Positions 1-64,000 of a DNA stretch of 64,000 bases are shown piece by piece. Under the pieces are notes generated by a model that worked only from the letters and a program-made list of their open reading frames with translations, was not told where the DNA came from and searched no databases. The translations under genes and the position numbers were made by a program. The stretch covers positions 9,743-73,742 of the forward strand of contig CALKLF010000042.1 of NCBI GenBank assembly GCA_937992175.1. The letters run 5' to 3'. Every line of letters starts with the position of its first letter. Positions within the stretch are counted from its first letter, which is position 1. The stretch is from an uncultured Fimbriimonadales bacterium (GTDB lineage: Bacteria; Armatimonadota; Fimbriimonadia; Fimbriimonadales; GBS-DC).

Positions 1-828
1 GGCGCGGCGCAACGCGCGGGCTGGCTGGAGAACACCGAGCAGGCGGGCGAGGCGACAGGGTTCAGCCCCCAACCCCCTTCGCCGCACCCTGACCTGCGCT
101 GGGGCGCGGTCAAACTCTTTGCCGACGGCGCGTTCACGACCCGCACCGCTGCCCTGCGCCAGCCCTACGCCGACACGCCCACAACCGGCGTGCTGATGTA
201 CGAACCTGAAGACCTGATGGAGCGGATTCTGACCGTCCATCGCGCGGGCTGGCAGTGCGCTGTGCATGCGATTGGCGACTCCGCGATTGAACTCGTGCTA
301 CAGGGCTACCGCCGCGCGCTGGACGCCTACCCCCGTCTCCACCACCGCCACCGAATCGAACACGCGATGTTGATGGCGGACGATTTGATGGCACAGATGC
401 AGGCGTTGGGCGTGGTGGTTGTGTCCCAGCCTGAGTTTCTCTGGTGGCTTACTCGCGCGTATCTGAAAGGGCTGGGCGAGCGCGCCGTGTCGCTGATGCC
501 GTTCCGCAGCTGGCTGCAGGCGGGCGTGGCGGTGGGCTTCAGCTCCGACCAACCCGTCGTGCCGGGCGACCCGATTCTCGGCTGGCGCACCGCCGTGACC
601 CGAACCAGCCGTGACGAGACCTGCCTGAATCCTGAAGAGGGCTTGAACCCGCTCACTGCTCTGCAGATGTTCACCGTCGGCGCAGCCTATGCCACAAACG
701 ACGAGGAGCTGGGCATGCTCGCGCCAGGCAAACAGGCGCGGTTTGTCGCGCTCTCCCACCCCCCAGAGCGAATCGCCGACGCCGAGATGCAGGTCGTCGT
801 AACCAGCTGGGAACTGCTGCGGGCGTAG
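1..828 (+). CDS. Amidohydrolase-3 family metal-dependent hydrolase (YtcJ-like); 5' end outside window
   Basis: Frame 1 is open from base 1 to TAG 826-828. Translation ...VKLFADGAFTTRTAALRQPY...AVHAIGDSAIE...HRIEHAMLM...GFSSDQPV fits the conserved C-terminal half of amidohydrolase 3 enzymes. Confidence 0.75.
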   Translation, partial: GAAQRAGWLENTEQAGEATGFSPQPPSPHPDLRWGAVKLFADGAFTTRTAALRQPYADTPTTGVLMYEPEDLMERILTVHRAGWQCAVHAIGDSAIELVLQGYRRALDAYPRLHHRHRIEHAMLMADDLMAQMQALGVVVVSQPEFLWWLTRAYLKGLGERAVSLMPFRSWLQAGVAVGFSSDQPVVPGDPILGWRTAVTRTSRDETCLNPEEGLNPLTALQMFTVGAAYATNDEELGMLAPGKQARFVALSHPPERIADAEMQVVVTSWELLRA

Positions 829-918
829 GGAAGCCTAACCATCCATTAACATCCTGCTTTGGGAGATTGGGCGCCAAAGGAATGAGGTATCCTCTGAAGG
901 TAGAGGGGATCAACTTGG

Positions 919-1548
919 ATGCAGAGTTTTATCCAGTTCGAACATTGCGAGTTCCGCGTTCTTTCCGAAGCCGACGAGGCGTGGTGGAGTTTTCTTTCTG
1001 TCGCATGCGATGCAGATCTGGGCGTCGGCGGAGATTTGCTCGCGGTTCTCGATATCGGCGGGGGCAGCGCGGAGGTCGCGCTTGGACGCGACGAGGTGGA
1101 GCAGTGGCTCAGCTTCCCCATCGGCGCGGGACGCCTCCGCGAAACACTGCTGCCGTCCGACCCGCCCGCTGAACGCGCGATACAGAACGCCGTCCAGCTT
1201 CTGGACGCGACCTTTGAACCCCTGCGCACCCTGCCGTCGCCTGAACGCATCGTATCTATCGGGGGTACAGGCGTGAATCTGGCGATGCTCGCGTTGGGGC
1301 TGACCCAGTTTGACCCAGCCCAAGCGCACGGCGTCTGGATTCGCTTGGAGACGCTGCTCACTCTGCGGGAGCGATTGATGCGCCTGAGCGACGCCGAACG
1401 ACGCGCCCTGCCCGGAATCGAACCCGACCGCGCCCCGCTGCTTCACATCGGCGCACTTATCATGGAGCGCGCCCTGCTCGCCCTGCAACGCACCGAGATT
1501 CAGATCAGCATGCGGGGGTTGCGCTACGGGATCCTGTGGAGCCTGTGA
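919..1548 (+). CDS. Ppx/GppA-family phosphatase fragment (second actin-like subdomain only; N-terminal ~100 aa absent)
   Basis: LAVLDIGGGSAEVAL, IGGTGVNLAML and later helices match Ppx/GppA domain II. No phosphate-1 (DxGSNS) region is present, and only 90 bp separates it from the upstream gene. Confidence 0.5.
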   Translation: MQSFIQFEHCEFRVLSEADEAWWSFLSVACDADLGVGGDLLAVLDIGGGSAEVALGRDEVEQWLSFPIGAGRLRETLLPSDPPAERAIQNAVQLLDATFEPLRTLPSPERIVSIGGTGVNLAMLALGLTQFDPAQAHGVWIRLETLLTLRERLMRLSDAERRALPGIEPDRAPLLHIGALIMERALLALQRTEIQISMRGLRYGILWSL

Positions 1549-1603
1549 GGTGCGCGCAGGCGTCGGGTGAACCGAGCCTTTGTGATAAGGACTTACCGAA
1601 AAA

Positions 1604-1678
1604 GATGCCTCGCTCCGCTCGGAATGACAGCGAGTTTCGGGCGACTACGCCTTCTCATTCCGAGCGGAGTGAGGCATC
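1604..1678. repeat. Family-A palindromic element (GATKCCTCGCTCCGCTCGGAATGACA ... TCATTCCGAGCGGAGTGAGGCATC)
   Basis: Two ~26-nt arms are reverse complements around a ~23-nt spacer. The same element recurs at 6731, 28462, 29927 and 42628. Confidence 0.85.
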
Positions 1679-1770
1679 TCAGCGCCGCATTTTAGAGACG
1701 ATTTAACACTTGAGGGACTTAAGTCTTCAAAGGTTAAGTCGTCCCTTTTTGCCCTATCCCTGCGTCAAAG

Positions 1771-1868
1771 CCACCCCCACCCCAACCCTCCCCGCTTGCG
1801 GGGAGGGAGCGCACAAGCGCGGGCAGCCGCGACTCCTCCCCCGTTCACGGGGGAGGTTGGGAGGGGGG
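1771..1868. repeat. Family-C G/C-rich hairpin element (CCTCCCCG-cttg-CGGGGAGG ... CTCCCCCG-ttca-CGGGGGAG)
   Basis: The ends are inverted (CCCAACCCTCCCCG vs reverse complement of CGGGGAGGTTGGG). Same hairpin style as the 4658-4971 insertion in ribF. It lies in a 580-bp non-coding gap that also carries GAGGGACTTA / TAAGTCYTCAAAGG motifs. Confidence 0.6.
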
Positions 1869-2126
1869 AAAGAGAATAGAAGGCAAACAGGACGATTTCA
1901 CATTTGGGGGACTTACCGCCCAATTCCCCTAAATTCCCCCCAATTCGCCGACTAAAACGGCAGGAATCGTCTGAGAGGTAGCGTATATAGAGCGTGAAAA
2001 AAGGGGACGACAGGCAAAGGAGAGCAAAACCTGTCGCCCCCAAGAGAGGTGTGTAGTTGCTTGCTATCTGTATAGACGCAGAATCGCGCCGAAAAGTTCC
2101 CGACTTCGGGTACAATTCGGCGCGAA

Positions 2127-3110
2127 ATGCGTTCGAGAGACTCGTTTAAGCGCGCCGCCCAGCTCCTGTGTGAGGCGGAGTCGCTGCTGATTGTCCCCCA
2201 TTTACATCCCGACGGGGACGCGCTGGGCAGCGCGCTGGGGCTGTATCACGCCCTCAAACAGATGGGCAAACCCCTCGTGGAGGTGGTCAGTCACGACTCC
2301 GTGCCCGAAATCTATCGCTTTCTGCCCGACTGGCAAGCGATCCACCTGGAGCATCCTCCACAGACCACCTATGACCTGGCTGTGGTTGTGGATCAGAGTC
2401 AGCTTAATCGTGCAGGCAAACATGAGTCGCTGGTGCGCGCGGCGCGGCGGATTCTGCAGATTGACCACCACATGCCGCTGGAGCCGTTCGCCGATGTGCG
2501 GATTGTAGACACCGACGCGGCGGCGACGGCGGAGCTGGTCTACCGCCTGCTGCGGGCGATGCGCGTGCGCATCACCCCCGAAGTCGCGACCTGCCTGCTC
2601 ACGGGCATCGTGACCGACACCTTCTCGTTCAAGTTTCCCAACACGACTCCGCGCACGCTGCGCATCGCCGCTGCCCTGCAACAGGCAGGCGCGAACCTGA
2701 GCTTCATCAGCGAGCAGGTGTTCGAAACGCGCTCCTTCTCGGCAGTGAAGCTGCTTGGACTCGCGCTCTCCACGCTCCAGCGCACGCCTGATGGGAAGAT
2801 TGCTTGGATTACCATCCCGCGCCGCTCTTTTGAGGAGTCTCATGCTCACGAAGAGGAGACAGAGGGCATCGTGAACTTCGTGCGGTCGGTGCGCGGCGTT
2901 GAGCTGGCGATGATGTTGCGCGAATCGCCCAACGGCAAGGTGCGGGTCAGCCTGCGCAGTCGGGGCAAGGTGAATGTGGCGCATCTGGCGCAGCAGTTCG
3001 GCGGCGGCGGGCACGAAAACGCCGCTGGCTGCACGCTGGAGACCAGCATCGAGAAGGCGGAGAGGATTTTAGTGCGCGAGGCGCAGCGATGGATGGAGTC
3101 GTCATCGTAA
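2127..3110 (+). CDS. nrnA: DHH/DHHA1 phosphoesterase (NrnA-like oligoribonuclease / pAp phosphatase)
   Basis: 327 aa with HPDGDALGS, QIDHH, GIVTDT and a C-terminal FGGGGHENAAG (DHHA1) motif. Overlaps the truB start. Confidence 0.8.
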   Translation: MRSRDSFKRAAQLLCEAESLLIVPHLHPDGDALGSALGLYHALKQMGKPLVEVVSHDSVPEIYRFLPDWQAIHLEHPPQTTYDLAVVVDQSQLNRAGKHESLVRAARRILQIDHHMPLEPFADVRIVDTDAAATAELVYRLLRAMRVRITPEVATCLLTGIVTDTFSFKFPNTTPRTLRIAAALQQAGANLSFISEQVFETRSFSAVKLLGLALSTLQRTPDGKIAWITIPRRSFEESHAHEEETEGIVNFVRSVRGVELAMMLRESPNGKVRVSLRSRGKVNVAHLAQQFGGGGHENAAGCTLETSIEKAERILVREAQRWMESSS

Positions 3111-3970
3111 ATAAACCTGCGGGGATGACCTCGCACGATTTGATTGACCATCTGCGTCGCGTGGCGGGGCAGAGGGAGGTCGGGCACGCGGGCACGCTCG
3201 ACCCGCTGGCGACGGGCGTGCTGGTCTGCCTGCTGGGACGCGCCACGCGCCTCTCGCCCTACCTGCAGGAACTGCCCAAAGCCTATCGGGGCGTGATTCA
3301 GTTCGGCATCCGCACCAATACGCAGGACGCTGAGGGCGAGGTTTTCTACCAGAAACCCGCGCCGCACCTCACGGAGGAGCAGGTACGCGCCGCCGCCGAA
3401 CAGTTCAAGGGGCGTATCCTGCAAATTCCGCCGATGTTTTCTGCTGTGCGCCTTGAGGGGAAAAAACTGCACGAACTCGCGCGGAAAGGACAGGAGGTGC
3501 TGCGCGAGCCGCGCCCGGTGTATATCTATAGGCTGGAGATTCTCGGTTTTCAGGGGGGCGACTATCCGACTGCCGAGTTCGAAGTGGAATGCTCGAAGGG
3601 AACCTATGTGCGCACGCTGGCGTCGGACATCGGCGACGCGCTGGGGGTGGGGGCGCATTTGAAGCAGCTCACGCGCACCGCCGTCGGCAAGTTCCGCCAT
3701 GAGGACGCTTGCGCGCTGGAGGAGCTGACCGACGCCGACGCGCTGCAGCAACGGCTCATTTCACTGGCGGATGCGCTCTCGCACCTGCCGCAGTGGTCGC
3801 CCACGCCCGCCGTGCTGGAGCGGCTCAAGCACGGCAACTTTGTGCAGGCGGAACATCCGCTGTGGACGCCTGGGGGGCATGTGGTGGTGTTAGATTCGGA
3901 GGGCAAGGTGGCGTTGATGGCGCGTTGGCTGCCGCCGCTGTTGCGCCCTGTGCGGGTGATTCAGGGATGA
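3089..3970 (+). CDS. truB: tRNA pseudouridine(55) synthase
   Basis: N-terminus MDGVVIVNKPAGMTSHD...GHAGTLDPLATGVLVCLLGRATRL carries the TruB catalytic Asp motif. 293 aa. Confidence 0.92.
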   Translation: MDGVVIVNKPAGMTSHDLIDHLRRVAGQREVGHAGTLDPLATGVLVCLLGRATRLSPYLQELPKAYRGVIQFGIRTNTQDAEGEVFYQKPAPHLTEEQVRAAAEQFKGRILQIPPMFSAVRLEGKKLHELARKGQEVLREPRPVYIYRLEILGFQGGDYPTAEFEVECSKGTYVRTLASDIGDALGVGAHLKQLTRTAVGKFRHEDACALEELTDADALQQRLISLADALSHLPQWSPTPAVLERLKHGNFVQAEHPLWTPGGHVVVLDSEGKVALMARWLPPLLRPVRVIQG

Positions 3971-5220
3971 GCTGGGTGATTGGCGTAGAGGGCGTGCGCG
4001 GTGCGTTTCCCGACGGCTGCGCGGTGACGATGGGCGTGTTCGATGGCGTGCATCGGGGGCATGCCACGCTCATTGAGGCGACCACACGCTGGGCGCACGC
4101 CCATGGCGTCCCCGCCGTCGCGCTGACCTTCGACCCGCACCCCGCCGCCGTCCTCGCGCCGCGCCATCGCCCACCGATGCTCTGCCCGCTCGCCCACCGC
4201 GTGGAGCGACTGCTGCAGCAGGGCATCGACTGCGTGGTCGTGCAGCCCTTTACACAGGCGTTCGCGCAGCTCTCGCCCGAAGCGTTTATCGAGGAGGTGC
4301 TGAGGCGCGACCTGAACGCCTGTGCGGTGGTGGTCGGCGACGACTTTCGTTTCGGGCGCGGGCGCACAGGCAGCGTGGAGACCCTGCATCGCGCAGGAAC
4401 GCTTGAGGTCGTCACGGTCGACAGCGTCCTCGACGAATCGGGCGAGCGTATCTCTTCCACGCGCATTCGGGAACTGATTCTGGCGGGGCAGCTGGAGCAG
4501 GCGAACGCGCTGCTGGGCGAGCCGCTCTATTGGACAGGCGTCGTGACGCGCGGCGATGGGCGCGGACGCGGCTTCGGCTACCCGACAGCAAACCTCACAC
4601 CACCGGAGCCGCTGATTACGCCGCTGGAGGGGGTGTATGCGTGTGTGGCGTATGTGTGCCCTCACCCCCCTGCCTTCTTCTCACACGGCGGGGGGGACGA
4701 GAGAGGTACAACGCTTGAGTCCCACACCTCCTATCTTTCTGACCTCACCCCCCTGTCCCCCCTCTCCGTAAACGGAGAGGGGGGAGACGCCGCCCCAGGC
4801 GCAGGCGGCTCCCCCTCTCCGTCTACAGAGGGGGCGCTGGGGGGTGAGGTCGAAAAGGCGCAGGAAAACGAGGCTTTTGTCTCGGAGGTCGAGGCGGACT
4901 CGCGCACCCTTGTTAGGAAAGCAGACTCCCCTCTCCCACGGCGTGGGAGAGGGGGGCAAGGGGGTGAGGGCTACAAAGTCTACCCCGCCGCCGTCAGCGT
5001 CGGTAAGCCGCCGATGTTCGAAAACGCCCGCGGGCGCGTGGAGGCGTACTTGATCGACTTTCCCGATCACGATTTGTATGGGCGCGTCGTCGCGTTGCAG
5101 TTCCTGAAACGCCTGCGCCCGCAACAACGATTCGAAAGCGTCGATGCGCTGCTGGAGCAGATGGCGCGCGATGTCGAACAGACGCGCCAAATTGCGCAGG
5201 AGGTACAATCGGGGCGATGA
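3967..5220 (+). CDS. ribF: Bifunctional riboflavin kinase / FMN adenylyltransferase, carrying a ~105-aa in-frame repeat-derived insertion
   Basis: ATG 3967 overlaps the truB stop (ATGA). GVFDGVHRGHATLI, the FAD synthetase half and an RFK half (GVYA ... YPAAVSVGKPPMF ... EAYLIDF) are all present. The longer track ORF from 3709 is a truB-overlapping artefact. Confidence 0.88.
   Translation: MSWVIGVEGVRGAFPDGCAVTMGVFDGVHRGHATLIEATTRWAHAHGVPAVALTFDPHPAAVLAPRHRPPMLCPLAHRVERLLQQGIDCVVVQPFTQAFAQLSPEAFIEEVLRRDLNACAVVVGDDFRFGRGRTGSVETLHRAGTLEVVTVDSVLDESGERISSTRIRELILAGQLEQANALLGEPLYWTGVVTRGDGRGRGFGYPTANLTPPEPLITPLEGVYACVAYVCPHPPAFFSHGGGDERGTTLESHTSYLSDLTPLSPLSVNGEGGDAAPGAGGSPSPSTEGALGGEVEKAQENEAFVSEVEADSRTLVRKADSPLPRRGRGGQGGEGYKVYPAAVSVGKPPMFENARGRVEAYLIDFPDHDLYGRVVALQFLKRLRPQQRFESVDALLEQMARDVEQTRQIAQEVQSGR
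4658..4971. mobile_element. MITE-like family-C repeat inserted inside ribF without breaking the frame
   Basis: Terminal inverted repeats GCCCTCACCCCCCTGCC (4658-4674) and GGCAAGGGGGTGAGGGC (4955-4971). Internal perfect hairpins include CCCCCCTCTCCG-taaa-CGGAGAGGGGGG and CCCCTCTCCCAC-ggc-GTGGGAGAGGGG. Confidence 0.65.
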
Positions 5221-5936
5221 CCATCCGGGCAGAGAACCTGAAACGCGCCTATCGCAAGCGGCTCGTCGTGCGCGATGTGTCGCTGGAAGTCGGGCAGGGC
5301 GAGGTCGTCGGGCTGCTTGGTCCCAACGGCGCGGGCAAGACCACTACCTTCTATATGATTGTGGGGCTAATCCGCCCGCATGGGGGGCGCGTGTTTGTGG
5401 GCGAGCAGGAGATTACTCGCCTGCCGATGTACCAGCGCGCGCGGCTTGGACTGGGCTACCTCCCGCAGGAGGCGTCCGTCTTTCGGCAACTGACCGTCGA
5501 GCAGAATCTGTTGCTGGTGATGGAGATGCGCGGCGTCCCGCCGCAGACCCGACGGGAACGCGCCGAGCAGCTGATGGAGGAGTTTCATATCGCCCACCTG
5601 CGCCACAGCAAAGGCTACGCGCTGTCGGGTGGCGAGCGACGGCGCGTGGAGATCGCCCGCGCCCTCGCCCTGCAACCCGCCTTCCTGCTACTCGACGAGC
5701 CGTTCACAGGAATCGACCCCAAGACCATCGAGGAGCTTCAGGAGATTATTCTCGGCTTGCGCCAACGCAACATCGGCGTGCTGATTACCGACCACAATGT
5801 GAGCGCCACGCTGCGCATCACCGATCGGAGCTATATTCTGGCGGACGGCGTGATTGTGGCGCAGGGCGCGCCCGAAGAGGTCATTGCCAATCCGCTGGCA
5901 CGGAAGTATTACTTTGGGGAGAGTTTCGAACTATAG
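5217..5936 (+). CDS. lptB: LPS export ABC transporter ATP-binding protein
   Basis: 239 aa. GPNGAGKTTTFYMIVGL, YLPQEASVFRQLTV, LSGGERRRVEIARAL and LLLDEPF are typical of LptB. The start overlaps the ribF stop (ATGA). Confidence 0.9.
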   Translation: MTIRAENLKRAYRKRLVVRDVSLEVGQGEVVGLLGPNGAGKTTTFYMIVGLIRPHGGRVFVGEQEITRLPMYQRARLGLGYLPQEASVFRQLTVEQNLLLVMEMRGVPPQTRRERAEQLMEEFHIAHLRHSKGYALSGGERRRVEIARALALQPAFLLLDEPFTGIDPKTIEELQEIILGLRQRNIGVLITDHNVSATLRITDRSYILADGVIVAQGAPEEVIANPLARKYYFGESFEL

Positions 5937-6713
5937 CCCCATCACCCGCAACAGGTTCTCCAGATAACGCACGCTGAGGTCGGTCATGCGCACGCTGATT
6001 CCGAGCAGTCCCGGCAGGCTCGCGCCGAGCGCGACCAGCCCGACGGCAATCTTGGCGGGCATACCAATCAGCCACACAGGGATCTGCGGCACGGCGCGTG
6101 AGACCGCCGCCATCGCGCCGTCCACCACCAGCAGCACGCCCGCTGCCGGCGCGGCAATCTGCAGGCAGAGCATCATCACCTCACCGCCCAGCTGCGTCGC
6201 CAGAGGCAGACTCGCCTCCGACCACGCGCTGAGGCTCCCCAGCCCCGCCCCTGCCTCGAAACTCCGCGCCAACGCCAGCAACAGCCAGTGATGCCCATTC
6301 ACCAGTGCAAACAGCGTCATCGCCAGCATATAGTGAAACTGCGCCAGCACGGTCGTCGGAAAAGTGGAAACAGGGTTCAGCACCTGCATCAGGTTGAAGC
6401 CCATCATCGCATCCAGCGCCTCGCCCGCCATCACCGCCGTGCCGATAATCAGGCTCACTCCATAGCCCATCACCAACCCAATAATCGCCTCGCCTATAAG
6501 GCGCGCAATTAGCGGTATCCAGTCGGTGGGCGGCGTGCCTGTGTGGGGCTGGATCAGCGGCGCGAGCGCAAGCGCAATCACCGCCGACAGCCCCACCCGA
6601 ATCGGCGCAGGAACCAATCGGCTACCAAACACGGGCGCGACCAGCGCCAGCCCCGACGCCCGCACAAACGCCACAAGAAACGCCCAGAACCATTCCAGAT
6701 TAAGACTCATCAT
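5931..6713 (-). CDS. fliR: Type III (flagellar) export apparatus membrane protein FliR/SctT family
   Basis: 260 aa polytopic protein. FLVAFVRASGLALVAPVFGSRLVPAPIRVGL and later FliR-like helices are present. Confidence 0.8.
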   Translation of the reverse strand: MMSLNLEWFWAFLVAFVRASGLALVAPVFGSRLVPAPIRVGLSAVIALALAPLIQPHTGTPPTDWIPLIARLIGEAIIGLVMGYGVSLIIGTAVMAGEALDAMMGFNLMQVLNPVSTFPTTVLAQFHYMLAMTLFALVNGHHWLLLALARSFEAGAGLGSLSAWSEASLPLATQLGGEVMMLCLQIAAPAAGVLLVVDGAMAAVSRAVPQIPVWLIGMPAKIAVGLVALGASLPGLLGISVRMTDLSVRYLENLLRVMGL

Positions 6714-6730
6714 CGTTGACTAATTGTTGA

Positions 6731-6890
6731 GATTCCTCGCTGCGCTCGGAATGACACTGTTCAGAATGGCGAGTTTCCTCACTGCGCTCGGAATGACACT
6801 GTTCAGAATGGCGAGTTTCCTCACTGCGCTCGGAATGACAGGCTTATTCGTATGCAGCCTCTGTTGTCATTCCGAGCGCAGCGAGGAATC
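6731..6890. repeat. Family-A palindromic element with its left arm tandemly triplicated (42-bp unit)
   Basis: TTCCTCRCTGCGCTCGGAATGACA-CTGTTCAGAATGGCGAGT occurs three times (the third copy lacks the spacer), followed by one right arm TGTCATTCCGAGCGCAGCGAGGAATC. Sits between fliQ and fliR. Confidence 0.9.
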
Positions 6891-6906
6891 TCCCAGATGC
6901 CCCCGC

Positions 6907-7167
6907 TTACGGCGGCAAGTTCGAGAACACCTTACTGGTAAACTCCACAACCTGGGTCAGCATCCATCCACCTGCGAACAGCGCGACCAAACCGACGGCA
7001 ATCATCTTGGGAATGAACTGCAGCGTCATCTCCTGAATCTGCGTCACTGCCTGAAACACGCTCACAATCAGCCCCACAATCAGTGCGGTAATCAAGATAG
7101 GCATCGCCACCTGCAAGCCCACGAGCATCGCTTGACGCCCCAGCTCCAGCACCTCCGCTTGGCTCAT
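6907..7167 (-). CDS. fliQ: Type III (flagellar) export apparatus protein FliQ/SctS family
   Basis: 86 aa: MSQAEVLELGRQAMLVGLQVAMPILITALIVGLIVSVFQAVTQIQEMTLQFIPK is the classic FliQ sequence pattern. Confidence 0.85.
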   Translation of the reverse strand: MSQAEVLELGRQAMLVGLQVAMPILITALIVGLIVSVFQAVTQIQEMTLQFIPKMIAVGLVALFAGGWMLTQVVEFTSKVFSNLPP

Positions 7168-7261
7168 ACTGGTAATTTTGGCGTGGCGTGTGGCATTTTG
7201 CAGAGGGTGGGTTCCTCTTTACTGGCTACTGCCCGTAGTTGAGCTTGAGAAACTTATAAAA

Positions 7262-8743
7262 TCATGGCACATGTTGCCGCGTGCGAACTTTGCCCAAGAG
7301 CGCACGCAACCGACGCAAACTGAGCGGATTCAGCAACAGCGCCGCCGAGAGTGCGTAGAGCCCGTAGCTGCTCAAGGGGGCGAACAGCGCACATCCCATC
7401 GCGCCCGTCCATAAAACCGCCTCTCGGTACGTCGGGCGTTGCACATAGTGCGCCATCCCCCAGTGCTTGTACCAGTAGGTTGGCAGATGCGCCGCGAAAT
7501 CCGCGAGCAGGAATCCCACCAGGCGATATTCTGGGGGGAGCCATGGCAGCATCCCATAGCACAGCCCGATAAAAAGAACGGCATACGCCAGGTTCGCTCG
7601 CATCAGGAGCCAGTTGTAGCCCTTGACCATCAACGCGGCGCCTTGAATCGCGAACAGGGCGGACATTAACATCCGCGCGCCCGCCAAGGCAAAGACAACA
7701 AGAATAGTATGAATCTCCCACCGTGCGCCCAGCAGGCGCGGCAGTATCCACGGCGCAACGAGAGCGAAGACCGCGAGTGATGCGCCCAGCGCCAGCGTCT
7801 GGAGCTGCATCGCCTCCGACACCGCCCGCGCCAGCCGCGCAGCGTCATGCTGCACCCGCGCGAAAACAGGGATCGAAAGCCGTCCCGCTGCGTCCCGCGC
7901 AAAGCCCAGCAAGTTCAAAAATCGGTTCACAATCGCCAGGTAGCCCGCCGCCTCTTTACCTGTCAGCGGCAGCAGGATGAGCGAGGGGGCTAACTCGCGC
8001 AGGTTGTAAAGCCACCCCGACAACGCCTGCGCGAACCCATAGGCAAGCATCGGACGCAACGCCTCGCGCTTCCAGTACCATCGGGGCTTATAGCGCGTCA
8101 CGGCGAAGAACCCTATGGGCAACACCAGCTGACCCGTCCAGAACCCCGCAACCAGCGCCCAGACCCCATAACCCGCCCACGCCAGCGGAATCGCCACAGC
8201 GTAGTAAGCCAGTTGCGAGGCGGTCTCGATCCCCGCAACGGCAGCGTAAGCAAGCCTGCGCTCGAGCATCGCCATCGGGACATAACTGATCAGCGTCAGG
8301 GGTAGATTCGCGCAGAGCAGCGTTGCGACCGCCGTGAAGTTCTCCGTGCGCACCCAGACCGCCCCGACGCCCGCTATCGCCAGCGCCGCCGCCCCTGCCA
8401 TCCCCACGCCGACCAGCAAAAACCACCAGAACGCCTGATCAAAAAGGCTTCGCTCCGCCTCGCCCTCCGTGCGAATGAGGTAGACATGCACCCCCATCAG
8501 CCCCACAAAGAGTAGATAGTTGAACACGCCATACGCGGCATTAAAGACCCCATACGCGGCGGGTCCCACGATGCGCGTCAACAGCAACACGCCTGCCAGC
8601 CCCAGCGCGACGGAGACGCCGCGTCGCACGACAAGATAGAGACCGCCGCGCAACGCCTGCTGGCGTGTGGAGTCGCCCGTTTCCCGCTCTGGCACGGAGT
8701 AGATTATGGCATTAAGCGAGGTATAATCGCGCTCGATGACCAC
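7262..8743 (-). CDS. MOP-superfamily oligosaccharide/polysaccharide flippase (Wzx/PST-like)
   Basis: 493 aa with about 12-14 hydrophobic segments and a polysaccharide-biosynthesis-protein-like N-terminus. Contains a duplicated heptapeptide AAYGVFN-AAYGVFN. Start uncertain. Confidence 0.65.
   Translation of the reverse strand: MVIERDYTSLNAIIYSVPERETGDSTRQQALRGGLYLVVRRGVSVALGLAGVLLLTRIVGPAAYGVFNAAYGVFNYLLFVGLMGVHVYLIRTEGEAERSLFDQAFWWFLLVGVGMAGAAALAIAGVGAVWVRTENFTAVATLLCANLPLTLISYVPMAMLERRLAYAAVAGIETASQLAYYAVAIPLAWAGYGVWALVAGFWTGQLVLPIGFFAVTRYKPRWYWKREALRPMLAYGFAQALSGWLYNLRELAPSLILLPLTGKEAAGYLAIVNRFLNLLGFARDAAGRLSIPVFARVQHDAARLARAVSEAMQLQTLALGASLAVFALVAPWILPRLLGARWEIHTILVVFALAGARMLMSALFAIQGAALMVKGYNWLLMRANLAYAVLFIGLCYGMLPWLPPEYRLVGFLLADFAAHLPTYWYKHWGMAHYVQRPTYREAVLWTGAMGCALFAPLSSYGLYALSAALLLNPLSLRRLRALLGKVRTRQHVP
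8722..8727 (+). promoter_or_regulatory. -10 box TATAAT (GAGGTATAAT) 8 nt upstream of ATG 8736; implies a leaderless mRNA
   Basis: Perfect TATAAT preceded by GG. There is no Shine-Dalgarno between it and the start codon. Confidence 0.4.
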
Positions 8744-9836
8744 GCGCGAACTCCTGCTCTGCCTCGCGGAGGGGTTTGACGGCGTTCAGGCAGGGCGCAA
8801 CGGACCGTGGGGCTATCCTGAGACGCGCGTGCGCAACACAGCGCACTGGCTCGTGACCTTCGCATGGGCGTACTCCCAGACGGGGTGCAGCGAGTACCGC
8901 GAGCGCGTGCGCGCGCTGGCGGATGACTTACTCAGCCCCGCGACGCGCCCGTATGGAAAAGGGTTCGTCTGCTTTGAATGGCATTATCGCGGGCGCGGCA
9001 ACGGGCTGATTGGGCAGGTTTGGGCGATGGAAGCCCTGATTATGGCGTCAGCGATCCTGCAATCGCCTCAGTACGCAGAGGTCGCGCAGCAACTCTGGCT
9101 GGCGCACCCCTTTGATGCAACGCTGGGGTTGTGGCATACGCTGGAGCCAGATGGGGCAGTGGGCGGCGTCCATCCGACGCTCAATCAGCAGGTCTGGTTC
9201 GCCGCGATGGGGCTAAGGCTTCCCCAACCGCGCCCCAGCGAGGTCGAGGCGCGCCTGGAATGCTTTCTGGAGCATATCCACGGGCATCTGGAAGTCGCTC
9301 CATCGGGGCTGCTGGGGATGCAGATGGCGTTGGGGCGTATGGACTGGCGGAAGCGATGGGAGCGCGTTGTGCCTGCACTGCGGGCATGGGCGCGTCGGAT
9401 CCTGCGTCGCCCCAGCGACTACCCTGAGTTCACTTATCGCGAGCGTTCCGTTGGCTATCACGCCTTTACGCTGTACGGGTTCGCGCTGTTGAAGCAGCAA
9501 TATACTGACCATCCGCTCTGGCAGTCGCCGAAGTTGCAGCGCGCCCTGCGCTGGATGGACTCCGAGGGGCACAAACGCGCTCTGCGCCGCAACCCGTTCG
9601 CGATGGGCTACAATCCGGCGGGGTTCGAGGTCCCTTTCGTACTCAGCATGTTTAGAGCGATGACCCCCGAATTGATGGAGTCGTGCCGCTGGTGGCTCTC
9701 AGAACAGGTTCAGCGACACTACAATCCTGAAACGCGCCGTTTCGATCGCGCCACACCCGACCCCGCCACGCTGACCGCGCGCGCCTACGAAGCCACGCGC
9801 CTGCCCGACGCGCTGCTGGATTTGCCCCTACATTGA
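8736..9836 (+). CDS. Conserved hypothetical protein in polysaccharide locus (helical, possibly alpha/alpha-toroid-like)
   Basis: 366-aa ORF with coding-like composition, divergent from the flippase. No motif was recognised with certainty (RNTAHWLV, W-rich helices). Confidence 0.45.
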   Translation: MTTRELLLCLAEGFDGVQAGRNGPWGYPETRVRNTAHWLVTFAWAYSQTGCSEYRERVRALADDLLSPATRPYGKGFVCFEWHYRGRGNGLIGQVWAMEALIMASAILQSPQYAEVAQQLWLAHPFDATLGLWHTLEPDGAVGGVHPTLNQQVWFAAMGLRLPQPRPSEVEARLECFLEHIHGHLEVAPSGLLGMQMALGRMDWRKRWERVVPALRAWARRILRRPSDYPEFTYRERSVGYHAFTLYGFALLKQQYTDHPLWQSPKLQRALRWMDSEGHKRALRRNPFAMGYNPAGFEVPFVLSMFRAMTPELMESCRWWLSEQVQRHYNPETRRFDRATPDPATLTARAYEATRLPDALLDLPLH

Positions 9837-10541
9837 GCGCACGCGATTGCGCCAGGTGACAACATCCGTGATGCTGCCCAGGTGAATCCAGCCCGCAAGG
9901 AGCTGTCGCCACGCCCGCATCTCGAAGTAAGCGTACATGGCGGGGCTGGGATACTCCGTCGCCATCTCCACCTGGTGGTGGTAGTGGAGCGCGCCGCTGC
10001 GCAGCCACTTCTCCCACATTAACTCACCGAACCGATGCCCTATCGAACGCGCCCAGATCAGTTCCACATCGTCGTTCGCTGTGCCGTAGCCGCCCCGAAT
10101 GGCGATGTTCTGGCGATTCATCACAGTCTGAGCCGTGTTCATATCGGTAAACATGGTGTCGTAGGAGTCGACGATTTCGATTCCGTAGCGTCGCTCTAAG
10201 GGGTTGCGGGTATAGGGTGCGGGCGCCATCATCCGCGTATGTGGGGTGGAAAAACAGCTGCCTGCCCACAGGCGCACCGCCCGTAGCGGAGTCTCATCAC
10301 GCAGAAAACGCAGATAACGCTCGGAAAACTGGTTCATCGCAAAATTCGCGTACCGATAGGGTCCGCAGTGGCAATCTGTGAAGCCCATCTGGCGCATCTC
10401 ATCCATGCTGCCCTTCCAGTGCGCCCGAAACGCGGCAGGCGAAGTCATCTCCCGAAAAGTGCCATACGGATTAGTAAAAGTAGTAACTCCGCCGCTACCG
10501 CGCGTATCCTCAATCGTCCAGAAATGGTCATGCAGGCACAC
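9828..10541 (-). CDS. Hypothetical protein; probably the 3' part of a frameshifted gene that starts at ATG 10683
   Basis: 237-aa ORF starting at GTG. A 52-codon ORF (10528-10683, MARKRVALIIPTNNRSDTGYTRNLPLAR...) starts 11 nt after the ugd stop and overlaps it in another frame. Confidence 0.45.
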   Translation of the reverse strand: MCLHDHFWTIEDTRGSGGVTTFTNPYGTFREMTSPAAFRAHWKGSMDEMRQMGFTDCHCGPYRYANFAMNQFSERYLRFLRDETPLRAVRLWAGSCFSTPHTRMMAPAPYTRNPLERRYGIEIVDSYDTMFTDMNTAQTVMNRQNIAIRGGYGTANDDVELIWARSIGHRFGELMWEKWLRSGALHYHHQVEMATEYPSPAMYAYFEMRAWRQLLAGWIHLGSITDVVTWRNRVRSM

Positions 10542-10693
10542 GGGGAAGTGCCGATGTTGCTCCGCAAGCAGAATCTGGTGAATCTGCTGGAGCTGCGCAT
10601 CGCGCGAGGGGCAAATTGCGGGTGTAGCCCGTGTCGCTGCGATTGTTCGTCGGAATAATCAGAGCCACTCGCTTGCGTGCCATAGCACCTCTA

Positions 10694-12016
10694 TTATAGC
10701 CCAGTCTTGAACTCGCCGTTCTCGGCGGCGCGTCCGACACCGTAGTAGTAGAATCCGAGTTTGCGCATGCGCTGCGGGTCATAGAGATTACGTCCATCGA
10801 ACAGGTTCGGCTGCCGCATGGCGTTGCGGATGCGTTCAAAGTTCAGCTGACGGAACTCGTTCCATTCGGTAATCAGCGCGAGCGCGTCGGCGTTCTCAGC
10901 GACTTCATAGGCGTTGCGACAGTAAGTCACATCAGGGTAGATCGCCTGCACACGCGGCATGGCGACGGGATCGTACGCTTTCACGGTTGCACCCTCCCGA
11001 AGCAGCAGGCGGATTATCTCCAGCGAGCGCGCTTCGCGAATGTCGTCCGTGTTCGGCTTGAACGACAGCCCCAGCAAGCCGACCGTGCGCCCCTGCAGAC
11101 CGTTCAGCCGTTCGCGCATGCGACTCACGAACTGTACGGGACGCGCGTCGTTGATCGCCAGAATCTGCTGGAACAGCGTGGGATCCAGCTCATAGTGTTG
11201 CACCGTGCGCGCGAACGCCTGCACATCTTTGGGGAAACATGAGCCGCCGAAGCCCAGACCCGCCTGCAGAAACGCATGTCCGATACGCTGGTCGTAGCCC
11301 ATCGCTTTGGCGACCTGCACCACATCCGCCCCTGTGCGCTCGCACAGGTCGGCAATCGCGTTGATGAACGAGATCTTGAGCGCGAGAAAAGAGTTCGAGG
11401 CGTACTTGATAATCTCGGCGGTGGCGAGGTTCGTAATGAGCATCGGGCATTCAAGCGGCGCGTAGAGTTCCAAAATCTTCATTGCTGCGCGGAGGTTGTC
11501 TGCGCCGATCACGATGCGGTCTGGGTGCAGCGTGTCATGCACTGCCGAGCCTTCGCGCAGGAATTCGGGATTGGATACCACATCGAACTCGTGCGGCTCT
11601 GTGCGATGTTGCTCGATAATGCGGCGCACGCGGTCGCCTGTACCGACGGGCACGGTAGACTTGTTCACGATAATCTTGTAGCCGTTGAGGGCTTGCCCGA
11701 TAGTCGCCGCGACGGCGTCCACATATTTCAGGTCCGGTTCGCCTGTTTCAGTGGGGGGCGTGCCGACGCAGATGAAAATCACCTCCGTCGCGCGCGTCGC
11801 CTGCGCCAAGTCGGTGGTCGCGCTAATGCGCCCTTCCTCCAGGTTGCGCTGCAACAACTCGTCCAGCCCTGGCTCATAAATAGGCGACTGCCCCTTGTTG
11901 ATAGCGTCTACCTTCGCGGGGTCAATATCGACGCAAACGACCTCGTTGCCTAAGTCGGCGAACACGACGCCCGTCACCAAGCCTACATAGCCCGTTCCTG
12001 CAACCGCGATTTTCAT
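10694..12016 (-). CDS. ugd: UDP-glucose 6-dehydrogenase
   Basis: 440 aa. MKIAVAGTGYVGLVTG, GFGGSCFPKD and the overall order are typical of UDP-glucose/GDP-mannose dehydrogenases. Confidence 0.9.
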   Translation of the reverse strand: MKIAVAGTGYVGLVTGVVFADLGNEVVCVDIDPAKVDAINKGQSPIYEPGLDELLQRNLEEGRISATTDLAQATRATEVIFICVGTPPTETGEPDLKYVDAVAATIGQALNGYKIIVNKSTVPVGTGDRVRRIIEQHRTEPHEFDVVSNPEFLREGSAVHDTLHPDRIVIGADNLRAAMKILELYAPLECPMLITNLATAEIIKYASNSFLALKISFINAIADLCERTGADVVQVAKAMGYDQRIGHAFLQAGLGFGGSCFPKDVQAFARTVQHYELDPTLFQQILAINDARPVQFVSRMRERLNGLQGRTVGLLGLSFKPNTDDIREARSLEIIRLLLREGATVKAYDPVAMPRVQAIYPDVTYCRNAYEVAENADALALITEWNEFRQLNFERIRNAMRQPNLFDGRNLYDPQRMRKLGFYYYGVGRAAENGEFKTGL

Positions 12017-12157
12017 TGAGAATCTCCGTTTCTAAATTATGGCATTGACGGCGCAGGAATTGTACCTGCTGAGGCTTGGGCATCCCTATCCAGGTTCAAG
12101 CAAACACCATGCACGGACGGGACTGCCCGTGCTACGGAGGAGGTATCCTCATGGGGG

Positions 12158-13246
12158 ATGCGCATTCTGGAGATCGTGTCGGGCGTGACGGTGTGTGGGG
12201 CGACGGTACATACGCTGCAAATCGCGAAGGAACTCCATCGGCGCGGGAACGCGATTACCCTGATGGGCAAGCCGGGTGCATGGATCATAGAGCAGGCGCG
12301 CGCAGCAGGTATACCGACGCTGGAATCCCGCCTGAAACGCCTGCCCCTGCGCGACCTGAAGGCGGCGGCGCAGTTCGTGCGCGAAGCGGAAATCGAGGTG
12401 CTGTTGGCGCACATGTCGGGGGCGAACAACTTCGCGGTGTGGCTCAGTCGCTTGGCGAAAGTGCCTGTGGTGCTGCGCGCACATGCGCACACGGTGCATT
12501 TCCACTGGCGGATGGCGCACCATATCATCGCCGTCTCGGAACAGACACGGCGCTACCACATCACGCGCAACCTTGTGCCTCCGTCGCGTATCAGCACGGT
12601 ACACGGGTTCGTCGACCCTGAGCGTCTCGTGGTGCCTGACAAGGGCGCGCGGCAAGTGGTTCGGGCGGAACTGGGGCTGTCGCCGTCGGATTTCGTAGTC
12701 GGCGTGATTGGCAACATCATCCCGCGCAAGGGGCAGATATATCTGGTACGCGCCCTGCCGAAAGTGGTCACTCGGTGTCCCCAAGTGCGCGTGCTGCTGG
12801 TGGGGGTGACTCATCCACCACGATACGGCGAGCAAGTCAAGCGCGAGGCGGCGCGACTGGGCGTTTCGGAGACGGTTCTGTGGCTCGGCGAGCGCAGGGA
12901 TGTACCGCGCCTCCTGCAGGCGTTAGACCTTTACGCGCTGCCCACGCTCAGCGACATGCTGCCGATGGCGATGCTCGAGGCGATGTGGGCAGAAGTGCCG
13001 GTGCTGGCGACTGACGCAGGGGGTATCCCCGAGGCGATTATCGACGGCGTCAATGGCTGGCTGGTTCCTCCCAAAGATCCCAACGCGCTGGCGAGTGCGC
13101 TCATTGAGATCATCGAGAACCCCGAGGAGCGCGCCCGTCGCGCGCAGAACGCCCACCAGCGTCTCCAGGAGTCGTTCACCGTGCAGCCCCAAGTAGCGAA
13201 AATAGAGACAATTCTTAAGCGCGTGGTGGAACAATCCTCCTGCTGA
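12158..13246 (+). CDS. Glycosyltransferase family 4 (GT-B, group 1)
   Basis: 362 aa. The C-terminal E(x7)E-type region LPTLSDMLPMAMLEAMWAEVPVLATDAGGIPEAI is typical of GT4. Confidence 0.8.
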   Translation: MRILEIVSGVTVCGATVHTLQIAKELHRRGNAITLMGKPGAWIIEQARAAGIPTLESRLKRLPLRDLKAAAQFVREAEIEVLLAHMSGANNFAVWLSRLAKVPVVLRAHAHTVHFHWRMAHHIIAVSEQTRRYHITRNLVPPSRISTVHGFVDPERLVVPDKGARQVVRAELGLSPSDFVVGVIGNIIPRKGQIYLVRALPKVVTRCPQVRVLLVGVTHPPRYGEQVKREAARLGVSETVLWLGERRDVPRLLQALDLYALPTLSDMLPMAMLEAMWAEVPVLATDAGGIPEAIIDGVNGWLVPPKDPNALASALIEIIENPEERARRAQNAHQRLQESFTVQPQVAKIETILKRVVEQSSC

Positions 13247-13275
13247 AGCGCGTTCCCCCTTTGGAAAACGAACGC

Positions 13276-14322
13276 TCACGAGACTTGCGCGATCGATAAC
13301 ACGGGTTTGAAAACGCGCTGCGACTCCGCGTCCGCGAACGCTTGCTCGATTGCGTCAAAAGCGTAGGGGGCGATTAACGGGTCAAGGGCAAGGCGGTTCT
13401 CGTGAACCAGCTGCAGTGCATACTCCCACGCATGGTTGCTGGAACGCGAGCCGATTATGGTGAGCTCCTTGACCAGAATCTGATACCAGTCCAGTTGAAC
13501 CGATTCAGGGCGATAGCCGAATACGATCACGCGCCCCGCTTTGCGGGCGACGCGCAGGCACCAGTCGGCGGCGTCGGCGGAGCCAGCGGCGTCAATCGCC
13601 ACATCGGCTTCCACAGGCGTTGCCTCCCACTCATCGGGTGCGAGGGGCGTCGCCGCACCAATCTGCTGGGCGACCGCGCGCCGCGCGTGGCTCAGCTCCA
13701 ACGCGAACACCTCCTGCGCGCCCCAGAGCCGCGCGAGCTGCGCGTACACCTGCCCGAAAAAGCCCAGCCCGATAATTGCAACCGTCTCATGAGGCTGCGG
13801 GTTCGCTAAGCGCATCCCCGCGACGCAGGTCGCCACAGGCTCCACCAGCGCATATCGCCAGAGCGACTCGCGCGGCGCGTCGCTGGGAACCTTGTACAGA
13901 TTGCGCAGAGGCGCCGCGAGATACTCCGCGAACCCGCCGTCCACGCTCAAGCCAAGATGCTCCAGACGGTCGCACAGATTCAGACGCCCGCGTCGGCAGT
14001 AGAAGCAGTCGCAGCACACCAGTTGCGGGTCGACAACCACATAGTCGCCCATCTGCAACTTACCCGCATAGTCCAGCGGCAGGCAGACAACCTCGGCGAC
14101 AATCTCGTGCCCCAGCGTCATGGGTTGGTCGTTCCAGTAGTAGTGTCCACGCGCTTTGAGGTGCAAATCCGTGCCGCACAGCCCGCAAGCAACGACGCGC
14201 AGCAACGCCTCGTGCGCCTGGGGCATCGGCGCGGGAACCTGTTCCCAGCGCAGCAGGTTCGGCGCAACGAGTCGGTAAGCGCGCATACGCTCAGGTACGG
14301 TAATGGGCGTTGATTTTGACAT
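13276..14322 (-). CDS. Zinc-dependent alcohol/polyol dehydrogenase family (MDR)
   Basis: CGLCGTDLH, GHEIVAEV, the structural-zinc Cys cluster CCDCFYCRRGRLNLC and the GLGFFG Rossmann motif. An alternative start at MRAYRLV (14286) would remove the overlap with argJ. Confidence 0.8.
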   Translation of the reverse strand: MSKSTPITVPERMRAYRLVAPNLLRWEQVPAPMPQAHEALLRVVACGLCGTDLHLKARGHYYWNDQPMTLGHEIVAEVVCLPLDYAGKLQMGDYVVVDPQLVCCDCFYCRRGRLNLCDRLEHLGLSVDGGFAEYLAAPLRNLYKVPSDAPRESLWRYALVEPVATCVAGMRLANPQPHETVAIIGLGFFGQVYAQLARLWGAQEVFALELSHARRAVAQQIGAATPLAPDEWEATPVEADVAIDAAGSADAADWCLRVARKAGRVIVFGYRPESVQLDWYQILVKELTIIGSRSSNHAWEYALQLVHENRLALDPLIAPYAFDAIEQAFADAESQRVFKPVLSIAQVS

Positions 14323-15535
14323 ACTCCGTGGTCAGGTCGCTGCTCCAGAAGCGCGCCGCGCCGTCACCTTCGCCCAGCTCCAGCGCGATATGCACTTCTT
14401 CCGACTGCATCTTCTCAACGAGGTCGCGTTCATCGTACTCAGCGGGTTGCCCGTTCTCAAACACCAGCACTCCCTGCAGCCGAAGCCGTGTGCGGTTCAC
14501 CTCAATCGGCGCGCCCGCGCGTCCAGCAGCGGCGATAATACGCCCCCAGTTCGGGTCGCCGCCGTGAATTGCCGTTTTCACCAGCAGCGACTCGGCGATG
14601 GTATGGGCAATCTGTCGCGCAGTGGCGTGATCCGCTGCGCCCGACACGCGCACTTCGAAGATTCGGCTCGCGCCCTCGCCGTCTTTCACGATGCGCTTGG
14701 CGAGGTACTCGCAGACCTCGTACAGCCCCGTTTCAAACGCCTGCAGAGCTTCGCCTGTCAACTCCACGCCCGACGCGCCGTTGGCGAGTACAACTACCAT
14801 ATCGTTCGTGCTGGTGTCGCCGTCGACCGTGATGCTGTTGAAGGTCTGCTCCACCACGTGCGTCAGGCAGGCTTGCAGGTCGGCAGGGCTGATGTGCGCG
14901 TCGGTCGTGATGAACGCCAGCATGGTCGCCATATTGGGGGCAATCATGCCCGCGCCTTTGGCAATCGCGCCGATACGCACCGCGCCTGCAGGCGTCGCGA
15001 CTTCGAGGGAAGCACGTTTGGATGCGCTGTCCGTGGTCAGAATCGCGTCGGCGGTCGTGCGGTCGTCTCCGTCGCTGAGGCGGTCGAACACCTGTGCCAC
15101 GCCCGATTCGATCGCGTTCATCGGCAATAGAACGCCAATGACTCCCGTGGACGCCACGACCACCTGAGTCGGCTCGCAGCCGAGCCGTTTGGCGACCAGT
15201 TCCGCCATACGCGCGGCGTCACGCTCGCCCTGCTCGCCCGTGAGGCAGTTCGCGTTGCCACTGTTGGCAATAATCGCACGCGCTCTGCCGCCCGCGACCA
15301 CCTGCCTCGACCAGCGCACAGGCGCGGCGCACGCCCTGTTCGTGGTAAACACGCCTGCAACACTCGCCTCCGTTTCCGACACAATCAGCGCGAGATCTAA
15401 CAGACCCGGTTTCTTAATCCCGCAATAGACGCCCGCGCTTTTGAACCCCTTTGGGAAATTCACGCCCAATTGACTGTTCAACGCTGCCATCGTTGTGGTA
15501 TTGTACCCGTAGCCAGACGCCTGAATCGCTAGCAT
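14291..15535 (-). CDS. argJ: Bifunctional glutamate N-acetyltransferase / amino-acid acetyltransferase
   Basis: 414 aa. MATMLAFITTDA autoprocessing site and C-terminal EYVKINAHYRT, both ArgJ hallmarks. Confidence 0.9.
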   Translation of the reverse strand: MLAIQASGYGYNTTTMAALNSQLGVNFPKGFKSAGVYCGIKKPGLLDLALIVSETEASVAGVFTTNRACAAPVRWSRQVVAGGRARAIIANSGNANCLTGEQGERDAARMAELVAKRLGCEPTQVVVASTGVIGVLLPMNAIESGVAQVFDRLSDGDDRTTADAILTTDSASKRASLEVATPAGAVRIGAIAKGAGMIAPNMATMLAFITTDAHISPADLQACLTHVVEQTFNSITVDGDTSTNDMVVVLANGASGVELTGEALQAFETGLYEVCEYLAKRIVKDGEGASRIFEVRVSGAADHATARQIAHTIAESLLVKTAIHGGDPNWGRIIAAAGRAGAPIEVNRTRLRLQGVLVFENGQPAEYDERDLVEKMQSEEVHIALELGEGDGAARFWSSDLTTEYVKINAHYRT

Positions 15536-15554
15536 GGGGGTGAGACTATGGGGT

Positions 15555-15560
15555 ATAATA
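15555..15560 (+). promoter_or_regulatory. -10 box TATAAT (GGGGTATAAT) 15 nt upstream of tRNA-Thr
   Basis: Perfect TATAAT with the GGGG prefix seen at several other starts in this window. Confidence 0.45.
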
Positions 15561-15575
15561 GCGATTGATGGAGAG

Positions 15576-15650
<75 letters not shown>

Positions 15651-15718
15651 AACTCAACCTGTAGTTCTTTGTTCGGTTCAATTCCCCTACCGATTGAGAT
15701 TTCTCACTGACACTGCCA

Positions 15719-16648
15719 TCAAAGGCTCTGCAAAAACCTACGCACTGCATCCCTCCAGCTGGGCATGGGCTCGACGCCCGCCCATTCCAGTCGCCACGAG
15801 GTAAGCGCGGAATAGGCAGGGCGTGGGGCAGGCGTGCGCCATTCGCGAAACGGCAACTGTGTCGGTTCCATATCGATTCCTGCCGCCTGAAGCAACGCTT
15901 GCGCGAACTCGTAGCGCGAGACAGGCTCCGTGTTCGTCAGGTGGTAGACTCCGTAGCAGTCGGTCTGAACCAGTTGCAACAGGCGGTCTGCGACATCGGC
16001 GACATAGGTGGGTGAGCCAATCTGGTCACTAATCACGACGGGCGATTTGCCCGCCCGCGCCTGCTCCAGCACAAATTGGGGAAAGCTGGGACGATGTTTA
16101 CCGTAAAGCCACGCCACCCGCACGATATAATGGCGCGGGCAGATTAGGCGCACTGCCTGTTCCCCCGCAAACTTGGCGCGTCCGTACACGCTGAGCGGGT
16201 TCTCGGCGTCGTATTCATGGTAGGGCGCGCGTTTGGAGCCGTCGAACACATAGTCGGTGGAGATATAGACGCACGCCGCGTGGATGCGCTGGCAGTTCGA
16301 GGCGACAACCTCCGCGCCGAAGGCGTTCACGCGATAGGCTTCCTGCGGCTGGTGTTCGCAGGCGTCCACATTGGTCATCGCGGCGCAGTGAATTACGAGG
16401 TCGGGGCGCAGGTAGTCCAGTAGGGATTTGACCTCAGCGGGGGAGGTGATGTCCAGCGGGACGCAGCCATCGCTTTCCAGTCCCTTTCCTGTGCTCGGGG
16501 CAACGGCGTCAGTTTCTTCCCCGTTGTGCCTATTGAGTGTGAGGGAGGTCGGACGCACCGCTCCATACACCTCCACCCCTGCTGCGCGAAACCGCTCCAC
16601 TACCGCTGCGCCCAGCAACCCTCGCGCGCCTGTCACTAATATCCGCAT
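15719..16648 (-). CDS. rmlD: dTDP-4-dehydrorhamnose reductase
   Basis: 309 aa. MRILVTGARGLLG, YISTDYVFDG and YGRAKFAGE (SYK triad context). Carries an extra ~25-aa segment after the first beta-alpha unit. Confidence 0.8.
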   Translation of the reverse strand: MRILVTGARGLLGAAVVERFRAAGVEVYGAVRPTSLTLNRHNGEETDAVAPSTGKGLESDGCVPLDITSPAEVKSLLDYLRPDLVIHCAAMTNVDACEHQPQEAYRVNAFGAEVVASNCQRIHAACVYISTDYVFDGSKRAPYHEYDAENPLSVYGRAKFAGEQAVRLICPRHYIVRVAWLYGKHRPSFPQFVLEQARAGKSPVVISDQIGSPTYVADVADRLLQLVQTDCYGVYHLTNTEPVSRYEFAQALLQAAGIDMEPTQLPFREWRTPAPRPAYSALTSWRLEWAGVEPMPSWRDAVRRFLQSL

Positions 16649-16706
16649 CCCTTCGTTCCCCTGCGTTGAGATTTCCTGTGTAGCACGGCATGGTCAGCCG
16701 TTCAGG

Positions 16707-17438
16707 TTATGATACCTCTTGCGCCGCGAGCCAAAGCGCGCCCGATTCGTCGATGCTCACCGCCACCTGCCCCAAGCGCCACAGCTCCAGCATCGCAAGG
16801 AACGAGACCAGCAGGTCGATGATATCGAGCGCGTCGTCCGCCAAGGCGTCGAACGGGACGGAAGTAGGGGAGTTGCTCAGCCGTTCACTAATCTCGATCA
16901 TGCGGGCGCGGATCGAGAAGTAGCGTCGGTGGGGGATGGCGGTCGGCGGGGGGAGGCGTTGTTCGAGCAGGCGTTTGAAGGCGAGCCAGAGCTGGTCGGG
17001 CAACTCCGCGCCGAATTCGGGGGGGAGTTCATACGCGCGCGGGTCGATCAAGCCGCCCCGAAAGAAGATTTGCATCCATTCGTCCTCACGCTGACGGAGC
17101 TGCTCCAGCACAGGCAGATACGATGCAGGTAAGTGCGCAGGTTCGAGCCATTCTTCCGCTTCGTCCACCTCAGGCTCGGGCGCGAGCAGACGCTGCGCCT
17201 TGCGCTCTGTGAGGTACGCCACCATCGCGAGGGCGTCGGCGGCTTCGTCCATGTCGCCCGCCTCGCGCCAGTAATCGTAGCACGCCTGCGCAATCGGGGC
17301 GAGATCCACCTCCAGCAGGTCGAGCTTGTGCTTGCGAATCAGGTGCGCCAGCCAGCCCAGCGAGCCGAACCCGAACGGCAGCTGCAGCGGGACGCGCGGG
17401 GGCGACCATTCCGGCGAGCCGATATGAAAACGACGCAT
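16707..17438 (-). CDS. scpA: Segregation and condensation protein A (kleisin)
   Basis: 243 aa. LAHLIRKHKLDLLEVDLAPIAQACYDYW resembles the ScpA N-terminal motif. A C-terminal winged-helix-like FLAMLELWRLGQV is also present. Confidence 0.75.
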   Translation of the reverse strand: MRRFHIGSPEWSPPRVPLQLPFGFGSLGWLAHLIRKHKLDLLEVDLAPIAQACYDYWREAGDMDEAADALAMVAYLTERKAQRLLAPEPEVDEAEEWLEPAHLPASYLPVLEQLRQREDEWMQIFFRGGLIDPRAYELPPEFGAELPDQLWLAFKRLLEQRLPPPTAIPHRRYFSIRARMIEISERLSNSPTSVPFDALADDALDIIDLLVSFLAMLELWRLGQVAVSIDESGALWLAAQEVS

Positions 17439-17489
17439 AGGTCAAACTCTGGCAGATTCTACCCACCCAGCGGGTAGAATTAACCCCGT

Positions 17490-18527
17490 ATGCGTCCATC
17501 GTTGCCTAAGGTGAGGCTAGACCATCTGCAACGCTTACTCACGCCGCTCGGTATCTGGCAGCACACGCGCTATGCCGAGCCGTGGGTGGAGCATGGGTTC
17601 TCCATCGACGATCAGGCGCGGGGGCTGATTGTCGGCGCGTGGCTCTATCGGCTCACGCCGCAGCAACCAGACTGGCTCGCGCCCCACGATAGCGAGTTCC
17701 TGGCGCAACTCATTGAGGTCTGCCTCCAGTATATCGAGGCGGCGCAGATCGAGAGCGGACGGTTCCACAACTTTCGCGACGCGGAAGGCGCATGGCTTGA
17801 CGAGGTCGGCAGCGAGGATTCACACGGGCGCACAGTGTGGGGGTTGCAGACCCTGATTCAGCTCCTGCCCGAGACGGACTGGGCACGACGGGCGCAGCGA
17901 CTGCTGGACGGCGCGCTGCTGCACGCCCGCACGATTCACTCGCCGCGCGGGCTGGCGTTTATGGCAATCGCTGACGACCACCACGCCCGCCTGCTCCACT
18001 ACGGGCGCGAACTGGCGCAGCTCTACGAAGCCACTCGCGCACCCGACTGGCGCTGGTTCGAAAACTACCTGACCTATGAGAACCCGCGCCTGCCACAGGC
18101 GCTACTGCTCTGCGGCGTGCGTACACGCACTCCCGAATGGGTCCGACTCGCCCGCGAGGCGTTCGAGTTCCTCGCACAGACCACCTTCGCAGAAACGGGC
18201 TATTTCAGCCCCGTAGGCTCTGAAGGCTGGTATGTGCGAGGAAGAACACGCGCCGTGTTCGACCAGCAACCAGTGTGCGCCGGCGCGACCGTCGAGGCGT
18301 TTGTGGATGCCTGGCGGGCGTTTGATCAGTATAAGCCGTTCCTGCAGTATGCCGAGCGCGCCCTGCTGTGGTATCACGGCGACAACATCAATCAGATTGC
18401 CCTCTACGACCCGGAAACAGGCGTGGTGTACGATGGGCTGAACGCGCTGGGCGTGAACCTCAATCGCGGCGCGGAGTCCGTGCTGAGCTACCTGCTGGCG
18501 CGAATTAAGTGGGAGCTGTATACCTAG
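17490..18527 (+). CDS. Conserved hypothetical protein (helical repeat, glycosidase-like toroid suspected)
   Basis: 345-aa ORF. TAGAAT at 17475-17480 lies 9 nt before the ATG (leaderless pattern). No catalytic motif was recognised. Confidence 0.45.
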   Translation: MRPSLPKVRLDHLQRLLTPLGIWQHTRYAEPWVEHGFSIDDQARGLIVGAWLYRLTPQQPDWLAPHDSEFLAQLIEVCLQYIEAAQIESGRFHNFRDAEGAWLDEVGSEDSHGRTVWGLQTLIQLLPETDWARRAQRLLDGALLHARTIHSPRGLAFMAIADDHHARLLHYGRELAQLYEATRAPDWRWFENYLTYENPRLPQALLLCGVRTRTPEWVRLAREAFEFLAQTTFAETGYFSPVGSEGWYVRGRTRAVFDQQPVCAGATVEAFVDAWRAFDQYKPFLQYAERALLWYHGDNINQIALYDPETGVVYDGLNALGVNLNRGAESVLSYLLARIKWELYT

Positions 18528-18554
18528 TAAACGCCAATGCCCTAATAAGGCGTT

Positions 18555-18692
18555 CTACTCGCGCGCCTGCCCCTCAAGTTCTTGCAGGCGTTTCTGAAGT
18601 TTCGCCATCCGTCCCTGCAGCCATAGCAGGTACACGAAGATTCCAGCCCACACGATGAGAATGCTGATGCTCAACGCGGTCTGCCAGTTCAT
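18555..18692 (-). CDS. ccmD: Heme exporter protein CcmD-like small membrane protein
   Basis: 45 aa: MNWQTALSISILIVWAGIFVYLLWLQGRMAKLQKRLQELE. One TM followed by a basic helix, immediately after ccmC. Confidence 0.55.
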   Translation of the reverse strand: MNWQTALSISILIVWAGIFVYLLWLQGRMAKLQKRLQELEGQARE

Positions 18693-19344
18693 CGATTCTC
18701 GCCTCCAGCGTGAAAGTTGCCATGCGCAGCCGATACAGCCCAAACGCCAGCAGCCAGTAGGTCGCGAACCCCAGATAGACCCCCGTGCGGTAGAACCAGT
18801 CCAGCCCTTCCTTGCTCGCCATCACATTGCTGGGGTGCAACGAGACCTCCTTGAACATCGGCAGGCGCGGCAGGATGAACACGAGCAGGGGCACAGTGAG
18901 CGCGGCGAACACCGTGTAGCCCGAACTCACGGCGGCGCGACGGCGGTCGTCCTCGACCGAGCTGCGCAACGCGAAATATGCTGCGTAAATCATCAGCTGC
19001 AACAGAAAACTCGTCTGGCGCGGGTCCCAGTGCCACGGCTTGCCCCACTGCATCGTCGCGAAGACCATGCCCGTGAGCAGTGTGACGACGCCGAGCGTCA
19101 TGCCGACCTCGTTTGCGGCGGCGGCGCGGGCGTCGTCTAAGGGGGCACGCCGTCGGAGATAACGCCACCCGAAGAAGCCTCCCGCCAGAAAACAGAGCGT
19201 ACAGGTAATCGCGGCGGGCACATGGAACAGGATAATCCGCGCCGAGCCGGGGTCGCGAAAATCCTGCGCCGGCGGCACCCAGTAAAACGCAATGATTGTC
19301 AGCACAATCATTCCCAGCCCCGCGAGCCAGAACGCAACGCGCAT
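18574..19344 (-). CDS. ccmC: Heme exporter protein C (cytochrome c maturation system I)
   Basis: W-rich motif WGKPWHWDPRQT plus flanking His-containing TM helices. The ORF runs 118 nt into ccmD in another frame. Confidence 0.8.
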   Translation of the reverse strand: MRVAFWLAGLGMIVLTIIAFYWVPPAQDFRDPGSARIILFHVPAAITCTLCFLAGGFFGWRYLRRRAPLDDARAAAANEVGMTLGVVTLLTGMVFATMQWGKPWHWDPRQTSFLLQLMIYAAYFALRSSVEDDRRRAAVSSGYTVFAALTVPLLVFILPRLPMFKEVSLHPSNVMASKEGLDWFYRTGVYLGFATYWLLAFGLYRLRMATFTLEARIDELADRVEHQHSHRVGWNLRVPAMAAGTDGETSETPART

Positions 19345-19491
19345 AGCGGGGGAATTGTACCTCAAAACAACGGATCCTTACACTACCAGCCGAAGCCACC
19401 TCTGATTATACCGCTTGCCTCAGGCTCGCTTTCTGAGCCTGACCACTGCCCTCCCGTCAGGTACAATATCCTCCGACAGGAGGCGTATGAT

Positions 19492-20253
19492 ATGCTCACA
19501 GGGAAGAAGGGCGTGATTTTCGGCGTGGCGAACCAGCACAGTCTGGCATGGCGGATTGCTCAACGCTGCGCGGCGCACGGCGCAAGCCTTGCGATTGCTT
19601 ATCAGAACGACCGTTTTGAAGAGAAGGTGAACGCGCTCGCCCGCGAGTTGCCCGACGCTTTCACGCTCCAGTGCGACCTCAATAACGACGCCGAGATTCA
19701 GCAGGTCGTCGCAACGCTTCAGGAACGCTGGGGGCAGGTGGATTTTATGGCGCACTGCGTGGCGTATGCACTGCGGGAGGAGCTGGTCGGGCGGTATCTG
19801 GACACTTCGCGCGAGGGGTTCAAAATCGCGCTGGAGACCAGCGTGTATACCTTCGTGGCGGCGACGCGCGCGCTGGAGCCGATTCTGCGCGAGGGGGCGT
19901 CAATCCTGACGCTCACTTACTTAGGCAGCGAGCGGGTGGTGCCGGGCTATAATGTGATGGGTGTGGCGAAAGCGGCCCTAGAGGCGAGCGTGCGCTACTT
20001 AGCCTACGAGCTGGGCGAGCGCCAGATTCGCGTGAACGCGCTCTCGCCCGGACCAGTGAGTACGCTTGCGGCGCGGGGCATTCGCGGCTTTACCTCGATG
20101 ATGGAGTATGTGCGCCATCACGCGCCCTTCAAACGCGATACCGACCCGAACGAAGTCGGCGACGCCGCCGTGTTCCTGTTCAGCGACATGGGGCGTGGCG
20201 TCACAGGCGAAGTGATTTACATCGACGCGGGCTACCGCATTCTGGGGATGTAA
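19492..20253 (+). CDS. fabI: Enoyl-[acyl-carrier-protein] reductase (NADH)
   Basis: MLTGKKGVIFGVANQHSLAW, YLGSERVVPGYNVMGVAKAALE (Tyr/Lys) and AGYRILGM. GGAGG SD at 19479-19483. Confidence 0.9.
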   Translation: MLTGKKGVIFGVANQHSLAWRIAQRCAAHGASLAIAYQNDRFEEKVNALARELPDAFTLQCDLNNDAEIQQVVATLQERWGQVDFMAHCVAYALREELVGRYLDTSREGFKIALETSVYTFVAATRALEPILREGASILTLTYLGSERVVPGYNVMGVAKAALEASVRYLAYELGERQIRVNALSPGPVSTLAARGIRGFTSMMEYVRHHAPFKRDTDPNEVGDAAVFLFSDMGRGVTGEVIYIDAGYRILGM

Positions 20254-20256
20254 GCG

Positions 20257-21612
20257 ATGGCGGCGACGAAACCTCCGAAGCTGCAGACGCTCCCGCCCCT
20301 GCCCATCGAGCGACTGACCCGTCCGTTTGCGCTGTTCGCCAAGCAGGCAAGCGCAGGGGGCATCGTGCTGCTGGCATGCGCGATTGTCGCGATGGTGTGG
20401 GCAAACTCGCCGCTGGGCGACTACTACTTCCGACTTTGGGCGACGCCCGTCGAGGTGCGGTTCGGCGACCTCATCAATATCGACAAGCCGTTGCTGCTCT
20501 GGATTAACGACGGCTTGATGGCGGTGTTCTTCTTTCTGGTGGGGATGGAGATCAAGCGCGAGCTGCTGGTGGGCGAGTTGCGTTCGCCGCGCAAAGCCGC
20601 GCTGTCGATGGCAGCGGCGCTGGGGGGGATGGCGGTTCCCGCCCTGATTTATGTTGCGCTGAACTGGGGCACGCCTGAGATTCGGGGCTGGGGCGTGCCG
20701 ATGGCGACCGATATCGCGTTCGCGCTGGGCGCGCTCGCGCTGCTGGGCACACGCGCCCCGCTCGCCCTGAAAGTGTTCCTGACCGCGCTGGCGATTGTGG
20801 ACGACCTCGGCGCCGTGCTGGTGATCGCGCTGTTCTATACCGAGAACCTGAAAACCGACGCGCTGTTCTATTCGTTCCTGTTCTGGGGCGGGATGATTCT
20901 GATGAACCGTCTCGGCGTGCGCAACGCGCTGATTTACTTTATCGTAAGCCTGGGGATGTGGTTCTTCATGCTCAAGTCGGGCGTGCATGCGACGGTGGCG
21001 GGCGTGCTGGGCGCGTTCGCGATTCCTGTGCGCTCGCGGATTGACCCCGAACTGTTTCTGGCGCGGGTGCGCGAGTATCTGAACCAGTTCGACCAGCCGA
21101 CGGCGGAGCGGACGATCATCCTCACTCCCGAACAGCAGTCGGCGGTGGAGGCGATCGAGCGCGAGGCGTTGCGCGTGCAGTCACCCCTGCAGCGACTGGA
21201 GCATCAGCTCCACTACTTCGTGGCGTTCGCTGTGATGCCAATTTTCGCGCTGGCGAACGCGGGCGTGACCTTCGGCGGCGAGAACGGAATCAACTGGACG
21301 AGCCGCGTCATTTGGGGCATCGCGCTGGGACTGCTGATAGGCAAACCACTGGGGATCGCGCTCTTTTCTTGGCTGGCAATCAAGCTGGGGCTGGCGCAGC
21401 TGCCGCAGGGGATTAACTTCATTCACATCACGGGCGTCGGTTTTTTGGCAGGCATCGGCTTCACGATGGCGCTGTTTATCGGCGGGCTGGCGTTCACTGG
21501 CGACGAGCTGAACTACGCGAAGCTGGGCATCCTCTCTGGCTCCGCGCTGGCGGGCGTGATGGGCTTTATGCTCCTGCGGATGTGGACGAAACCGCAGCCA
21601 GAAACGGATTAA
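20257..21612 (+). CDS. nhaA: Na+/H+ antiporter NhaA
   Basis: 451 aa. WINDGLMAVFFFLVGMEIKRELLVGEL and ATDIAFALG are NhaA signatures. Confidence 0.9.
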   Translation: MAATKPPKLQTLPPLPIERLTRPFALFAKQASAGGIVLLACAIVAMVWANSPLGDYYFRLWATPVEVRFGDLINIDKPLLLWINDGLMAVFFFLVGMEIKRELLVGELRSPRKAALSMAAALGGMAVPALIYVALNWGTPEIRGWGVPMATDIAFALGALALLGTRAPLALKVFLTALAIVDDLGAVLVIALFYTENLKTDALFYSFLFWGGMILMNRLGVRNALIYFIVSLGMWFFMLKSGVHATVAGVLGAFAIPVRSRIDPELFLARVREYLNQFDQPTAERTIILTPEQQSAVEAIEREALRVQSPLQRLEHQLHYFVAFAVMPIFALANAGVTFGGENGINWTSRVIWGIALGLLIGKPLGIALFSWLAIKLGLAQLPQGINFIHITGVGFLAGIGFTMALFIGGLAFTGDELNYAKLGILSGSALAGVMGFMLLRMWTKPQPETD

Positions 21613-21616
21613 TTCT

Positions 21617-22408
21617 TCAGTCCAGTTTCACTCGGCGCATGAGCCGAGACAGGAGCCCGGGCGCGAACCGTTTGAGATAGAGCGCGATTTTCTCGTAGCG
21701 GGCGATGTAGACCTCCTCCTTACGCTTGTGCAGGGCGTTCACGATGTGGCGAGCGCACACCTCGGCAGGCATACCTTTCGCGATCCGATTATCCAGTACC
21801 CCGTGTTCTTGCCCGTCACCGCGCAGCGCGTGCATCGAGACCTCTGTGCGCACAAAGCCAGGGCAAATCAGCGTGATGCGTATCCCCTGATCGTAGACTT
21901 CCGTGCGTAGCGAGTCGAAGTAGCCGTGCAGCGCGTGTTTGGAGGCGCAGTAGGCGGACTGGCGCGGTGTGCTGAACTTGCCCAGCAGACTACTCACCAC
22001 CGCAATCTGTCCGCCCCCGCGCTCAATCATATAGGGCAGGAGGGTCTTGGTCATGGAGATGACGCTGAAGTAATTCACCTCCATAATGCGCTGATCAACG
22101 CGGAAATCGGTCTCCAGCACCAGCGAGCGCTGAGAAATGCCTGCATTATTAATCAGGATGTCCACCTGCCCAAAGTGTTCCATCGCAGCGCCGACGGCAG
22201 TGGGGTGGAAGTCGTAGTCCGTTACATCGAAGGGCAGGAGCAGAACTTTTCCTTCGCCCCTACAGGCGTTTTTGACGGCTTCGAGGCGGTCGCGACGGCG
22301 CGCCGTGAGAATCAGATGCGCACCCTCGCGACTGAACGCATAAGCGAGCGACTCGCCGATGCCCGACGACGCGCCCGTAATCCAGACGACCTTGTTGCGG
22401 AACCGCAT
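21617..22408 (-). CDS. SDR-family oxidoreductase
   Basis: VWITGASSGIGESLA (TGxxxGIG), NNAG and YCASKHAL (YxxxK). Confidence 0.8.
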   Translation of the reverse strand: MRFRNKVVWITGASSGIGESLAYAFSREGAHLILTARRRDRLEAVKNACRGEGKVLLLPFDVTDYDFHPTAVGAAMEHFGQVDILINNAGISQRSLVLETDFRVDQRIMEVNYFSVISMTKTLLPYMIERGGGQIAVVSSLLGKFSTPRQSAYCASKHALHGYFDSLRTEVYDQGIRITLICPGFVRTEVSMHALRGDGQEHGVLDNRIAKGMPAEVCARHIVNALHKRKEEVYIARYEKIALYLKRFAPGLLSRLMRRVKLD

Positions 22409-22411
22409 CGC

Positions 22412-23515
22412 CTACACCGCCTGACGCGCCATCGCCGTCTCAGGCAGCTGCTCGCCCAGCCGCGCGGCAATGTCTTCGGGATTCTGCGCCACGCGGTACA
22501 TCTCTTCGCGTGTAATCAGCTTGTGCTGATACAAAAACAGCAGGTGATTGTCCAGCGAAATCATGCCGAGCTGCTGCCCCGTCTGGATCGCCGACTCGAT
22601 GCTGTGGATTTTGCGCTCGCGAATCATGTGCCCGATAGCAGGCGTGACATACATGATTTCGAACGCGGCGACGCGCCCCGGTCGGTCGGCGCGTGGCAGG
22701 AGCAGCTGCGAAATAATCGCCACAAGGTTCGTGCTAAGCTGCACGCGAATCTGCTCCTGTTGCTCGTGCGGGAACACATCGACGATGCGCTCCACTGTGC
22801 GCGCCGCGCCAGTTGTGTGAACCGTGGCGAACACAAGGTGTCCTGTCTCCGCAGCGGTAATCGCGGCTTGAATCGTCTTGAGGTCGCGCATCTCGCCCAC
22901 CAGAATCACATCGGGGTCCATACGCATCGCGCGGATGACCCCTTCGTCGAAGCTCGGCACATCGACTCCCACCTCACGCTGGCTGATAACCGACCTTTTC
23001 GCGCTGTGGAAATACTCGATAGGATCCTCCACTGTGACGATGTGCGTCTCACGGTTCGCGTTGATGTAATCGATCATTGTGGCGAGGGTGGTCGTTTTGC
23101 CTGAGCCTGTGGGACCCGTCACCAGCACCAGCCCACGCGGCAGATGGAGCAGGCGCTTGACCGAGTCGGGCAGTCCAATCTCCTCGAAGCTGCGCAATCG
23201 GTAAGGAATCAGGCGGAAGTTGATGGCGATGGAGCCTTTCTCGTAGTAGGCGGCGACACGGAATCGGGCTTTGGAGTGCGTGTAGCCAAAGTCGGCGGTG
23301 CGCACGCGCTCCAGCTCGTGAATCGCGCGCGGGGGCGCGACCTCGCGGAACAACCGCTCCGTGTCCGCAGGGCTGAGTTCCCCATATTCCTCCAGGCGCA
23401 CCAGTCGCCCGTGCAACCGCAGCGTCGCAGGTTCGTTGGGCACAATGTGGATGTCCGATGCATCCCGTTCATAACAGATGTCCAGCAGTTGATCGGCAGA
23501 CGCGAATTTCAGCAT
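22412..23515 (-). CDS. pilT: Type IV pilus retraction ATPase PilT
   Basis: 367 aa. GLVLVTGPTGSGKTTTLATMIDYIN, HIVTVEDPIEY, ILVGEMRD and GHLVFATVHT. Confidence 0.88.
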   Translation of the reverse strand: MLKFASADQLLDICYERDASDIHIVPNEPATLRLHGRLVRLEEYGELSPADTERLFREVAPPRAIHELERVRTADFGYTHSKARFRVAAYYEKGSIAINFRLIPYRLRSFEEIGLPDSVKRLLHLPRGLVLVTGPTGSGKTTTLATMIDYINANRETHIVTVEDPIEYFHSAKRSVISQREVGVDVPSFDEGVIRAMRMDPDVILVGEMRDLKTIQAAITAAETGHLVFATVHTTGAARTVERIVDVFPHEQQEQIRVQLSTNLVAIISQLLLPRADRPGRVAAFEIMYVTPAIGHMIRERKIHSIESAIQTGQQLGMISLDNHLLFLYQHKLITREEMYRVAQNPEDIAARLGEQLPETAMARQAV

Positions 23516-23583
23516 AAGAACGCCTCCTGATTGGGGTTAAGATTCACATCTTGCACGAGGAATCCTGCCAATCGCTGCGCCTA

Positions 23584-23905
23584 ATAAGTCCTTCAAAGTT
23601 TAAAGCGTTCCCGAAACGCGCGAAGCGCGCATGGTGCGACGGCATTCCTGCCGTCGCGTATGCAATATCCCCAGCTGGCGCGACGGCATTCCTGCCATCG
23701 CGTATGCAATATCCCCAGCTGGTGCGACGGCAGGAGTGCCGTCGCATGTTAGAATACACAGGTGGCGCGACGGCAAGAATGTCGTCGCACCACTTGGGTA
23801 TATTTCACAGGCGACGGTGTGTAGATCCCCCAAGCGACGGCAGGAATGCCGTCGCACCGTGCACGCCTTGCGCGTTGTGGCTGATCTAACCTTTGAGGGA
23901 CTTAT
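23584..23905. repeat. Composite MITE-like element: 19-bp terminal inverted repeats enclosing an array of six family-B hairpins
   Basis: ATAAGTCCTTCAAAGTTTA (23584-23602) vs reverse complement of TAACCTTTGAGGGACTTAT (23887-23905), 17/19 match. Inside, GCGACGGCA-nnnn-TGCCGTCGC hairpins recur every ~44 bp, and the first two units are near-identical tandem copies. Confidence 0.7.
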
Positions 23906-23931
23906 AGATTACGCCACCCGAAAGGCGTATC

Positions 23932-24558
23932 TCAGAACGCCCCTACCAGCTCAGGCGCACGCGTGTGGCGGCGTTCAGGGCGGCGAAAGGCGTACAGGTG
24001 AATCAGTCGTCCCTCGTGCAACAGAGCGCAGCCGTTTACCTGCTCGTCGTTCAGGTGCGTCTCCATACCCAGTCCGACTGGCTGGAACGTCTCAGCAGGC
24101 GCGTCGGCGACGGCGTTCAGGAACTCGTCCACCTCACCGACTCGAATCGCGCGCGCCTCGGAGCGCAGGCTGGTCATCGCTGTCAGCGCGTAGCTCCGCA
24201 GCAGTTTGGGGAACATCTTGCGGAAGGTTTCAGGCGAGTCGAACGCTTCCACACCAACGATTTCGCCATTCACTGCAAACACTGCCAGGATGGACACATT
24301 CAGCACGCGGTTCTGCTTCGCACCTACCAGCTCCTCACTGTCGGGCAGCAACACGGGCGTCGCCGCTTTATTAGTTGCCTTAATCGTGTCCACGCTCCCA
24401 CCTTCGCTTACTTCCTCAATCACCAGCAGTCCCTGCCTCAGGGCGTCCTGCATCAGCAGGTAGCGCGGCGCGGCAACTTGATGGTCGGAACACGCGATGG
24501 TTTGTATACACTGCAACGCACAACCAGTCCGTGAAGCGCAGGTATACTCCCTTTGCAA
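23932..24558 (-). CDS. ARPP-1/DUF6569-like protein (uncharacterised family)
   Basis: LVIEEVSEGGSVDTIKATNKAATPVLLPDSEELVGAKQNRVLNVSIL resembles the family motif as I recall it. The start (TTG 24558) is uncertain. Confidence 0.45.
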   Translation of the reverse strand: MQREYTCASRTGCALQCIQTIACSDHQVAAPRYLLMQDALRQGLLVIEEVSEGGSVDTIKATNKAATPVLLPDSEELVGAKQNRVLNVSILAVFAVNGEIVGVEAFDSPETFRKMFPKLLRSYALTAMTSLRSEARAIRVGEVDEFLNAVADAPAETFQPVGLGMETHLNDEQVNGCALLHEGRLIHLYAFRRPERRHTRAPELVGAF

Positions 24559-25487
24559 TGGGTGTCGTCGTGGGCATCGAGGGCGGCGGCACGAAAACGG
24601 GCTGCGCCGTCCTCTCGGAACAGGGCGAACTGCTGGCGTATGCAGAAGGCGGTCCCGCCAATCTGAACTTTGTAGATGAAGCGACGCAGCGCGAGTCGTT
24701 CGAGACCGCGTTGAACGGCGCGCTGCAGGGCATCAATGCGCCGGTGCTCGCGCTGGGCTACACGGTGGCGGGCACACGCGCGAACTGGGCATGGCTGCTC
24801 CGCCGGCTTGGCAACCCGCCCGCCTACGCCATCGAAGAATCGCGCATGGCGATGCTCAGCACAGGGGTCGAAGTCGCGCACGGCGTGTCGGTCGTGGCGG
24901 GCACAGGGTCGTTAGTTGCAGGGTTCAGGGACGATGAACTGGTCGTTCAGATGGGCGGCTGGGGTGCGCTGCTGGGCGATGAGGGGAGCGCGTATGATGT
25001 GGCGATGCGTGGGATTCGCAGCGCTGTGTGCGCCTGGGACGGACGCGATCGCCCAAACAGGCTGATTCAAGCGGTGCAGGGGTTTTTCGGCATCGAAGAC
25101 CTGCGCGAGCTGGTACCAATCTTCTACCAGCAGGGCGTCCCCCGCCACAGAGTTGCTGCCTTCGCCCAGAGTGTGGTGGAGACAGCGCGCCAAGGCGACC
25201 CTGTCGCCAGCACGATTCTGGCTCAGGCAGGGCGCGACCTCGCGCACGATGCGCGGGCGTGCGCCGAACGCCTGTTCACACGCGAAGACCCGTTCACCGT
25301 CGCCATGACAGGCGGGATGTTTCGTAGCGAGATCTTCCGCGCTACATTTAGGGAATGCCTCGAACCGAGTTTCCCCCACGCGGAGTTTCGCATGCCGATG
25401 ATGGAGCCTGCGACGGCAGTGGCGCGAGCCGTTTTGCGACGGTTCCGCTTACTGGGTAAGCGGAACCATCGCCCAATGAGCGGGTGA
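24558..25487 (+). CDS. BadF/BadG/BcrA/BcrD-type ATPase (N-acetylglucosamine kinase-like)
   Basis: MGVVVGIEGGGTKTGCAV, VVAGTGS and GGWGALLGDEGSAY. TATACT at 24543-24548 lies 9 nt before the ATG. Confidence 0.75.
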   Translation: MGVVVGIEGGGTKTGCAVLSEQGELLAYAEGGPANLNFVDEATQRESFETALNGALQGINAPVLALGYTVAGTRANWAWLLRRLGNPPAYAIEESRMAMLSTGVEVAHGVSVVAGTGSLVAGFRDDELVVQMGGWGALLGDEGSAYDVAMRGIRSAVCAWDGRDRPNRLIQAVQGFFGIEDLRELVPIFYQQGVPRHRVAAFAQSVVETARQGDPVASTILAQAGRDLAHDARACAERLFTREDPFTVAMTGGMFRSEIFRATFRECLEPSFPHAEFRMPMMEPATAVARAVLRRFRLLGKRNHRPMSG

Positions 25488-25490
25488 GCT

Positions 25491-27203
25491 TCACGCCGCT
25501 TGCGCATGCCCCCTGTCGATCTGAATCTGCGACAACACCTCCTCAATGGTGGTGACTCCGTCGCGCACTTTCTGTAGGGCGTCCTGCTGGATAGTGAACA
25601 GCGTGCCTTGCGGCGCGGCGGCGCGAATCTGCTCGCTGTCCGCCTCGTGCGCAATCAGGCGACGCACCGGCTCGCTCATGATAAACAGCTCGTACAGCCC
25701 GATTCGCCCTCGGTAGCCGATGTTATTGCATTCACTGCACCCGACCGCTTGATACGCCTGCACCGACCCGCCTCCGAACAGCGCCGTGATGGAGGGATCG
25801 GTAATCGTAATCGGCTCCTTGCAGCGTTCGCACAGACGCCGCACGAGCCGCTGCGCCAGCACGCCAATCAGCGCGGAGTTAATCAGAAACGGCGGAATGC
25901 CCATGTCAATCATACGAGCGGGCGCACTGGTGGAATCGTTCGTATGCAGTGTGGAAAGCACCAGGTGTCCCGTCATCGCGGCGCGACAGGCGATTTCGGC
26001 GGTCTCTGCATCGCGAATCTCGCCCACCAACACCACATCAGGATCCTGACGCAACATCGCGCGCAACTGACCGGCAAAGGTCAACCCCGCTCGCTCGTTC
26101 ACTTGCGACTGCCCGATGCCCTCAATCGTGAACTCGACCGGGTCTTCACAGGTCAGGATATTGCGTCGCTCGGACTTAATCTGTTGTAATAGCGCATAGA
26201 GTGTAGTGCTTTTTCCTGAGCCTGTGGGACCCGTCACCAAAATCATCCCCCACGGTTTGCTGGCTAACTGGATAAGCCCTTGCTCCACCTGCGAGGGCAT
26301 ACCGAGCTGGTCGAGGGTCTTGAGCGCACTGTCGCGGTTGAGTAGACGCACCACGACGCGCTCGCCGAACACGGTCGGCAGCGAGGAGACGCGGGCGTCA
26401 ATTTTGCGCTCGCCCGACTTGAAGGTGAAGCGTCCGTCCTGGGGGCGACGACGCTCCGCGATGTCCATTTCTGCCATAAGCTTGACGCGCGCGATAACCG
26501 ATGATTGCAAGGTGCGCGGCACGGTGCGCACCACATACAGCACGCCGTCGATGCGCAAGCGCACCTGCAAAGTGGTCTCCAGCGGCTCGAAGTGGATATC
26601 GCTCGCGCCCCGCTCCACAGCCTCCAGTAGAATACCGTTGACCAGTCGCACCACCGGCGCCTGATGCACGATTTGCTCTAACTGGGTGACATCTTCGGGC
26701 GCCTCCAGCGCGTCCTCGCTGACTTCCAGTTCCTGCGCTTCCTCTTCGGGACGGTCAGGGTCTTCGTGCGTGCTATACAGCCGAGCAATTGCGCGCACGA
26801 TGCGCTCGGTGGGACTAAAGGCGACCTTGATGAACTTGCCAGTGGACTGCCGCAGGTAGTCGAGCATCTCGACATTATTCGGGTCGGCAGTGGCAATCCA
26901 TAGGGCGCCGTCTTCTTCTCGAACCGGCACGACCATAAAGCGCGTGGCGTCTTGCATGCCAATCCAGTGGCGGACCCGCTGCGCCTGCGCAATTGCGGCT
27001 TCATGCAACGGTTCATAGGGGCATTCCCACTGTTCCGCCTGCGCCTCGTAGTAGTCGTCGTGGGTAATGTAGCCCAGCTCGATTAGCGTCTCGCCGAGCT
27101 TTTTGCCCGTGATTCGCTGGGTCGCTAACGCCTCCTCCAGCTGCTGCGGGGTAATTTTCCCCTTCTGCAAGAGCCATTCGCCTAATCGCTTCACACCGTA
27201 CAT
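25491..27203 (-). CDS. pilB: Type IV pilus assembly / type II secretion ATPase (PilB/GspE family) with MshEN-type N-domain
   Basis: 570 aa. N-terminal LGEWLLQKGKITPQQLEEAL...LGETLIELGYI, GMILVTGPTGSGKSTTLYA and the tetracysteine CERCK...CSEC. Confidence 0.88.
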   Translation of the reverse strand: MYGVKRLGEWLLQKGKITPQQLEEALATQRITGKKLGETLIELGYITHDDYYEAQAEQWECPYEPLHEAAIAQAQRVRHWIGMQDATRFMVVPVREEDGALWIATADPNNVEMLDYLRQSTGKFIKVAFSPTERIVRAIARLYSTHEDPDRPEEEAQELEVSEDALEAPEDVTQLEQIVHQAPVVRLVNGILLEAVERGASDIHFEPLETTLQVRLRIDGVLYVVRTVPRTLQSSVIARVKLMAEMDIAERRRPQDGRFTFKSGERKIDARVSSLPTVFGERVVVRLLNRDSALKTLDQLGMPSQVEQGLIQLASKPWGMILVTGPTGSGKSTTLYALLQQIKSERRNILTCEDPVEFTIEGIGQSQVNERAGLTFAGQLRAMLRQDPDVVLVGEIRDAETAEIACRAAMTGHLVLSTLHTNDSTSAPARMIDMGIPPFLINSALIGVLAQRLVRRLCERCKEPITITDPSITALFGGGSVQAYQAVGCSECNNIGYRGRIGLYELFIMSEPVRRLIAHEADSEQIRAAAPQGTLFTIQQDALQKVRDGVTTIEEVLSQIQIDRGHAQAA

Positions 27204-27321
27204 GGTACACTCCTGCAGGAATTATCGGCGTTCATGGCGTATTTTTAAAGCAACGGCTTGGAACTGAATTGCGGGATGACTCCATGCGCTCTGAACGCCT
27301 GTTTATAGAGGAGGTAGTAGA

Positions 27322-28233
27322 ATGTACCAGCCGAACCGACTACTTACGAACCCTGTGAACAAGTATATAGTAGAGTTAGCAAAAAACTGGGAAGGTTATG
27401 AACTGTTGCTTCGCCCTGCGCGGCGGTTCCTGTTTCATAACCTGTACCGCCCCAGCGCGTATGTGCCGGAGTTCAACAAGCCCTGTTTCGGCGCACTCTG
27501 CCTGCGCGACGATCGCGAGAAGCGTCCCCTGCTGACAATCGAGACCGAACCGCAACTCAGCGAAGCGCTGCGCCAGTCCTATCGCGATTGTGAAATCCTG
27601 TGGGTCGAAGTTTACGAGGGTCCTGCGGGCATCCATTTCTACAGCGAGAACGCGGGCATTCGCATGGAAATGAGTTGCTCGGTGGCGCAGATGGGGGTCG
27701 CCTTGCGCGCACCGCTGGCATGGGTGCAGGAGCGCGTCGAGCGCCATTATATCCCGCAGGGACGGCTCATCCAAAGCTTCCACGAGCGACTGCTGCGCGA
27801 GGCGATTGACCTGTTGCTCGGCGAGTTTCCCGTTGAGTGCCATCATCAGATGCCGTTCGGCTTTGTGACGGGCTATCGGGCGCAGATGCCGCCGCAGATT
27901 GCCCGCTCCGCCGTCGATGTGGTGCTGCTGGTCAGCTCCAGTTACAATCCCGACGGTGTGGTGCTGTTGCCGATTAACCTGAACCTGCATAACGCGCATG
28001 TGTCCAACGAGCAGACAACGGAGAAGGACCGACTCATGTGCGACTTCGCTCGCGAGATCGAGATGCCGTTCCTGACGATTCGCGCGGCGGAGCAGCCCGA
28101 CGCCTATGTATTCTCCGCGCCGTCGCTCAACGAGAAGTCGATTACGGTGATGGGGCGCGCGCCCGCCGACTGGGCGAGCGCCATCCGCCCGTTCATCGAA
28201 GCCGCGCTGGAGAGTTTGAATCGATCGCTATAG
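27322..28233 (+). CDS. Hypothetical protein (no recognised family)
   Basis: 303-aa ORF with a GAGGAGG SD 7 nt upstream, divergent from pilB. The C-terminal half VDVVLLV...LLPINLNLHNAH...EKDRL...MPFLTIR loosely recalls a degenerate Vsr/DUF559-type nuclease core. Confidence 0.5.
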   Translation: MYQPNRLLTNPVNKYIVELAKNWEGYELLLRPARRFLFHNLYRPSAYVPEFNKPCFGALCLRDDREKRPLLTIETEPQLSEALRQSYRDCEILWVEVYEGPAGIHFYSENAGIRMEMSCSVAQMGVALRAPLAWVQERVERHYIPQGRLIQSFHERLLREAIDLLLGEFPVECHHQMPFGFVTGYRAQMPPQIARSAVDVVLLVSSSYNPDGVVLLPINLNLHNAHVSNEQTTEKDRLMCDFAREIEMPFLTIRAAEQPDAYVFSAPSLNEKSITVMGRAPADWASAIRPFIEAALESLNRSL

Positions 28234-28238
28234 TGGGG

Positions 28239-28244
28239 TATAAT
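28239..28244 (+). promoter_or_regulatory. -10 box TATAAT (GGGGTATAAT) upstream of the small ORF at 28262
   Basis: Perfect hexamer, followed by GGAGG (28250-28254) and an ATG. Confidence 0.4.
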
Positions 28245-28261
28245 GCACTGGAGGCAAACCT

Positions 28262-28411
28262 ATGAACAAGTTCGGTCTAATCTTGGCTCTGGCGGCGCTG
28301 CTTGGCGCAGGCGCTGCGGCGATTATCGTAGGCGCGAAAGGCAACGAAACGACCCCAACGGCGGTCGTGTCCTCGCCTGAGAAAGCGTCCTGCTGCTCTG
28401 GCAATAAGTAA
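28262..28411 (+). CDS. Small membrane-anchored or secreted peptide (49 aa) ending CCSGNK; below the ORF-track size cutoff
   Basis: MNKFGLILALAALLGAGAAAIIVGAKGNETTPTAVVSSPEKASCCSGNK. It has its own -10 box and a GGAGG SD with 7-nt spacing. Confidence 0.45.
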   Translation: MNKFGLILALAALLGAGAAAIIVGAKGNETTPTAVVSSPEKASCCSGNK

Positions 28412-28461
28412 GTGGGTCTATGAGGCTGGGGAAGGTAGAGCCTCTCCCCAGCAAGACTGTT

Positions 28462-28535
28462 GATTCCTCGCTTCGCTCGGAATAACAAGCCTGCTCCTAC
28501 CCAAAGAATTGTCATTCCGAGCGAAGCGAGGAATC
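28462..28535. repeat. Family-A palindromic element
   Basis: GATTCCTCGCTTCGCTCGGAATAACA ... TGTCATTCCGAGCGAAGCGAGGAATC. The arms are complementary with one mismatch. Confidence 0.85.
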
Positions 28536-28548
28536 TGAAACTTTTCTT

Positions 28549-29436
28549 ATGTTGCGCAAAGCCATCGTCCCGATGGCAGGGTTGGGTACGCGCCTGTACC
28601 CTGTCGGCGTTGTTTTACCAAAGGGGTTAATGCCGTTTGCGCTGGCAGACGGTAGACTCACCACGGGGCTGCAACTGATTGCCGAAACGCTCCTCGCTGC
28701 CAGCGTCGAGCAGATTGGCGTGGTCGTTTCCCCCGAAAATCGCCCCGTTTATGAGGCGTTTCTGGAAGGCGGCAACGCGCGCTACGCCCCCGCACGCGCA
28801 AAGCGCCCCGAAATGCAACAGACCTATGAGGCGCTTCAACGCCTTCGCGGTCATCTGACCTTCGTCGAGCAACCCGAACTGCTGGGGCTGGGGCATGCCG
28901 TATGGTGTGCGCGGGGCTTTGCATTGGGCGAACCTGTTCTCGTGTTTCTGGGGGATCACATCCCGATGCCGTTGGGCGACTCCGCGCCCATCCGTCAGGC
29001 GATGCGCCTGTTCGACGAGCACCAGACCCCCATTTACGGGGTACATCGCGTCCCGCTGGATAAAGTCTCACTGTATGGCGTGTTGCAGGGCGAGCCTACG
29101 GACGTGCCACGCGTCTACCGCCTGCGCCAGCTTTATGAGAAGCCGACGCCCGACTATGCGCAGCAACACCTGCACACGGCGGGCTTAGCCCCCAACGAGT
29201 TTTTCGCCCACAGCGGCGTGTATGCCTTTCCCCCTGCGCTGTGGGACGCGCTGGAGCAAATCGCCGCTGAGCATGACCCTTCGCAGGGCGAGTGGACGCT
29301 GACCTACGCCCAGCAACGCCTGCTCCAGCAGACGCCCGCTTATCTGTACGAAGCCGAGCATCACTGGCTGGACTTCGGCACAGCCCAGGAGTACCGACGC
29401 GCGTTTTGCCACCTGGCGGGGTGCGGCGATGTATAA
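28549..29436 (+). CDS. Sugar-phosphate nucleotidyltransferase (UTP-glucose-1-phosphate uridylyltransferase-like)
   Basis: AIVPMAGLGTRLYPVGVVLPKGLMPF matches the GalU/RmlA-type N-terminal signature. 295 aa. Confidence 0.7.
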   Translation: MLRKAIVPMAGLGTRLYPVGVVLPKGLMPFALADGRLTTGLQLIAETLLAASVEQIGVVVSPENRPVYEAFLEGGNARYAPARAKRPEMQQTYEALQRLRGHLTFVEQPELLGLGHAVWCARGFALGEPVLVFLGDHIPMPLGDSAPIRQAMRLFDEHQTPIYGVHRVPLDKVSLYGVLQGEPTDVPRVYRLRQLYEKPTPDYAQQHLHTAGLAPNEFFAHSGVYAFPPALWDALEQIAAEHDPSQGEWTLTYAQQRLLQQTPAYLYEAEHHWLDFGTAQEYRRAFCHLAGCGDV

Positions 29437-29950
29437 AAGCGAGTATCGCTACGGCAGTGAATCGCTGACGCTCACGGCGCAGCCCGACGGTAAGGGCTGG
29501 AAGGTCACCCTGCCCGACGGTTCAGAGTATTCAGTTCTGAGTGCGGAAGCGGGCGAGAACACGCTGACGCTCCAGACCCCCACCGGGCGCGTGCAGATTG
29601 CCTTTGCGCAGACGCCGCAGGGCGTGGAGATTCAGTATCGCGGGCGCGTCTATCGCTTCCAGCGAGCGGACCCCCTGCGACGGAGCGGAACCCAGCACTC
29701 CAGCGCAGAGGGCGTCCTCACCGCACCGATGCCGGGCTTGGTCACGAAGGTATTTGTGCAGCAGGGCGAGCGCGTGGAGGCGGGGCAACGCCTGCTCACC
29801 CTCGAAGCGATGAAGACCGAACAGTCGCTGCGCGCGCCGTTCGCAGGCGTGGTGCAGCGGTTAAACGCGCGGGAAGGCGAGCTGGTGCAGGAAGGAGCGA
29901 TTCTGGTGGAGGTTGTGGAGGAACCAGATTCCTTGCTCCGCTCGGAATGA
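29429..29950 (+). CDS. Stand-alone biotinyl/lipoyl-carrier domain protein with BT-like N-domain
   Basis: The C-terminal LTAPMPGLVTKVFVQQGERVEAGQRLLTLEAMKTEQSLRAPFAGVV...GAILVEV is a biotin-attachment (AMK) domain. The last ~8 codons and the stop lie inside the family-A repeat. Confidence 0.7.
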   Translation: MYKSEYRYGSESLTLTAQPDGKGWKVTLPDGSEYSVLSAEAGENTLTLQTPTGRVQIAFAQTPQGVEIQYRGRVYRFQRADPLRRSGTQHSSAEGVLTAPMPGLVTKVFVQQGERVEAGQRLLTLEAMKTEQSLRAPFAGVVQRLNAREGELVQEGAILVEVVEEPDSLLRSE

Positions 29951-30001
29951 CAGCAAGGTTTGGAAGAGCATTCCTTGTCATTCCGAGCGGAGCAAGGAAT
30001 C
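29927..30001. repeat. Family-A palindromic element (perfectly complementary arms, compensatory CTTGC/GCAAG variant)
   Basis: GATTCCTTGCTCCGCTCGGAATGACA ... TGTCATTCCGAGCGGAGCAAGGAATC. Confidence 0.9.
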
Positions 30002-30033
30002 TCGTCTTTCCTACGGAGCGATCGCGCTGGTGA

Positions 30034-30756
30034 CTACAGAATCCCTTCCTGTGGCAATACGAGCAACTCATCGATGGCGGCGTCCGCAGGGGTGAGCAGC
30101 ATCTGGGTAATAATCTGCGCCACAGTTTCGGGACGGATCATTTTCTCTCGGTCAGGTATCCCTTCGCCCTCGCCCCAGATGGCGGTATCCACCGCGCCAG
30201 GCAAGATTGCCATCACGCGCACGCCGTGTTTGCGCACCTCCTTCGCCAGAACGCGCGTGAACATCAGCCCTGCGGCTTTGGCGCAGCTGTACGCACTCAG
30301 TCCCGCGAACGCCCGCGCGCCCGCCACAGACAGCACATTCACAATCTGCCCGCGTCCCTGCTCCAGCATAGGCGGCAACACCAGGCGCGTGGTCAGGTAC
30401 AGCCCCTTCAGGTTGCCCTCCAGTGTGCGCCACCACGCTGCTGGGTCGCTGCTCTTGATGAGACCTACCGACTGGATGAACCCCGCATTATTGACCAGAA
30501 TATCGATGTTGCCTGTGATGCCGAGCGTGCATTGTACCGCCTCGCGCATCGCGCTCTCGTCCGACACATCGGCGGCGAACCAGTGCGCTTTGCCGCCTGA
30601 GTCGCGGATTTGCGCCGCTGTTGCCTCCAGTTGTGCCTGCGTGCGCGCCACCAGTACAACCGTCGCACCCCGCTGCGCCAGTTGTTTCCCCGTTTCCGCG
30701 CCAATTCCGCGCCCGCCACCAGTAATCAACGCCACTTGACCAGCCAAAGTTTCCAT
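30034..30756 (-). CDS. SDR-family oxidoreductase
   Basis: VALITGGGRGIGAE, NNAG and YSCAKAAG (YxxxK). Confidence 0.8.
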   Translation of the reverse strand: METLAGQVALITGGGRGIGAETGKQLAQRGATVVLVARTQAQLEATAAQIRDSGGKAHWFAADVSDESAMREAVQCTLGITGNIDILVNNAGFIQSVGLIKSSDPAAWWRTLEGNLKGLYLTTRLVLPPMLEQGRGQIVNVLSVAGARAFAGLSAYSCAKAAGLMFTRVLAKEVRKHGVRVMAILPGAVDTAIWGEGEGIPDREKMIRPETVAQIITQMLLTPADAAIDELLVLPQEGIL

Positions 30757-30816
30757 AGCACAGGCAGTATACCGCAGGCAGGAAATCGCCGTGAAGGGAC
30801 GAAAGTCCTAATTCCG

Positions 30817-31689
30817 ATGAGCCGTACAACGGTTTTGAAGACCTATAAACTCTGGGTGAACGGTGAGTTCGTCCGTTCCGAGTCGGGACGCGCCTACGAA
30901 GTTCGCGACTCGCGCGGCGCGTTCTGGGCGAATGTGCCGCACGCCTCCCGCAAAGACTTACGCGATGCGGTGCAGGCGGCGCGCAAGGCGCAATCAGGCT
31001 GGGCGAAGCGCACGGCGTATAATCGCGGGCAGATTCTCTATCGCGTCGCCGAGATGCTGGAGACGCGCCGCGAAGCAATCCGCGCTGAACTGCAGGCAGT
31101 CGCAGGCGTCTCCGAGCGCGACGCCGACGCCGAAATCGACGCGAGCATCGACCGCTGGGTCTACTACGCGGGCTGGAGCGACAAGTACGCCGCGCTGCTC
31201 TCGTCGGTGAACCCCGTCGCGATGCCGATGCACAACTTCACGACGGCGGAGCCGACGGGCGTGGTCGGAATCGCCTGCCCTGAAGCCGCGCCGTTGGCGT
31301 CGCTAACGAGCCTGCTCGCGCCCGTGATCGTGAGTGGCAGCACTGTCGTCGCCTTGCTGCCCGAAAGTGCGCCGACCGTTGGACTCGCGTTCGCGGAGGT
31401 GTTGGCGACTTCCGACCTACCTGCGGGCGTGGTGAACCTGCTGAGTGGGCGATTTGAAGAGTTGGTGCCCCACCTCGCACGCCATGTGGAGGTGGACGCG
31501 CTGAACCTGTGCGGTGTCCCCGTATCAGAGCGCGCCCCACTGGAGCAAGCTGCCGCCGAGACCATCAAACGCCTCCACCACAGCCCTCCATACACCCGCG
31601 CCGAATGGTTGAGCGACCGCGCGCAGGGACTGGAGTGGATCGAACCGTTCCTCGAGTTCAAAACCATGTGGCACCCGCTGGGATGGTGA
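30817..31689 (+). CDS. Aldehyde-dehydrogenase-like protein lacking the catalytic domain (mini-ALDH, probable pseudoenzyme)
   Basis: 290 aa. Aligns by eye to ALDH from LWVNGEFV through the Rossmann region (GVVGI..., LPAGVVNLLSG, VDALNL), then jumps to an ALDH-like C-terminus (LEWIEPFLEFKTMW). No ELGGK or catalytic Cys segment is present. Confidence 0.6.
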   Translation: MSRTTVLKTYKLWVNGEFVRSESGRAYEVRDSRGAFWANVPHASRKDLRDAVQAARKAQSGWAKRTAYNRGQILYRVAEMLETRREAIRAELQAVAGVSERDADAEIDASIDRWVYYAGWSDKYAALLSSVNPVAMPMHNFTTAEPTGVVGIACPEAAPLASLTSLLAPVIVSGSTVVALLPESAPTVGLAFAEVLATSDLPAGVVNLLSGRFEELVPHLARHVEVDALNLCGVPVSERAPLEQAAAETIKRLHHSPPYTRAEWLSDRAQGLEWIEPFLEFKTMWHPLGW

Positions 31690-31691
31690 GC

Positions 31692-32195
31692 ATGAACCGC
31701 ACAAAACTGGCGATTGGGCTGGGTGTCGCGATTGCGCTGCTGATTGGCGTGCGTATCTTCGTCCTGTCGGCGACGCCGAAAGAGGTCGACCCGCGCACGC
31801 GCATTCAGCAGATGTTCGCCGAGGGCAAGCAGGCGTTCGAAAACGAGGATATCGACGGCATGCTTCAATTCGTCGCTGATGAGTTCAGCTTCGGTAACCT
31901 GAACAAACAGCAGCTGCGCTACCGACTGGCACAGTTGTTCAAGCAGTCCGAGAACATCCGCGCCGAGCTGGGCGAGTTGCAAATTGAAGTGTTCGCGGGG
32001 CGCGTGCTGGTGCGCACCACCGTTCGAGTCGTCTCGCGCGACCCGCAGTCGCCAAGCGGCGTCAATACCCAGGATTTCGGCGTGGTGGAGTTCGAATTCC
32101 GCAAGTTCCCGCAGCGCAAATGGCTGATTATTCAATACGAAGACTGGCGGCTGGTGCGCATCGAAGCGCCACAGGCGGCGGAGATCTCGCTATGA
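31692..32195 (+). CDS. Membrane-anchored NTF2/SnoaL-like (DUF4440-like) protein
   Basis: N-terminal TM LAIGLGVAIALLIGVRIFVL followed by a ~130-aa alpha+beta pattern. The start lies 3 nt after the upstream stop. Confidence 0.5.
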   Translation: MNRTKLAIGLGVAIALLIGVRIFVLSATPKEVDPRTRIQQMFAEGKQAFENEDIDGMLQFVADEFSFGNLNKQQLRYRLAQLFKQSENIRAELGELQIEVFAGRVLVRTTVRVVSRDPQSPSGVNTQDFGVVEFEFRKFPQRKWLIIQYEDWRLVRIEAPQAAEISL

Positions 32196-33196
32196 CGGCG
32201 GAGTTGCAGGCAAAGTACGAACAGCTGCAGGCGATTCTGCGCGAGATGGGCGCAGTGATCGTCGGGCTGTCAGGCGGCGTGGACAGCACGCTGCTCGTGA
32301 AAGTCGCTTACCAGACGCTGGGCGACCGATGTCTGGCGGTGATTGGCAAATCGGAAGCGTTCCCTGAGGGTGAAATCGAGCAGGCGATGCAACTGGCGCA
32401 GCAAATCGGCGTGCGGGTACGCATCGTCCCCACGCATGAATTGCAAAACCCCCTGTTTCAGGTGAACCGACCTGACCGCTGCTATCACTGCAAGACCGAG
32501 CTGTTCGGCGTGCTGCGGCGCGTCGCCGACGAGGAGAGGATCCCGTGGATTGCCGACGGGACGCACGCAGACGACACGAGCGACTATCGGCCTGGACTGC
32601 GCGCCGCGCAGGAGCAGGGCGTGCGCGCGCCGCTGCTCGAGGCGGGATTCACCAAGGCGGACATCCGCGCGCTGGCAAAACATCTGGGTCTGCCCATCTG
32701 GGACAAGCCCTCCTTCGCCTGCCTCTCCAGTCGGTTCTCCTACGGCACGGTCATCACGCGCGAACTGCTCCAGAAAGTGGACCGTGCGGAACGCTACCTG
32801 CGCGAGCTAGGGTTCCGTCAAGTGCGCGTGCGCCACCACGATACGATTCTGCGCATCGAGGTCGAGCCACAGGACTTCGAGCGCGTGCTGCGCCACGCGT
32901 CCGACATCGTGGCGCACATACAATCACTCGGCTACCTCTATGTTGCGCTGGACTTAGAGGGCTACCGTTCAGGCAAGATGAACGATGAGCTGCGGGCGCG
33001 TCTACCGATGCACGATGGGCTTACACCTCCACCCGCAGTGCAGCAGCAGGCGGCATCTTCGCTGCGCGAATCGCCGGCAGAATCGTCGCTACGACCGTCA
33101 CCACCACGCCGACCGCCATCGCCTGACCCAGCAGCCCAAGCAGCTCGAGCAGAGTCGCCGCGCCGAACACCCCCGAACCCAGCCGAAACAGGTTAA
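32192..33196 (+). CDS. larE: PP-loop ATP-utilising enzyme, LarE-type sulfur transferase family (TIGR00268-like), with ~70-aa low-complexity C-terminal extension
   Basis: VIVGLSGGVDSTLL (SGGxDS PP-loop), CYHCK and LGYLYVALDLEGYRSGKMN. The start overlaps the upstream stop (ATGA). The tail is antisense to the permease gene. Confidence 0.7.
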   Translation: MTAELQAKYEQLQAILREMGAVIVGLSGGVDSTLLVKVAYQTLGDRCLAVIGKSEAFPEGEIEQAMQLAQQIGVRVRIVPTHELQNPLFQVNRPDRCYHCKTELFGVLRRVADEERIPWIADGTHADDTSDYRPGLRAAQEQGVRAPLLEAGFTKADIRALAKHLGLPIWDKPSFACLSSRFSYGTVITRELLQKVDRAERYLRELGFRQVRVRHHDTILRIEVEPQDFERVLRHASDIVAHIQSLGYLYVALDLEGYRSGKMNDELRARLPMHDGLTPPPAVQQQAASSLRESPAESSLRPSPPRRPPSPDPAAQAARAESPRRTPPNPAETG

Positions 33197-33647
33197 TTAG
33201 AAACACCAAACCCCAGCCCACCAGAAAGCCAATCGCCGACGCCACGACGCCCAGCATCCCCGCCTCCAGAAAGAACAGCTTCACCACAAACGAATCGAGC
33301 GCACCCAGACACTTCATCGTGCCAATCTCTTTATAACGCTCCGTGACCGCCATCAGCATGGAGTTGGAGATGCCGACGGTGGACATCAGCAGGCTCATCA
33401 CCACGAGCCAGGTCTGGCGCGTGGCGGCTTCAACGGCGGCGGGGTCGTTCGGGTCTAACGGCGGCGCGTAGAGCGCGGCGGCGCGCACCGCCGTGAAAAA
33501 CGCAATCCCCAGCATCACCCCCGCCGCGGTAATCAACGCCCGCAGGAACCGTACCCGTATGTTCAGCAGGCTGATCCGAAACGCCACCGACAGTGGCAGC
33601 TGTACCTGCTTGCGTATCGCGTCCCGTCCCGAACTCGTGGCGCTCAT
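33021..33647 (-). CDS. Minimal FtsX-type (MacB/LolC-like) ABC permease, four TM segments, almost no extracytoplasmic domain
   Basis: 208 aa. SNSMLMAVTERYKEIGTMKCLGALDSFVVKLFFLEAGMLG ... LPAIRAAKMPPAAALRVEV is the FtsX-domain signature. Only ~25 residues lie between TM1 and TM2. Confidence 0.75.
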   Translation of the reverse strand: MSATSSGRDAIRKQVQLPLSVAFRISLLNIRVRFLRALITAAGVMLGIAFFTAVRAAALYAPPLDPNDPAAVEAATRQTWLVVMSLLMSTVGISNSMLMAVTERYKEIGTMKCLGALDSFVVKLFFLEAGMLGVVASAIGFLVGWGLVFLINLFRLGSGVFGAATLLELLGLLGQAMAVGVVVTVVATILPAIRAAKMPPAAALRVEV

Positions 33648-34033
33648 AGTCGTTTCTTCGAATAGACGATAAATCCACGCCGTGAGAGCGTGTTCAAAAA
33701 CGCGAACAGTGAATACTCCGCCTCGCGCCGCTCCAGCTTGAACTGCTGCACGAGCCGTTGCACTATCGCGTCCACCTGATGCCGTCCGTCGCACAGCGCC
33801 CAGACCGCGCTGCCAATCTCGTCCAGCTCGATGCGATGTTCGTGGGGGAGCTTGAAAATCCTGCTGAACCAGCCGAACAGCCCGCGCGGTTGGAGAGGCA
33901 CAATCAAAATATAAACGCCGTCCGCGTTTTGCTCGGACCTTACTGCGGCGTTGCGCAGGGGATAGAGGCGCAGCACCTGTTTGCGGTCTATCTGCGGCGG
34001 CGCGTTGCGCCGAAAGAGCCGTCTCAACAACAT
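33644..34033 (-). CDS. PqqD-family protein (RiPP-recognition-element-like peptide chaperone)
   Basis: 129 aa. IELDEIGSAVWALCDGRHQVDAIVQRLVQQFKLERREAEYSLFAFLNTLSRRGFI fits the PqqD winged-helix pattern. Both gene junctions overlap. Confidence 0.7.
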   Translation of the reverse strand: MLLRRLFRRNAPPQIDRKQVLRLYPLRNAAVRSEQNADGVYILIVPLQPRGLFGWFSRIFKLPHEHRIELDEIGSAVWALCDGRHQVDAIVQRLVQQFKLERREAEYSLFAFLNTLSRRGFIVYSKKRL

Positions 34034-34962
34034 ATCGTGCGCGCCATCACCTCCTCGATGAGGTTCGAGCGGAACGGCGAGAAGTGCTGAATGTGAAACA
34101 CTGTGTTGCGCTCTTTGCACAGCCACGCGACGGCGCGCACGCGCCACGCGGGCAAGCGCAATCGCAACGGGCTGACGACGCACTCGGTCAACAGCGCGCC
34201 CCACCCCAGCCGCGACTGCAAATGCACGCCGAAGTCGTTTTCGCTCCATGTGAAGGGCTCACGCGCGCCGCGCCAGCCCCGCCAGCGCAGCCAGTAATCG
34301 ACCCACTCGGCGAATTCGTAGCCCTTCGTGAGTTGCTCCGCGCGGGCGACGCGCTCAATCAGCAACCGCTCATGGCGACGGCTCAGCGTCAGGCGCGTCT
34401 GACCCGTCAGCACCTGCGATTTTTCGAGGCGAAAATCGGCGGGCGCGGCAGTCTGCAGCCCGTACAGGCTCCATTCCACCCATCCGTCCTCGTCAGGGGC
34501 GACACGCAGGCTCTCGAAAATCGGACGCGCCAGCTGAAACAGCGCATCGTGTCGGGAAGCGGAGCGGAGCTGAATCAGCACAATCGTGTGATGGTCGGGG
34601 TAGCGTTGAATGCGTCCGACAGCGCGCTCGTCCGAACGCCAGCGGAACTCGATGCAGTTCTCGTCAACGGGGTGGAGCGTTCCTGCGAAGGGCTGACGCG
34701 CCTTGTGCTTCGCGCGTTCCAGCTGCTTGAGGAACTGCTGCAGCACATAGTTCAGGTCGGTTTTACGGCGGGAGCGCGTCCACTTGAGGTCAATTTCTGC
34801 GCTCTGGGGCGAGCCGATTTGGATGAACCCCTCGCGCCACTCCCCCGAATAGCCCGTGAGGAACCAGTCGGGCGGCGTATTCAGCCGAACGCCCTGCCAG
34901 CCGATCAGCGTGGGCAGGGCAGGAGAGGCTTTGGAGACGCCTGCCTGACTGCCGGGTTTCAC
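34024..34962 (-). CDS. Hypothetical 312-aa protein, no recognised family, apparent internal two-fold repeat
   Basis: GTG 34962 overlaps the tatA stop (GTGA). The soluble W/R-rich sequence has halves that share a W-x-G-x-L-x(3)-P-x-D-[FW]-x-L pattern by eye. Confidence 0.55.
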   Translation of the reverse strand: MKPGSQAGVSKASPALPTLIGWQGVRLNTPPDWFLTGYSGEWREGFIQIGSPQSAEIDLKWTRSRRKTDLNYVLQQFLKQLERAKHKARQPFAGTLHPVDENCIEFRWRSDERAVGRIQRYPDHHTIVLIQLRSASRHDALFQLARPIFESLRVAPDEDGWVEWSLYGLQTAAPADFRLEKSQVLTGQTRLTLSRRHERLLIERVARAEQLTKGYEFAEWVDYWLRWRGWRGAREPFTWSENDFGVHLQSRLGWGALLTECVVSPLRLRLPAWRVRAVAWLCKERNTVFHIQHFSPFRSNLIEEVMARTICC

Positions 34963-35132
34963 TTCTGCGCCTGTTCCGCCTCGTCTTCGGTACGCGTCGC
35001 GCGGCGGAACTCCGTCAGAGCCTCCCCAATCGATCGCGCCAGCGCAGGCAACCGCGACGCGCCAAACAGCACCAGCACGATGACCAGGAGAATCATCCAC
35101 TCCTGCGTACCCATGTATCCCAGAATCGGCAT
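34959..35132 (-). CDS. tatA: Twin-arginine translocase subunit TatA/E
   Basis: 57 aa: MPILGYMGTQEWMILLVIVLVLFGASRLPALARSIGEALTEFRRATR. GGAGG SD, with a GGGGTATACT -10-like box upstream on the minus strand. Confidence 0.8.
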   Translation of the reverse strand: MPILGYMGTQEWMILLVIVLVLFGASRLPALARSIGEALTEFRRATRTEDEAEQAQK

Positions 35133-35209
35133 GCTTGGTTTTCCTCCAATGGATAGTATACCCCATCGTGCATCGCGTCCGCACATGGAAGGTATAACTA
35201 TGTTCCTGA

Positions 35210-35686
35210 ATGCGCGAGTCGGGCTTTGATATTCAGCGGGTGATTGAACTCATCGCCGACCGTAAAATCGAGGAGGCGATTCAGGAGGGCAAGTTCGACG
35301 ATTTGCCGGGCAAGGGTAAGCCGTTGCCTCTAGACGAGGAGTGGTTCGCCCCGCCTGAGCTGCGTCCCGCCATCCGCCTGCTGAAAAGTGCGGGCGTGCT
35401 GCCAGACTGGCTGGAGCGCGCTCGTGAGATTGAGCGACTGCGCGAAGATGCCATGCGCCTGTGGCGCATCGCCGAACGCGAGTATCCCCGCGCCTGCCAG
35501 CTCAGCGCGGAGCGCTTCGTCGAATGGCGCGAGGCAAGCTGGCAGGGGATTGTGACCCTCATGCAGCGCGTGAACAGCCTGATTTTAGCGTACAACTGCA
35601 CCGCGCCCGCCAACGCCAACCCGCAAATACCGTTCCAGATCGAGGCGGAGCGGGAGCGGTTTTATGCTCAGTTCGAACAGGAATAG
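35210..35686 (+). CDS. DUF1992 (DnaJC28-like) domain protein
   Basis: IADRKIEEAIQEGKFDDLPGKGKPLPLDEE is the DUF1992 signature. TATAAC at 35193-35198 lies 11 nt before the ATG. Confidence 0.7.
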   Translation: MRESGFDIQRVIELIADRKIEEAIQEGKFDDLPGKGKPLPLDEEWFAPPELRPAIRLLKSAGVLPDWLERAREIERLREDAMRLWRIAEREYPRACQLSAERFVEWREASWQGIVTLMQRVNSLILAYNCTAPANANPQIPFQIEAERERFYAQFEQE

Positions 35687-35738
35687 CCGTTTCCCGCCGA
35701 CGATTTGTGCTATTTGGAGCGATTCATAAGCCACGCGG

Positions 35739-37397
35739 CTAATGTTTCTTCTTCAGAATCGAGACCATCAGCCACATGCCCAGCACCGTCGCACCGAGGA
35801 AGCCGATAATCGTGAGCGTTGTGCCGAAGGGGATGTCGCGCGTGGCGGGCAACAGCAGTGCTAGCCCCACGATAAACGCCGCGACCAGCATGCTCAGCGA
35901 CAGGCGTGTAATCATCGCGTCGAGGCGATCAAGCGTCTCCTGCGTTGCGCCGATTTGCGCCTCCACAGGCACTTTGCCGCGCTCCACGCTCTGCAGCCAT
36001 TGCATCAACATCGCAGGCATCTCGCGCAGCAGGTAGCGCCAGGTGTCGACCTGCTCCACCAGGTCTTGCATACTCAGCGTCGGGAGCCACGCCGTCTTAC
36101 TCAGCTGGCGCACGAACGGCTTGGAGACGGCGAACAGGTCGTAGTCGGGGTCTAACTGCCTGCCGATGCCCTCCAGCATCGCGAGCGTCTTGCCCACCAG
36201 CCACAGGTTGCTCGGCAGGCGCAGATGATAATGCCGACACAGCTCGGTCAGGTCGTTCCAGAACTCGGTGAATCGGCTCTCTTTGAGGGTGCGCCCGCGA
36301 TACTTGTTGACGATGCGCTCCGCGGCACGGGCGAGCCTGTGGCGATCAGTAAATCGTGTGAACGCGCCCATCCGCGCGAACACATTCAAAATCGCGTGAG
36401 TATCCTGCCGAATAATCGCGATATAGAGGCGGGCGAGGTTCAGGCGGTCGTCGTCGTTCAGCACGCCCACCATCCCGAAGTCCAGCACGCCAATCCGCCC
36501 GTCAGGCAGTATCAGGTAGTTGCCGGGGTGGGGGTCAGCGTGGAAAAAGCCGTCTTCCAGTACCTCTTTGATAATCAGGCGCGAGGCGCGCAGGGCGATT
36601 TCACGTGTGTCGTGCCCCGCCGCGTGCAGGGCATCTACCTCGTCGACCTTAATCCCCTGAAGCCGCTCCATCACCAGCAGGCGTTCGGTACAATACTCCG
36701 TGAAAAACTGCGGGATGCATATCTCCGCCTCGCCTTCGAAGTTGCGGCGGAACTGCTCCGCGTTGCGAACCTCGCGCCGATAGTCGAGTTCACTGAGCAG
36801 CGTGAACGCGAAGTCCTCGGCGACGGTTTCGGGGTCGTAGAGTTCACCCAGTTGCGTGCGCTGCGCGAGGCTGGCCAAGTCGTGCAGGATCTCCAGATCC
36901 AGCTCCACCGTCTCACGAATGTTGGGGCGTTGCACCTTCACAGCAACGGGGGTTCCATCTAACAGCTTTGCGGCGTAGACCTGCGAGAGCGAGGCAGCGC
37001 CGAGGGGTTCAGAATCGACGCACGCAAACACCTCCTCAATGGGGCAGCGAAGTTCCGCTTCAATCACGGGGCGCATCGTCTCCCACGGCTCGGCGGGCGC
37101 GTTATCCTGCAGTTTGCGCAGCTCCTCGATGAACGGTTCAGGCAGAATATCGGAGCGCGTGCTGAGGATCTGTCCGAGCTTGATAAAGGTGGGTCCGAGT
37201 TCTTCCATCGCGGCGCGCAGATGCTGCGCGGGCGATTCGAGGGGTTCTTCAGGCGGGCGCAGCTCGCCCTTGCTGAGCGCGAGTCGTCGGTGGACGCTGA
37301 GATACTCCAGCGCGCCGCCAAAGCCGTGCCGCGCCAGAACGCTTACGACCTGCCGATAGCGCTGCAGGCTGCGCACGCGCCGCGTGAGGGGGCGCAT
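35739..37397 (-). CDS. ABC1/UbiB-family atypical kinase with C-terminal TM segments
   Basis: 552 aa. FIKLGQILSTRSDILPE, AAASLSQVYAA..VAVKVQRP and HADPHPGN. Confidence 0.85.
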   Translation of the reverse strand: MRPLTRRVRSLQRYRQVVSVLARHGFGGALEYLSVHRRLALSKGELRPPEEPLESPAQHLRAAMEELGPTFIKLGQILSTRSDILPEPFIEELRKLQDNAPAEPWETMRPVIEAELRCPIEEVFACVDSEPLGAASLSQVYAAKLLDGTPVAVKVQRPNIRETVELDLEILHDLASLAQRTQLGELYDPETVAEDFAFTLLSELDYRREVRNAEQFRRNFEGEAEICIPQFFTEYCTERLLVMERLQGIKVDEVDALHAAGHDTREIALRASRLIIKEVLEDGFFHADPHPGNYLILPDGRIGVLDFGMVGVLNDDDRLNLARLYIAIIRQDTHAILNVFARMGAFTRFTDRHRLARAAERIVNKYRGRTLKESRFTEFWNDLTELCRHYHLRLPSNLWLVGKTLAMLEGIGRQLDPDYDLFAVSKPFVRQLSKTAWLPTLSMQDLVEQVDTWRYLLREMPAMLMQWLQSVERGKVPVEAQIGATQETLDRLDAMITRLSLSMLVAAFIVGLALLLPATRDIPFGTTLTIIGFLGATVLGMWLMVSILKKKH

Positions 37398-37400
37398 CGC

Positions 37401-37718
37401 TTACTCCTGAGGATAGGTCTCCAGCTTGTGCAGGATGGCATCGAGTTTCTTCTCGATTGCCTTCATGTCGGCGTGGGTGGGTAGCTGCAGCTCTTTCAGC
37501 ACCTCCTGCACCTCTTCGCGAACGAGTTTGCGCAGGGCGTTGCGCTCCTTTTCGCCGCGCTTGAGCAGCTGCTCGACCATTTCGCCCGCCTCTTCGCGTT
37601 GCGCCTGACCGCGCTTGACCATTTCGTCCACGAGGTTCTGCGCCGTTTCGCGCGTAAGCGACACCGCGCCCAATCCCATCAGCACGCTTTGCTCCACGAG
37701 TTCGCGGATGGATGCCAT
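37401..37718 (-). CDS. Phasin-like / PHA-synthesis-regulator family helical protein (COG3937-like)
   Basis: 105 aa: MASIRELVEQSVLMGLGAVSLTRETAQNLVDEMVKRGQ... GGAGG SD. Directly upstream of the ABC1 kinase. Confidence 0.55.
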   Translation of the reverse strand: MASIRELVEQSVLMGLGAVSLTRETAQNLVDEMVKRGQAQREEAGEMVEQLLKRGEKERNALRKLVREEVQEVLKELQLPTHADMKAIEKKLDAILHKLETYPQE

Positions 37719-37776
37719 CGTTCGTTTTCCTCCAGTGGTCAATTATACCGACTGGCGGAACCACCCCCGCGCTCGA

Positions 37777-39867
37777 TTAGTGTTCCTGGGATTCCCGTTC
37801 GCGTTTGTGCTTCTCGATCAGGGGCTGCGCCACATTCGGCGGGGCTTCCTCGTAGTGGGAGAAGCGCGTGCGGAAGCGTCCGCGTCCGCGCGTGATGGAG
37901 CGCAGCTCCAGCGCGTAGCGGGTCATCTCGCCCATCGGCACATTCGCGCGGATGAGCTGTCTGCCGTTGCCGAGACTGTCGATGCCCATGATGCGCCCGC
38001 GCCGACCGTTCAAATCGCCCATCACATCGCCCGTGAAGGCTTCGGGCACATCCACCTCGACTTCCAGAATCGGCTCCAGGATGACAGGACCCGCCTTCAT
38101 CGCTGCGTCCTGGAAGGCGAGGCTGCCTGCGATGCGGAACGCCTGATCCGAGGAGTCCACCTCGTGATAGGAGCCATCCACCACATTAATCTTGAAGTCA
38201 GTTGCGGGGAAGCCCGCCTGAATGCCCTTCTCGGCGGCTTCGCGGATGCCTTTCTCGATGGCGGGGATATAGTTTTTCGGAATCGCGCCGCCGACGATGC
38301 TCTCGGTGAACTCGATGCCCGAGCCGCGCGGCAGCGGTTCCATATTGATAAAGCAGTGTCCGTACTGCCCGCGCCCGCCTGTCTGACGCTTGAACTTGCC
38401 CTCGACGCGCTGCACGGGGCGTGTAATCGTCTCGCGGTACGGGATGCGCAGTTCGACGGTCTCCACTTCGGTGTTGAACTTGCGCTTGAGTTTGTCGATA
38501 ATCACCTCCAGGTGCAGGTCGCCCATGCCTGAGAGCAGGGTCTGCCCCGTTTCGGGGTCGCGCCGGGCGTGGAAGGTGGGGTCTTCCTCCTGCAGGCGGG
38601 CAAGCGCAGGTCCAAGGCGGTCTTCGTCAGCTTTGGTTTTGGCGACGACGGCGACGGTGTAGATGGGGTCAGGCATTTTGATTGGCTCAATCGCGACGGG
38701 ACGGCTCTTGTCGCAGAGGGTGTGCCCTGTGCCTGTCTCCTGCAGTTTCGCCACAACACCGATGTCGCCCGCGCGCACCTCGGTCGTCGCAATCTGGTTC
38801 TTACCGCGCAGGTAGAATACCTGCCCGATGCGTTCATCGCGCTCCTTCTGAGCGTTGTAGACCTGCGAGTCGCCTTTGAGCGTGCCGGAATAGACGCGGA
38901 AGAAGGTGAGTTTGCCGACGAACGGGTCGGCGGTGGTTTTGAACACGAAGGCGGCTAAGGGCGCGCTGGGGTCAGGCTTGAGTTCGATGGGTTCGTCCTT
39001 GCGCAGGTCTTTCGCAGCGGGCGGGGGGGCTTCAGCCGGGCTGGGCGCGAGTTCGACAATCGCCTGCAGGAGCGGAGCAAGCCCCTCGCCTAACGCCGCC
39101 GAGCCGCACAACACCGGCACAATATGCCCCGTGCGCACCCCCTCGTGGAACGCATGCACCAGCTCCTCATCGGTCAGCGGGTTCCCTTCAAGATATTTTT
39201 CCAGCAGGGCGTCGTCGGTCTCAGCGGCGGCTTCCATCAGCAGCTCGCGCGCGCGTCCCACCAGCTCCTGCAAATCGTCGGGCACCGGTGACGCCGCAAT
39301 ATCGCGATCTTTACCTACATAAGCTTTCAGGTGCAGCACATCCACCACACCTTTGAACTGCGTCTCCGCCCCGATAGGCACCTGCAATGGCACGATGCGG
39401 TTGCCATAGATGCTGCGCAGGTGGTTCACCAGCCCGCGATAGTCCGCGCCGTCGCGCTCCATCTTGTTGACGAAGATGAAGCGGGGGAGTTTACGCGCCT
39501 CGCACAGCTCCCATGCATTTTCGAAGCCGACTTCCAGCTCCGCCTGCGCAGGTGCTACCAGCACCACCGCGTCCACCACCTGCAGCGCACTATAAAGCTC
39601 GCCGATGAAATCGGGGAAGCCGGGCGTATCTAAGAGGTTGATTTTATATCCATCCCACTCGATGGGCAAAAGCGTTGTGTTGAGACTGATTTTGCGGCGC
39701 TGCTCTTCGGGGTCGAAGTCCGAGACGGTGTTGCCCGCCTCGATGGTTCCCACGCGGTCGATATGACCTGCTACATAGAGGAGATGCTCGGCGAGCGTGG
39801 TTTTGCCGCTGCCGCCGTGTCCCGCCAACGCTACATTGCGAATCTGCTCCAGCGCGTACTGTTTCAT
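37777..39867 (-). CDS. fusA: Elongation factor G paralog (EF-G2-like translational GTPase)
   Basis: 696 aa. AGHGGSGKTTL, DTPGFPDF and NKMD, with domains II-V recognisable. Confidence 0.85.
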   Translation of the reverse strand: MKQYALEQIRNVALAGHGGSGKTTLAEHLLYVAGHIDRVGTIEAGNTVSDFDPEEQRRKISLNTTLLPIEWDGYKINLLDTPGFPDFIGELYSALQVVDAVVLVAPAQAELEVGFENAWELCEARKLPRFIFVNKMERDGADYRGLVNHLRSIYGNRIVPLQVPIGAETQFKGVVDVLHLKAYVGKDRDIAASPVPDDLQELVGRARELLMEAAAETDDALLEKYLEGNPLTDEELVHAFHEGVRTGHIVPVLCGSAALGEGLAPLLQAIVELAPSPAEAPPPAAKDLRKDEPIELKPDPSAPLAAFVFKTTADPFVGKLTFFRVYSGTLKGDSQVYNAQKERDERIGQVFYLRGKNQIATTEVRAGDIGVVAKLQETGTGHTLCDKSRPVAIEPIKMPDPIYTVAVVAKTKADEDRLGPALARLQEEDPTFHARRDPETGQTLLSGMGDLHLEVIIDKLKRKFNTEVETVELRIPYRETITRPVQRVEGKFKRQTGGRGQYGHCFINMEPLPRGSGIEFTESIVGGAIPKNYIPAIEKGIREAAEKGIQAGFPATDFKINVVDGSYHEVDSSDQAFRIAGSLAFQDAAMKAGPVILEPILEVEVDVPEAFTGDVMGDLNGRRGRIMGIDSLGNGRQLIRANVPMGEMTRYALELRSITRGRGRFRTRFSHYEEAPPNVAQPLIEKHKRERESQEH

Positions 39868-40187
39868 CGCCTAACTCCTATTCTTGAAATTCAACAGGCG
39901 AATGTGTCGGATGGATGCGTAAAATTAAGCCCCCTGCGTGTGTGCAGTGAGGCTGGTTCATTCGCCGTGTATGCCTGCGCCCCAGCGGCTATATTATGGC
40001 TGATTCGGCGAGGTAAAGTCAAGGGGGCTACTCGTCAGGGAGGGAGAGACAATACCCCGACGCACTTCGTTAAGATTCCGTTATATTTTGCCCTCACCGC
40101 CTGCAGTCAAGGCAGAACCGCCAAAAACACGGGGTATAAATAATCGAGTTGTGCAGCCCTGCACAGTAATTACGGAGGGTTCAACCT

Positions 40188-40682
40188 ATGAAACGCTTCT
40201 ATTCGACGCTTGCTATGTTCTTTGCGCTGGGGACGCTGACCCTGAACGCGCAAATCTGAACCTTTACCAGCACACTGACGGGCGACCAGAATGTGCTCCC
40301 GAACGATAGCGCCGCCACCAGAACCGTGAATCTCACCTACAATCAGCAGACGAAAGTGCTGCAGATTAGCCTGTTCGGTTCGAGCTTCGACAATGATGTG
40401 ACCTTCGCCAATGTGCATTTCGGCGCGATTGGCGAGAACGGTTCGAACCGCTTCTTCCTGACCCGCACGAACAGCGAGCCGCGCGTGTACGAGTCGTTCG
40501 ACACCGTCCCGCTGACCCCCAATTGGGAGAACGAGTTCCTGAACGGGCTGTGGTATGTGGATATCCACACGCAGCGCTTCCCGCGTGGCGAGATTCGCAC
40601 GCAGCTGCTGCCTGAGCCTGCGTCGTTGCTGGCGCTGAGCGTGGGCGTCGCAGGGCTTGCGCTGCGGAAGCGCCATCACTAA
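40188..40682 (+). pseudogene. CHRD-domain protein with Sec signal peptide and PEP-CTERM anchor, interrupted by an in-frame TGA at 40257-40259
   Basis: ATG 40188 (GGAGGG SD) encodes MKRFYSTLAMFFALGTLTLNAQI, then TGA. The same frame continues TFTSTLTGDQNVLP...HFGAIGENG...YVDIHTQRFPRGEIRTQL (CHRD) and PEPASLLALSVGVAGLALRKR (PEP-CTERM). Confidence 0.7.
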
Positions 40683-40690
40683 CAAAAACG

Positions 40691-40764
40691 GTACGACGGC
40701 GTCCCCGACGTCGTACCTGATAGATTACTTCAAAAACCCTACGACGTCGGGGACGCCGTCGTAC
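40691..40764. terminator. 25-bp perfect inverted repeat between convergent genes (probable bidirectional transcription stop / family-B relative)
   Basis: GTACGACGGCGTCCCCGACGTCGTA ... TACGACGTCGGGGACGCCGTCGTAC. Carries the GGGGACGCC core, with no clear U-tract. Confidence 0.5.
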
Positions 40765-40777
40765 CTTGTGTTTTTAA

Positions 40778-42589
40778 CTAAACCCCCACCGCCTCGCGCA
40801 CTGCGCCTGCCGCCGTCCATGCGCGTTCGTGTTGCAACACATACTCCGCCACTTGGCGGCGCAGCGTCATCGTGTTGGGTTCGGTGGTGCGGCGCATGAA
40901 GCGTTTCAGCGCAGTGAGCAGAATCTGCGCCATGTCGCCCTCGGCGAAGCTGTGAATCGCGCGGCGGGCGTGCGCCTCAATCGCGTCCATCGCGTCGTAG
41001 GCGAACACGCGCGTCATCGCGAGCGGCAGCGTGATGTCGTAGCCCTTCTGCTGCAGCTTGCGGGTGCGCAGGTACGCGCTCTCCATCGCGTAGAGCTGAA
41101 TCAGACAGTCGGCGAAGTGCCCCACAATCTCCTGCTTCTCCTCCAGCTCCGTGCCGACCTGCTCAGCCGCCATACCTGCAACGGCAAGCACCGCCTTCTT
41201 CGCATTCGCGATGTAGCGTTCGATGGCCTCAAGCGGGTCAACAGGGTCGGGCGTGGGCATTTGCGGGGTGTTCAGCTCGGCGCGAATCGCCCCAATCGCC
41301 TCCATCAAGCCTGGCAGCTTGCCCTTGAAAGCGCGGCGCATGAGCTGATCCAGCATCAGCAGGCGGTTAATCTCGTTCGTGCCCTCGAAGATACGGTTGA
41401 TACGGCTGTCGCGGTAAATCTGCGCGGCGGGGAACTCCTCCGTGTAGCCAAAACCGCCGTGAATCTGCATCGTCTCGTCCGCCACATAGTCCAGCACCTC
41501 CGAGCCGAACACTTTCAGAATGGCGCACTCCACGGGGTATTCCTCGTCCGCCTCGCGGTACTGCGCGTTGGCGTCGGGCGCGAGCGGATCGATGCCGTGC
41601 GTCACTTCCTCCAGCATGCCCGCCGTGCGGTACACTGCGCTTTCCAGCGCGTAGAGCTGAATCGCCATCTCCGCGAGCTTGTGCTTAATCATGCCGAAGT
41701 TGGCGATGGGCTGCCCGAACTGCTGGCGGTCTTTGGCATAGCGCGTGGCAATCGTGAGGGCCTCCTTCGCCCCACCCAGCGCCGCGGCTGCCAGCTTGAA
41801 CCGCCCGATATTCAACACGCCGAACGCCACATGATGCCCCTTGCCAATCTCGTGCAGCACATTTTCGACGGGCACTTGCGCGTTGTCCAGAATCACGCGG
41901 CGCGTGCTGGAGCCTTTGATGCCGAGTTTATGCTCCTCGCGCCCCACTGACACGCCGGGGAAGTTGCGCTCCACGATAAACGCGGTGAACTTCTCGCCGT
42001 CGATTTTGGCGAACACGATGAACAGGTCTGCCCAGCCCGCGTTGGTGGTCCACATCTTCTCGCCGTTGAGCAGGTAGTATTTGCCGTCGGGCGAGAGGGT
42101 GGCTTTCGTGCGGGCGGAAAGCGGGTCGGAGCCGCAGTTCGCCTCGCTGAGCGAGAAGGCGGCAATCATCTCGCCCGTAGCGAGCTTGGGCAGGTACTTC
42201 TGCTTCTGCTCAGGCGTGCCAAAAAACAGAATGGGCAGCGTGCCGATGCCCACATGCGCGCCCCACGAGACGGCGAACGACGCCTGCAGGCTCATCCGTT
42301 CGGCAATCAGCGTGCTGGTGGTTTTGGGCAGGTTCAATCCGCCGAACGCTTCAGGCAGGTCTGCGCCCAGCAGCCCGAGCTGCCCCGCTTTCTTGAGCAG
42401 ACTGACGGTCAGCCCTTCCTCTTGGTGTTCGATGGCTTCGTTGCGGGGTTGCACCTCGCCGCGCACGAACTCTTCAGCGGCTTGGGCTAACGCAAGGTCT
42501 TCCGAGGTGAAATCTTCGGGGGTGAACACCGTCGACGGCTCCACCGCTTTCAGCAGAAACTCGCCTCCACGCAAAGTAATCGCTCTCAT
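40778..42589 (-). CDS. Long-type acyl-CoA dehydrogenase (FadE-like, ~600 aa)
   Basis: ACAD N-terminal, middle and C-terminal patterns (FSLSEANCGSDP, IHGGFGYTEEFP, YRDSRINRIFEGTNEI) plus a C-terminal extension. Confidence 0.85.
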   Translation of the reverse strand: MRAITLRGGEFLLKAVEPSTVFTPEDFTSEDLALAQAAEEFVRGEVQPRNEAIEHQEEGLTVSLLKKAGQLGLLGADLPEAFGGLNLPKTTSTLIAERMSLQASFAVSWGAHVGIGTLPILFFGTPEQKQKYLPKLATGEMIAAFSLSEANCGSDPLSARTKATLSPDGKYYLLNGEKMWTTNAGWADLFIVFAKIDGEKFTAFIVERNFPGVSVGREEHKLGIKGSSTRRVILDNAQVPVENVLHEIGKGHHVAFGVLNIGRFKLAAAALGGAKEALTIATRYAKDRQQFGQPIANFGMIKHKLAEMAIQLYALESAVYRTAGMLEEVTHGIDPLAPDANAQYREADEEYPVECAILKVFGSEVLDYVADETMQIHGGFGYTEEFPAAQIYRDSRINRIFEGTNEINRLLMLDQLMRRAFKGKLPGLMEAIGAIRAELNTPQMPTPDPVDPLEAIERYIANAKKAVLAVAGMAAEQVGTELEEKQEIVGHFADCLIQLYAMESAYLRTRKLQQKGYDITLPLAMTRVFAYDAMDAIEAHARRAIHSFAEGDMAQILLTALKRFMRRTTEPNTMTLRRQVAEYVLQHERAWTAAGAVREAVGV

Positions 42590-42627
42590 CGCTTGCCTCC
42601 TGTACCAGGTTCGCCATTTGCAGTTCA

Positions 42628-42704
42628 GATTCCTCGCCTTCGGCTCGGAATGACAGCCGATAGCGCACTCCGCACGATTGTCATTCCGAGCGGAGCGAGG
42701 AATC
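42628..42704. repeat. Family-A palindromic element
   Basis: GATTCCTCGCCTTCGGCTCGGAATGACA ... TGTCATTCCGAGCGGAGCGAGGAATC. Confidence 0.85.
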
Positions 42705-42848
42705 TCACTGCTCCAGCGACGCGCTTATTATACCTTGAATTTTGACTCGTTGTTCGAAAAAGCAGATGCAGTGCAAGGAACGGTTTTCGAACGGGGGAAC
42801 TCATCGGCGGGGACGCCGATGAGTTCTGGAAACCCTGAGCGACGGAAC

Positions 42849-45194
42849 CTATCGCTTCCTGAAGTTCACAATCGTCACGCCCTCGCCGCCTTCGGCGGTG
42901 GGGGCGTGGTCAAACGAACGCACCTGCGGGTGGGTTTTGAGGTAGCTCCAGACCATGTTGCGCAACGCGCCTGTGCCCTTGCCGTGCTGGATGCGCACGC
43001 TGTCGTAGCCCGCGAGGAGCGCGTCGTCGATATATTTCTCCAGCAGGAGTTGCGCCTCGTCCACGCGCTTGCCGTGCAGGTCTAACTCCAGCGGCACGGG
43101 CTGCGCTGGGCGCGGTTTACGCACGCGCACGGCGGGCTTCAGCGCGGCGGGCGCGTCCAGCGGCTCCAGATCGCTCACGGCGACCGGGATACGCAGCTTG
43201 CCGACATAGACCTGCGCCTGATTGCCGTCGGGCAGTTCGGCGAGCGTGCCCGTCTGCCCCAGGCTGCGGATCCGCACGCGCATGCCGACTTCCCAGGTCG
43301 GGGTGGGGGTGGAGGGGGTTGAGGGTGTCGGCTCTATGCGCTGGGCGGCACGCGCCTGTTCCATCAGCGTCGTGAGTTGCTCACGGAGCTGCGCCGTCTG
43401 CTTGTTTTCGCGCGACGCCTGACGTAGCTGGCGCAGGATCTGCTCGGCTTCGGCGCGGAGCTGCTCCAGATACGCCTCCACCGCCTGCTGCGCGCGCTGC
43501 CTCGCCGTGCGTTTTTCCCCTTCCAGCGCGGCGCGCTCCTCGTTCAGTCGCGCCTCTCGCTGGGCGAGTTCGGCGAGTTTCGCCCGCCATTCGGCTTCCG
43601 CCTGCTCTGCGGCGCGACGGGCGCGATCCAGATCCTGAATCATCTCCGTCAGGCTGACCTCTTGTGCGCCCAGCGATTCGGTCGCCCGCCTTGCCACGCG
43701 CTCAGATAGCCCCAGCCGGCGCGCAATCTCAATGGCATGGCTTGCGCCCGGCACGCCCATCAGCAGGCGATAGGTGGGCTGCAGGGTCTCCAGGTCGAAC
43801 TCCGTCGCGGCGTTGATGAGTTGCGGGTGGTGATAGGCGAAGGCTTTGAGTTCGCCGTAGTGGGTGGTGGCGACGACTCGCACCTCGCGCTCCAGCAGCG
43901 TCTGCAGGATTGCCCGCGCGAGCGCCGCACCCTCGGTCGGGTCCGTGCCTGCGCCCAGCTCGTCCAGCAGCACGAGGCTGTTGCGCCCCGCCTGCTCCAG
44001 ATAGCGAATGATGTGGCGCATATGCCCCGAAAAGGTCGAAAGCGACTGTTGCAGGCTCTGCTCGTCGCCGATGTCGGCAAAGACGCCGTTCGGAATCGCC
44101 ACGCGCGAGTTTTCCTTTGCGGGGATGTGCAGTCCCAGCAGGCTCATCAGCGTAAGCAGCCCCAGCGTTTTCAGGCTGACGGTTTTCCCGCCTGTATTCG
44201 GACCCGTAATCAGCACGCCGAGCCACTCGCGCCCTAACTCGATATCGATCGGCTTGACGAATTCGCGCGGAATCATCGGGTGGCGTGCGCCGCGCAGCCG
44301 CCACACGCCCTCTGTGTTCATCCGAGGCATCGTGCAGTCCCAGTCCAGCGCGAGCCTGCCCGCGGCGATGACGGCGTCAAGTTGCGCGAGCGCGTCGACA
44401 GTTTCCCAGAGGGCAGGGGCGTCCGCCTCCACCGCGCGCGACAGTCCGTACAGGATAGCCTCTATCTCCTCCTGCTCGGCGGCTTGCAATTCGCGCAGGC
44501 GGTTGCCGAGTTCGACAAGCGACTCGGGTTCGATAAACAGTGTTGCGCCACTCGCGCTGGCGTCGTGGACGATGCCTTTGACGCGCCCGCGCGAGTCGCT
44601 GCGCACGGGCAGGCAGTAGCGTCCACCCCGGATTGTGTAGTGGGGTTCCTGCAGGGCGTCGCGCAGGCTCTGGATGAGTCGGTGCAGCTCTTCGGTGATG
44701 CGCTTATGCAGGCGTTGCTGGTCGCGGCGCAGCTGCGCCAGGCGTTCGCTCGCGCTGTCCAGCACCTCGCCCGACGGCGAGATGCACAGCCCGATTTGCT
44801 TCTCCAGCGCGCTCAGCGTGTGCAGGCGTTCGGCATGGACAGCGAGGCGCGGGTAGCGATCGGCGCGGGGCAGCAGATGGCTCTTATACAGGCGCGCCCC
44901 CTGCAGCAGTTTCTGGATCTGGAGCAACTCTTCGGGGCTAAGCACGCCGCCTTTCTCGGCTTTTTGCAACGCGGGGCGCGGCTCGGGAACGCGCAACGGC
45001 GGGGGCGGCTCGCGCAGCAGCAAACGCGCGGCGGCGTCGGTCTCCTGCAAGCGCAGGTTCACCACATCCTCGTCGCGGCTCAACACACGCGCCAACGCAT
45101 ATTCGCATCCGAACGGCGTCTCAGCGCGTCGCGCCCACTCCTGCCGCACATAGTCCAGCTCCAGTACCTGGAGCGTATGCGCATCCCAGTCCAC
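42849..45194 (-). CDS. mutS2: Endonuclease MutS2 (MutS domain plus C-terminal Smr)
   Basis: 781 aa. ITGPNTGGKTVSLK, LLDELGAGTDP and an Smr domain LDLHGKRVDEA...IQHGKGTGALR. Confidence 0.9.
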   Translation of the reverse strand: MDWDAHTLQVLELDYVRQEWARRAETPFGCEYALARVLSRDEDVVNLRLQETDAAARLLLREPPPPLRVPEPRPALQKAEKGGVLSPEELLQIQKLLQGARLYKSHLLPRADRYPRLAVHAERLHTLSALEKQIGLCISPSGEVLDSASERLAQLRRDQQRLHKRITEELHRLIQSLRDALQEPHYTIRGGRYCLPVRSDSRGRVKGIVHDASASGATLFIEPESLVELGNRLRELQAAEQEEIEAILYGLSRAVEADAPALWETVDALAQLDAVIAAGRLALDWDCTMPRMNTEGVWRLRGARHPMIPREFVKPIDIELGREWLGVLITGPNTGGKTVSLKTLGLLTLMSLLGLHIPAKENSRVAIPNGVFADIGDEQSLQQSLSTFSGHMRHIIRYLEQAGRNSLVLLDELGAGTDPTEGAALARAILQTLLEREVRVVATTHYGELKAFAYHHPQLINAATEFDLETLQPTYRLLMGVPGASHAIEIARRLGLSERVARRATESLGAQEVSLTEMIQDLDRARRAAEQAEAEWRAKLAELAQREARLNEERAALEGEKRTARQRAQQAVEAYLEQLRAEAEQILRQLRQASRENKQTAQLREQLTTLMEQARAAQRIEPTPSTPSTPTPTWEVGMRVRIRSLGQTGTLAELPDGNQAQVYVGKLRIPVAVSDLEPLDAPAALKPAVRVRKPRPAQPVPLELDLHGKRVDEAQLLLEKYIDDALLAGYDSVRIQHGKGTGALRNMVWSYLKTHPQVRSFDHAPTAEGGEGVTIVNFRKR

Positions 45195-45216
45195 GCAAGG
45201 ATTGTACCAGACGCGC

Positions 45217-46002
45217 TTACTGGCAGTACCGAATCTGGAACGGCGCGTTCATGCCCCACGGCGCCCACGGACCAAACGGATAGTTGTCGCCGTCCGCGCA
45301 GCAGGGCGGATAGACCCAGTCGCCTGGTCGTCTGCCGTCGCGTCCCCCGCGCAGGCTGGGGCGCAGCCATTTCACATGCCCGTCCATCCACAGGATGTTC
45401 GTGCCGCCTGAGTGCTTGAACCAGATTTCGTTTGTCTGTCCGCAGTCGATATCGGTATCCGCGGTGGCGTTCGAGAGTTCCACGCCGTCGCGTCCGCGCA
45501 CCTCCAGCAGGAAGATCGACTCCGTCGGCTTCTCCCAGGTGGCGATTGCAGGATAATCCAGCACATGCTCGCTAAGCGCGTAGCTCATGTGGAAGTCATA
45601 GGTGCGCGCGGGCGAGAGGGTCAAGCCCCACTCGGGCAGCGGGCGCGTGCGAAAGTTCGGCGACATGATAATCGGGTTGCTGGGGCAGCTAAAGAAGTTG
45701 TCGCGAGTGCCCTGAATACCGTTGGGCTTCATTTTGATATAGGGTATCAACAGGAAGGGCCACCAGTCCTCCTGCCAGTAGCGATTGGGAATCGATGGGT
45801 TACTGGGGCGCGTGAAGAACTGTTCGTCAAAATCTTGTAGATACATCTGCTGGGCGATGCCCAGCTGTTTCAAGTTCGACGCGCAAACTGTCTGGCGCGC
45901 TTTCTCACGCGCCTGCGCAAAGACGGGAAACAGAATCGCCGCTAAGATGGCGATGATGGCGATGACCACCAGCAACTCGATGAGCGTGAAACCTTTCCGC
46001 AT
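45217..46002 (-). CDS. Prepilin-type N-terminal cleavage/methylation protein with H-X9-DG motif (DUF1559-like pseudopilin)
   Basis: [37 protein letters not shown] and [20 protein letters not shown] before ATG 46002. Confidence 0.8.
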
Positions 46003-46094
46003 GGCGTTCTCCTCCTGAGACGCCCCAAGCATACCGAGAGAGAGTTTAAGGTTTTGTTAAGAACATCACGAATTGAAGCCTCCAGCATTTCAGG

Positions 46095-46100
46095 TATAAT
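46095..46100 (+). promoter_or_regulatory. -10 box TATAAT (CAGGTATAAT) upstream of rpmB-murB
   Basis: Perfect hexamer 27 nt before the ATG, with an AGGAGG SD in between. Confidence 0.4.
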
Positions 46101-46127
46101 ACCGCCTCGACGACACAGGAGGCAATC

Positions 46128-46352
46128 ATGGCACAGGTTTGCGAAGTCTGCGGCAAAGGACCGATGTTCGGCAACAGCATTCAGCACAGGCATTCGGGGC
46201 AGTGGCGGTATCGCGCTCCGAAGACGAAGCGTCAGTGGTCGCCGAACCTGCAGACGGTGCGCGCCTATGTGAACGGCGGGAAGACCGTGCGGCGCGTTCG
46301 GGTCTGCACGCGCTGTCTGAAGGCGGGCAAGGTGCAACGCGCCGTCGGATGA
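46128..46352 (+). CDS. rpmB: 50S ribosomal protein L28
   Basis: MAQVCEVCGKGPMFGNSIQHRHSGQWRYRAPKTKRQWSPNLQTV is a typical L28 sequence. Confidence 0.9.
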   Translation: MAQVCEVCGKGPMFGNSIQHRHSGQWRYRAPKTKRQWSPNLQTVRAYVNGGKTVRRVRVCTRCLKAGKVQRAVG

Positions 46353-47332
46353 ACTGGGACGCTTTGCTGGAACCGCTGTCGCGGCTCTGTATCGGCGTAC
46401 CGCGCCGGGCAGAGCCGCTTAGGCGTCATACCACCTTGCGGGTGGGTGGTCCTGCCGCGCTCTTTTATAAGACGCGCGATCTCGAAGAGTTCGCCCGAAT
46501 TTCGATTTGGGCGCACCAACACGCCGTGCCAGTTTTTATTATGGGGCACGGCAGCAATATTTTAGTCAGCGATTGCGGCGTTCCTGCGCTCGTCCTCTAT
46601 AATGCCTGTCAGCGGATGGCGATCGGCGAGGAAACCTACGCCGAGACGGGCGTGTCGTTTCGCGATCTTTTTCTGAAGACGGCGCAGGCAGGTCTGAGCG
46701 GGTTGGAGTTCGCCGTGGGTATTCCAGGCACGCTGGGCGGCGCGCTGGTCTCCAACGCGGGGGCGTACCGCAGCAATATCGCGGATCTACTCGTTGAGCT
46801 CGATCTGGTTTCGGAGGGTGTGCGCCTGCGTACCACGCCCAACTGGATGGAGTTTTCATATCGTGACAGCCGTTTGCGTCGTCCGAACGCGCCCCCGACC
46901 AGCCTGCTTGCAGTGCGGATGCGCCTCAAGCCCGACCGCCGGCTCGAGATTCTCCGTCGGGCGCGGGGGTTTCAACTGCAGCGCATCCTCAAGCAGCCCC
47001 CTGAATCCTCGGCGGGCAGCTTTTTCAAAAATGTCTATGACCGCACCCTGGCGGATCGGTTGCCAAACCTGCCTGCCCCGATGCGCGAAGTAGGGGTTGT
47101 ACCTGCAGGTTATCTCATCGAGGCGTGCGGGTTGAAGGGCTATGCCATAGGCGGCGCATGCGTCTCGCGCAAGCATGCCAACTTCCTCATCAATCGCGGC
47201 TGGGCAACGGCGCACGATTTCGATCGGCTCGCCCGACATATCGAACGCGTGGTGTACGAAACCTACGGCGTGCAACTGGAGCGCGAGGTGCTGCGCGTTG
47301 GTGATTGGGAAGAGGGCGCGGATGTGCCATAA
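46349..47332 (+). CDS. murB: UDP-N-acetylenolpyruvoylglucosamine reductase
   Basis: TTLRVGGPAALF, GHGSNILVSD, GIPGTLGGALVSNAGAY and SAGSFFKN. The ATGA overlaps the rpmB stop. Confidence 0.88.
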   Translation: MNWDALLEPLSRLCIGVPRRAEPLRRHTTLRVGGPAALFYKTRDLEEFARISIWAHQHAVPVFIMGHGSNILVSDCGVPALVLYNACQRMAIGEETYAETGVSFRDLFLKTAQAGLSGLEFAVGIPGTLGGALVSNAGAYRSNIADLLVELDLVSEGVRLRTTPNWMEFSYRDSRLRRPNAPPTSLLAVRMRLKPDRRLEILRRARGFQLQRILKQPPESSAGSFFKNVYDRTLADRLPNLPAPMREVGVVPAGYLIEACGLKGYAIGGACVSRKHANFLINRGWATAHDFDRLARHIERVVYETYGVQLEREVLRVGDWEEGADVP

Positions 47333-47340
47333 TATTTGGT

Positions 47341-47763
47341 ATGAACCGGATTATCGTGGGGTGTCTGGGGTTGCTGGTCGGGTACACAATCACAGGTTGC
47401 CAGCGCGCTTCGTACACGGAAGCGGATGTGCATGACGCGATTGCGGAGCGTCAGGGGCAAACGCAGATTGAGATTGAGCGGGGTGTGCGCGCCGCGCCGC
47501 CTGTTGAAGTGGCGGCTCCGTCTTCAGACGACGGGGCGTCGTCGGGAGGCGGTACTGCGCCGAATCCAGGAAGCGTGGAGCTGCCGCCGCCCACTCGATA
47601 CGACACCCCTGCGCCGCGCTCGACAAGCGGCGATACGCCCGTGCAGTCGCCGCCCCCCGTCGGCGATGTGAAACTGGATCCCCAAACGGGACAGTACGGG
47701 ATTCAGCCGCCCGGCGCGCCAGACACTTATACCATCCCATTAGACCGACAGCAGGGTCAATAA
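47341..47763 (+). CDS. Proline/glycine-rich lipoprotein (hypothetical)
   Basis: Signal peptide MNRIIVGCLGLLVGYTITGC with an I-T-G-C lipobox. The remainder is low-complexity and P-rich. Confidence 0.55.
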   Translation: MNRIIVGCLGLLVGYTITGCQRASYTEADVHDAIAERQGQTQIEIERGVRAAPPVEVAAPSSDDGASSGGGTAPNPGSVELPPPTRYDTPAPRSTSGDTPVQSPPPVGDVKLDPQTGQYGIQPPGAPDTYTIPLDRQQGQ

Positions 47764-47845
47764 GCCGCTGCCCGCCGCTTGCCTGCATTCCCTCGCGGGG
47801 AAGGTATACTATCTCTCGCCCCGTTCGCAGGGCAGGAGAGAGCCT

Positions 47846-49621
47846 ATGGCGGAAGTGCGCTCGATTTTAGCGACCGACTGCGGCAGCACGACCACGAAAG
47901 CGATACTGATTGAGAAGCGCGGCGAGGAGTACCGACTCATCCATCGCGGCGAGGCGCCTACCACTGTCGAAGCCCCCTTCGACGATGTGACCATCGGTGT
48001 GTTGAATGCCACGCGCGAACTAGAAGACCTTACCGAGCGCGAATTGATACAGGACGGCAAGATTCTCACGCCCCAGCTCGACGCAAAGCGCGGCGTGGAT
48101 TTGTACCTATCCACCTCCAGCGCGGGCGGCGGACTGCAGATGATGGTGATGGGCGTAGTGCGCCAGATGTCCGCCGAGAGCGCGCAACGCGCCGCGTTAG
48201 GCGCAGGCGCAATCATCATGGATGTCATCGCCATCGACGACGGGCGCAAAGATTATCAGAAAATTCAACGCCTGCGCGAGCTGCGCCCCGACATCGTGTT
48301 GCTCTCTGGCGGCACGGATGGTGGCACGATTACACACCTGGTGGAACTCGGCGAACTGCTCATCGCGGCAGACCCGCGCCCACGCTTCGGCACGATGAAC
48401 CTGCCGGTGATTTTTGCAGGCAACAAGGACGCCCGCGAGGAAATCCAACACCTGCTCGGAGAGCGTTTCGACCTGCGCATCGTGGACAACCTGCGCCCCG
48501 AACTGGATCGCGAGAATCTCGGTCCCGCCCGCGAAGCCATTCACGAACTGTTTCTTGAGCATGTGATGCAGCAAGCCCCCGGCTACTCCAAGCTGATGAC
48601 TTGGACCTCCGCCGACATCATGTCCACCCCGAACGCCGTCGGCAAGATTATGGTGACCATCGCCGAGCAGCGCGGGATTAATATTCTGGGCGTGGACATC
48701 GGTGGCGCGACGACCGATGTGTTCTCGGTGTTCGACGGCAACTACACGCGCACGGTGAGCGCGAACCTCGGCATGAGCTACTCCATCTGTAATGTGATGC
48801 TGGAGGCGGGCGTCCAGAACATCTGTCGCTGGCTGCCGTTCGATATCGAGGAGTACGAGGTGCGCAACCGCCTGCGCAACAAGATGATCCGCCCCACGAC
48901 TATCCCGCAGACCTACGAAGATTTGCTTCTGGAGCAGGCGGTGGCGCGCGAGGCGCTGCGTCTGGCGTTCATCCATCACAAGCAACTCGCGCGCGGACTG
49001 AAAGGCGTGCAGCAGCAGCGCACCATCGGCGAGGCGCTGGAACAGGCGGAAACGGGCAAGACGCTCGTGAACATGATGAAACTGAACATGATTGTGGGCA
49101 GCGGTGGTGTGTTGAGCCACGCGCCCAAACGCGCTCAATCCGCCCTGATGATGATGGACGCCTACCAGCCGGAAGGCGTGACGATGCTGGCGGTGGACTC
49201 GATCTTCATGATGCCCCAGCTCGGCGTGCTGTCCACGGTTCATCCCGAGGCGGCGGCGCAGGTGTTCGACCGCGACTGCCTGATTCGGCTTGGCTCCTGC
49301 GTCGCGCCAGTCGGACAGGGCAAGGAGGGCGAACCGTGCGTCACGATTGAATACAACGGCAAGAGCGAGACCTTCCGCTACGGCGAGCTGCGCGTGTTGC
49401 CGCTGGGCGTCGGGGAGACCCTGCAGGCGACCATCCGTCCCGCGCGCAACTTCGATGTCGGCGCAGGGAAAGGCAAGTCGGTGGAGGCGACACTGGAAGG
49501 AGGCGTCGTCGGCGTGGTGGTCGATGCGCGGGGACGACCGCTGCAATTACCTCCCGATAGCCTCATGCGTCGCCAAAAACTGCTGGAGTGGATGAGCGCG
49601 CTGGGGCTGCCGAAACCATAA
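47846..49621 (+). CDS. GlmL/MutL-family ASKHA-fold ATPase (glutamate-mutase-accessory-like), long form
   Basis: ILATDCGSTTTKAILIE, LLSGGTDGG and ILGVDIGGATTDVFSV. No mutase genes are adjacent. Confidence 0.6.
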   Translation: MAEVRSILATDCGSTTTKAILIEKRGEEYRLIHRGEAPTTVEAPFDDVTIGVLNATRELEDLTERELIQDGKILTPQLDAKRGVDLYLSTSSAGGGLQMMVMGVVRQMSAESAQRAALGAGAIIMDVIAIDDGRKDYQKIQRLRELRPDIVLLSGGTDGGTITHLVELGELLIAADPRPRFGTMNLPVIFAGNKDAREEIQHLLGERFDLRIVDNLRPELDRENLGPAREAIHELFLEHVMQQAPGYSKLMTWTSADIMSTPNAVGKIMVTIAEQRGINILGVDIGGATTDVFSVFDGNYTRTVSANLGMSYSICNVMLEAGVQNICRWLPFDIEEYEVRNRLRNKMIRPTTIPQTYEDLLLEQAVAREALRLAFIHHKQLARGLKGVQQQRTIGEALEQAETGKTLVNMMKLNMIVGSGGVLSHAPKRAQSALMMMDAYQPEGVTMLAVDSIFMMPQLGVLSTVHPEAAAQVFDRDCLIRLGSCVAPVGQGKEGEPCVTIEYNGKSETFRYGELRVLPLGVGETLQATIRPARNFDVGAGKGKSVEATLEGGVVGVVVDARGRPLQLPPDSLMRRQKLLEWMSALGLPKP

Positions 49622-49643
49622 CGCACAGGGCGGGACAACGCCT

Positions 49644-50633
49644 TCACACAATCCCCGCCCGCAGTAAGTCTTTCAGCACAATCATCCCGATTGGTCTGCC
49701 CTGCTCGTCCAGCACGGGCAGGTCGCCGATTTTGGCGGGCGCGCTGTTGAACCGTTCCAGCACTTCAATCGCGAGCGGGTTGCCGCGCAGGGTCATCGGG
49801 TGGCGGGTCATGGCTTCCGTGACGGGGCGTCCGAGCGCGGTCTCATCTTGCAGCAGGCGTCGCCGAATGTCGCCGTCGGTGACCAGCCCGACCATCACGC
49901 CATCGGAGTCCACGACGCACGCGGCGCCTGCGCCCGCTTTGGTAATGGCGAACAGCGCATCGCGCAACAGGGCGGCATCAGGCACAACCGCGAGCGCGTC
50001 GCCTGTGCGCATCACATCGTGGGCGCGAATCAGCAGCCGTCGCCCCAGGGCGCCTGCAGGGTGGTTCAGCGCGAAGTCGCGCGGGCTGAACCCGCGCATC
50101 GCCATCGTCGCCATCGCCAGCGCGTCGCCGAGCGCCAGCATCGCCGTCGTGCTGGCGGTGGGCGCAAGGTTGTGCGGGCACGCCTCCCGCTCGACGGGAA
50201 TCTCCAGCACCAAATCCGCCATCCTGCCCAGCGTCGAGTCGGGACGCCCCGTGAACACGATAGTATACACCCGCAGGCGTTTCAGCGCGGGGCACAACAG
50301 CGTCAACTCGTCGCTCTCCCCCCGAAACGAGAGCAGAATCGCCACATCCTGCTCGGTAATCGTGCCGAGGTCGCCGTGCGCGGCTTCGGTCGGGTGAACG
50401 AAAATCGCGGGCGTGCCCGTGCTGCTGAATGTGCCTGCGAGTTTACGGGCAATCGCGCCCGATTTGCCCACACCGCTCAGCACCACGCGCCCCTCGCACT
50501 CCAGCAACGCCCGCACCGCCCGCTCGAAGCGCGAATCGAGCGAGTCCATCAATCGCTGGAGGGCTTCCGACTCAATCTGCAGCACTTCACGCGCCACAGT
50601 TAGCGCATCCGTGCGCTCCAGAGTCACGTTCAT
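49644..50633 (-). CDS. kpsF: Arabinose-5-phosphate isomerase (KpsF/GutQ: SIS plus tandem CBS)
   Basis: GRVVLSGVGKSGAIARKLAGTFSSTGTPA, then two CBS repeats. The start overlaps the sigma gene stop (ATGA). Confidence 0.85.
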   Translation of the reverse strand: MNVTLERTDALTVAREVLQIESEALQRLMDSLDSRFERAVRALLECEGRVVLSGVGKSGAIARKLAGTFSSTGTPAIFVHPTEAAHGDLGTITEQDVAILLSFRGESDELTLLCPALKRLRVYTIVFTGRPDSTLGRMADLVLEIPVEREACPHNLAPTASTTAMLALGDALAMATMAMRGFSPRDFALNHPAGALGRRLLIRAHDVMRTGDALAVVPDAALLRDALFAITKAGAGAACVVDSDGVMVGLVTDGDIRRRLLQDETALGRPVTEAMTRHPMTLRGNPLAIEVLERFNSAPAKIGDLPVLDEQGRPIGMIVLKDLLRAGIV

Positions 50634-51364
50634 AGCAGGTTATCGTCTAATTCGGGCGTGATGCGCGTGCGCCGCCGCCGACGCGGACACTGCGACAGCT
50701 CGCCGTAGTTCTCTTCGTAGACCTGAATTAGTTTTTTCTTCACACGCTGCAGCGCGTTATCGATACACTTCGTGCCTCTACACAACAGTTCTGACATTTG
50801 CTTGTAAGATAAACCGTCCAGATAGAACTCCAGCACCTGCTTTTCCAGATCACTCATTTTCTCGCGCGCCATGTGCATCACGGCGAGCGGGATGCGCCGC
50901 TGCAGAATCCACTCTTCGGGGGTGAGTGCGTTCGGGTCGGGCAGAATGTCGGTCAGGTTCGAATCGGTTTCGTCGTTGTGGTGGTTCTGGAGCGGGCGAT
51001 AGAGCGAGATGTAATCGTTGAGCGGCCCATGTTTCTGGCGGGTGGCGGCTTTCACAGCGGAGATAATCTGTCGAGTCACGCACAGCTCGGCGAACGGACG
51101 GAACTTATGTACGCGCTCGTCACGGAAGTCGCGAATCGCTTTGAACAGCCCGATTAAGCCCTCCTGCACCACATCCTCGTGGTCGGCGCCGATTAAAAAG
51201 TAAGAACGCGCCTTGCTCTCGACCAGCGAGCGGTATCGCTTGAGTAGGGTCTCGGTGGCGCGTTCACTGCCTTGCTTTGCGTAGAAAACGAGTTCCTCAT
51301 CCGCCATAAAGGTCGTACACAGTCCCGCGTCGTCGTAATGGTACTGGTTGTCCATCATCGCCAT
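50630..51364 (-). CDS. Sigma-70 family factor closely resembling Bacillota SigH
   Basis: KARSYFLIGADHEDVVQEGLIGLFKAIRDFRDERVHKFRPFAELCVTRQIISAVKAATRQKHGPLN ... LEFYLDGLSYKQMSELL...KCIDNALQRVKKKL parallels B. subtilis SigH almost motif for motif. GGAGGG SD. Confidence 0.75.
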   Translation of the reverse strand: MAMMDNQYHYDDAGLCTTFMADEELVFYAKQGSERATETLLKRYRSLVESKARSYFLIGADHEDVVQEGLIGLFKAIRDFRDERVHKFRPFAELCVTRQIISAVKAATRQKHGPLNDYISLYRPLQNHHNDETDSNLTDILPDPNALTPEEWILQRRIPLAVMHMAREKMSDLEKQVLEFYLDGLSYKQMSELLCRGTKCIDNALQRVKKKLIQVYEENYGELSQCPRRRRRTRITPELDDNLL

Positions 51365-51630
51365 GCCTGAATCCCTCCGTCGGTTGGTTTGCCAAGCCCA
51401 CACCGAGAGCCGCGGCGTTCGCGAGTACACTCCCTGCTTGCCCACTGTCCTCGCCTCACGCCTGCGCTATGAGTTGTCCGTGCAGCGCTCCCCTGCGGAC
51501 ATGATTAGTTTAGACGATTCCCAACCGAAAAGTCAAGAGTCTGGGGCAAATTTGGGGCAATTTCTCCCCCAAATTGGCAGGAATTCGGCGCGGGCGTCGA
51601 ATCGAGCGCGTTGCGTAGCGGCGGGGAGGA

Positions 51631-51636
51631 TATAAT
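51631..51636 (+). promoter_or_regulatory. -10 box TATAAT (GGAGGATATAAT) upstream of 51661
   Basis: Perfect hexamer, followed by a GGAGG SD and an ATG. Confidence 0.35.
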
Positions 51637-51660
51637 ACACGCCGATATGGAGGTCGACCT

Positions 51661-53121
51661 ATGGAGAATCGGGATCGGATCTGGAGCCTGGTAGCGCTGA
51701 CCGGGCTGACCGCGACAGGGATTGCCGCATGGCAGCCGCAGTCATCGCCCTTGCAAATCCTCAAAGGAGAGCCGAATCGGCTGACGATGCAGTTTCGTGG
51801 GGCGAAACCCGCGATGGTAGAAGTGGTGGTGGACGGGCTGATTGTCGCCACGCGCCATCTGAGCGGGCGAGCTGACCAGCTGACACTGAACCTGCAAAAC
51901 ACAGGGCTGGCACCGGGCAGCCACGAAGCGACCATCAAGCTTTACGACGCACAGGGACGGCTGATAAGCCAGCGCCAGACGCGCATCGAACTGCTGCCTG
52001 ACCCCCACAGTCCCCTGACCATCGTCGTGCCGCGCAACGGCAGTCAGCTCGCGGGCGATGTACCCATCGAGGCGCGCCTGAATCGGCAGGGGCAAGCATA
52101 TGTATCGTTTTTTATCGATGGACAGATCCGCGGGCTGCGTAACTACCCGCCCTATGTCTACAACTGGGACACCACGCGCGAGACGAACGGCTGGCACACG
52201 ATTGAGGTCTGGAGCTACGACGGCAATCAGACGCTGAAGACGCCCCCGATGCGCGTGTATGTGAACAACCCGGGCGGGCGCACGGATCGACAGCAAACCG
52301 CAGTAGAAGAAGCCGCCGTCGCGGAGCCTGAGACGGCGGCGGTGGAGACCGCGCCTGTGGCATCGGAGAACGCGATGCGGGTCGCCCTCGCGCCTGAGAC
52401 GCGCCTGTGCGAGTCGGTTCGCCTGAGCGCGCCCCCTGCGCCTGAAGCGGAGCCTGCTGAGCCAATCGTGCTGACGGAGACGGCAGAAGCAGCTCCAGAG
52501 ACGACCGCGCCCCCAACGGCAGAGTCGCTGCTCAGCCCGAACCGCCTGAGCGCGCCGCAGGAAGAGCCGAGCCTGAAGGCGGTTGAGACCGCGCCGATGC
52601 AAGCGATACGCCTTGCCCGCGCTGTCGATGCTGAACCCCAGATGCGCGGACAGAAGCTGAGCGCGCCTCGAATCGCCCGCGCGCCCGCGAGAACGCCCGC
52701 GCCTGCGCCCACCACAAGTGCATGGCTGACTATCGAAACGGGCACGCGCCTGCCTGCCTCCGTTGCGCGGTTTGAGGTCGCGCTGGACGGCGCGCTGCTG
52801 AGCTTCGATGTCGCCCCGCAGGTGGAGGACGGCGTCGCGCTCGTGCCGTTGCGCTCCGTGCTGGAGCAGCTCAGCGCGCGCCTGCGCTGGGACAATCAGA
52901 GCAAGACCGCCTACGCCGAGCTGAACGGACGGACAATCGCGCTGCATGTGCGCAAAAACCAGATCCTGGTGGACGGCGACGCTGTGCCCACTGATGCGCC
53001 GCTGCGCATCGTGCGCGGGCGCGTGCTGGTTCCCGCCTCCGCGCTGCGTGAAATGCTGAACGCCGAGACCGCGTTCGACGGCGCGAACGGGCAGCTAGTG
53101 ATTAACACGGGCAAGGAGTAG
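51661..53121 (+). CDS. Secreted or anchored protein: Ig-like domains, A/E/P-rich linker, copper-amine-oxidase-N-terminal-like (stalk) domain
   Basis: 486 aa. Two Ig-like modules (GSHEATIKLYD..., GWHTIEVWSYDG) and a C-terminal GVALVPLRSVLEQLSARLRWDNQSKTAYAELNGRTIAL...GRVLVPASALREML. Confidence 0.6.
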   Translation: MENRDRIWSLVALTGLTATGIAAWQPQSSPLQILKGEPNRLTMQFRGAKPAMVEVVVDGLIVATRHLSGRADQLTLNLQNTGLAPGSHEATIKLYDAQGRLISQRQTRIELLPDPHSPLTIVVPRNGSQLAGDVPIEARLNRQGQAYVSFFIDGQIRGLRNYPPYVYNWDTTRETNGWHTIEVWSYDGNQTLKTPPMRVYVNNPGGRTDRQQTAVEEAAVAEPETAAVETAPVASENAMRVALAPETRLCESVRLSAPPAPEAEPAEPIVLTETAEAAPETTAPPTAESLLSPNRLSAPQEEPSLKAVETAPMQAIRLARAVDAEPQMRGQKLSAPRIARAPARTPAPAPTTSAWLTIETGTRLPASVARFEVALDGALLSFDVAPQVEDGVALVPLRSVLEQLSARLRWDNQSKTAYAELNGRTIALHVRKNQILVDGDAVPTDAPLRIVRGRVLVPASALREMLNAETAFDGANGQLVINTGKE

Positions 53122-53140
53122 CCCTCTCGCGGGTTCAATC

Positions 53141-53192
53141 GTCGGCGGGACGCCGACACGACGCGAAGCGCGTGCGTAGCGTCGGCGTCCCC
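53141..53192. terminator. Family-B compound hairpin immediately after a stop codon (near-identical copy at 57152)
   Basis: GTCGGCGGGACGCCGAC-ACGACGCGAAGCGCGTGCGTAGC-GTCGGCGTCCCC. Both local and long-range pairing are possible, with no U-tract. Confidence 0.45.
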
Positions 53193-53248
53193 CAGAAAAA
53201 CACTGGCAACGGGCTAAGCGAGGAAACTCTTTTGCTCAGAAATTAAGG

Positions 53249-53254
53249 TATAAT
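53249..53254 (+). promoter_or_regulatory. -10 box TATAAT (AAGGTATAAT) upstream of the pseudopilin pair
   Basis: Perfect hexamer 18 nt before the ATG, with a GGAGGG SD. Confidence 0.4.
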
Positions 53255-53272
53255 TTGCCGTGGAGGGTTTTT

Positions 53273-54028
53273 ATGAACAGAAAGCGCGGTTTCACCCTCA
53301 TCGAGTTGCTTGTGGTCATCGCGATTATCGCGGTGCTGGCGGCGATCCTGTTCCCCGTCTTCGCCAACGCGCGCGCGAAAGCGCGACAGAGCGCATGTAC
53401 CTCCAACCTCAATCAGATCGCCAAGGCGTTCCTGATGTATGCGAACGACTACAGCCAGATGATGCCAACGGTAGGTTGGGTCTTCCGTCCGACGCCCGAC
53501 AACGCCCCCCTGTGGACCGCGATGATTGCACCCTACGCGAAGAACCGCGACCTGTTCCGCTGTCCGGCGGCTGCCGACGCCGAGTACGGCGAGGTGTGGA
53601 GCCAGCGTGCGCGTCTCTCCTACGGGCTGAACTGGTTCTGGGGCTTCCCCTATCAGTCCTCGATGGACTATGTGGTTTCCTTGAGCAAGGTCACACGCCC
53701 CGCAGCGGCGATCCTGGTGCTGGACAGCGTGCCGATTCAACCTTCCGCTGACCCGTTCGGCGGCTATATGGTGACACCGTTTGGCTTCGAGAACCGCACG
53801 CGCGTCTTACCGATGAATAAGCCAAGCGGCTACGCGGCGCGTCACAGCGAGGGCGTGATTGTCGCTTTCGCTGACGGACACGCCAAATGGTTCCGCGGCG
53901 ACCAGCTCTACGCCCGTCAATCGAACGGGACGCCAATCCTGCAGGCATCCGACGAGACTCTGTTTGATTGCAACCCCGTGAAACTGAAATGGGCGGTGCA
54001 TCTGGGCGAACGCACGGGCTGCCCATGA
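53273..54028 (+). CDS. Prepilin-type N-terminal methylation protein with H-X9-DG motif (DUF1559-like)
   Basis: [39 protein letters not shown] and HSEGVIVAFADGH. Confidence 0.8.
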   Translation: MNRKRGFTLIELLVVIAIIAVLAAILFPVFANARAKARQSACTSNLNQIAKAFLMYANDYSQMMPTVGWVFRPTPDNAPLWTAMIAPYAKNRDLFRCPAAADAEYGEVWSQRARLSYGLNWFWGFPYQSSMDYVVSLSKVTRPAAAILVLDSVPIQPSADPFGGYMVTPFGFENRTRVLPMNKPSGYAARHSEGVIVAFADGHAKWFRGDQLYARQSNGTPILQASDETLFDCNPVKLKWAVHLGERTGCP

Positions 54029-54040
54029 AGGAGGCAGGCT

Positions 54041-54892
54041 ATGAAAACCAAAGGTTTCACCCTGATCGAGCTGCTGGTCGTCATTGCTATTATCGCGATA
54101 CTCGCCGCAATCCTGTTCCCCGTGTTCGCGCAGGCGCGTCTGAAAGCGGAGCAGACCGCCTGCCTGACCCATCAGAAACAGATGGGGCAGGGGGTAATGA
54201 TGTACCTGCCCGATTATGACCATGTGTTTCCGCCATCGGGCGAGGGCACAGGTCCCATCCCGAACTGGTCGGAGCGGATCTACCCCTATGTAAAAAGTCT
54301 GGAAGTGTTCACCTGCCCGACGCAGGGGATCTCGTATGACATTGTGCGTCGCTGGTACAACCTCGGACGCTCGCAGGCGGAGGCAATCTATCAGCGCTAC
54401 GGCGTGCGCAACTTCTCCGCGAATGCCTATGTGTTGGCGTGGATTAATCCGCCCTATCCCCGCGCGGGTCCAGGCGTGGTGCGCCCCGAAGCGGCGGTGG
54501 AAGAGCATGCCCGCACCATTATCTTCAACGAGTGCGTAGGCGTGGGCACGGTATTGCATCGCGACCGCAGCGGCGCGCTTGTGCCCAACAATATGCACTG
54601 GTGGTGGGCAATCTCCGACGAGTGCTGGGTCTGCGCTGAGCATGCGCGCGACCCTGACCTCGACGAGAACTTCTGGACGAGCCTGCTGATCCATAACGGC
54701 GGCGCGAACTACACCTTCGCCGACGGACACGCGAAGTGGATGCGCCCCGACCAGACCTACATGCCCCGCCGCTGCCAAGGCAACACGCCGATTGGCAACA
54801 TGTGGCAGTGGGGCGAAACGACGCTGGGACGTTGCGGCGCGAATGACTGCCCCGCTGCAATGCGTCAGGCAGTGAACAACTTCTGTCGCTGA
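54041..54892 (+). CDS. Prepilin-type N-terminal methylation protein with H-X9-DG motif (DUF1559-like)
   Basis: [38 protein letters not shown] and [13 protein letters not shown]. Confidence 0.8.
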
Positions 54893-55037
54893 AGTGGCAT
54901 CGGCGTCTCGCAGATGCATCTGTGCTTGGGCGGGACGCCCAGATCACTGCAGCAGCAAGCCACTGCAGCAAAGCCACGCTTGGGCGGGATGCCCAAGCCA
55001 CTATGGCGCAATGAAGCGCATCGTGAGGTGAAAGGCT

Positions 55038-57107
55038 ATGAGATACACACTTGGAGTGCTTGGGCTATTAGCGTTGATGACGGTATCGTGGAGCCAGACG
55101 CTCCATACGACCCCGCACGGCGAGGGCATGCGCGGACTGTCGCCCGCGACGCGCCCCGCAACCCCAAATATCCGCTGGCAGAAGCAGCTGCCGCTCGGCA
55201 TCGCCCACGGCAGCATCACCTTCAGCAATAACGGACAGTTCCTCTACTTCAAGACCTTTGGAGCCGGGCAAGGGCAGGTGTTCAAAGTGAACGCCGCGGA
55301 CGGCAGCACCGTCTGGGCGACGAACCCTGCGACGCTTGGCTTCGGCAACTTCTCTTACGCTGGCGTGACGGTCGATGAGGCGGCGGGGCGCGTCTATACC
55401 TCAGCGCGCGGCTCGGCGCAACCGACTGGACAATCCTTCATCGCCGCGCTGGACATCACCACAGGCGCGCCCATCTGGATCAAAACCGCCAACGACCTGG
55501 GGCTTGCAGGCGCGGACTTCGGACGCGGCAATGTGTTACTCAGCCCTGACCGCGCCCGACTCTATGTGCGCGATAACGCCGACCCATCGCGCATCGTCGC
55601 GCTCAGCGCTGCGAACGGCAACCTGCTCTGGGTCTATACTTCGCCCTTTGGCGGGCCGCCCCCCTTCCAGACGCTGGGTCCCGTGTGGCGCGACCCCGTC
55701 TCAGGGCGCACGCGTATCGCGTTCAGCAATAACGCTGTGAATGGCTCCGTCGTGGTGATTGAGGACGCGGGCACGACGGCGAACCTCGTGTGGAGTGCAA
55801 ATGTCGCGCTGGGGCTGAACTACCGCTGGTGGGGCAACCTCGTCGCCAGTCTGGACTTCAGCACCCTGTACGCGAACTCGTTCTCTGACGCGGGCAACCC
55901 CGTGATGACCGCGCTGCGCGCCTCTGACGGGCAAATCCTGTGGCAAATCTTCTCTGATATCTTCAACGGGATGAACCAGTACCAGAACCCCGTAGTGGGC
56001 GGCGACGGCACTATCTACAGCGGTGGGCGCGTGACCATCCCGCCGCCGATTATGAACGGTCCTGCCGCGACGGGTCAGGCAGGCGACTTCTGGAACTCGC
56101 TCGCCGCCAGCGACGCGGTACAACGCCCATGGACGCTGCAGAACCTGCGCGCCCATGACGACTCCGCCACTACCATCGATATCGAGAACATCGACTTCGC
56201 TGAAAGTTCCACCTACCCTGCTACTGACGGCGACGACCTGATGCGCGACTACCACTACATCGGCGCGCTTGGCTACAACGGACCCGCCACGATTCGCCTC
56301 TCCGAAGTGCCCGCGGGAACCTACGACCTGTATCTCTACTCCTTCACGCCGATTGCAAACGACCAGAACGCCGTATTCACCGTTAACGGCGTGACGAAGA
56401 CCGTGACGCCTGACCCACCTGGACCGTTTACACGCTACCTGGAAAATGTAAACTATGTCGTCTACCGCGATATTTCACCGCTGGACGGAGAGATTAACAT
56501 CACGGTTGAGATTGACTTGTTCAACCTGTACGCTGTGGTGAACGGGCTCCAGTTGGTGGGCAAGACGGGCGCACTAACGGGTAAGCGCGTGAATGTGGAC
56601 TTCAACCAGCTGGGTCAGATTGGCGGCGGCATCACGGCGATACGCCCTGATGGCACGATTCGCTGGCAGTTCAAGCCCCCCGGCAGCGGCGAGTTCAGCG
56701 GCTGGCCCGTGGTCACCTGCGGGCGCGTGATTTACGCCTGCGATCAGGTGACCTTTGCCGAGACCTACCTGTACGCAGTGCGCGACAACGGCAACGACGC
56801 GACCTTCCTGTGGCGGTTCCAGCTGCCCTACAGCTACTTCGGCAACAACTCGCCTTCGGTGGGACCTGACGGCACAGTCTACATCGCCGCCTCACGGGAC
56901 AACGCTGACCCGCAGATTCTGTACGCCTTCGCGCCTGCGCCCGCGGGCGACATCAACGCGGATGGCTGCATCGACGACGCCGACCTGCTCGCCGTGCTGT
57001 TCAACTTCGGCGCGACAGGCTGCTTGCCTGAGGATGTGAACGGCGACAGCGTGGTGGACGATGCCGACCTGCTGGAGGTGCTGTTCAACTTCGGTACGGG
57101 TTGCTGA
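55038..57107 (+). CDS. Secreted PQQ-like beta-propeller protein with a nested beta-sandwich module and C-terminal dockerin-type repeats
   Basis: Signal peptide, then BamB/PQQ-like blades before and after residues ~340-500. C-terminus: GDINADGCIDDADLLAVLFNFG...DVNGDSVVDDADLLEVLFNFG. Confidence 0.7.
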   Translation: MRYTLGVLGLLALMTVSWSQTLHTTPHGEGMRGLSPATRPATPNIRWQKQLPLGIAHGSITFSNNGQFLYFKTFGAGQGQVFKVNAADGSTVWATNPATLGFGNFSYAGVTVDEAAGRVYTSARGSAQPTGQSFIAALDITTGAPIWIKTANDLGLAGADFGRGNVLLSPDRARLYVRDNADPSRIVALSAANGNLLWVYTSPFGGPPPFQTLGPVWRDPVSGRTRIAFSNNAVNGSVVVIEDAGTTANLVWSANVALGLNYRWWGNLVASLDFSTLYANSFSDAGNPVMTALRASDGQILWQIFSDIFNGMNQYQNPVVGGDGTIYSGGRVTIPPPIMNGPAATGQAGDFWNSLAASDAVQRPWTLQNLRAHDDSATTIDIENIDFAESSTYPATDGDDLMRDYHYIGALGYNGPATIRLSEVPAGTYDLYLYSFTPIANDQNAVFTVNGVTKTVTPDPPGPFTRYLENVNYVVYRDISPLDGEINITVEIDLFNLYAVVNGLQLVGKTGALTGKRVNVDFNQLGQIGGGITAIRPDGTIRWQFKPPGSGEFSGWPVVTCGRVIYACDQVTFAETYLYAVRDNGNDATFLWRFQLPYSYFGNNSPSVGPDGTVYIAASRDNADPQILYAFAPAPAGDINADGCIDDADLLAVLFNFGATGCLPEDVNGDSVVDDADLLEVLFNFGTGC

Positions 57108-57151
57108 GCTAGGCGAAGCTTTATCAACTGGCGAAGCTGATGTCGCAACCT

Positions 57152-57208
57152 GTCGGCGGGACGCCGATACGACACGAAACGCGTGCGTAGCGTCGGCGTC
57201 CCCGCCGA
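57152..57208. terminator. Family-B compound hairpin between convergent genes
   Basis: GTCGGCGGGACGCCGATACGACACGAAACGCGTGCGTAGCGTCGGCGTCCCCGCCGA. About 90 percent identical by eye to 53141-53192. Confidence 0.45.
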
Positions 57209-57249
57209 TGATTTGGGCTACTTGAACTCGTGATCAGTACAATAGCTCA

Positions 57250-59070
57250 CTACCCTTCCCGCGCCAGCTCCTCGAACTGGTCGATATCCCTGCGAATCGC
57301 GTTGAACGCGCCGCGCCAGAAGTCAGGCGTGCGCAGGTCGAAACCGAACTCGGCGGCGAGCGTCGGCGCGTCTGCCATGCCCGTGCGCGAGAGCAGGTCG
57401 TCGTAACGGGCGCGGAAGCCGCTGGGGTCGTCCAGATACCGCGCATACAACCCCAGCCCGAACAGCAAGCCGAACATATACGGGTAGTTGTAAAACGCGC
57501 TGCCGTAGTAGTGGGGTTTGGCTGCCCACATGTACGGGTGCAGGGCGTTCTCGTCCAGCCCGTCGCCGTAGGTCTGCAGCTGCGCGTCGCGCATAATCTC
57601 GCACAGCTCGCGTGCGCTTAGCTCCCGCTCGTTGCGCCGCTCGAACACGGTCTTCTCGAAAATAAATCGGCTCGTGATGTCGACCACGACCTGACACGCG
57701 CCCTGCAGCGAGGCTTCCAGAATGGCGATTTGCTCCTCGCGGTCGGCGTCGCGCAGCGCAGCCTGCCGAATAATCGTCTCGCAAAAGATGCTGGCGGTCT
57801 CGGCGAGCGTCATGGGCGTCTGGCGTTGTAAATAGGTGCGCTCCGCAAGGCACAGATTGTGATAGGCATGCCCCAGCTCGTGCGCCAGCGTACTCAGCCC
57901 CCCGAACGCAGGCTTGTAGTTGGTGAGAATGCGCGACTCATCACGGCGCAGACGCATACAGAACGCGCCGTCGCGCTTACCGGGCTGCGGGGGAGCGTCG
58001 ACCCAGTTCTCTTCGAACGCACGGCGGGCGAACTCGCTCATTTTTTGCGAGTAGGTCGCGAACTGCTCAATAATAAACTGCGCCGCTTCGTCGTACTCCC
58101 AGCGTTTCGGCTCCTTGCCGACGGGCGCGAAGATATCGTACCACGCGCACCGCTCCACGCCCAATAGCCGCGCCTTCGCGCGCAGGTAGCGTCGGAAATC
58201 GGGGAACGCTTCATGGGCGGCGTCCAGCATCGCGTTCAGGGTCGCCTCATCGATGGCATTGCGGAACAGCGAGGCATGCAGTGGGCTGTCCCAGCCGCGG
58301 CGGCGCGTGAGCAGGTTCGTCTCACCCTTAATCGCGTTCAGCGCGCTGGCGATGGGCATCGCGTGCTGTTCCCACGCCCTAAGCTCCGCCTCATAGCCCG
58401 CGTGGCGCACCTCACGGTCGGGGTCATACGCCAGATTGCGCAGCATGCTCATCGTGAGCGTCTGCTTCTCGCCCTTGATTTCCACCTCCGCCTGTATCTG
58501 CGAAGTGAGGTTGCCGTAGAGCTTGCTCCATGCGTTGCTCCCTGTGAGTTGCATTTCGGCAGCGAGGGCTTCCTCTGCGGGCGACATCATATGCTCGGCG
58601 GCAATGCGGGCACGGCGCAGCCAGTAGGCGTGCTGCTTCGCCTGCTCGGAACGCCCGATAATCGCTTCTACCTCCCGCGCGCCTGCCCACGCGGTCAGGC
58701 GCGTGCTGAGTTTCGCTAAGCGCACCGAGTGCCGCTCCAGCTCACTCAGCCGCGCTTGCGCATACTCGTCGCGCGAGTCCACTGTCACGAACGCATACAC
58801 ATACGCTCCCAGCGTCCACGCCTGATCATTGAGCGCGTTGTAAGCGGGCAGGATACGCTCCAGCACGCCTGCAGCGAGGTCGGGGTTCAGCGGCGCGTCG
58901 GTGCGGTTGATCTGCGCCTCGTCGAACAAGCCTTCCAGTTCGTCTATCGCGCGCACAAAACTGCGAAAATCGCGTTCATATTCGGGCGAGTCGAGCCCAG
59001 GATAGACCACGCTCATGTCCCAGCGAGGCAGCTCGGTTTTCATAGCGGAGAGGATTGTACCTGAAGGCAA
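57250..59070 (-). CDS. pepF: Oligoendopeptidase F family (M3B metallopeptidase)
   Basis: 606 aa. HELGHAYH zinc motif in the M3 context. Confidence 0.85.
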   Translation of the reverse strand: MPSGTILSAMKTELPRWDMSVVYPGLDSPEYERDFRSFVRAIDELEGLFDEAQINRTDAPLNPDLAAGVLERILPAYNALNDQAWTLGAYVYAFVTVDSRDEYAQARLSELERHSVRLAKLSTRLTAWAGAREVEAIIGRSEQAKQHAYWLRRARIAAEHMMSPAEEALAAEMQLTGSNAWSKLYGNLTSQIQAEVEIKGEKQTLTMSMLRNLAYDPDREVRHAGYEAELRAWEQHAMPIASALNAIKGETNLLTRRRGWDSPLHASLFRNAIDEATLNAMLDAAHEAFPDFRRYLRAKARLLGVERCAWYDIFAPVGKEPKRWEYDEAAQFIIEQFATYSQKMSEFARRAFEENWVDAPPQPGKRDGAFCMRLRRDESRILTNYKPAFGGLSTLAHELGHAYHNLCLAERTYLQRQTPMTLAETASIFCETIIRQAALRDADREEQIAILEASLQGACQVVVDITSRFIFEKTVFERRNERELSARELCEIMRDAQLQTYGDGLDENALHPYMWAAKPHYYGSAFYNYPYMFGLLFGLGLYARYLDDPSGFRARYDDLLSRTGMADAPTLAAEFGFDLRTPDFWRGAFNAIRRDIDQFEELAREG

Positions 59071-59119
59071 GCTCCCCGTAATGTGCCCATGACCCGCGTC
59101 GGTCGCTGCAGCACGGGGG

Positions 59120-59446
59120 CTACCGCGCCCACAAACTGCTCAACAGTGCGCCTCCTATCCAGAGCGTCAGGTACGCGACTGCGCCGAACCGCAGCCAGCG
59201 ACGCACAAACTGGGGGTTCCGACGGCGATACCACTCCGCAAGCCCAACCGCCATCCCTAGAGTCAGAAACTTCACGGCGAAAAACGCCCCCCAGCTCAGC
59301 TGGATGAACCAGTCCATAATCGGATTGAACTCAGTCGCATAGCCCCGCGTGATGAACCAGTAGGTACTCAGAGAGTCGGCGACCACCAGCAGAATCAGCC
59401 CCCATGTCTCCTTGTGGCGCATAGTGGGAGGCTCAGCAACTTTCAT
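59120..59446 (-). CDS. DUF5658-like small membrane protein
   Basis: LLVVADSLSTYWFITRGYATEFNPIMDWF plus two further TM helices. The start could be 59446 or 59422; the longer track ORF to 59704 is unlikely. Confidence 0.5.
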   Translation of the reverse strand: MKVAEPPTMRHKETWGLILLVVADSLSTYWFITRGYATEFNPIMDWFIQLSWGAFFAVKFLTLGMAVGLAEWYRRRNPQFVRRWLRFGAVAYLTLWIGGALLSSLWAR

Positions 59447-59490
59447 GCCAGAAGGTATAATCCCTGCGATGCAGGCACATAACGGACGGG

Positions 59491-59913
59491 ATGGCGGGTC
59501 AAAAAAGCTGATGCCTTCGGCTGGTACGGCGGCAAGTTCAGCCATCTGGACTGGTTGCTGCCCCTGTTGCCTCCTGCGCATGATTACTGCGAGCCATTTG
59601 GCGGTTCGGCGGCGATTCTGCTGAATCGCCCCCCTTCCCCTGTGGAAACCTACAACGACCTTGACGGCGAGGTCGTAAACTTCTTTCGTGTGTTGCGGGA
59701 TCATCCCGACGAACTGATTCGGCGAATCGCGTTGACCCCTTTCTCGCGAGAAGCGCTGCGCCGCTACGCATCTGCCACTCCGTCAAGCAAATCCGCCAGG
59801 AGGTGTTATGGACGAACTACGATCCCCACGAAGCGCTCGAGCTGAATCGGAAAGCCCAGAAGACATTCTCGAACGGTGTTATCACGACGCTCTCGCTCGA
59901 ACTGAACCTTTGA
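59491..59913 (+). pseudogene. Decayed Dam-type (D12 class) N6-adenine DNA methyltransferase
   Basis: ATG 59491 stops after 6 codons. After a shift at the A6 run (59501-59506) the reading is ADAFGWYGGKFSHLDWLLPLLPPAHDYCEPFGGSAAILLN...NDLDGEVVNFFRVL. The DPPY core is absent. A third frame holds a C-terminal-like QEVLWTNY segment ending at TGA 59911-59913. Confidence 0.6.
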
Positions 59914-59967
59914 TTGAGGATGAACGGCTCGTCCAATCCTCTACCCAATGATTGCTCCACAACAAGG

Positions 59968-59973
59968 TATAAT
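59968..59973 (+). promoter_or_regulatory. -10 box TATAAT (AAGGTATAAT) 10 nt upstream of ATG 59984; leaderless pattern
   Basis: Perfect hexamer with no SD before the start of the M32 peptidase. Confidence 0.4.
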
Positions 59974-59983
59974 CCCCCTCGCT

Positions 59984-61495
59984 ATGGACGCCCAGAGTAT
60001 TTACCAGAGTTTGGAGAACTGGCAAAAAGAGACGGCGTTGTTAGGCTCTATCAGCGGTGTGCTGGGCTGGGATCAACGGGTGATGATGCCCCCGAAAGCT
60101 GCTCCCCATCGCGCGAACCAGCTCGCCCTGCTGTCGGGGATGATTCACCAGCGTTCCATAGATCCGCGCGTGGGTGAGTGGCTGAGCCAGCTGGAACAGA
60201 GCGACCTGACCCAGCCGCCCGACAGCGTGACCGCCGTGAACATCCGTCAGTGGCGACGCGAATACGATAAACTCACTAAAATCCCGACCGAGCTGGTGAT
60301 TGAGTTCACGCGCACGACCAGCCTCGCCGAGAAAGTGTGGGAGGAAGCGCGCGAGGAGTCGAATTTCAGCCTGTTTCAGCCTCACCTGGAGAAAATCGTC
60401 AAGTTAGTGCGCGAGATTGCGGAGTTGCTGGGCTATGAGCACGAACCCTACGACGCGTTGCTGGACGAGTACGAGCAGAGCATGACGGCGCAGGAGGTGG
60501 AGCGGCTGTTTGAGCCGTTGCGCCGTCGCACGCCCGAACTCGTGGCGCAGATTCAGAACGCCCCGCGCCAGCCCGACACGAGCATCTTGCGCCGCCATTA
60601 CCCCCGCGCCGCGCAGGAGGCGTTCTGTCGTCTCGTCGCCGAGCGCATCGGCTTCGACTGGCAACGCGGACGGTTAGACCCCACCGTGCATCCGTTCGCC
60701 ATCCGCCTGACGCCCGGCGATGTGCGCATCACCACGCGCTACTACGAGGATTTCCTGAATCCCTCGCTGTTCGGCACGATTCACGAACTGGGGCACGCGC
60801 TGTACGAGATGGGTTTGCCGGAAGAACACTGGGGAACGCCGATGGGCGCGTCCACCTCGCTGGGGATGCACGAATCGCAATCGCGTATGTGGGAGAACTT
60901 CGTGGGGCGTAGCCGCGCCTTCTGGGAGTATTTCTACCCGATTGCGCAACAGCACTTCGACGCGCTCCGCGAGGTCACGCTGGACGACTTCGTGTTCGCG
61001 GTCAACGCCGTGCAGCCGTCCACGATTCGCGTGGAAGCGGACGAAGTAACCTACAACCTGCACATCATGCTGCGCTTCGAGCTGGAACTCGCGCTGCTGC
61101 GCGACGAGCTGCAGGTCGCCGACCTGCCCGCGGCGTGGAACGAGCGGTTCAAGGCGTACATGGGCTTCGAGCCGCCGAACGACGCAGAGGGCGTGCTGCA
61201 GGATGTCCACTGGTCAGGCGGGATGATTGGCTACTTCCCGACCTACACGCTGGGGAACCTGTACGCGGCGCAGCTGTTTGAAGCGGCGGAGCGCGACCTG
61301 GGCGACCTGCATGCGCAGTTCCGCAAGGGCGAGTTTGCCCCACTGCTGGAGTGGCTGCGCGAAAGGGTGCATCAGCAGGGGCAGCGCTACCCCGCCAAGC
61401 AGTTGATTGAGCGCGTGACGGGCAATCCGCCGAGCGCGGAGCCACTCCTGCGCTATTTCGACCGCAAATTCACGCCGTTATACGGGCTGGAGTAG
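59984..61495 (+). CDS. Carboxypeptidase Taq family (M32 metallocarboxypeptidase)
   Basis: HELGHALYE, HESQSRMWEN and IRVEADEVTYNLH are M32 hallmarks. Confidence 0.88.
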   Translation: MDAQSIYQSLENWQKETALLGSISGVLGWDQRVMMPPKAAPHRANQLALLSGMIHQRSIDPRVGEWLSQLEQSDLTQPPDSVTAVNIRQWRREYDKLTKIPTELVIEFTRTTSLAEKVWEEAREESNFSLFQPHLEKIVKLVREIAELLGYEHEPYDALLDEYEQSMTAQEVERLFEPLRRRTPELVAQIQNAPRQPDTSILRRHYPRAAQEAFCRLVAERIGFDWQRGRLDPTVHPFAIRLTPGDVRITTRYYEDFLNPSLFGTIHELGHALYEMGLPEEHWGTPMGASTSLGMHESQSRMWENFVGRSRAFWEYFYPIAQQHFDALREVTLDDFVFAVNAVQPSTIRVEADEVTYNLHIMLRFELELALLRDELQVADLPAAWNERFKAYMGFEPPNDAEGVLQDVHWSGGMIGYFPTYTLGNLYAAQLFEAAERDLGDLHAQFRKGEFAPLLEWLRERVHQQGQRYPAKQLIERVTGNPPSAEPLLRYFDRKFTPLYGLE

Positions 61496-61727
61496 ACACG
61501 GCGGGCGCAAATGGGGTATAATAGGTTGTCAGCGCCCGCCGTCGAATGTCAGATTGGTGAGCGAGGCTTGAAACAACACCAACCCCACCACACACAGGAG
61601 GCGCGGATACCCCGCCCGCGCCTCCTGAAAAAGTCCTGAGCGAGGTTGTACCGTTATGACTGCGCCCACAGTGCAAAGGTTCCCGACAAATCGCCAAAAG
61701 CCCTGCTTTTGTGGGTAAAATTGCCTT

Positions 61728-62216
61728 ATGGCGGCGCACCATCGGATTGTGGGGATGGATCCGTATATCGAGGCGCAGGCGTGGCGCGACTTCCACACGA
61801 ACTTCATCGTGAGCCTACAGGGCGCGCTCATGCCTCAACTCGCGCCTAAATACTTCGCGCGGATAGAGGAACAAATCTACATCGATGAAGATTTAGAAGA
61901 ACAGCAAAAACGCTTCCCTGATATTGCAATCGAGACCGCGCGCCCCGAAGCGTCCCATCCAGGCGGTGGGGTCGCTCTTGCGCCCGAACCCAACCTGCTC
62001 ACCATCCCTGTGCCCGTAGAGTATCGCCTGCCCGTTGCGGAAGTTTATGCATGGAAAGTGGGGCAGCCTTTGCCGACCATCCCCATCCCGTTGCTGCGTG
62101 AAGACCCCGATGTCCTGTTGAACCTGCAAGAGGTCTACGAGCAGGTCTACGCCCGCGCGCGGTACGATTTGCAGTTGGACTTCAACCCGCCCTTACCTGA
62201 GCCTTTAGCGCGATGA
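61728..62216 (+). CDS. DUF4058-family protein, short form apparently missing the central core
   Basis: GMDPYIEAQAWRDFHTNFI N-terminus and PLPTIPIPLLREDPDVLLNLQEVYEQVYARARYDLQLDFNPPLPEPL C-terminus are typical. The ORF is only 162 aa. Confidence 0.55.
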   Translation: MAAHHRIVGMDPYIEAQAWRDFHTNFIVSLQGALMPQLAPKYFARIEEQIYIDEDLEEQQKRFPDIAIETARPEASHPGGGVALAPEPNLLTIPVPVEYRLPVAEVYAWKVGQPLPTIPIPLLREDPDVLLNLQEVYEQVYARARYDLQLDFNPPLPEPLAR

Positions 62217-63409
62217 GTCGGCAAACTCCACCGCTGGCGCACTGCTTGGGGATTAATTGCGAGGGGGAGCGCTACGCCATCGGCTTGATGGCGGGCACTT
62301 CACTGGACGGGATTGACGCCGCGCTGGTCAAACTCACGGGCGCAGGCGATACCATTCGGGTAGAAACCCTCGCGACCCATCACAGCCCCTACACGCCCGA
62401 CGAACGAACAGGGCTACAGCGACTGATTCACAGCGGCAAGTTAGCCGACCTGTGCGCGTGGGACGCCTATCTGGGCGAGCGGTTCGCGCAGACCGCACAG
62501 GCGCTAATCCAACAAGCGCAGCCCCCGCGCGTGGACTTCATCGGCTCGCACGGGCAAACCGTGTGGCACGCGCCCGAAGCGAAGTTGAAGGGCAGCCCCA
62601 CGCCCAACACGCTGCAAATCGGGCAAGCTGATGTTATCGCGGCACGGACGGGCGTTCCCGTCGTCGCCGATTTTCGCACGCGCGATTTGGCGCACGGCGG
62701 GCAGGGCGCGCCGCTCGTGCCCATCGTGGACTGGCTCCTGCTGCGCAGCGAGACTGAACATCGCCTCGCGCTCAATATCGGGGGCATGGCGAATGTCACC
62801 GTGCTGCCTGCAGGCGGCGCGCCTGAAGCGATTCGGGCGTTCGACACCGGACCTGGCAACGCGCTGATCGACCTCGCGGTCGAGATTTACACACAGGGCA
62901 AGCTCACCTACGACAAAGACGGCAAATATGCGTCGGAGGGCGAGGTCAATCCAGTTCTCTTTGAGCACCTGATGATGCACCCGTACCTTGAGCAGCCGCC
63001 GCCGAAGTCCACAGGGCGGGAGACTTTCGGCGAGGATTATCTCGACGCGATGATTCGCGCCTTCGAGCCGAAGCTGCGCCCGCTTGTCGCCACGCTGACG
63101 GAGTTCACCGCGGCGTCCATCGAGTTCGCTCTGCGCCGCTTCGTGCTGCCTGACTACCCAATTCAGCGTATCATCGTCTCAGGCGGCGGCGTACATAACC
63201 CCGTGCTGATGGCGCGGCTACGGGCGCGCCTGCCCGACATCGCAATCGAACCGTCGACGCGCTACGGCGTAGACCCCGACTTCAAGGAAGCCGTCGCCTT
63301 CGCCGTGTTAGCCGACCGATTCCTGCAGGGCTTGCCCGCGACCTACCCCAACACAACGGGCGCGCGGCAGCCAACGCTCGCAGGCAAACTGGCGTTACAC
63401 GGCATCTGA
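62213..63409 (+). CDS. anmK: Anhydro-N-acetylmuramic acid kinase
   Basis: IGLMAGTSLDGIDAALV, DFRTRDLAHGGQGAPLVP and NIGGMANV. Confidence 0.88.
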   Translation: MSRQTPPLAHCLGINCEGERYAIGLMAGTSLDGIDAALVKLTGAGDTIRVETLATHHSPYTPDERTGLQRLIHSGKLADLCAWDAYLGERFAQTAQALIQQAQPPRVDFIGSHGQTVWHAPEAKLKGSPTPNTLQIGQADVIAARTGVPVVADFRTRDLAHGGQGAPLVPIVDWLLLRSETEHRLALNIGGMANVTVLPAGGAPEAIRAFDTGPGNALIDLAVEIYTQGKLTYDKDGKYASEGEVNPVLFEHLMMHPYLEQPPPKSTGRETFGEDYLDAMIRAFEPKLRPLVATLTEFTAASIEFALRRFVLPDYPIQRIIVSGGGVHNPVLMARLRARLPDIAIEPSTRYGVDPDFKEAVAFAVLADRFLQGLPATYPNTTGARQPTLAGKLALHGI

Positions 63410-63453
63410 AACTCCCGACAGGGATTTTCGTCCTTCAGCCGAATCGAGGCGCT

Positions 63454-64000
63454 ATGATACAGGCACTCGGAATGTACGCAGGTCTGTTGGGATTGCTCGC
63501 GCTGGGTGCGGCGCAGGGATTATTGGCGCAGGAGCGACGCGAGGGCTTCCGACCCCTGTTCAACGGGCGCAATCTGCAGGGCTGGAAGGTGTACGCAGGT
63601 GCGAACTGGCGCGTGCAAAACGGCGAACTCGTCGGACCCAGCGACAGCGCAGGCTGGATTGGCACCACGGATGAGTACGACAACTTCATCCTGCGCGGCG
63701 AATACTGGATTGACAAGGGCGACACGAACGAAAGCAACAGCGGCGTGTTCTTCCGCGCCCAAAAGACTGCCGCCCCCTGGAACGACGGCTACGAGATGCA
63801 AATCAGCCTGCAGGACGAGCGCAATCCGACGGGCAGTATCTACAATCGTGTGCCCACGAACCTGACGCGCATGCGCGAAATCGCTCCCGAAAAGCAGTGG
63901 AACGCCTTCGAAATCCGCGCCTGCGGCTCGCATATCCAGATTACGATTAACGGCGAGATGATTCAGGACTGCGACCTGCACGAGTTCAAGCGGGGCGTGA
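63454..64000 (+). CDS. DUF1080 (3-keto-disaccharide hydrolase-like) secreted protein; 3' end outside window
   Basis: ATG 63454, signal peptide, then FRPLFNGRNLQGWKVY...WRVQNGELVG...DNFILRGEYW...SNSGVFFR...GYEMQI...TGSIYN. The frame is open to the window end and is not in the ORF track. Confidence 0.75.
   Translation, partial: MIQALGMYAGLLGLLALGAAQGLLAQERREGFRPLFNGRNLQGWKVYAGANWRVQNGELVGPSDSAGWIGTTDEYDNFILRGEYWIDKGDTNESNSGVFFRAQKTAAPWNDGYEMQISLQDERNPTGSIYNRVPTNLTRMREIAPEKQWNAFEIRACGSHIQITINGEMIQDCDLHEFKRGV

Follow-up and report, generated by a model that had tools for sequence, protein, structure and literature searches.

Nested palindromic repeats carried in frame by the riboflavin-kinase module of an Armatimonadota RibF

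The host gene and its additional segment

The window analysed here, a stretch of 64,000 nucleotides from an uncultured Fimbriimonadales bacterium (Armatimonadota), contains a ribF gene whose riboflavin-kinase half is interrupted by repeat-rich DNA, raising the question of what this segment is and whether the enzyme that carries it still works.

3967-5220, + strand: ribF, 417 aa, bifunctional riboflavin kinase / FMN adenylyltransferase, host gene of the insert

The product combines the N-terminal FMNAT module and the C-terminal riboflavin-kinase barrel that define type I bifunctional FAD synthetases. The Pfam FAD_syn domain covers residues 15-166 (E = 6e-47), while the Flavokinase domain is recovered in two stretches split by the insert. 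Together with the flanking peptides quoted in the preliminary description, all of which are present, this confirms its central claim of a repeat element lying in frame in the riboflavin-kinase half of ribF. The extra ~104 codons, at positions 4658-4971, are located between the RibF strands GVYACVAYV and YPAAVSVG. The estimated length of ~0.31 kb stands, with 314 nt measured across the inverted repeats and 312 nt (104 codons) against an empty-site ortholog. The alignment of orthologs defines this empty site as a 4-residue loop in the RibFs of outgroup Fimbriimonadales and Armatimonadota, the loop having 12-111 residues in one clade. Unrelated taxa have no homologous segment at this position, contrary to what would be expected of an ancestral domain. 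Measured against the empty site, the inserts of six lineages are 312, 321, 96, 33, 24 and 42 nt long, all multiples of three. In addition, the only open frame of the insert is that of ribF, the other five holding one to four stops each, so the ORF indeed stays open. An insert-bearing ortholog about 87% identical at the protein level (L001; ~12% of residues differ) was used for the comparisons of selection described below.

Anatomy of the insert and copies of its layers elsewhere

The insert consists of three nested elements: an outer palindromic (B-type) unit with the termini GCCCTCACCCC / GGGGTGAGGGC, a decayed MITE inside it, and a two-hairpin (A-type) unit at the core of the MITE.

4658-4674, + strand: left terminus of the B-type unit, GCCCTCACCCCCCTGCC, inverted repeat with 4955-4971
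4675-4696, + strand: degenerate left hairpin of the B-type unit, better kept at the same place in L001 (CCCCCCGCTCCCACGCCGTGGGA..GCGGGGG)
4697-4916, + strand: decayed 'MITE-C' copy of 220 nt (family ~232 bp), with inverted-repeat arms at 4697-4724 / 4889-4916
4741-4851, + strand: core A-type two-hairpin unit with termini ACCTCACCCC / GGGGTGAGGT, a perfect hairpin at 4756-4785, an imperfect one at 4811-4834 and a 25-nt spacer
4928-4954, + strand: right hairpin of the B-type unit, CCCCTCTCCCACGGCGTGGGAGAGGGG, perfect; in L001 a T-A pair is G-C through changes on both arms, and the stem is kept
4955-4971, + strand: right terminus of the B-type unit, GGCAAGGGGGTGAGGGC, with the ribF codons TAC AAA GTC TAC CCC directly 3'

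The bounding inverted repeats and G/C hairpins noticed at first reading were recovered. The outer inverted repeat (4658-4703 / 4926-4971) spans 46 nt and is 78% complementary, the inner one (4735-4765 / 4827-4857) is 84% complementary, and the hairpins at 4756-4785 and 4928-4954 have perfect stems of 12-14 bp, a hairpin pattern expected 0.00 times in shuffled sequence. The suggestion of a MITE-like element holds for one layer, which belongs to a true MITE family, but not for the segment as a single element. The left terminus of the B-type unit is of a kind also present in L015, L047, L073, L118, L120 and L121. In the ortholog L002, the 96-nt insert is a deletion derivative in which the A core is still present along with the tip CCTTTTCAG, from the right repeat of the MITE, and the right B terminus, which there adjoins TACCCC. 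The terminal-repeat tips of the MITE copy in ribF are eroded (ACGAGAGAGGTAC / CACCCTTGTTAG), its arms are still alignable, and any target duplication, not recognisable at this copy, may be decayed or rearranged. Therefore, its identity as a MITE rests on the family alignment, in which it matches independent copies in L118, L120, L113 and L132 over its full length; the whole composite also aligns with independent copies in the first three of these loci.

All three layers are multi-copy across related genomes and metagenomes, the repeats being found in many places other than ribF. The MITE family is represented by 17 non-redundant full-length copies of 227-300 bp (231-233 bp in 15 of them), which have terminal inverted repeats of 23-28 nt (CTGATAAGGGTACAACGCCTGAG... 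paired with ...GTGTACCCTTATCAG). Target-site duplications, recognised for the family and not for the ribF copy, are 11 bp long: at least 10 of the 11 flanking bases match in nine of the 17 copies, against ~0.8 expected. The copies lack a transposase ORF and their translations are low-complexity repeat peptides. None of the ~150 fetched loci yielded an autonomous transposon with the ends of the MITE; one pair of ends lying 2.6 kb apart (L146) encloses a subtilase gene instead of a transposase and was rejected as an autonomous element. CTGA-type ends and duplications of 9-12 bp would suggest an IS4-like transposase as a possible candidate. The left-arm pattern was retrieved in 32 metagenome contigs, including 19 from a single sample, which also holds an L001-like insert-bearing ribF (L123); several of the 32 lack the repeat architecture and resemble chance matches. 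Within the window, the only copy of the MITE is that in ribF. As the element and its duplication add 232 + 11 = 243 nt, or 81 codons, insertion of this MITE preserves the reading frame; both orientations contain open frames, and intergenic copies often have one or two per strand.

As for the core, its 24-nt hairpin was recovered from more than 112 contigs belonging to species-representative genomes, nearly always flanked by ACCTCACCCC / GGGGTGAGGT. It is present in Chloroflexota, Armatimonadota and Cyanobacteria, and dozens of copies of the A-type architecture were found in Fimbriimonadales, Chloroflexota and Cyanobacteria. The loops of the hairpin pair are reverse-complementary (GTAAAC / GTTTAC). 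At a corresponding hairpin loop, L001 reads GTAAAC and L123 GTTTAC. The length distribution of direct repeats flanking A-type units equals the null, and these units are therefore not classical MITEs. A related element is found upstream in the window.

1771-1868, no strand assigned: diverged intergenic relative of the A-type two-hairpin unit, with hairpins at 1786-1807 and 1835-1856

The resemblance previously drawn between this element and the ribF insert concerns the two-hairpin architecture, which is shared; it is a diverged relative and not an identical copy. L002 and L003 lack it in the orthologous intergenic region. An empty-site definition from these two loci was tried and discarded, since the window has ~370 extra nt there, made of several repeats, leaving the boundaries of the 1771-1868 element too imprecise.

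Palindromic repeats of these kinds are carried in frame by RibF and at least 10 other proteins. Copies in one common frame were observed in ValRS, LeuRS, MnmG, an AIR-synthase-like protein, a Zn-ADH, an MFS transporter and a PMT-like glycosyltransferase, seven hosts for which Pfam domains were verified on both sides of the insert. A Nostoc IleRS has a copy in the same frame, and an M16-type peptidase contains a complete MITE in the same frame as the ribF insert. Used as a protein query, the 105-aa insert peptide retrieved only three short hypothetical ORFs and missed even the insert-bearing RibFs P0001 and P0002; one of the three ORFs led to the intergenic composite copy L120.

Structure, selection and the function of the interrupted enzyme

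The AlphaFold2 model of RibF superposes on the FAD synthetases of Corynebacterium ammoniagenes and Thermotoga maritima (2x0k and 1mrz; target-normalised TM 0.80-0.88). Its pLDDT is above 90 in both modules and below 50 at residues 236-332, between the strands 222-230 and 337-346. The model thus predicts an intact FAD-synthetase fold from which the insert protrudes as a disordered loop of a β-hairpin. Translated in the ribF frame, this loop would consist of ~105 G/P/S/E-rich residues. The insertion site maps to C. ammoniagenes residues 231-246, the loop L3c of the riboflavin-kinase module, which is naturally variable in length, is missing in most FAD synthetases and is not one of the catalytic flaps (PMC5428420); Flap II, considered as the insertion site, was rejected on this basis. 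L3c is itself a natural lineage-specific loop expansion at the same structural position between two β strands, although it has 16 ordered residues with a role in the dimer-of-trimers, whereas the RibF loop has ~105 repeat-derived residues predicted to be disordered. The FMNAT residues G23, F25, D26, G27, V28, H29, G31, H32, S163, S164 and R168 are invariant across the RibF alignment, as are the riboflavin-kinase PTAN motif (P206, T207, A208, N209) and the catalytic glutamate E359. Between the window and L001, dN/dS is 0.156 in the FMNAT domain, 0.18 in the riboflavin-kinase flanks and 0.52 in the insert. The flanking domains of ribF are under purifying selection after the insertion. The exclusive opening of the ribF frame, the insert lengths in multiples of three, the low dN/dS of the flanks and the intact predicted fold are the reasons why ribF looks functional. 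Since the modelled loop projects from a β-hairpin where FAD synthetases vary in length, RibF most likely retains both of its activities.

These observations make it probable that 4658-4971 consists of selfish repeats which invaded ribF layer by layer and have been tolerated as an in-frame loop. The preliminary description had offered a tolerated MITE-like element in a surface loop as one of two readings, and the homology to dispersed repeats, the empty site in relatives and the predicted disordered loop all speak for it. Less easily accommodated is that the hairpins are still nearly perfect at a flanking synonymous divergence of ~0.3, which may reflect re-insertion, gene conversion or structural selection rather than simple decay. 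Several other explanations need to be weighed.

The insert could have been exapted, either as a loop with its own function (oligomer contacts as for the L3c of C. ammoniagenes, which contributes to the dimer-of-trimers (PMC5428420), localisation or regulation) or as an mRNA rod regulating ribF. Two lineages differing at ~12% of residues both retain it, its right arm has a dN/dS of 0.32, the substitution rate of its core is below the flanking dS (window versus L001), the L001 change on both arms of the right hairpin is compensatory, and the insert folds far more stably than dinucleotide shuffles (z = -9.5). However, dN/dS reaches 0.87 in the core (0.52 over the insert), pLDDT stays below 50 throughout, and sister lineages have deleted most of the insert and kept the gene. 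In addition, the same peptide is found in unrelated enzymes and a passenger therefore fits better than a function specific to ribF. Exaptation is an unlikely account of the insert.

Inactivation of ribF, with a second copy elsewhere, was the other reading first proposed. In this case, ribF would be a pseudogene, or its N-terminal FMNAT half alone would work while another gene supplies the riboflavin kinase, and the open frame would be an accident of GC-rich sequence. Such an accident is conceivable because stops are few in GC-rich repeats, as illustrated by the open frames of the intergenic MITE copies, and the Flavokinase domain is indeed split by the insert. Against this, purifying selection extends to the riboflavin-kinase flanks of two insert-bearing orthologs (0.16-0.18 over both flanking domains), the indels of six lineages all keep the frame, the catalytic residues are invariant, the one open frame out of six is that of ribF, and no second ribF or riboflavin kinase was found within the 64-kb window. 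We consequently regard inactivation as quite improbable.

More improbable still is a post-transcriptional or post-translational removal of the insert, as by an intron, intein or translational-bypass mechanism, with a rod fold joining the two halves of ribF. The predicted RNA structure would suit such a scenario, as the insert pairs end to end (-209 kcal/mol) and brings its flanks adjacent. Nevertheless, an open frame and lengths in multiples of three would be needless in an excised segment, and the insert is of low complexity and predicted disorder. The Rfam scan of 1500-7500 returned only sub-threshold matches to microRNA hairpins, so that no known RNA family, intron or ribozyme is matched, and the residues of an intein junction are absent (the insert ends in ..GGEG|YKV). 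The intein or intron reading was rejected for these reasons, namely the conserved frame and the missing junction and Rfam signatures.

Finally, repeats are a classic cause of misassembly in metagenome-assembled genomes, but a chimeric join through a repeat has a negligible probability here, given the identical 417-aa protein on three public contigs (ENA, NCBI), the L001-type insert-bearing orthologs from two other datasets (L001, L123) and the conserved gene order around the locus.

Proposed history and relation to known repeat families

Returning to tolerated selfish DNA as the preferred explanation, the following order of insertions can be inferred. A small GC-rich palindromic B-type unit would first have inserted into the codons of loop L3c in the riboflavin-kinase module. 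Then, a MITE of ~232 bp, already carrying the A-type two-hairpin unit at its core, would have landed inside the B-type unit. Since RibF would not work without the portion that follows the loop, survival would have been limited to insertions and later indels that left the frame open. The copy of the window genome would be old and decaying, and in-frame deletions in the sister lineages would have whittled the insert to remnants of 12-36 residues. Decayed relics of the insertion are clear in the short loops of two sister lineages and marginal or undetectable in the others.

The closest analogues are the Rickettsia palindromic elements (RPEs; Ogata et al. 2000, 2002; summarised in PMC10969869 and PMC3184786), short palindromic repeats found in frame in unrelated and often essential genes, where they are translated into extra surface segments that fit the fold, and where one element-encoded peptide recurs in many host proteins. 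In contrast, RPEs are AT-rich and the ribF elements GC-rich, so no sequence relationship is expected. The hosts here are Armatimonadota, Chloroflexota and Cyanobacteria instead of Rickettsia, and the ribF insert is nested, one of its layers belonging to a classical MITE family in which the copies have terminal inverted repeats and, in about half of them, an 11-bp target duplication. The insert is thus better seen as an analogue of RPEs than as a member, and would be a case outside Rickettsia of mobile DNA tolerated in enzymes.

Comparison with bacterial MITEs such as Nezha of cyanobacteria, the Correia elements and the ORF-fusing ERIC and BOX (PMC3184786, PMC10969869) shows shared features: a size of ~232 bp without transposase, terminal inverted repeats, dispersal in many copies, a strong stem-loop prediction and, on occasion, fusion with genes in frame; at the level of the family, a target duplication of fixed length is shared as well. 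Small size without transposase, terminal inverted repeats and dispersed copies are the features by which the family in ribF qualifies as a MITE. It differs in its terminal repeat (CTGATAAGGGTAC...), which, with the 11-bp duplication, could not be matched to a described family, in its marked preference for landing in other palindromic repeats, and in its frame-preserving 243 nt. The A- and B-type units resemble REP / REPIN elements, which are mobilised by RAYT transposases (PMC3116915, PMC3733652), as they are GC-rich hairpins of 22-30 nt, often in inverted doublets with a spacer, and without target duplication. However, the GTAG or CGTC tetranucleotide conserved at the head of REP palindromes (PMC3733652) is not present, the A-type termini being (A/C)CCTCACCCC / GGGGTGAGG(T/G), and many copies of these units are intragenic. 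Literature searches found nothing relevant on MITE or REP elements in Armatimonadota, and full-text searches for the hairpin strings only returned irrelevant G-quadruplex and primer papers.

More tentatively, the family of GC-rich palindromic units (ACCTCACCCC, hairpin, GGGGTGAGGT) may be common to Chloroflexota, Armatimonadota and Cyanobacteria, and a MITE built on such a unit may routinely come to lie, in one frame, inside essential enzymes (aminoacyl-tRNA synthetases, MnmG, RibF, peptidases). In that case, ribF would be one instance of general, undescribed RPE-like 'protein-coding palindromes' outside Rickettsia, the elements perhaps being shaped for coding compatibility. If true, finding nearly the same hairpin in different phyla would imply either that it spread horizontally or that it is recognised by a conserved host factor.

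For ribF itself, our results suggest that an essential enzyme of cofactor biosynthesis can carry ~105 residues of transposon-derived, disordered sequence over long evolutionary time. The full composite, the 36-residue derivative and the relics of 12-22 residues would form a dated series, in which mobile DNA gives rise to lineage-specific enzyme loops that are later trimmed. Translated palindromic repeats in housekeeping genes, best known from Rickettsia, would thereby extend to free-living thermophilic (hot-spring) Armatimonadota and, apparently, further to Chloroflexota and Cyanobacteria. Annotators of metagenome-assembled genomes should be aware that such inserts break Pfam domains apart and make proteins appear longer.

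Structure and nested composition of the ribF insert

The window RibF, from a Fimbriimonadales (Armatimonadota) metagenome-assembled genome, comprises in Pfam an FAD_syn domain (residues 15-166) and, broken into two separate stretches, a Flavokinase domain, the better stretch covering residues 333-409. The gene and the structural features of its insert (4658-4971) are as follows.

ribF and inverted repeats and hairpins of its insert (window coordinates)
3967-5220 (+), ribF, 417 aa; ATG at 3967 overlapping the truB stop; contained in ORF 3709-5220
4658-4703 / 4926-4971, outer inverted repeat, 46 nt, 78% complementary
4735-4765 / 4827-4857, inner inverted repeat
4756-4785 and 4928-4954, the two perfect GC-rich hairpins
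4811-4834, imperfect hairpin

A preliminary description had proposed a repeat element lying in frame within ribF, and this is confirmed by the inverted repeats, by a hairpin pattern beyond chance (shuffled sequence gave 0.00 matches) and by the reading frames, as only that of ribF is open across the insert, with one to four stops in each of the other five. Single-stranded folding of the whole insert gives one long rod (-209 kcal/mol, z = -9.5). Sequence identical to the window RibF is present on three public contigs; therefore, the insert is no assembly accident, and an artefact of this kind is unlikely.

An exact-match scan of species-representative genomes for the core hairpin CCCCTCTCCGTWWACGGAGAGGGG recovered it in at least 112 contigs. 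Among the matches listed, the carriers are Anaerolineae, Thermoflexus and Dehalococcoidia, several Fimbriimonadales and other Armatimonadota, Nostoc, Calothrix and Phormidium, and a few other phyla besides, and nearly all copies listed have the hairpin flanked by ACCTCACCCC and, at its opposite end, by GGGGTGAGGT. The usual Fimbriimonadales copy is a ~90-110-bp unit of two hairpins with mutually reverse-complementary loops, exactly the architecture found at 4741-4851 (A-type unit). A-type units lack a target duplication: direct repeats at their flanks are distributed just as in the null. A diverged A-like unit also occurs at 1771-1868, inside ~370 nt of repeat DNA absent from the orthologous intergenic regions of loci L002 and L003.

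The flanks of the core are recurrent too. L120 (an intergenic copy from the same sample as L001, the insert-bearing ortholog of the window ribF), its counterpart L118, and L113 (within a membrane-protein ORF) all align with the ribF insert in the order GGTACAACGCYTGAG, core, GTGTACCCTTATCAG, GGCAAGGGGGTGAGGGC. A metagenome scan retrieved 32 contigs matching the left arm and core terminus, of which 19 come from one sample (Ga0105160, which also holds L123, an insert-bearing ribF of the L001 kind) and a few of the others are chance matches without the repeat architecture. The family is a MITE (miniature inverted-repeat transposable element), 231-233 bp long in 15 of 17 non-redundant copies, with CTGATAAGGGTACAACGCCTGAG... 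and its inverse as terminal inverted repeats; an 11-bp direct repeat (at least 10 of 11 matches) flanks 9 of the 17 copies, where ~0.8 would be expected. As 232 + 11 = 243 nt, or 81 codons, insertion of the MITE leaves the frame unshifted. The IS4 family typically shows CTGA-type ends with duplications of 9-12 bp, which is only a lead to the transposase behind the MITE. Many copies are housed by other palindromic repeats, the duplicated targets being repeat sequence (e.g., CCTGCCCCCTC, GGGGGGCAAGG). In the same metagenomes the MITE frequently targets another palindromic family, GGGGGAACC(T)NAGGAGG, whose hairpins include TTCCCCCTACGCAGTAGGGGGAA (L135, L139, L143, L145, L148, L152). Within the 64-kb window, no MITE copy was found besides that in ribF, where each layer of the insert is homologous to dispersed repeats.

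Nested map of the ribF insert (window coordinates)
4658-4674, left terminus of the B-type (outermost palindromic) unit
4675-4696, degenerate B hairpin
4697-4916, decayed MITE copy, 220 nt; tips eroded, left arm with a 12-nt deletion
4741-4851, A-type core, within the MITE
4917-4927, spacer
4928-4954, perfect B hairpin
4955-4971, B-type right terminus

The small palindromic unit would have entered ribF first and the MITE later into that unit, an order consistent with the nesting and with the observed preference of the MITE for palindromic targets.

In-frame copies in other genes and known elements

About two dozen of the 116 sampled hairpin sites lie within ORFs reaching at least 100 codons on each side, almost always in the frame ..LTPxxPLSV(N/Y)GEGG....SPSPFTERGxGGEV. 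All seven ORFs tested are real genes, with Pfam domain matches flanking the insert on both sides: ValRS, LeuRS, MnmG, an AIR-synthase-like protein (three tandem units), a Zn-dependent alcohol dehydrogenase, an MFS transporter and a PMT-like glycosyltransferase (two copies). The Nostoc copies are hosted by IleRS, and an M16-type peptidase (L132) carries a complete MITE in the same frame as in RibF. Loci with in-frame palindromic units or the whole MITE are L057, L079, L021/L043, L022, L050, L100, L023, L088 and L132. Open frames are frequent in both orientations of intergenic MITE copies, the closed ones being those that run across the terminal repeat's TGA and TAA.

Repeats fused in frame within genes are on record, above all for Rickettsia palindromic elements (RPE), with further reports on ERIC, BOX, Correia and some cyanobacterial MITEs (PMC10969869, PMC3184786). 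The ribF insert behaves like an RPE but contains a bona fide MITE, and we treat it as an analogue rather than a member of the RPE families; its elements also lack the GTAG/CGTC that serves as a criterion for REP sequences (PMC3733652). We found no paper on these elements in the literature on Armatimonadota, and what may be new in the broader pattern is one hairpin in three phyla together with its repeated in-frame carriage in aminoacyl-tRNA synthetases.

Fate of the insert and of RibF

In an alignment of 26 RibF homologs, the loop between GVYAC.. and ..AAVSVG has 4 residues in outgroup Fimbriimonadales and Armatimonadota, 12-22 in one clade, 36 in protein P0003, 108 in the window RibF and 111 in P0002 (87% full-length identity). 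In a neighbour-joining tree leaving out the loop, every expanded loop falls in a single clade, with P0003 sister to the window protein and P0002. Measured on DNA against the empty site of L006, the inserts are 312, 321, 96, 33, 24 and 42 nt, each divisible by three. In the L005 loop, homology to the core unit's left half is still recognisable (alignment of 51 nt, equalled in 0/300 shuffles), the L003 relic is marginal (2/300), and the same comparison detected no relic in L004. The 96-nt L002 insert retains the A core, the B right terminus and, from the right MITE repeat, the final nine bases (CCTTTTCAG); with all three parts retained, it is a deletion derivative of the composite and not its precursor. 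The core hairpins are near-perfect in L001 and L002 despite a flanking synonymous divergence of ~0.3, and at one stem position the window and L001 differ in both arms, for which gene conversion from other copies, hot-spot re-insertion or selection on DNA/RNA structure could each account. The first core hairpin loop is flipped (GTAAAC vs GTTTAC) between the population variants L001 3315-3700 and L123 2622-3040, a signature of inversion or template switching at the hairpin.

Between the window and L001, dN/dS is 0.156 in the FMN adenylyltransferase module, 0.18 in the riboflavin-kinase flanks and 0.52 in the insert overall (core 0.87, right arm 0.32). Since both orthologs bear the insert, these values show purifying selection on the enzyme parts since insertion and weak constraint on the inserted peptide, and exaptation of the latter is unlikely. 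Across the homologs, there is no variation in the nucleotidyltransferase motifs, in the PTAN motif or at the catalytic Glu. Pseudogenisation, by which the insert would have inactivated ribF, is likewise improbable; no second ribF was found within the 64-kb window. The AlphaFold2 model superposes on the FAD synthetases of C. ammoniagenes, S. pneumoniae and T. maritima, with pLDDT >90 in both modules and <50 for residues 236-332, a predicted disordered loop that comes out between strand 222-230 and strand 337-346. When the sequences are aligned, the insertion site falls at residues 231-246 of the C. ammoniagenes enzyme, i.e., loop L3c, which is described for Corynebacterium and Mycobacterium only, has a role in oligomer contacts and is separate from the catalytic flaps L1c and L4c (PMC5428420). 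The suggestion that a MITE-like insertion is tolerated in a surface loop thus appears quite probable from repeat homology, frame, selection on the flanks and the predicted loop. We infer that the insert is translated; its post-transcriptional removal is unlikely, and both enzyme activities presumably persist. Different additions occur in other RibFs: a C-terminal tail of ~40 residues (PPASQGEPS..GSPHLWEEPEGGG) in P0021 and P0028, and in P0082 a repetitive insert of 33 residues that follows GMKPTFAS and lies in another loop, close to the Flap II region. Additions of this kind seem to be accepted by RibF repeatedly.

Other repeats and conserved DNA in the window

Directly upstream of a DHH/DHHA1 (nrnA-like) gene, ~140 nt (1985-2126) show almost no variation between the window, L001, L002 and L003, while the neighbouring coding DNA differs by 10-20%. 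This segment contains a hairpin (GGGGACGACAGG..CCTGYCGCCCC), has no Rfam match, and may represent a small RNA or a conserved leader. A second and unrelated repeat family occurs at 6728-6895, with three direct GATTCCTCGCTGCGCTCGGAATGACA units (spacing ~49 nt) and one inverted copy lying between the fliR-like and fliQ-like genes, and at 1620-1700, as a palindromic pair in the Ppx-nrnA intergenic region. A third family or array, apparently non-coding, consists of the short hairpin GCGACGGCA-NNNN-TGCCGTCGC repeated five times with ~45-60 nt spacing at 23636-23855.

Follow-up and report, generated by a model that had tools for sequence, protein, structure and literature searches.

A tatA-led four-gene cassette in an Armatimonadota genome, a putative reduced copy of a widespread unannotated FtsX-type gene cluster

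Results and Discussion

The window, a 64,000-nt stretch of DNA from an uncultured Fimbriimonadales bacterium, carries four genes on its minus strand, in the order tatA, a gene for a 312-amino-acid (aa) protein, a PqqD-like gene, and an FtsX-type permease gene (Table 1). Neighboring genes overlap by 4, 10, and 4 nt. As read directly from the sequence, the tatA stop and the start of the 312-aa protein gene share GTGA (34962..34959), the stop of the latter and the PqqD-like start share ATGTTGTTGA (34033..34024), and the PqqD-like stop and the permease start share ATGA (33647..33644). The four overlapping genes and the junctions given in the original prediction were thus all confirmed, and its domain calls (TatA, PqqD, and FtsX) each scored above cutoff.

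Table 1. Coordinates of the cassette genes and of the candidate signals upstream of tatA
Feature	Position	Strand	Basis
Candidate -10-like hexamer TATACT	35160..35155	-	5/6 hexamer match, read directly
Shine-Dalgarno GGAGG	35147..35143	-	10 nt before tatA ATG
tatA, 57-aa TatA/E-family protein	34959..35132	-	PF02416 + TIGR01411
312-aa soluble protein, unannotated family, two predicted tandem Mog1/PsbP-like alpha/beta domains	34024..34962	-	AF2, Foldseek, hhalign
129-aa PqqD/RRE-like protein	33644..34033	-	PF05402, 47.1 bits vs gathering threshold 23.4
208-aa FtsX-type permease	33021..33647	-	PF02687, 63.7 bits vs cutoff 25.5

Upstream of tatA, GGGGTATACT lies at 35164..35155, and the elements at 35143..35164 sit in a 77-nt gap between tatA and a divergent gene for a DJC28_CD-domain protein. 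The ribosome binding site proposed for tatA holds, but the promoter proposed with it found no support: a consensus scan of 32800-35400 gave no sigma-70-type promoter, so the candidate -10 box is to be read as a hexamer match only. The same scan gave 3 terminator-like sites in this interval versus 2.0 expected by chance. All four genes are under purifying selection (dN/dS, 0.04 to 0.18; dS, about 0.25 to 1.35), and their order and overlaps were kept in every relative examined, amid unrelated flanks. Judged from these comparisons, the arrangement is far beyond chance, and the four genes probably make up a single operon with coupled translation, as had been proposed. Neither a cognate ATPase gene nor tatC was found within the window.

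The four proteins

The TatA protein scored 66.4 bits against PF02416 (TatA_B_E; cutoff, 21; E = 1.3e-18) and 63.2 bits against TIGR01411 (curated cutoff, 53.9). Hydropathy places one transmembrane (TM) segment at residues 13 to 31, followed by LFGASRLPALARSIGEALTEFRRA, and the sequence shows the N-terminal TM helix, the FG hinge, and the amphipathic helix of the family. Across the window's clade, the protein is 93 to 100% identical (dN/dS, 0 to 0.08). It resembles TatA/TatE of the twin-arginine translocase in passing the TatA/E subfamily threshold, but its gene adjoins tatC in no locus seen and is coupled in translation to genes for which no part in Tat is known. The absence of tatC noted originally was borne out: none was found in the window or in loci L001 to L096 with an approximate Escherichia coli TatC query.

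Neither the 312-aa protein, described originally as having no recognizable motif, nor any of 59 diverse relatives has a Pfam or NCBIfam match (Pfam, none at E <= 0.01 for the 60 members), and a PDB sequence search with the family returned nothing of note. Hydropathy indicates no TM segments. The two related halves noticed by eye are supported by hhalign (N-half versus C-half, probability 97%, E = 1e-10) and by the AlphaFold (AF2) model, which has two tandem domains (pLDDT, 88; pTM, 0.80). Foldseek matched this model best to CyanoP/PsbP, Mog1p, and the T6SS immunity proteins TplEi and Tsi3, with a probability of 1.00 to 2lnj, 1eq6, 5h7y, and 9gnw_P (target TM, 0.34 to 0.54 over one domain). The match is weak (E, about 3e-4; identity, about 10%), and the query TM is about 0.32 because one domain alone aligns. 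The protein is thus best described, from the model and at the level of fold only, as a probable internally duplicated Mog1/PsbP-like protein, and the searches placed it in no characterized family.

Each half would share the alpha/beta sandwich of PsbP/CyanoP, Mog1p, TplEi/Tsi3, and Mycobacterium tuberculosis Apa, and TplEi also has two domains. The 312-aa protein differs from these proteins in its low identity and weak Foldseek E values, in being cytoplasmic with no signal peptide, and in its family's own motifs (GWQG..VP.DW, W..W..YGL..VP..F.L, and, in the wider family, paired Cys/His); with no Pfam match, it does not belong by sequence to the Mog1/PsbP clan (PsbP, Mog1, DUF1795, DcrB, and others). 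The family has 908 representatives at 50% clustering, and dN/dS for the gene is 0.09 to 0.15. The W/R-rich segment pointed out originally is present but specific to the clade, and the wider family conserves only W220 there. The wider family's paired CxxC/His motifs are largely gone from the protein in the window's clade, a loss that hints at functional drift.

The PqqD-like protein has no TM segments by hydropathy and carries a family-specific N-terminal extension of ∼55 residues; dN/dS is 0.10 to 0.25. Its family profile matched lasso-peptide B1 proteins (9x90_B, 1.6e-8; TbiB1 5v1u, 8e-8) and PqqD (3g2b, 3e-7); with its PF05402 score above the gathering threshold, it belongs by HMM to the same winged-helix family. 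It differs from PqqD and the other RiPP recognition elements (RREs) in the extension, in its constant pairing with an FtsX permease, in scores below the cutoff of every NCBIfam PqqD-subfamily model (far below for the RiPP-linked ones), and in a neighborhood with no precursor peptide or modifying enzyme. Precursor-like open reading frames (ORFs), which the original prediction suggested looking for, did not turn up: the gene tables of the loci examined list neither such an ORF nor a modifying enzyme (radical SAM, YcaO, lasso cyclase or protease, LanB/C) as a conserved neighbor of the cassette. Radical-SAM genes do occur in L004, L010, and L104, where they are neither conserved nor adjacent to the cassette. 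A single-sequence AF2 model of the PqqD-like protein had a pLDDT of 49 and was not usable for reading the winged helix or groove.

The FtsX permease has four TM segments by hydropathy, with TM1 joined to TM2 by ∼20 residues and no large extracytoplasmic domain at that place (dN/dS of the gene, 0.06 to 0.13). The loop is as unusually short as first noted, but this is the norm for its FtsX subfamily; in one relative, L011, about 250 residues are inserted at this point. Against the NCBIfam MacB, LolC/E, and FtsX models, the C-terminal TM part alone aligned, and the curated cutoff was reached for none of the equivalogs (MacB, LolC/E, FtsX, DevC, and ADOP), the best scores being 40.7 bits versus 966 (MacB) and 30.5 versus 362 (LolCE). 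The subfamily motifs [YF][KRQ]EIGTMK and VGI[STI]N[SA]MLM were found in at least 585 species genomes from several phyla. The 3' 176 nt of the permease gene overlap a convergent ORF (32120-33196, plus strand).

With the type VII ABC systems (MacAB-TolC, LolCDE, FtsEX, DevCA, and HrtBA), the permease shares the four-TM FtsX fold, the amphipathic coupling helix at the N terminus, and the motif ER..EIG..K..GA in a cytoplasmic loop; relatives of the cassette likewise have a dedicated LolD/MacB/FtsE-like ATPase, and in many of them a single ATPase gene goes with two distinct permease genes, as LolC and LolE do. It differs in having no extracytoplasmic (Sabre/Porter-type) domain. Nothing in those systems corresponds to its two conserved cytoplasmic partners, the soluble RRE-like and tandem Mog1/PsbP-like proteins. 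Genes for an adaptor or an outer-membrane partner were not seen with the cassette, and the window's clade does not encode the ATPase in cis. In the current view, the work of type VII transporters resides in the extracytoplasmic domain. The mini-FtsX is a natural minimal FtsX fold, and as a permease without such a domain, it tests the generality of the mechanotransmission model.

A wider cluster and its reduction

The neighborhood survey proposed with the original prediction found the cassette syntenic across many genomes, and an objection from lack of synteny thereby falls away. Among the best 80 of at least 585 species genomes, the gene immediately before FtsX was PqqD-like in 65/73, a gene for a 312-aa-type protein lay upstream in 55/69, and a LolD/MacB-type ATPase gene lay directly downstream of the permease gene in 69/77. 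A giant permease with an N-terminal Peptidase_M28 domain and an FtsX domain was present in 35/48, and an ∼680-aa polytopic protein was present in 40/53. The gene order was the same in a further survey, of 80 loci from metagenomes. The PqqD-FtsX junction was a 4-nt overlap in 28 of 66 species, and the genes overlapped or lay within 20 nt in 53 of the 66, as did the 312-aa-type and PqqD-like genes in 46 of 54; these distances lean short because the heuristic takes the nearest in-frame start.

The full cluster comprises the giant M28-ectodomain/FtsX permease, the ∼680-aa polytopic protein, a variable slot, the 312-aa-type protein, the PqqD-like protein, the mini-FtsX, and the LolD/MacB-type ATPase. 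In most clusters, the slot is empty or holds other genes, such as those for HX9DG-like membrane proteins or a STAS protein. Linkage to tatA was seen in 10 of 66 species from the same best 80 genomes and was limited to one Armatimonadota subclade; tatA is therefore a lineage-specific addition, outside the ancestral core of the cluster. From these gene orders, the other three window genes are part of a widespread unannotated cluster, of which the window holds a reduced copy. In the one subclade, tatA entered the slot, after which the operon shrank in steps from seven genes to five and then to the four of the window, and in an HR15-like clade to tatA, the 312-aa-type gene, and the PqqD-like gene alone. 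The parts of the cluster are separable, since Abditibacterium-type clusters have no 312-aa-type protein and the HR15-like clade has no permease in cis.

Neither the giant FtsX permease nor the polytopic partner is encoded in the window. The association of these genes is described neither in Pfam, NCBIfam, or PADLOC nor in the literature that was searched. The module is thus undescribed, as the original prediction had it, but it is the reduced form of a larger cluster rather than a four-gene system. The relatives' giant partner, whose gene is not in the window, matches the PADLOC model CARF_m8--CARF_LolE_TM (E = 1.8e-53), the alignment covering its TM, ectodomain, and FtsX parts; the window's four proteins match no PADLOC defense model beyond a generic FtsX segment, and no CRISPR or CBASS genes were seen near the cassette. 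If the two unannotated partner families (312-aa-type and ∼680-aa polytopic) were defined, genes of several hundred species or more would gain an annotation.

The reported absence of an ATPase gene is correct for the window but not for related species, most of which have one directly downstream, as counted above. These downstream ATPases score best against LolD, MacB, DevA, and FtsE models. Cassettes without an ATPase form one clade, sister to the ATPase-bearing L018/L004, and the orphan ATPases of L102 to L104 form a mirror-image sister clade, about 95% identical to the L018 ATPase (trimmed alignment). In L103 and L104, no cassette lies within 7 kb of the orphan ATPase gene, and L102 has only ∼0.7 kb of upstream sequence. 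In close relatives, the orphan gene adjoins a URO-D-like gene. Relatives with and without the ATPase hardly differ in the N-terminal coupling-helix region of their permeases. This pattern indicates that the cognate ATPase moved out of the operon once in the window's clade and was kept as an orphan in close relatives.

Possible function

We favor, with a probability of about 0.55, a reading in which two cytoplasmic proteins together recognize a peptide or protein and are coupled to an FtsX-type ABC motor. The permease would work in trans with the relocated ATPase as a type VII (MacB/LolCDE/FtsEX-like) ABC motor, and the 312-aa and PqqD-like proteins, made in step with it through the overlapping stop and start codons, would form a cytoplasmic recognition or adaptor pair. 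Proteins of the Mog1/PsbP-like fold typically serve as protein-binding modules; the tandem protein may act as a protein-binding scaffold, and the RRE-like domain may take up a peptide stretch in extended form through beta-strand addition. The pair would then deliver a client to the FtsX-ATPase machine or gate its activity. The mini-FtsX, lacking an extracytoplasmic domain, would do its work inside the membrane or on the cytoplasmic side of it, either as a homodimer or, where a giant FtsX permease exists, as its "silent" partner; this heterodimer may not apply to the window because no giant FtsX or polytopic partner lies in its 64 kb. The client would not be encoded beside the cassette, with TatA or Tat-dependent traffic as a candidate link in this lineage. 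Given the separable parts, the picture of a pair plus a motor may be too tidy.

In a reading that we consider unlikely, the cluster is an FtsEX-like signal or force transducer: ATP hydrolysis would switch the giant permease's extracytoplasmic M28 peptidase-like domain on and off, with the mini-FtsX as heterodimer partner, the soluble pair as regulators of the ATPase cycle, and the window cassette as the regulatory half of a system whose other genes lie elsewhere. In 35/48 species, one ATPase gene is accompanied by two FtsX-type permease genes, the proportion seen in LolC/LolE/LolD, which would fit; an ectodomain-less permease would be sensible as a silent partner, and the giant protein's C-terminal CARF_m8--CARF_LolE_TM match suggests a ligand-sensing cytoplasmic domain. 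However, the giant and polytopic partners missing from the window count against it, as do several lineages with tatA, 312-aa-type, PqqD, FtsX, and ATPase genes but no giant gene within 7 to 8 kb. It is decidedly doubtful that in this Armatimonadota subclade the cassette is a Tat accessory module, with the soluble pair as a chaperone, assembly, or quality-control pair for TatA or twin-arginine signal peptides and FtsX/ATPase inserting or extracting TatA. RRE domains bind short extended peptides, and the related DUF1795-fold proteins (Eag chaperones) hold TM helices of secreted effectors. The coupled tatA stands first in the operon, its linkage persists down to 24 to 26% identity of the 312-aa-type protein, and its trio with the 312-aa-type and PqqD genes stays intact in the HR15-like clade, with no FtsX or ABC transporter in cis. 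Yet elsewhere the slot is empty or holds other genes, tatC is never adjacent in the loci seen, and TatA, which looks canonical and passes the TatA/E subfamily cutoff, may for that reason simply be the housekeeping copy sharing a promoter. The stable linkage is nevertheless a concrete, testable lead to a Tat-associated function in a poorly studied phylum. A long shot is that the RRE/PqqD and 312-aa proteins represent a new kind of cytoplasmic pair that recognizes clients for membrane machines, with TatA or Tat signal peptides as the client in this lineage that FtsX/ATPase inserts, extracts, or remodels; if true, the Tat pathway would have an accessory layer driven by ATP, and an RRE domain would for the first time have a cellular role outside RiPPs.

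An RRE/PqqD domain is taken as a sign of RiPP biosynthesis, and ABC exporters are common in RiPP clusters. That the PqqD-like protein recognizes a leader peptide and the permease exports a ribosomal peptide product would agree with the Pfam and profile matches, but it is highly improbable given the lack of a conserved precursor-like ORF or modifying enzyme beside the cassette in the loci examined, the low scores against RiPP-linked models, flanks that differ in every lineage, and genes that are chromosomal, single copy, and phylum-wide, like a housekeeping system. An RRE/PqqD family locked to an FtsX-type ABC machine across several phyla, with no RiPP genes nearby, points instead to a different use of peptide recognition. 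Loss of the adjacent ATPase, of the CxxC/His motifs, and of the partner genes from the window could also mark a decaying remnant or chance operon whose gene order is functionally meaningless; this is scarcely credible beside the strong purifying selection on all four genes, the unbroken ORFs with the same overlaps in at least 9 genomes from the clade without an ATPase, and the retention of the orphan cognate ATPase in close relatives.

For the favored recognition pair and motor, the orphan ATPase is known from relatives rather than from the window's own genome, and it could serve another permease. The L104 contig also bears a MutL-like gene that is 86% identical to positions 47846-49621 of the window.

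The cassette is a single coupled unit

The four overlapping minus-strand genes (the cassette) form a single translationally coupled unit. They run head to tail, and their junctions (GTGA between tatA and the gene for the unannotated 312-aa protein, hereafter unk; ATGTTGTTGA between unk and the PqqD-like gene; ATGA between the latter and the permease gene) are exactly those of the original prediction. Its domain calls were also borne out, with Pfam/NCBIfam matches to TatA_B_E, PqqD, and FtsX and none for unk. Hydropathy indicated four transmembrane (TM) segments in the permease, with a TM1-TM2 spacing of ∼20 residues, and none in unk or the PqqD-like protein; we call this permease, which has no extracytoplasmic domain, mini-FtsX. 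The elements proposed to start the unit held up in part: GGAGG lies 10 nt before the ATG of tatA and a TATACT hexamer at 35160 to 35155, but a consensus scan of the cassette region gave no match to a sigma-70-type promoter, nor were terminators in excess, so a promoter upstream of tatA is unproven.

The genes flanking the cassette in the window are unrelated housekeeping genes (DJC28_CD-domain protein, ABC1 kinase, phasin, EF-G-like protein, PP-loop ATPase, aldehyde dehydrogenase, and SDR). Rfam and tRNA scans gave no match within or near the cassette, and the sole Rfam/ARAGORN match across the 64-kb window was a tRNA-Thr (CGT). The PP-loop ATPase-like ORF is convergent with the permease gene and meets no stop codon until it has run 176 nt into the 3′ end of that gene, on the opposite strand (overlap, 33021 to 33196). 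Its final ∼70 residues are rich in Pro, Ala, Ser, and Arg; they do not resemble a folded domain and seem more like read-through of the antisense strand.

Positions of features in the window and at loci (L numbers) retrieved from related genomes and metagenomes
Locus	Feature	Position	Strand	Remarks
Window	tatA	34959-35132	minus	57 aa; TatA_B_E and TIGR01411 above cutoff
Window	unk	34024-34962	minus	312 aa; no domain match
Window	PqqD-like protein	33644-34033	minus	129 aa; PqqD PF05402, 47 bits
Window	FtsX-type permease	33021-33647	minus	208 aa; FtsX PF02687, 64 bits
Window	PP-loop ATPase-like ORF	32120-33196	plus	weak NAD_synthase match
Window	tRNA-Thr (CGT)	15575-15649	plus	
Window	ABC ATPase	5217-5936		
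Window	MutL-like gene	47846-49621		47813-48289 compared with L104 2-478
L016	big; mid	855-5441; 5572-7572		
L013	big; mid	65-4288; 4294-6429		
L051	big	16-4539		
L088	mid	3592-5637		
L024, L025, L029	slot proteins	4634-5461; 4131-5529; 4657-5487		Chthonomonadales; others alike
L011	permease; STAS protein	8377-9771; 6454-6993		
L020	lone FtsX gene	7001-7627		
L181, L003	tatA-unk-PqqD trio	2256-3765; 5789-8569		HR15-like clade
L101	374-aa ORF	5791-6915		weak Yae1_N match

Conservation and selection

Homologues of unk found by a word-indexed search were confined to Armatimonadota (Fimbriimonadales and HR15; 41 to 89% identity). In the contexts first retrieved with them, the tatA-unk-PqqD-FtsX order predicted to be a module was kept, and the flanks were wholly different. 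Compared with five relatives, dN/dS was 0 to 0.08 for tatA, 0.09 to 0.15 for unk, 0.10 to 0.25 for the PqqD-like gene, and 0.06 to 0.13 for FtsX, at a dS of ∼0.25 to 1.35 within the clade of the window; dS was higher in the comparison with L004, which is more distant. The cassette genes are functional and are held together by selection. In one genome of the ATPase-less clade described below (L020), an FtsX gene has no detectable tatA, unk, or PqqD-like gene upstream; rearrangement, sequence masking, or misassembly could each account for this.

A widespread FtsX-type ABC cluster

The window cassette belongs to a widespread FtsX-type ABC cluster. In distant contexts, a LolD/MacB/FtsE-type ATPase gene lies directly 3′ of the permease gene. 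The alignment of diverse unk sequences was too weakly conserved for a search, and species-representative loci were instead retrieved by the highly conserved motifs of the mini-FtsX alignment, a subfamily present in at least 585 species. Synteny was counted with purpose-built HMMs in the best 80 of these at least 585 species, using only loci with sufficient flank. The 80 include Armatimonadota (Fimbriimonadales, Chthonomonadales, Abditibacterium, Capsulimonadaceae, and Armatimonas), Poribacteria, Latescibacterota, Hydrogenedentota, Nitrospirota, WS1, and Ratteibacteria. A PqqD-like gene was directly upstream of mini-FtsX at 65 of 73 loci and the ATPase gene directly downstream at 69 of 77; unk lay upstream of mini-FtsX at 55 of 69 loci, and further upstream came a ∼680-aa polytopic protein ("mid"; 40/53) and a 1,100- to 1,540-aa protein ("big"; 35/48). 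TatA was upstream of unk at 10 of 66 loci. The genes are usually arranged big-mid-[slot]-unk-PqqD-miniFtsX-ATPase, where the slot is the position upstream of unk, and a second survey of metagenomes seeded with the ATPase agreed with this architecture. By a nearest-start heuristic that is biased to short gaps, the PqqD-like and FtsX genes overlap by 4 nt in 28 of 66 species and overlap or lie ≤20 nt apart in 53 of 66, as do unk and the PqqD-like gene in 46 of 54. Unk is missing from some lineages, among them Abditibacterium, whose PqqD-like gene has a Jag-like gene before it.

In the big protein, a Peptidase_M28 match at the N terminus is accompanied by several TM helices and by an FtsX domain close to the C terminus. 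This protein matches the PADLOC candidate model CARF_m8--CARF_LolE_TM (E = 1.8e-53); this partner family is therefore already catalogued, and the match suggests a putative ligand-sensing cytoplasmic domain. The mid protein, encoded between big and unk, has ∼12 hydrophobic segments and no Pfam or NCBIfam match and is therefore a second unannotated family of the cluster.

The soluble partners

The constant soluble partners of the cluster are an RRE-family protein and a tandem Mog1/PsbP-fold protein. The former is the PqqD-like protein, a member of the RRE family, for which a single-sequence structure model was too poor for use (pLDDT, 49). An alignment-based AlphaFold model of unk (pLDDT, 88; pTM, 0.80) has two tandem alpha/beta domains. 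Its top Foldseek matches in the PDB were CyanoP/PsbP, Mog1p, the two-domain T6SS immunity protein TplEi, Tsi3, and M. tuberculosis Apa, with a probability of 1.0 but E values of only ∼3e-4 to 3e-3 and ∼10% identity; no sequence relatives were found in the PDB. The two related halves that had been seen by eye match in a profile-profile comparison (probability, 97%; E = 1e-10), which therefore indicates an internal duplication. The W/R-rich segment pointed out along with them is present, although confined to the window's clade.

An exhaustive profile search gave 908 representatives of the unk family at 50% clustering, 386 of these below 1e-10; a search of a word-indexed database with profiles of distant members gave only seven further distant proteins. 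None of 60 diverse members had a Pfam match. In the wider family, each half has its own set of paired Cys/His motifs (CxxC 121/124 with DH 154/155, and HC 281/282 with a C-terminal CH), and these look like two putative structural metal sites. Most of these residues are gone from the window's clade (Y121, H124, L281, and C312 replacing His; alignments A1 and A2), and purifying selection on unk persists there despite this loss.

The missing ATPase

No cassette-type ATPase gene was found by profile scoring within the 64-kb window, in agreement with the original reading that none is nearby. The only ABC ATPase there scores 107 bits against the cassette-ATPase profile, versus >400 bits for cassette ATPases, and its Walker A region looks LptB-like. 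In a neighbor-joining permease tree, the ATPase-less cassettes (window, L006, L008, L010, L017, and L019 to L022) form a single clade, sister to the ATPase-bearing L018 and L004, which indicates one event; repeated loss was rejected on this tree.

In the metagenome survey, three ATPases (L102 to L104) were ∼95% identical to the cassette-linked L018 ATPase over a trimmed alignment. In the ATPase tree they are sister to the cassette-linked L004, L018, and L101 ATPases, mirroring the permease tree. None of the four cassette genes lies within 7 kb upstream of the L103 and L104 ATPases, and in both a URO-D-like gene comes after the ATPase; the orphan status of L102 is less certain because its upstream sequence is only ∼0.7 kb. 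The L104 contig carries a MutL-like gene (PF13941) 86% identical in amino acids to that of the window and thus comes from a close relative of the window's organism; the gene order beside it differs, so the genomes of these close relatives differ by a local rearrangement. These data are most simply read as a single departure of the cognate ATPase from the operon and its retention in trans, which for the window's genome we infer from these relatives. In agreement with retention in trans, the N-terminal coupling-helix region of the permease is unchanged. At L101, a 374-aa ORF is inserted between the FtsX and ATPase genes. A XerC-like integrase gene follows the ATPase gene in L101 and L004 and may be related to the detachment.

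Linkage of tatA

TatA has a canonical, extremely conserved sequence. Its linkage to unk and the PqqD-like gene is found in one deep Armatimonadota subclade, reaching 24 to 26% unk identity, and is absent elsewhere in the survey. As originally stated, no TatC-like ORF occurs in the window, nor did tatC adjoin the cassette tatA at any locus searched (L001 to L096), both with E. coli TatC as the query. In the HR15-like clade, a tatA-unk-PqqD trio without a permease in cis lies downstream of rpmB-murB and is followed by CcmA/CcmB-like ABC genes in one genome and by a convergent purL in another. An exchange of FtsX for a CcmAB-type exporter was rejected, as in the second genome the PqqD-like gene is not followed by a transporter; the CcmA/B-like genes therefore are probably mere neighbors. 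The cassette TatA may be the housekeeping copy riding on a shared promoter; the other reading, a true functional tie of TatA to the cassette, seems rather unlikely.

Proposed mechanism and alternatives

We regard the cluster as an FtsX-type ABC system whose cytoplasmic partners are novel and whose permease is minimal, and the window cassette is its reduced, clade-specific, TatA-linked form. The permease and a LolD/MacB-type ATPase encoded in trans would form a type VII-like ABC motor, with unk and the PqqD-like protein made in a fixed ratio to the permease. In the cytoplasm, these two would pair up for recognition or as an adaptor, either delivering a segment of a peptide or protein to the motor or gating the motor, and mini-FtsX, having no ectodomain, would act within the membrane or at its inner face. 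Alternatively, where the giant permease (big) is present, mini-FtsX may pair with it as the silent half of a heterodimer.

The presence of a giant partner also frames a rival in which the cluster is an FtsEX-like force transducer governing that partner's ectodomain, and the tatA linkage one in which the cassette has a Tat-accessory role. Export of a RiPP is disfavored because the gene tables of the loci examined show neither a precursor nor a modifying enzyme, and a decaying remnant is disfavored by the dN/dS values. A defense system was rejected, as the window's proteins have no PADLOC match beyond a generic FtsX segment. Each component is already known singly (the transporter class, the RRE domain, unk's fold, and TatA); their combination is not. 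Pfam, NCBIfam, and PADLOC hold no model for unk or mid; our literature searches found nothing on a PqqD-FtsX-ABC association and nothing relevant on TatA-PqqD, M28-FtsX, or CARF-LolE links.

A client gene in the slot was rejected, since the slot is empty in many lineages. Elsewhere it holds TatA (one Armatimonadota subclade), HX9DG-like membrane proteins (Chthonomonadales), or a STAS/zinc-ribbon protein (one lineage). In Chthonomonadales, the one or two slot proteins are membrane anchored and carry an H-X9-DG-like motif (GRHxGxNNxxYxDGHV; compare DUF1559/pseudopilin-like proteins) at the C terminus. In the lineage of L011, the FtsX-subfamily permease has a ∼250-residue TM1-TM2 insert, and upstream of unk lies an anti-sigma antagonist-like STAS protein with an N-terminal zinc ribbon.
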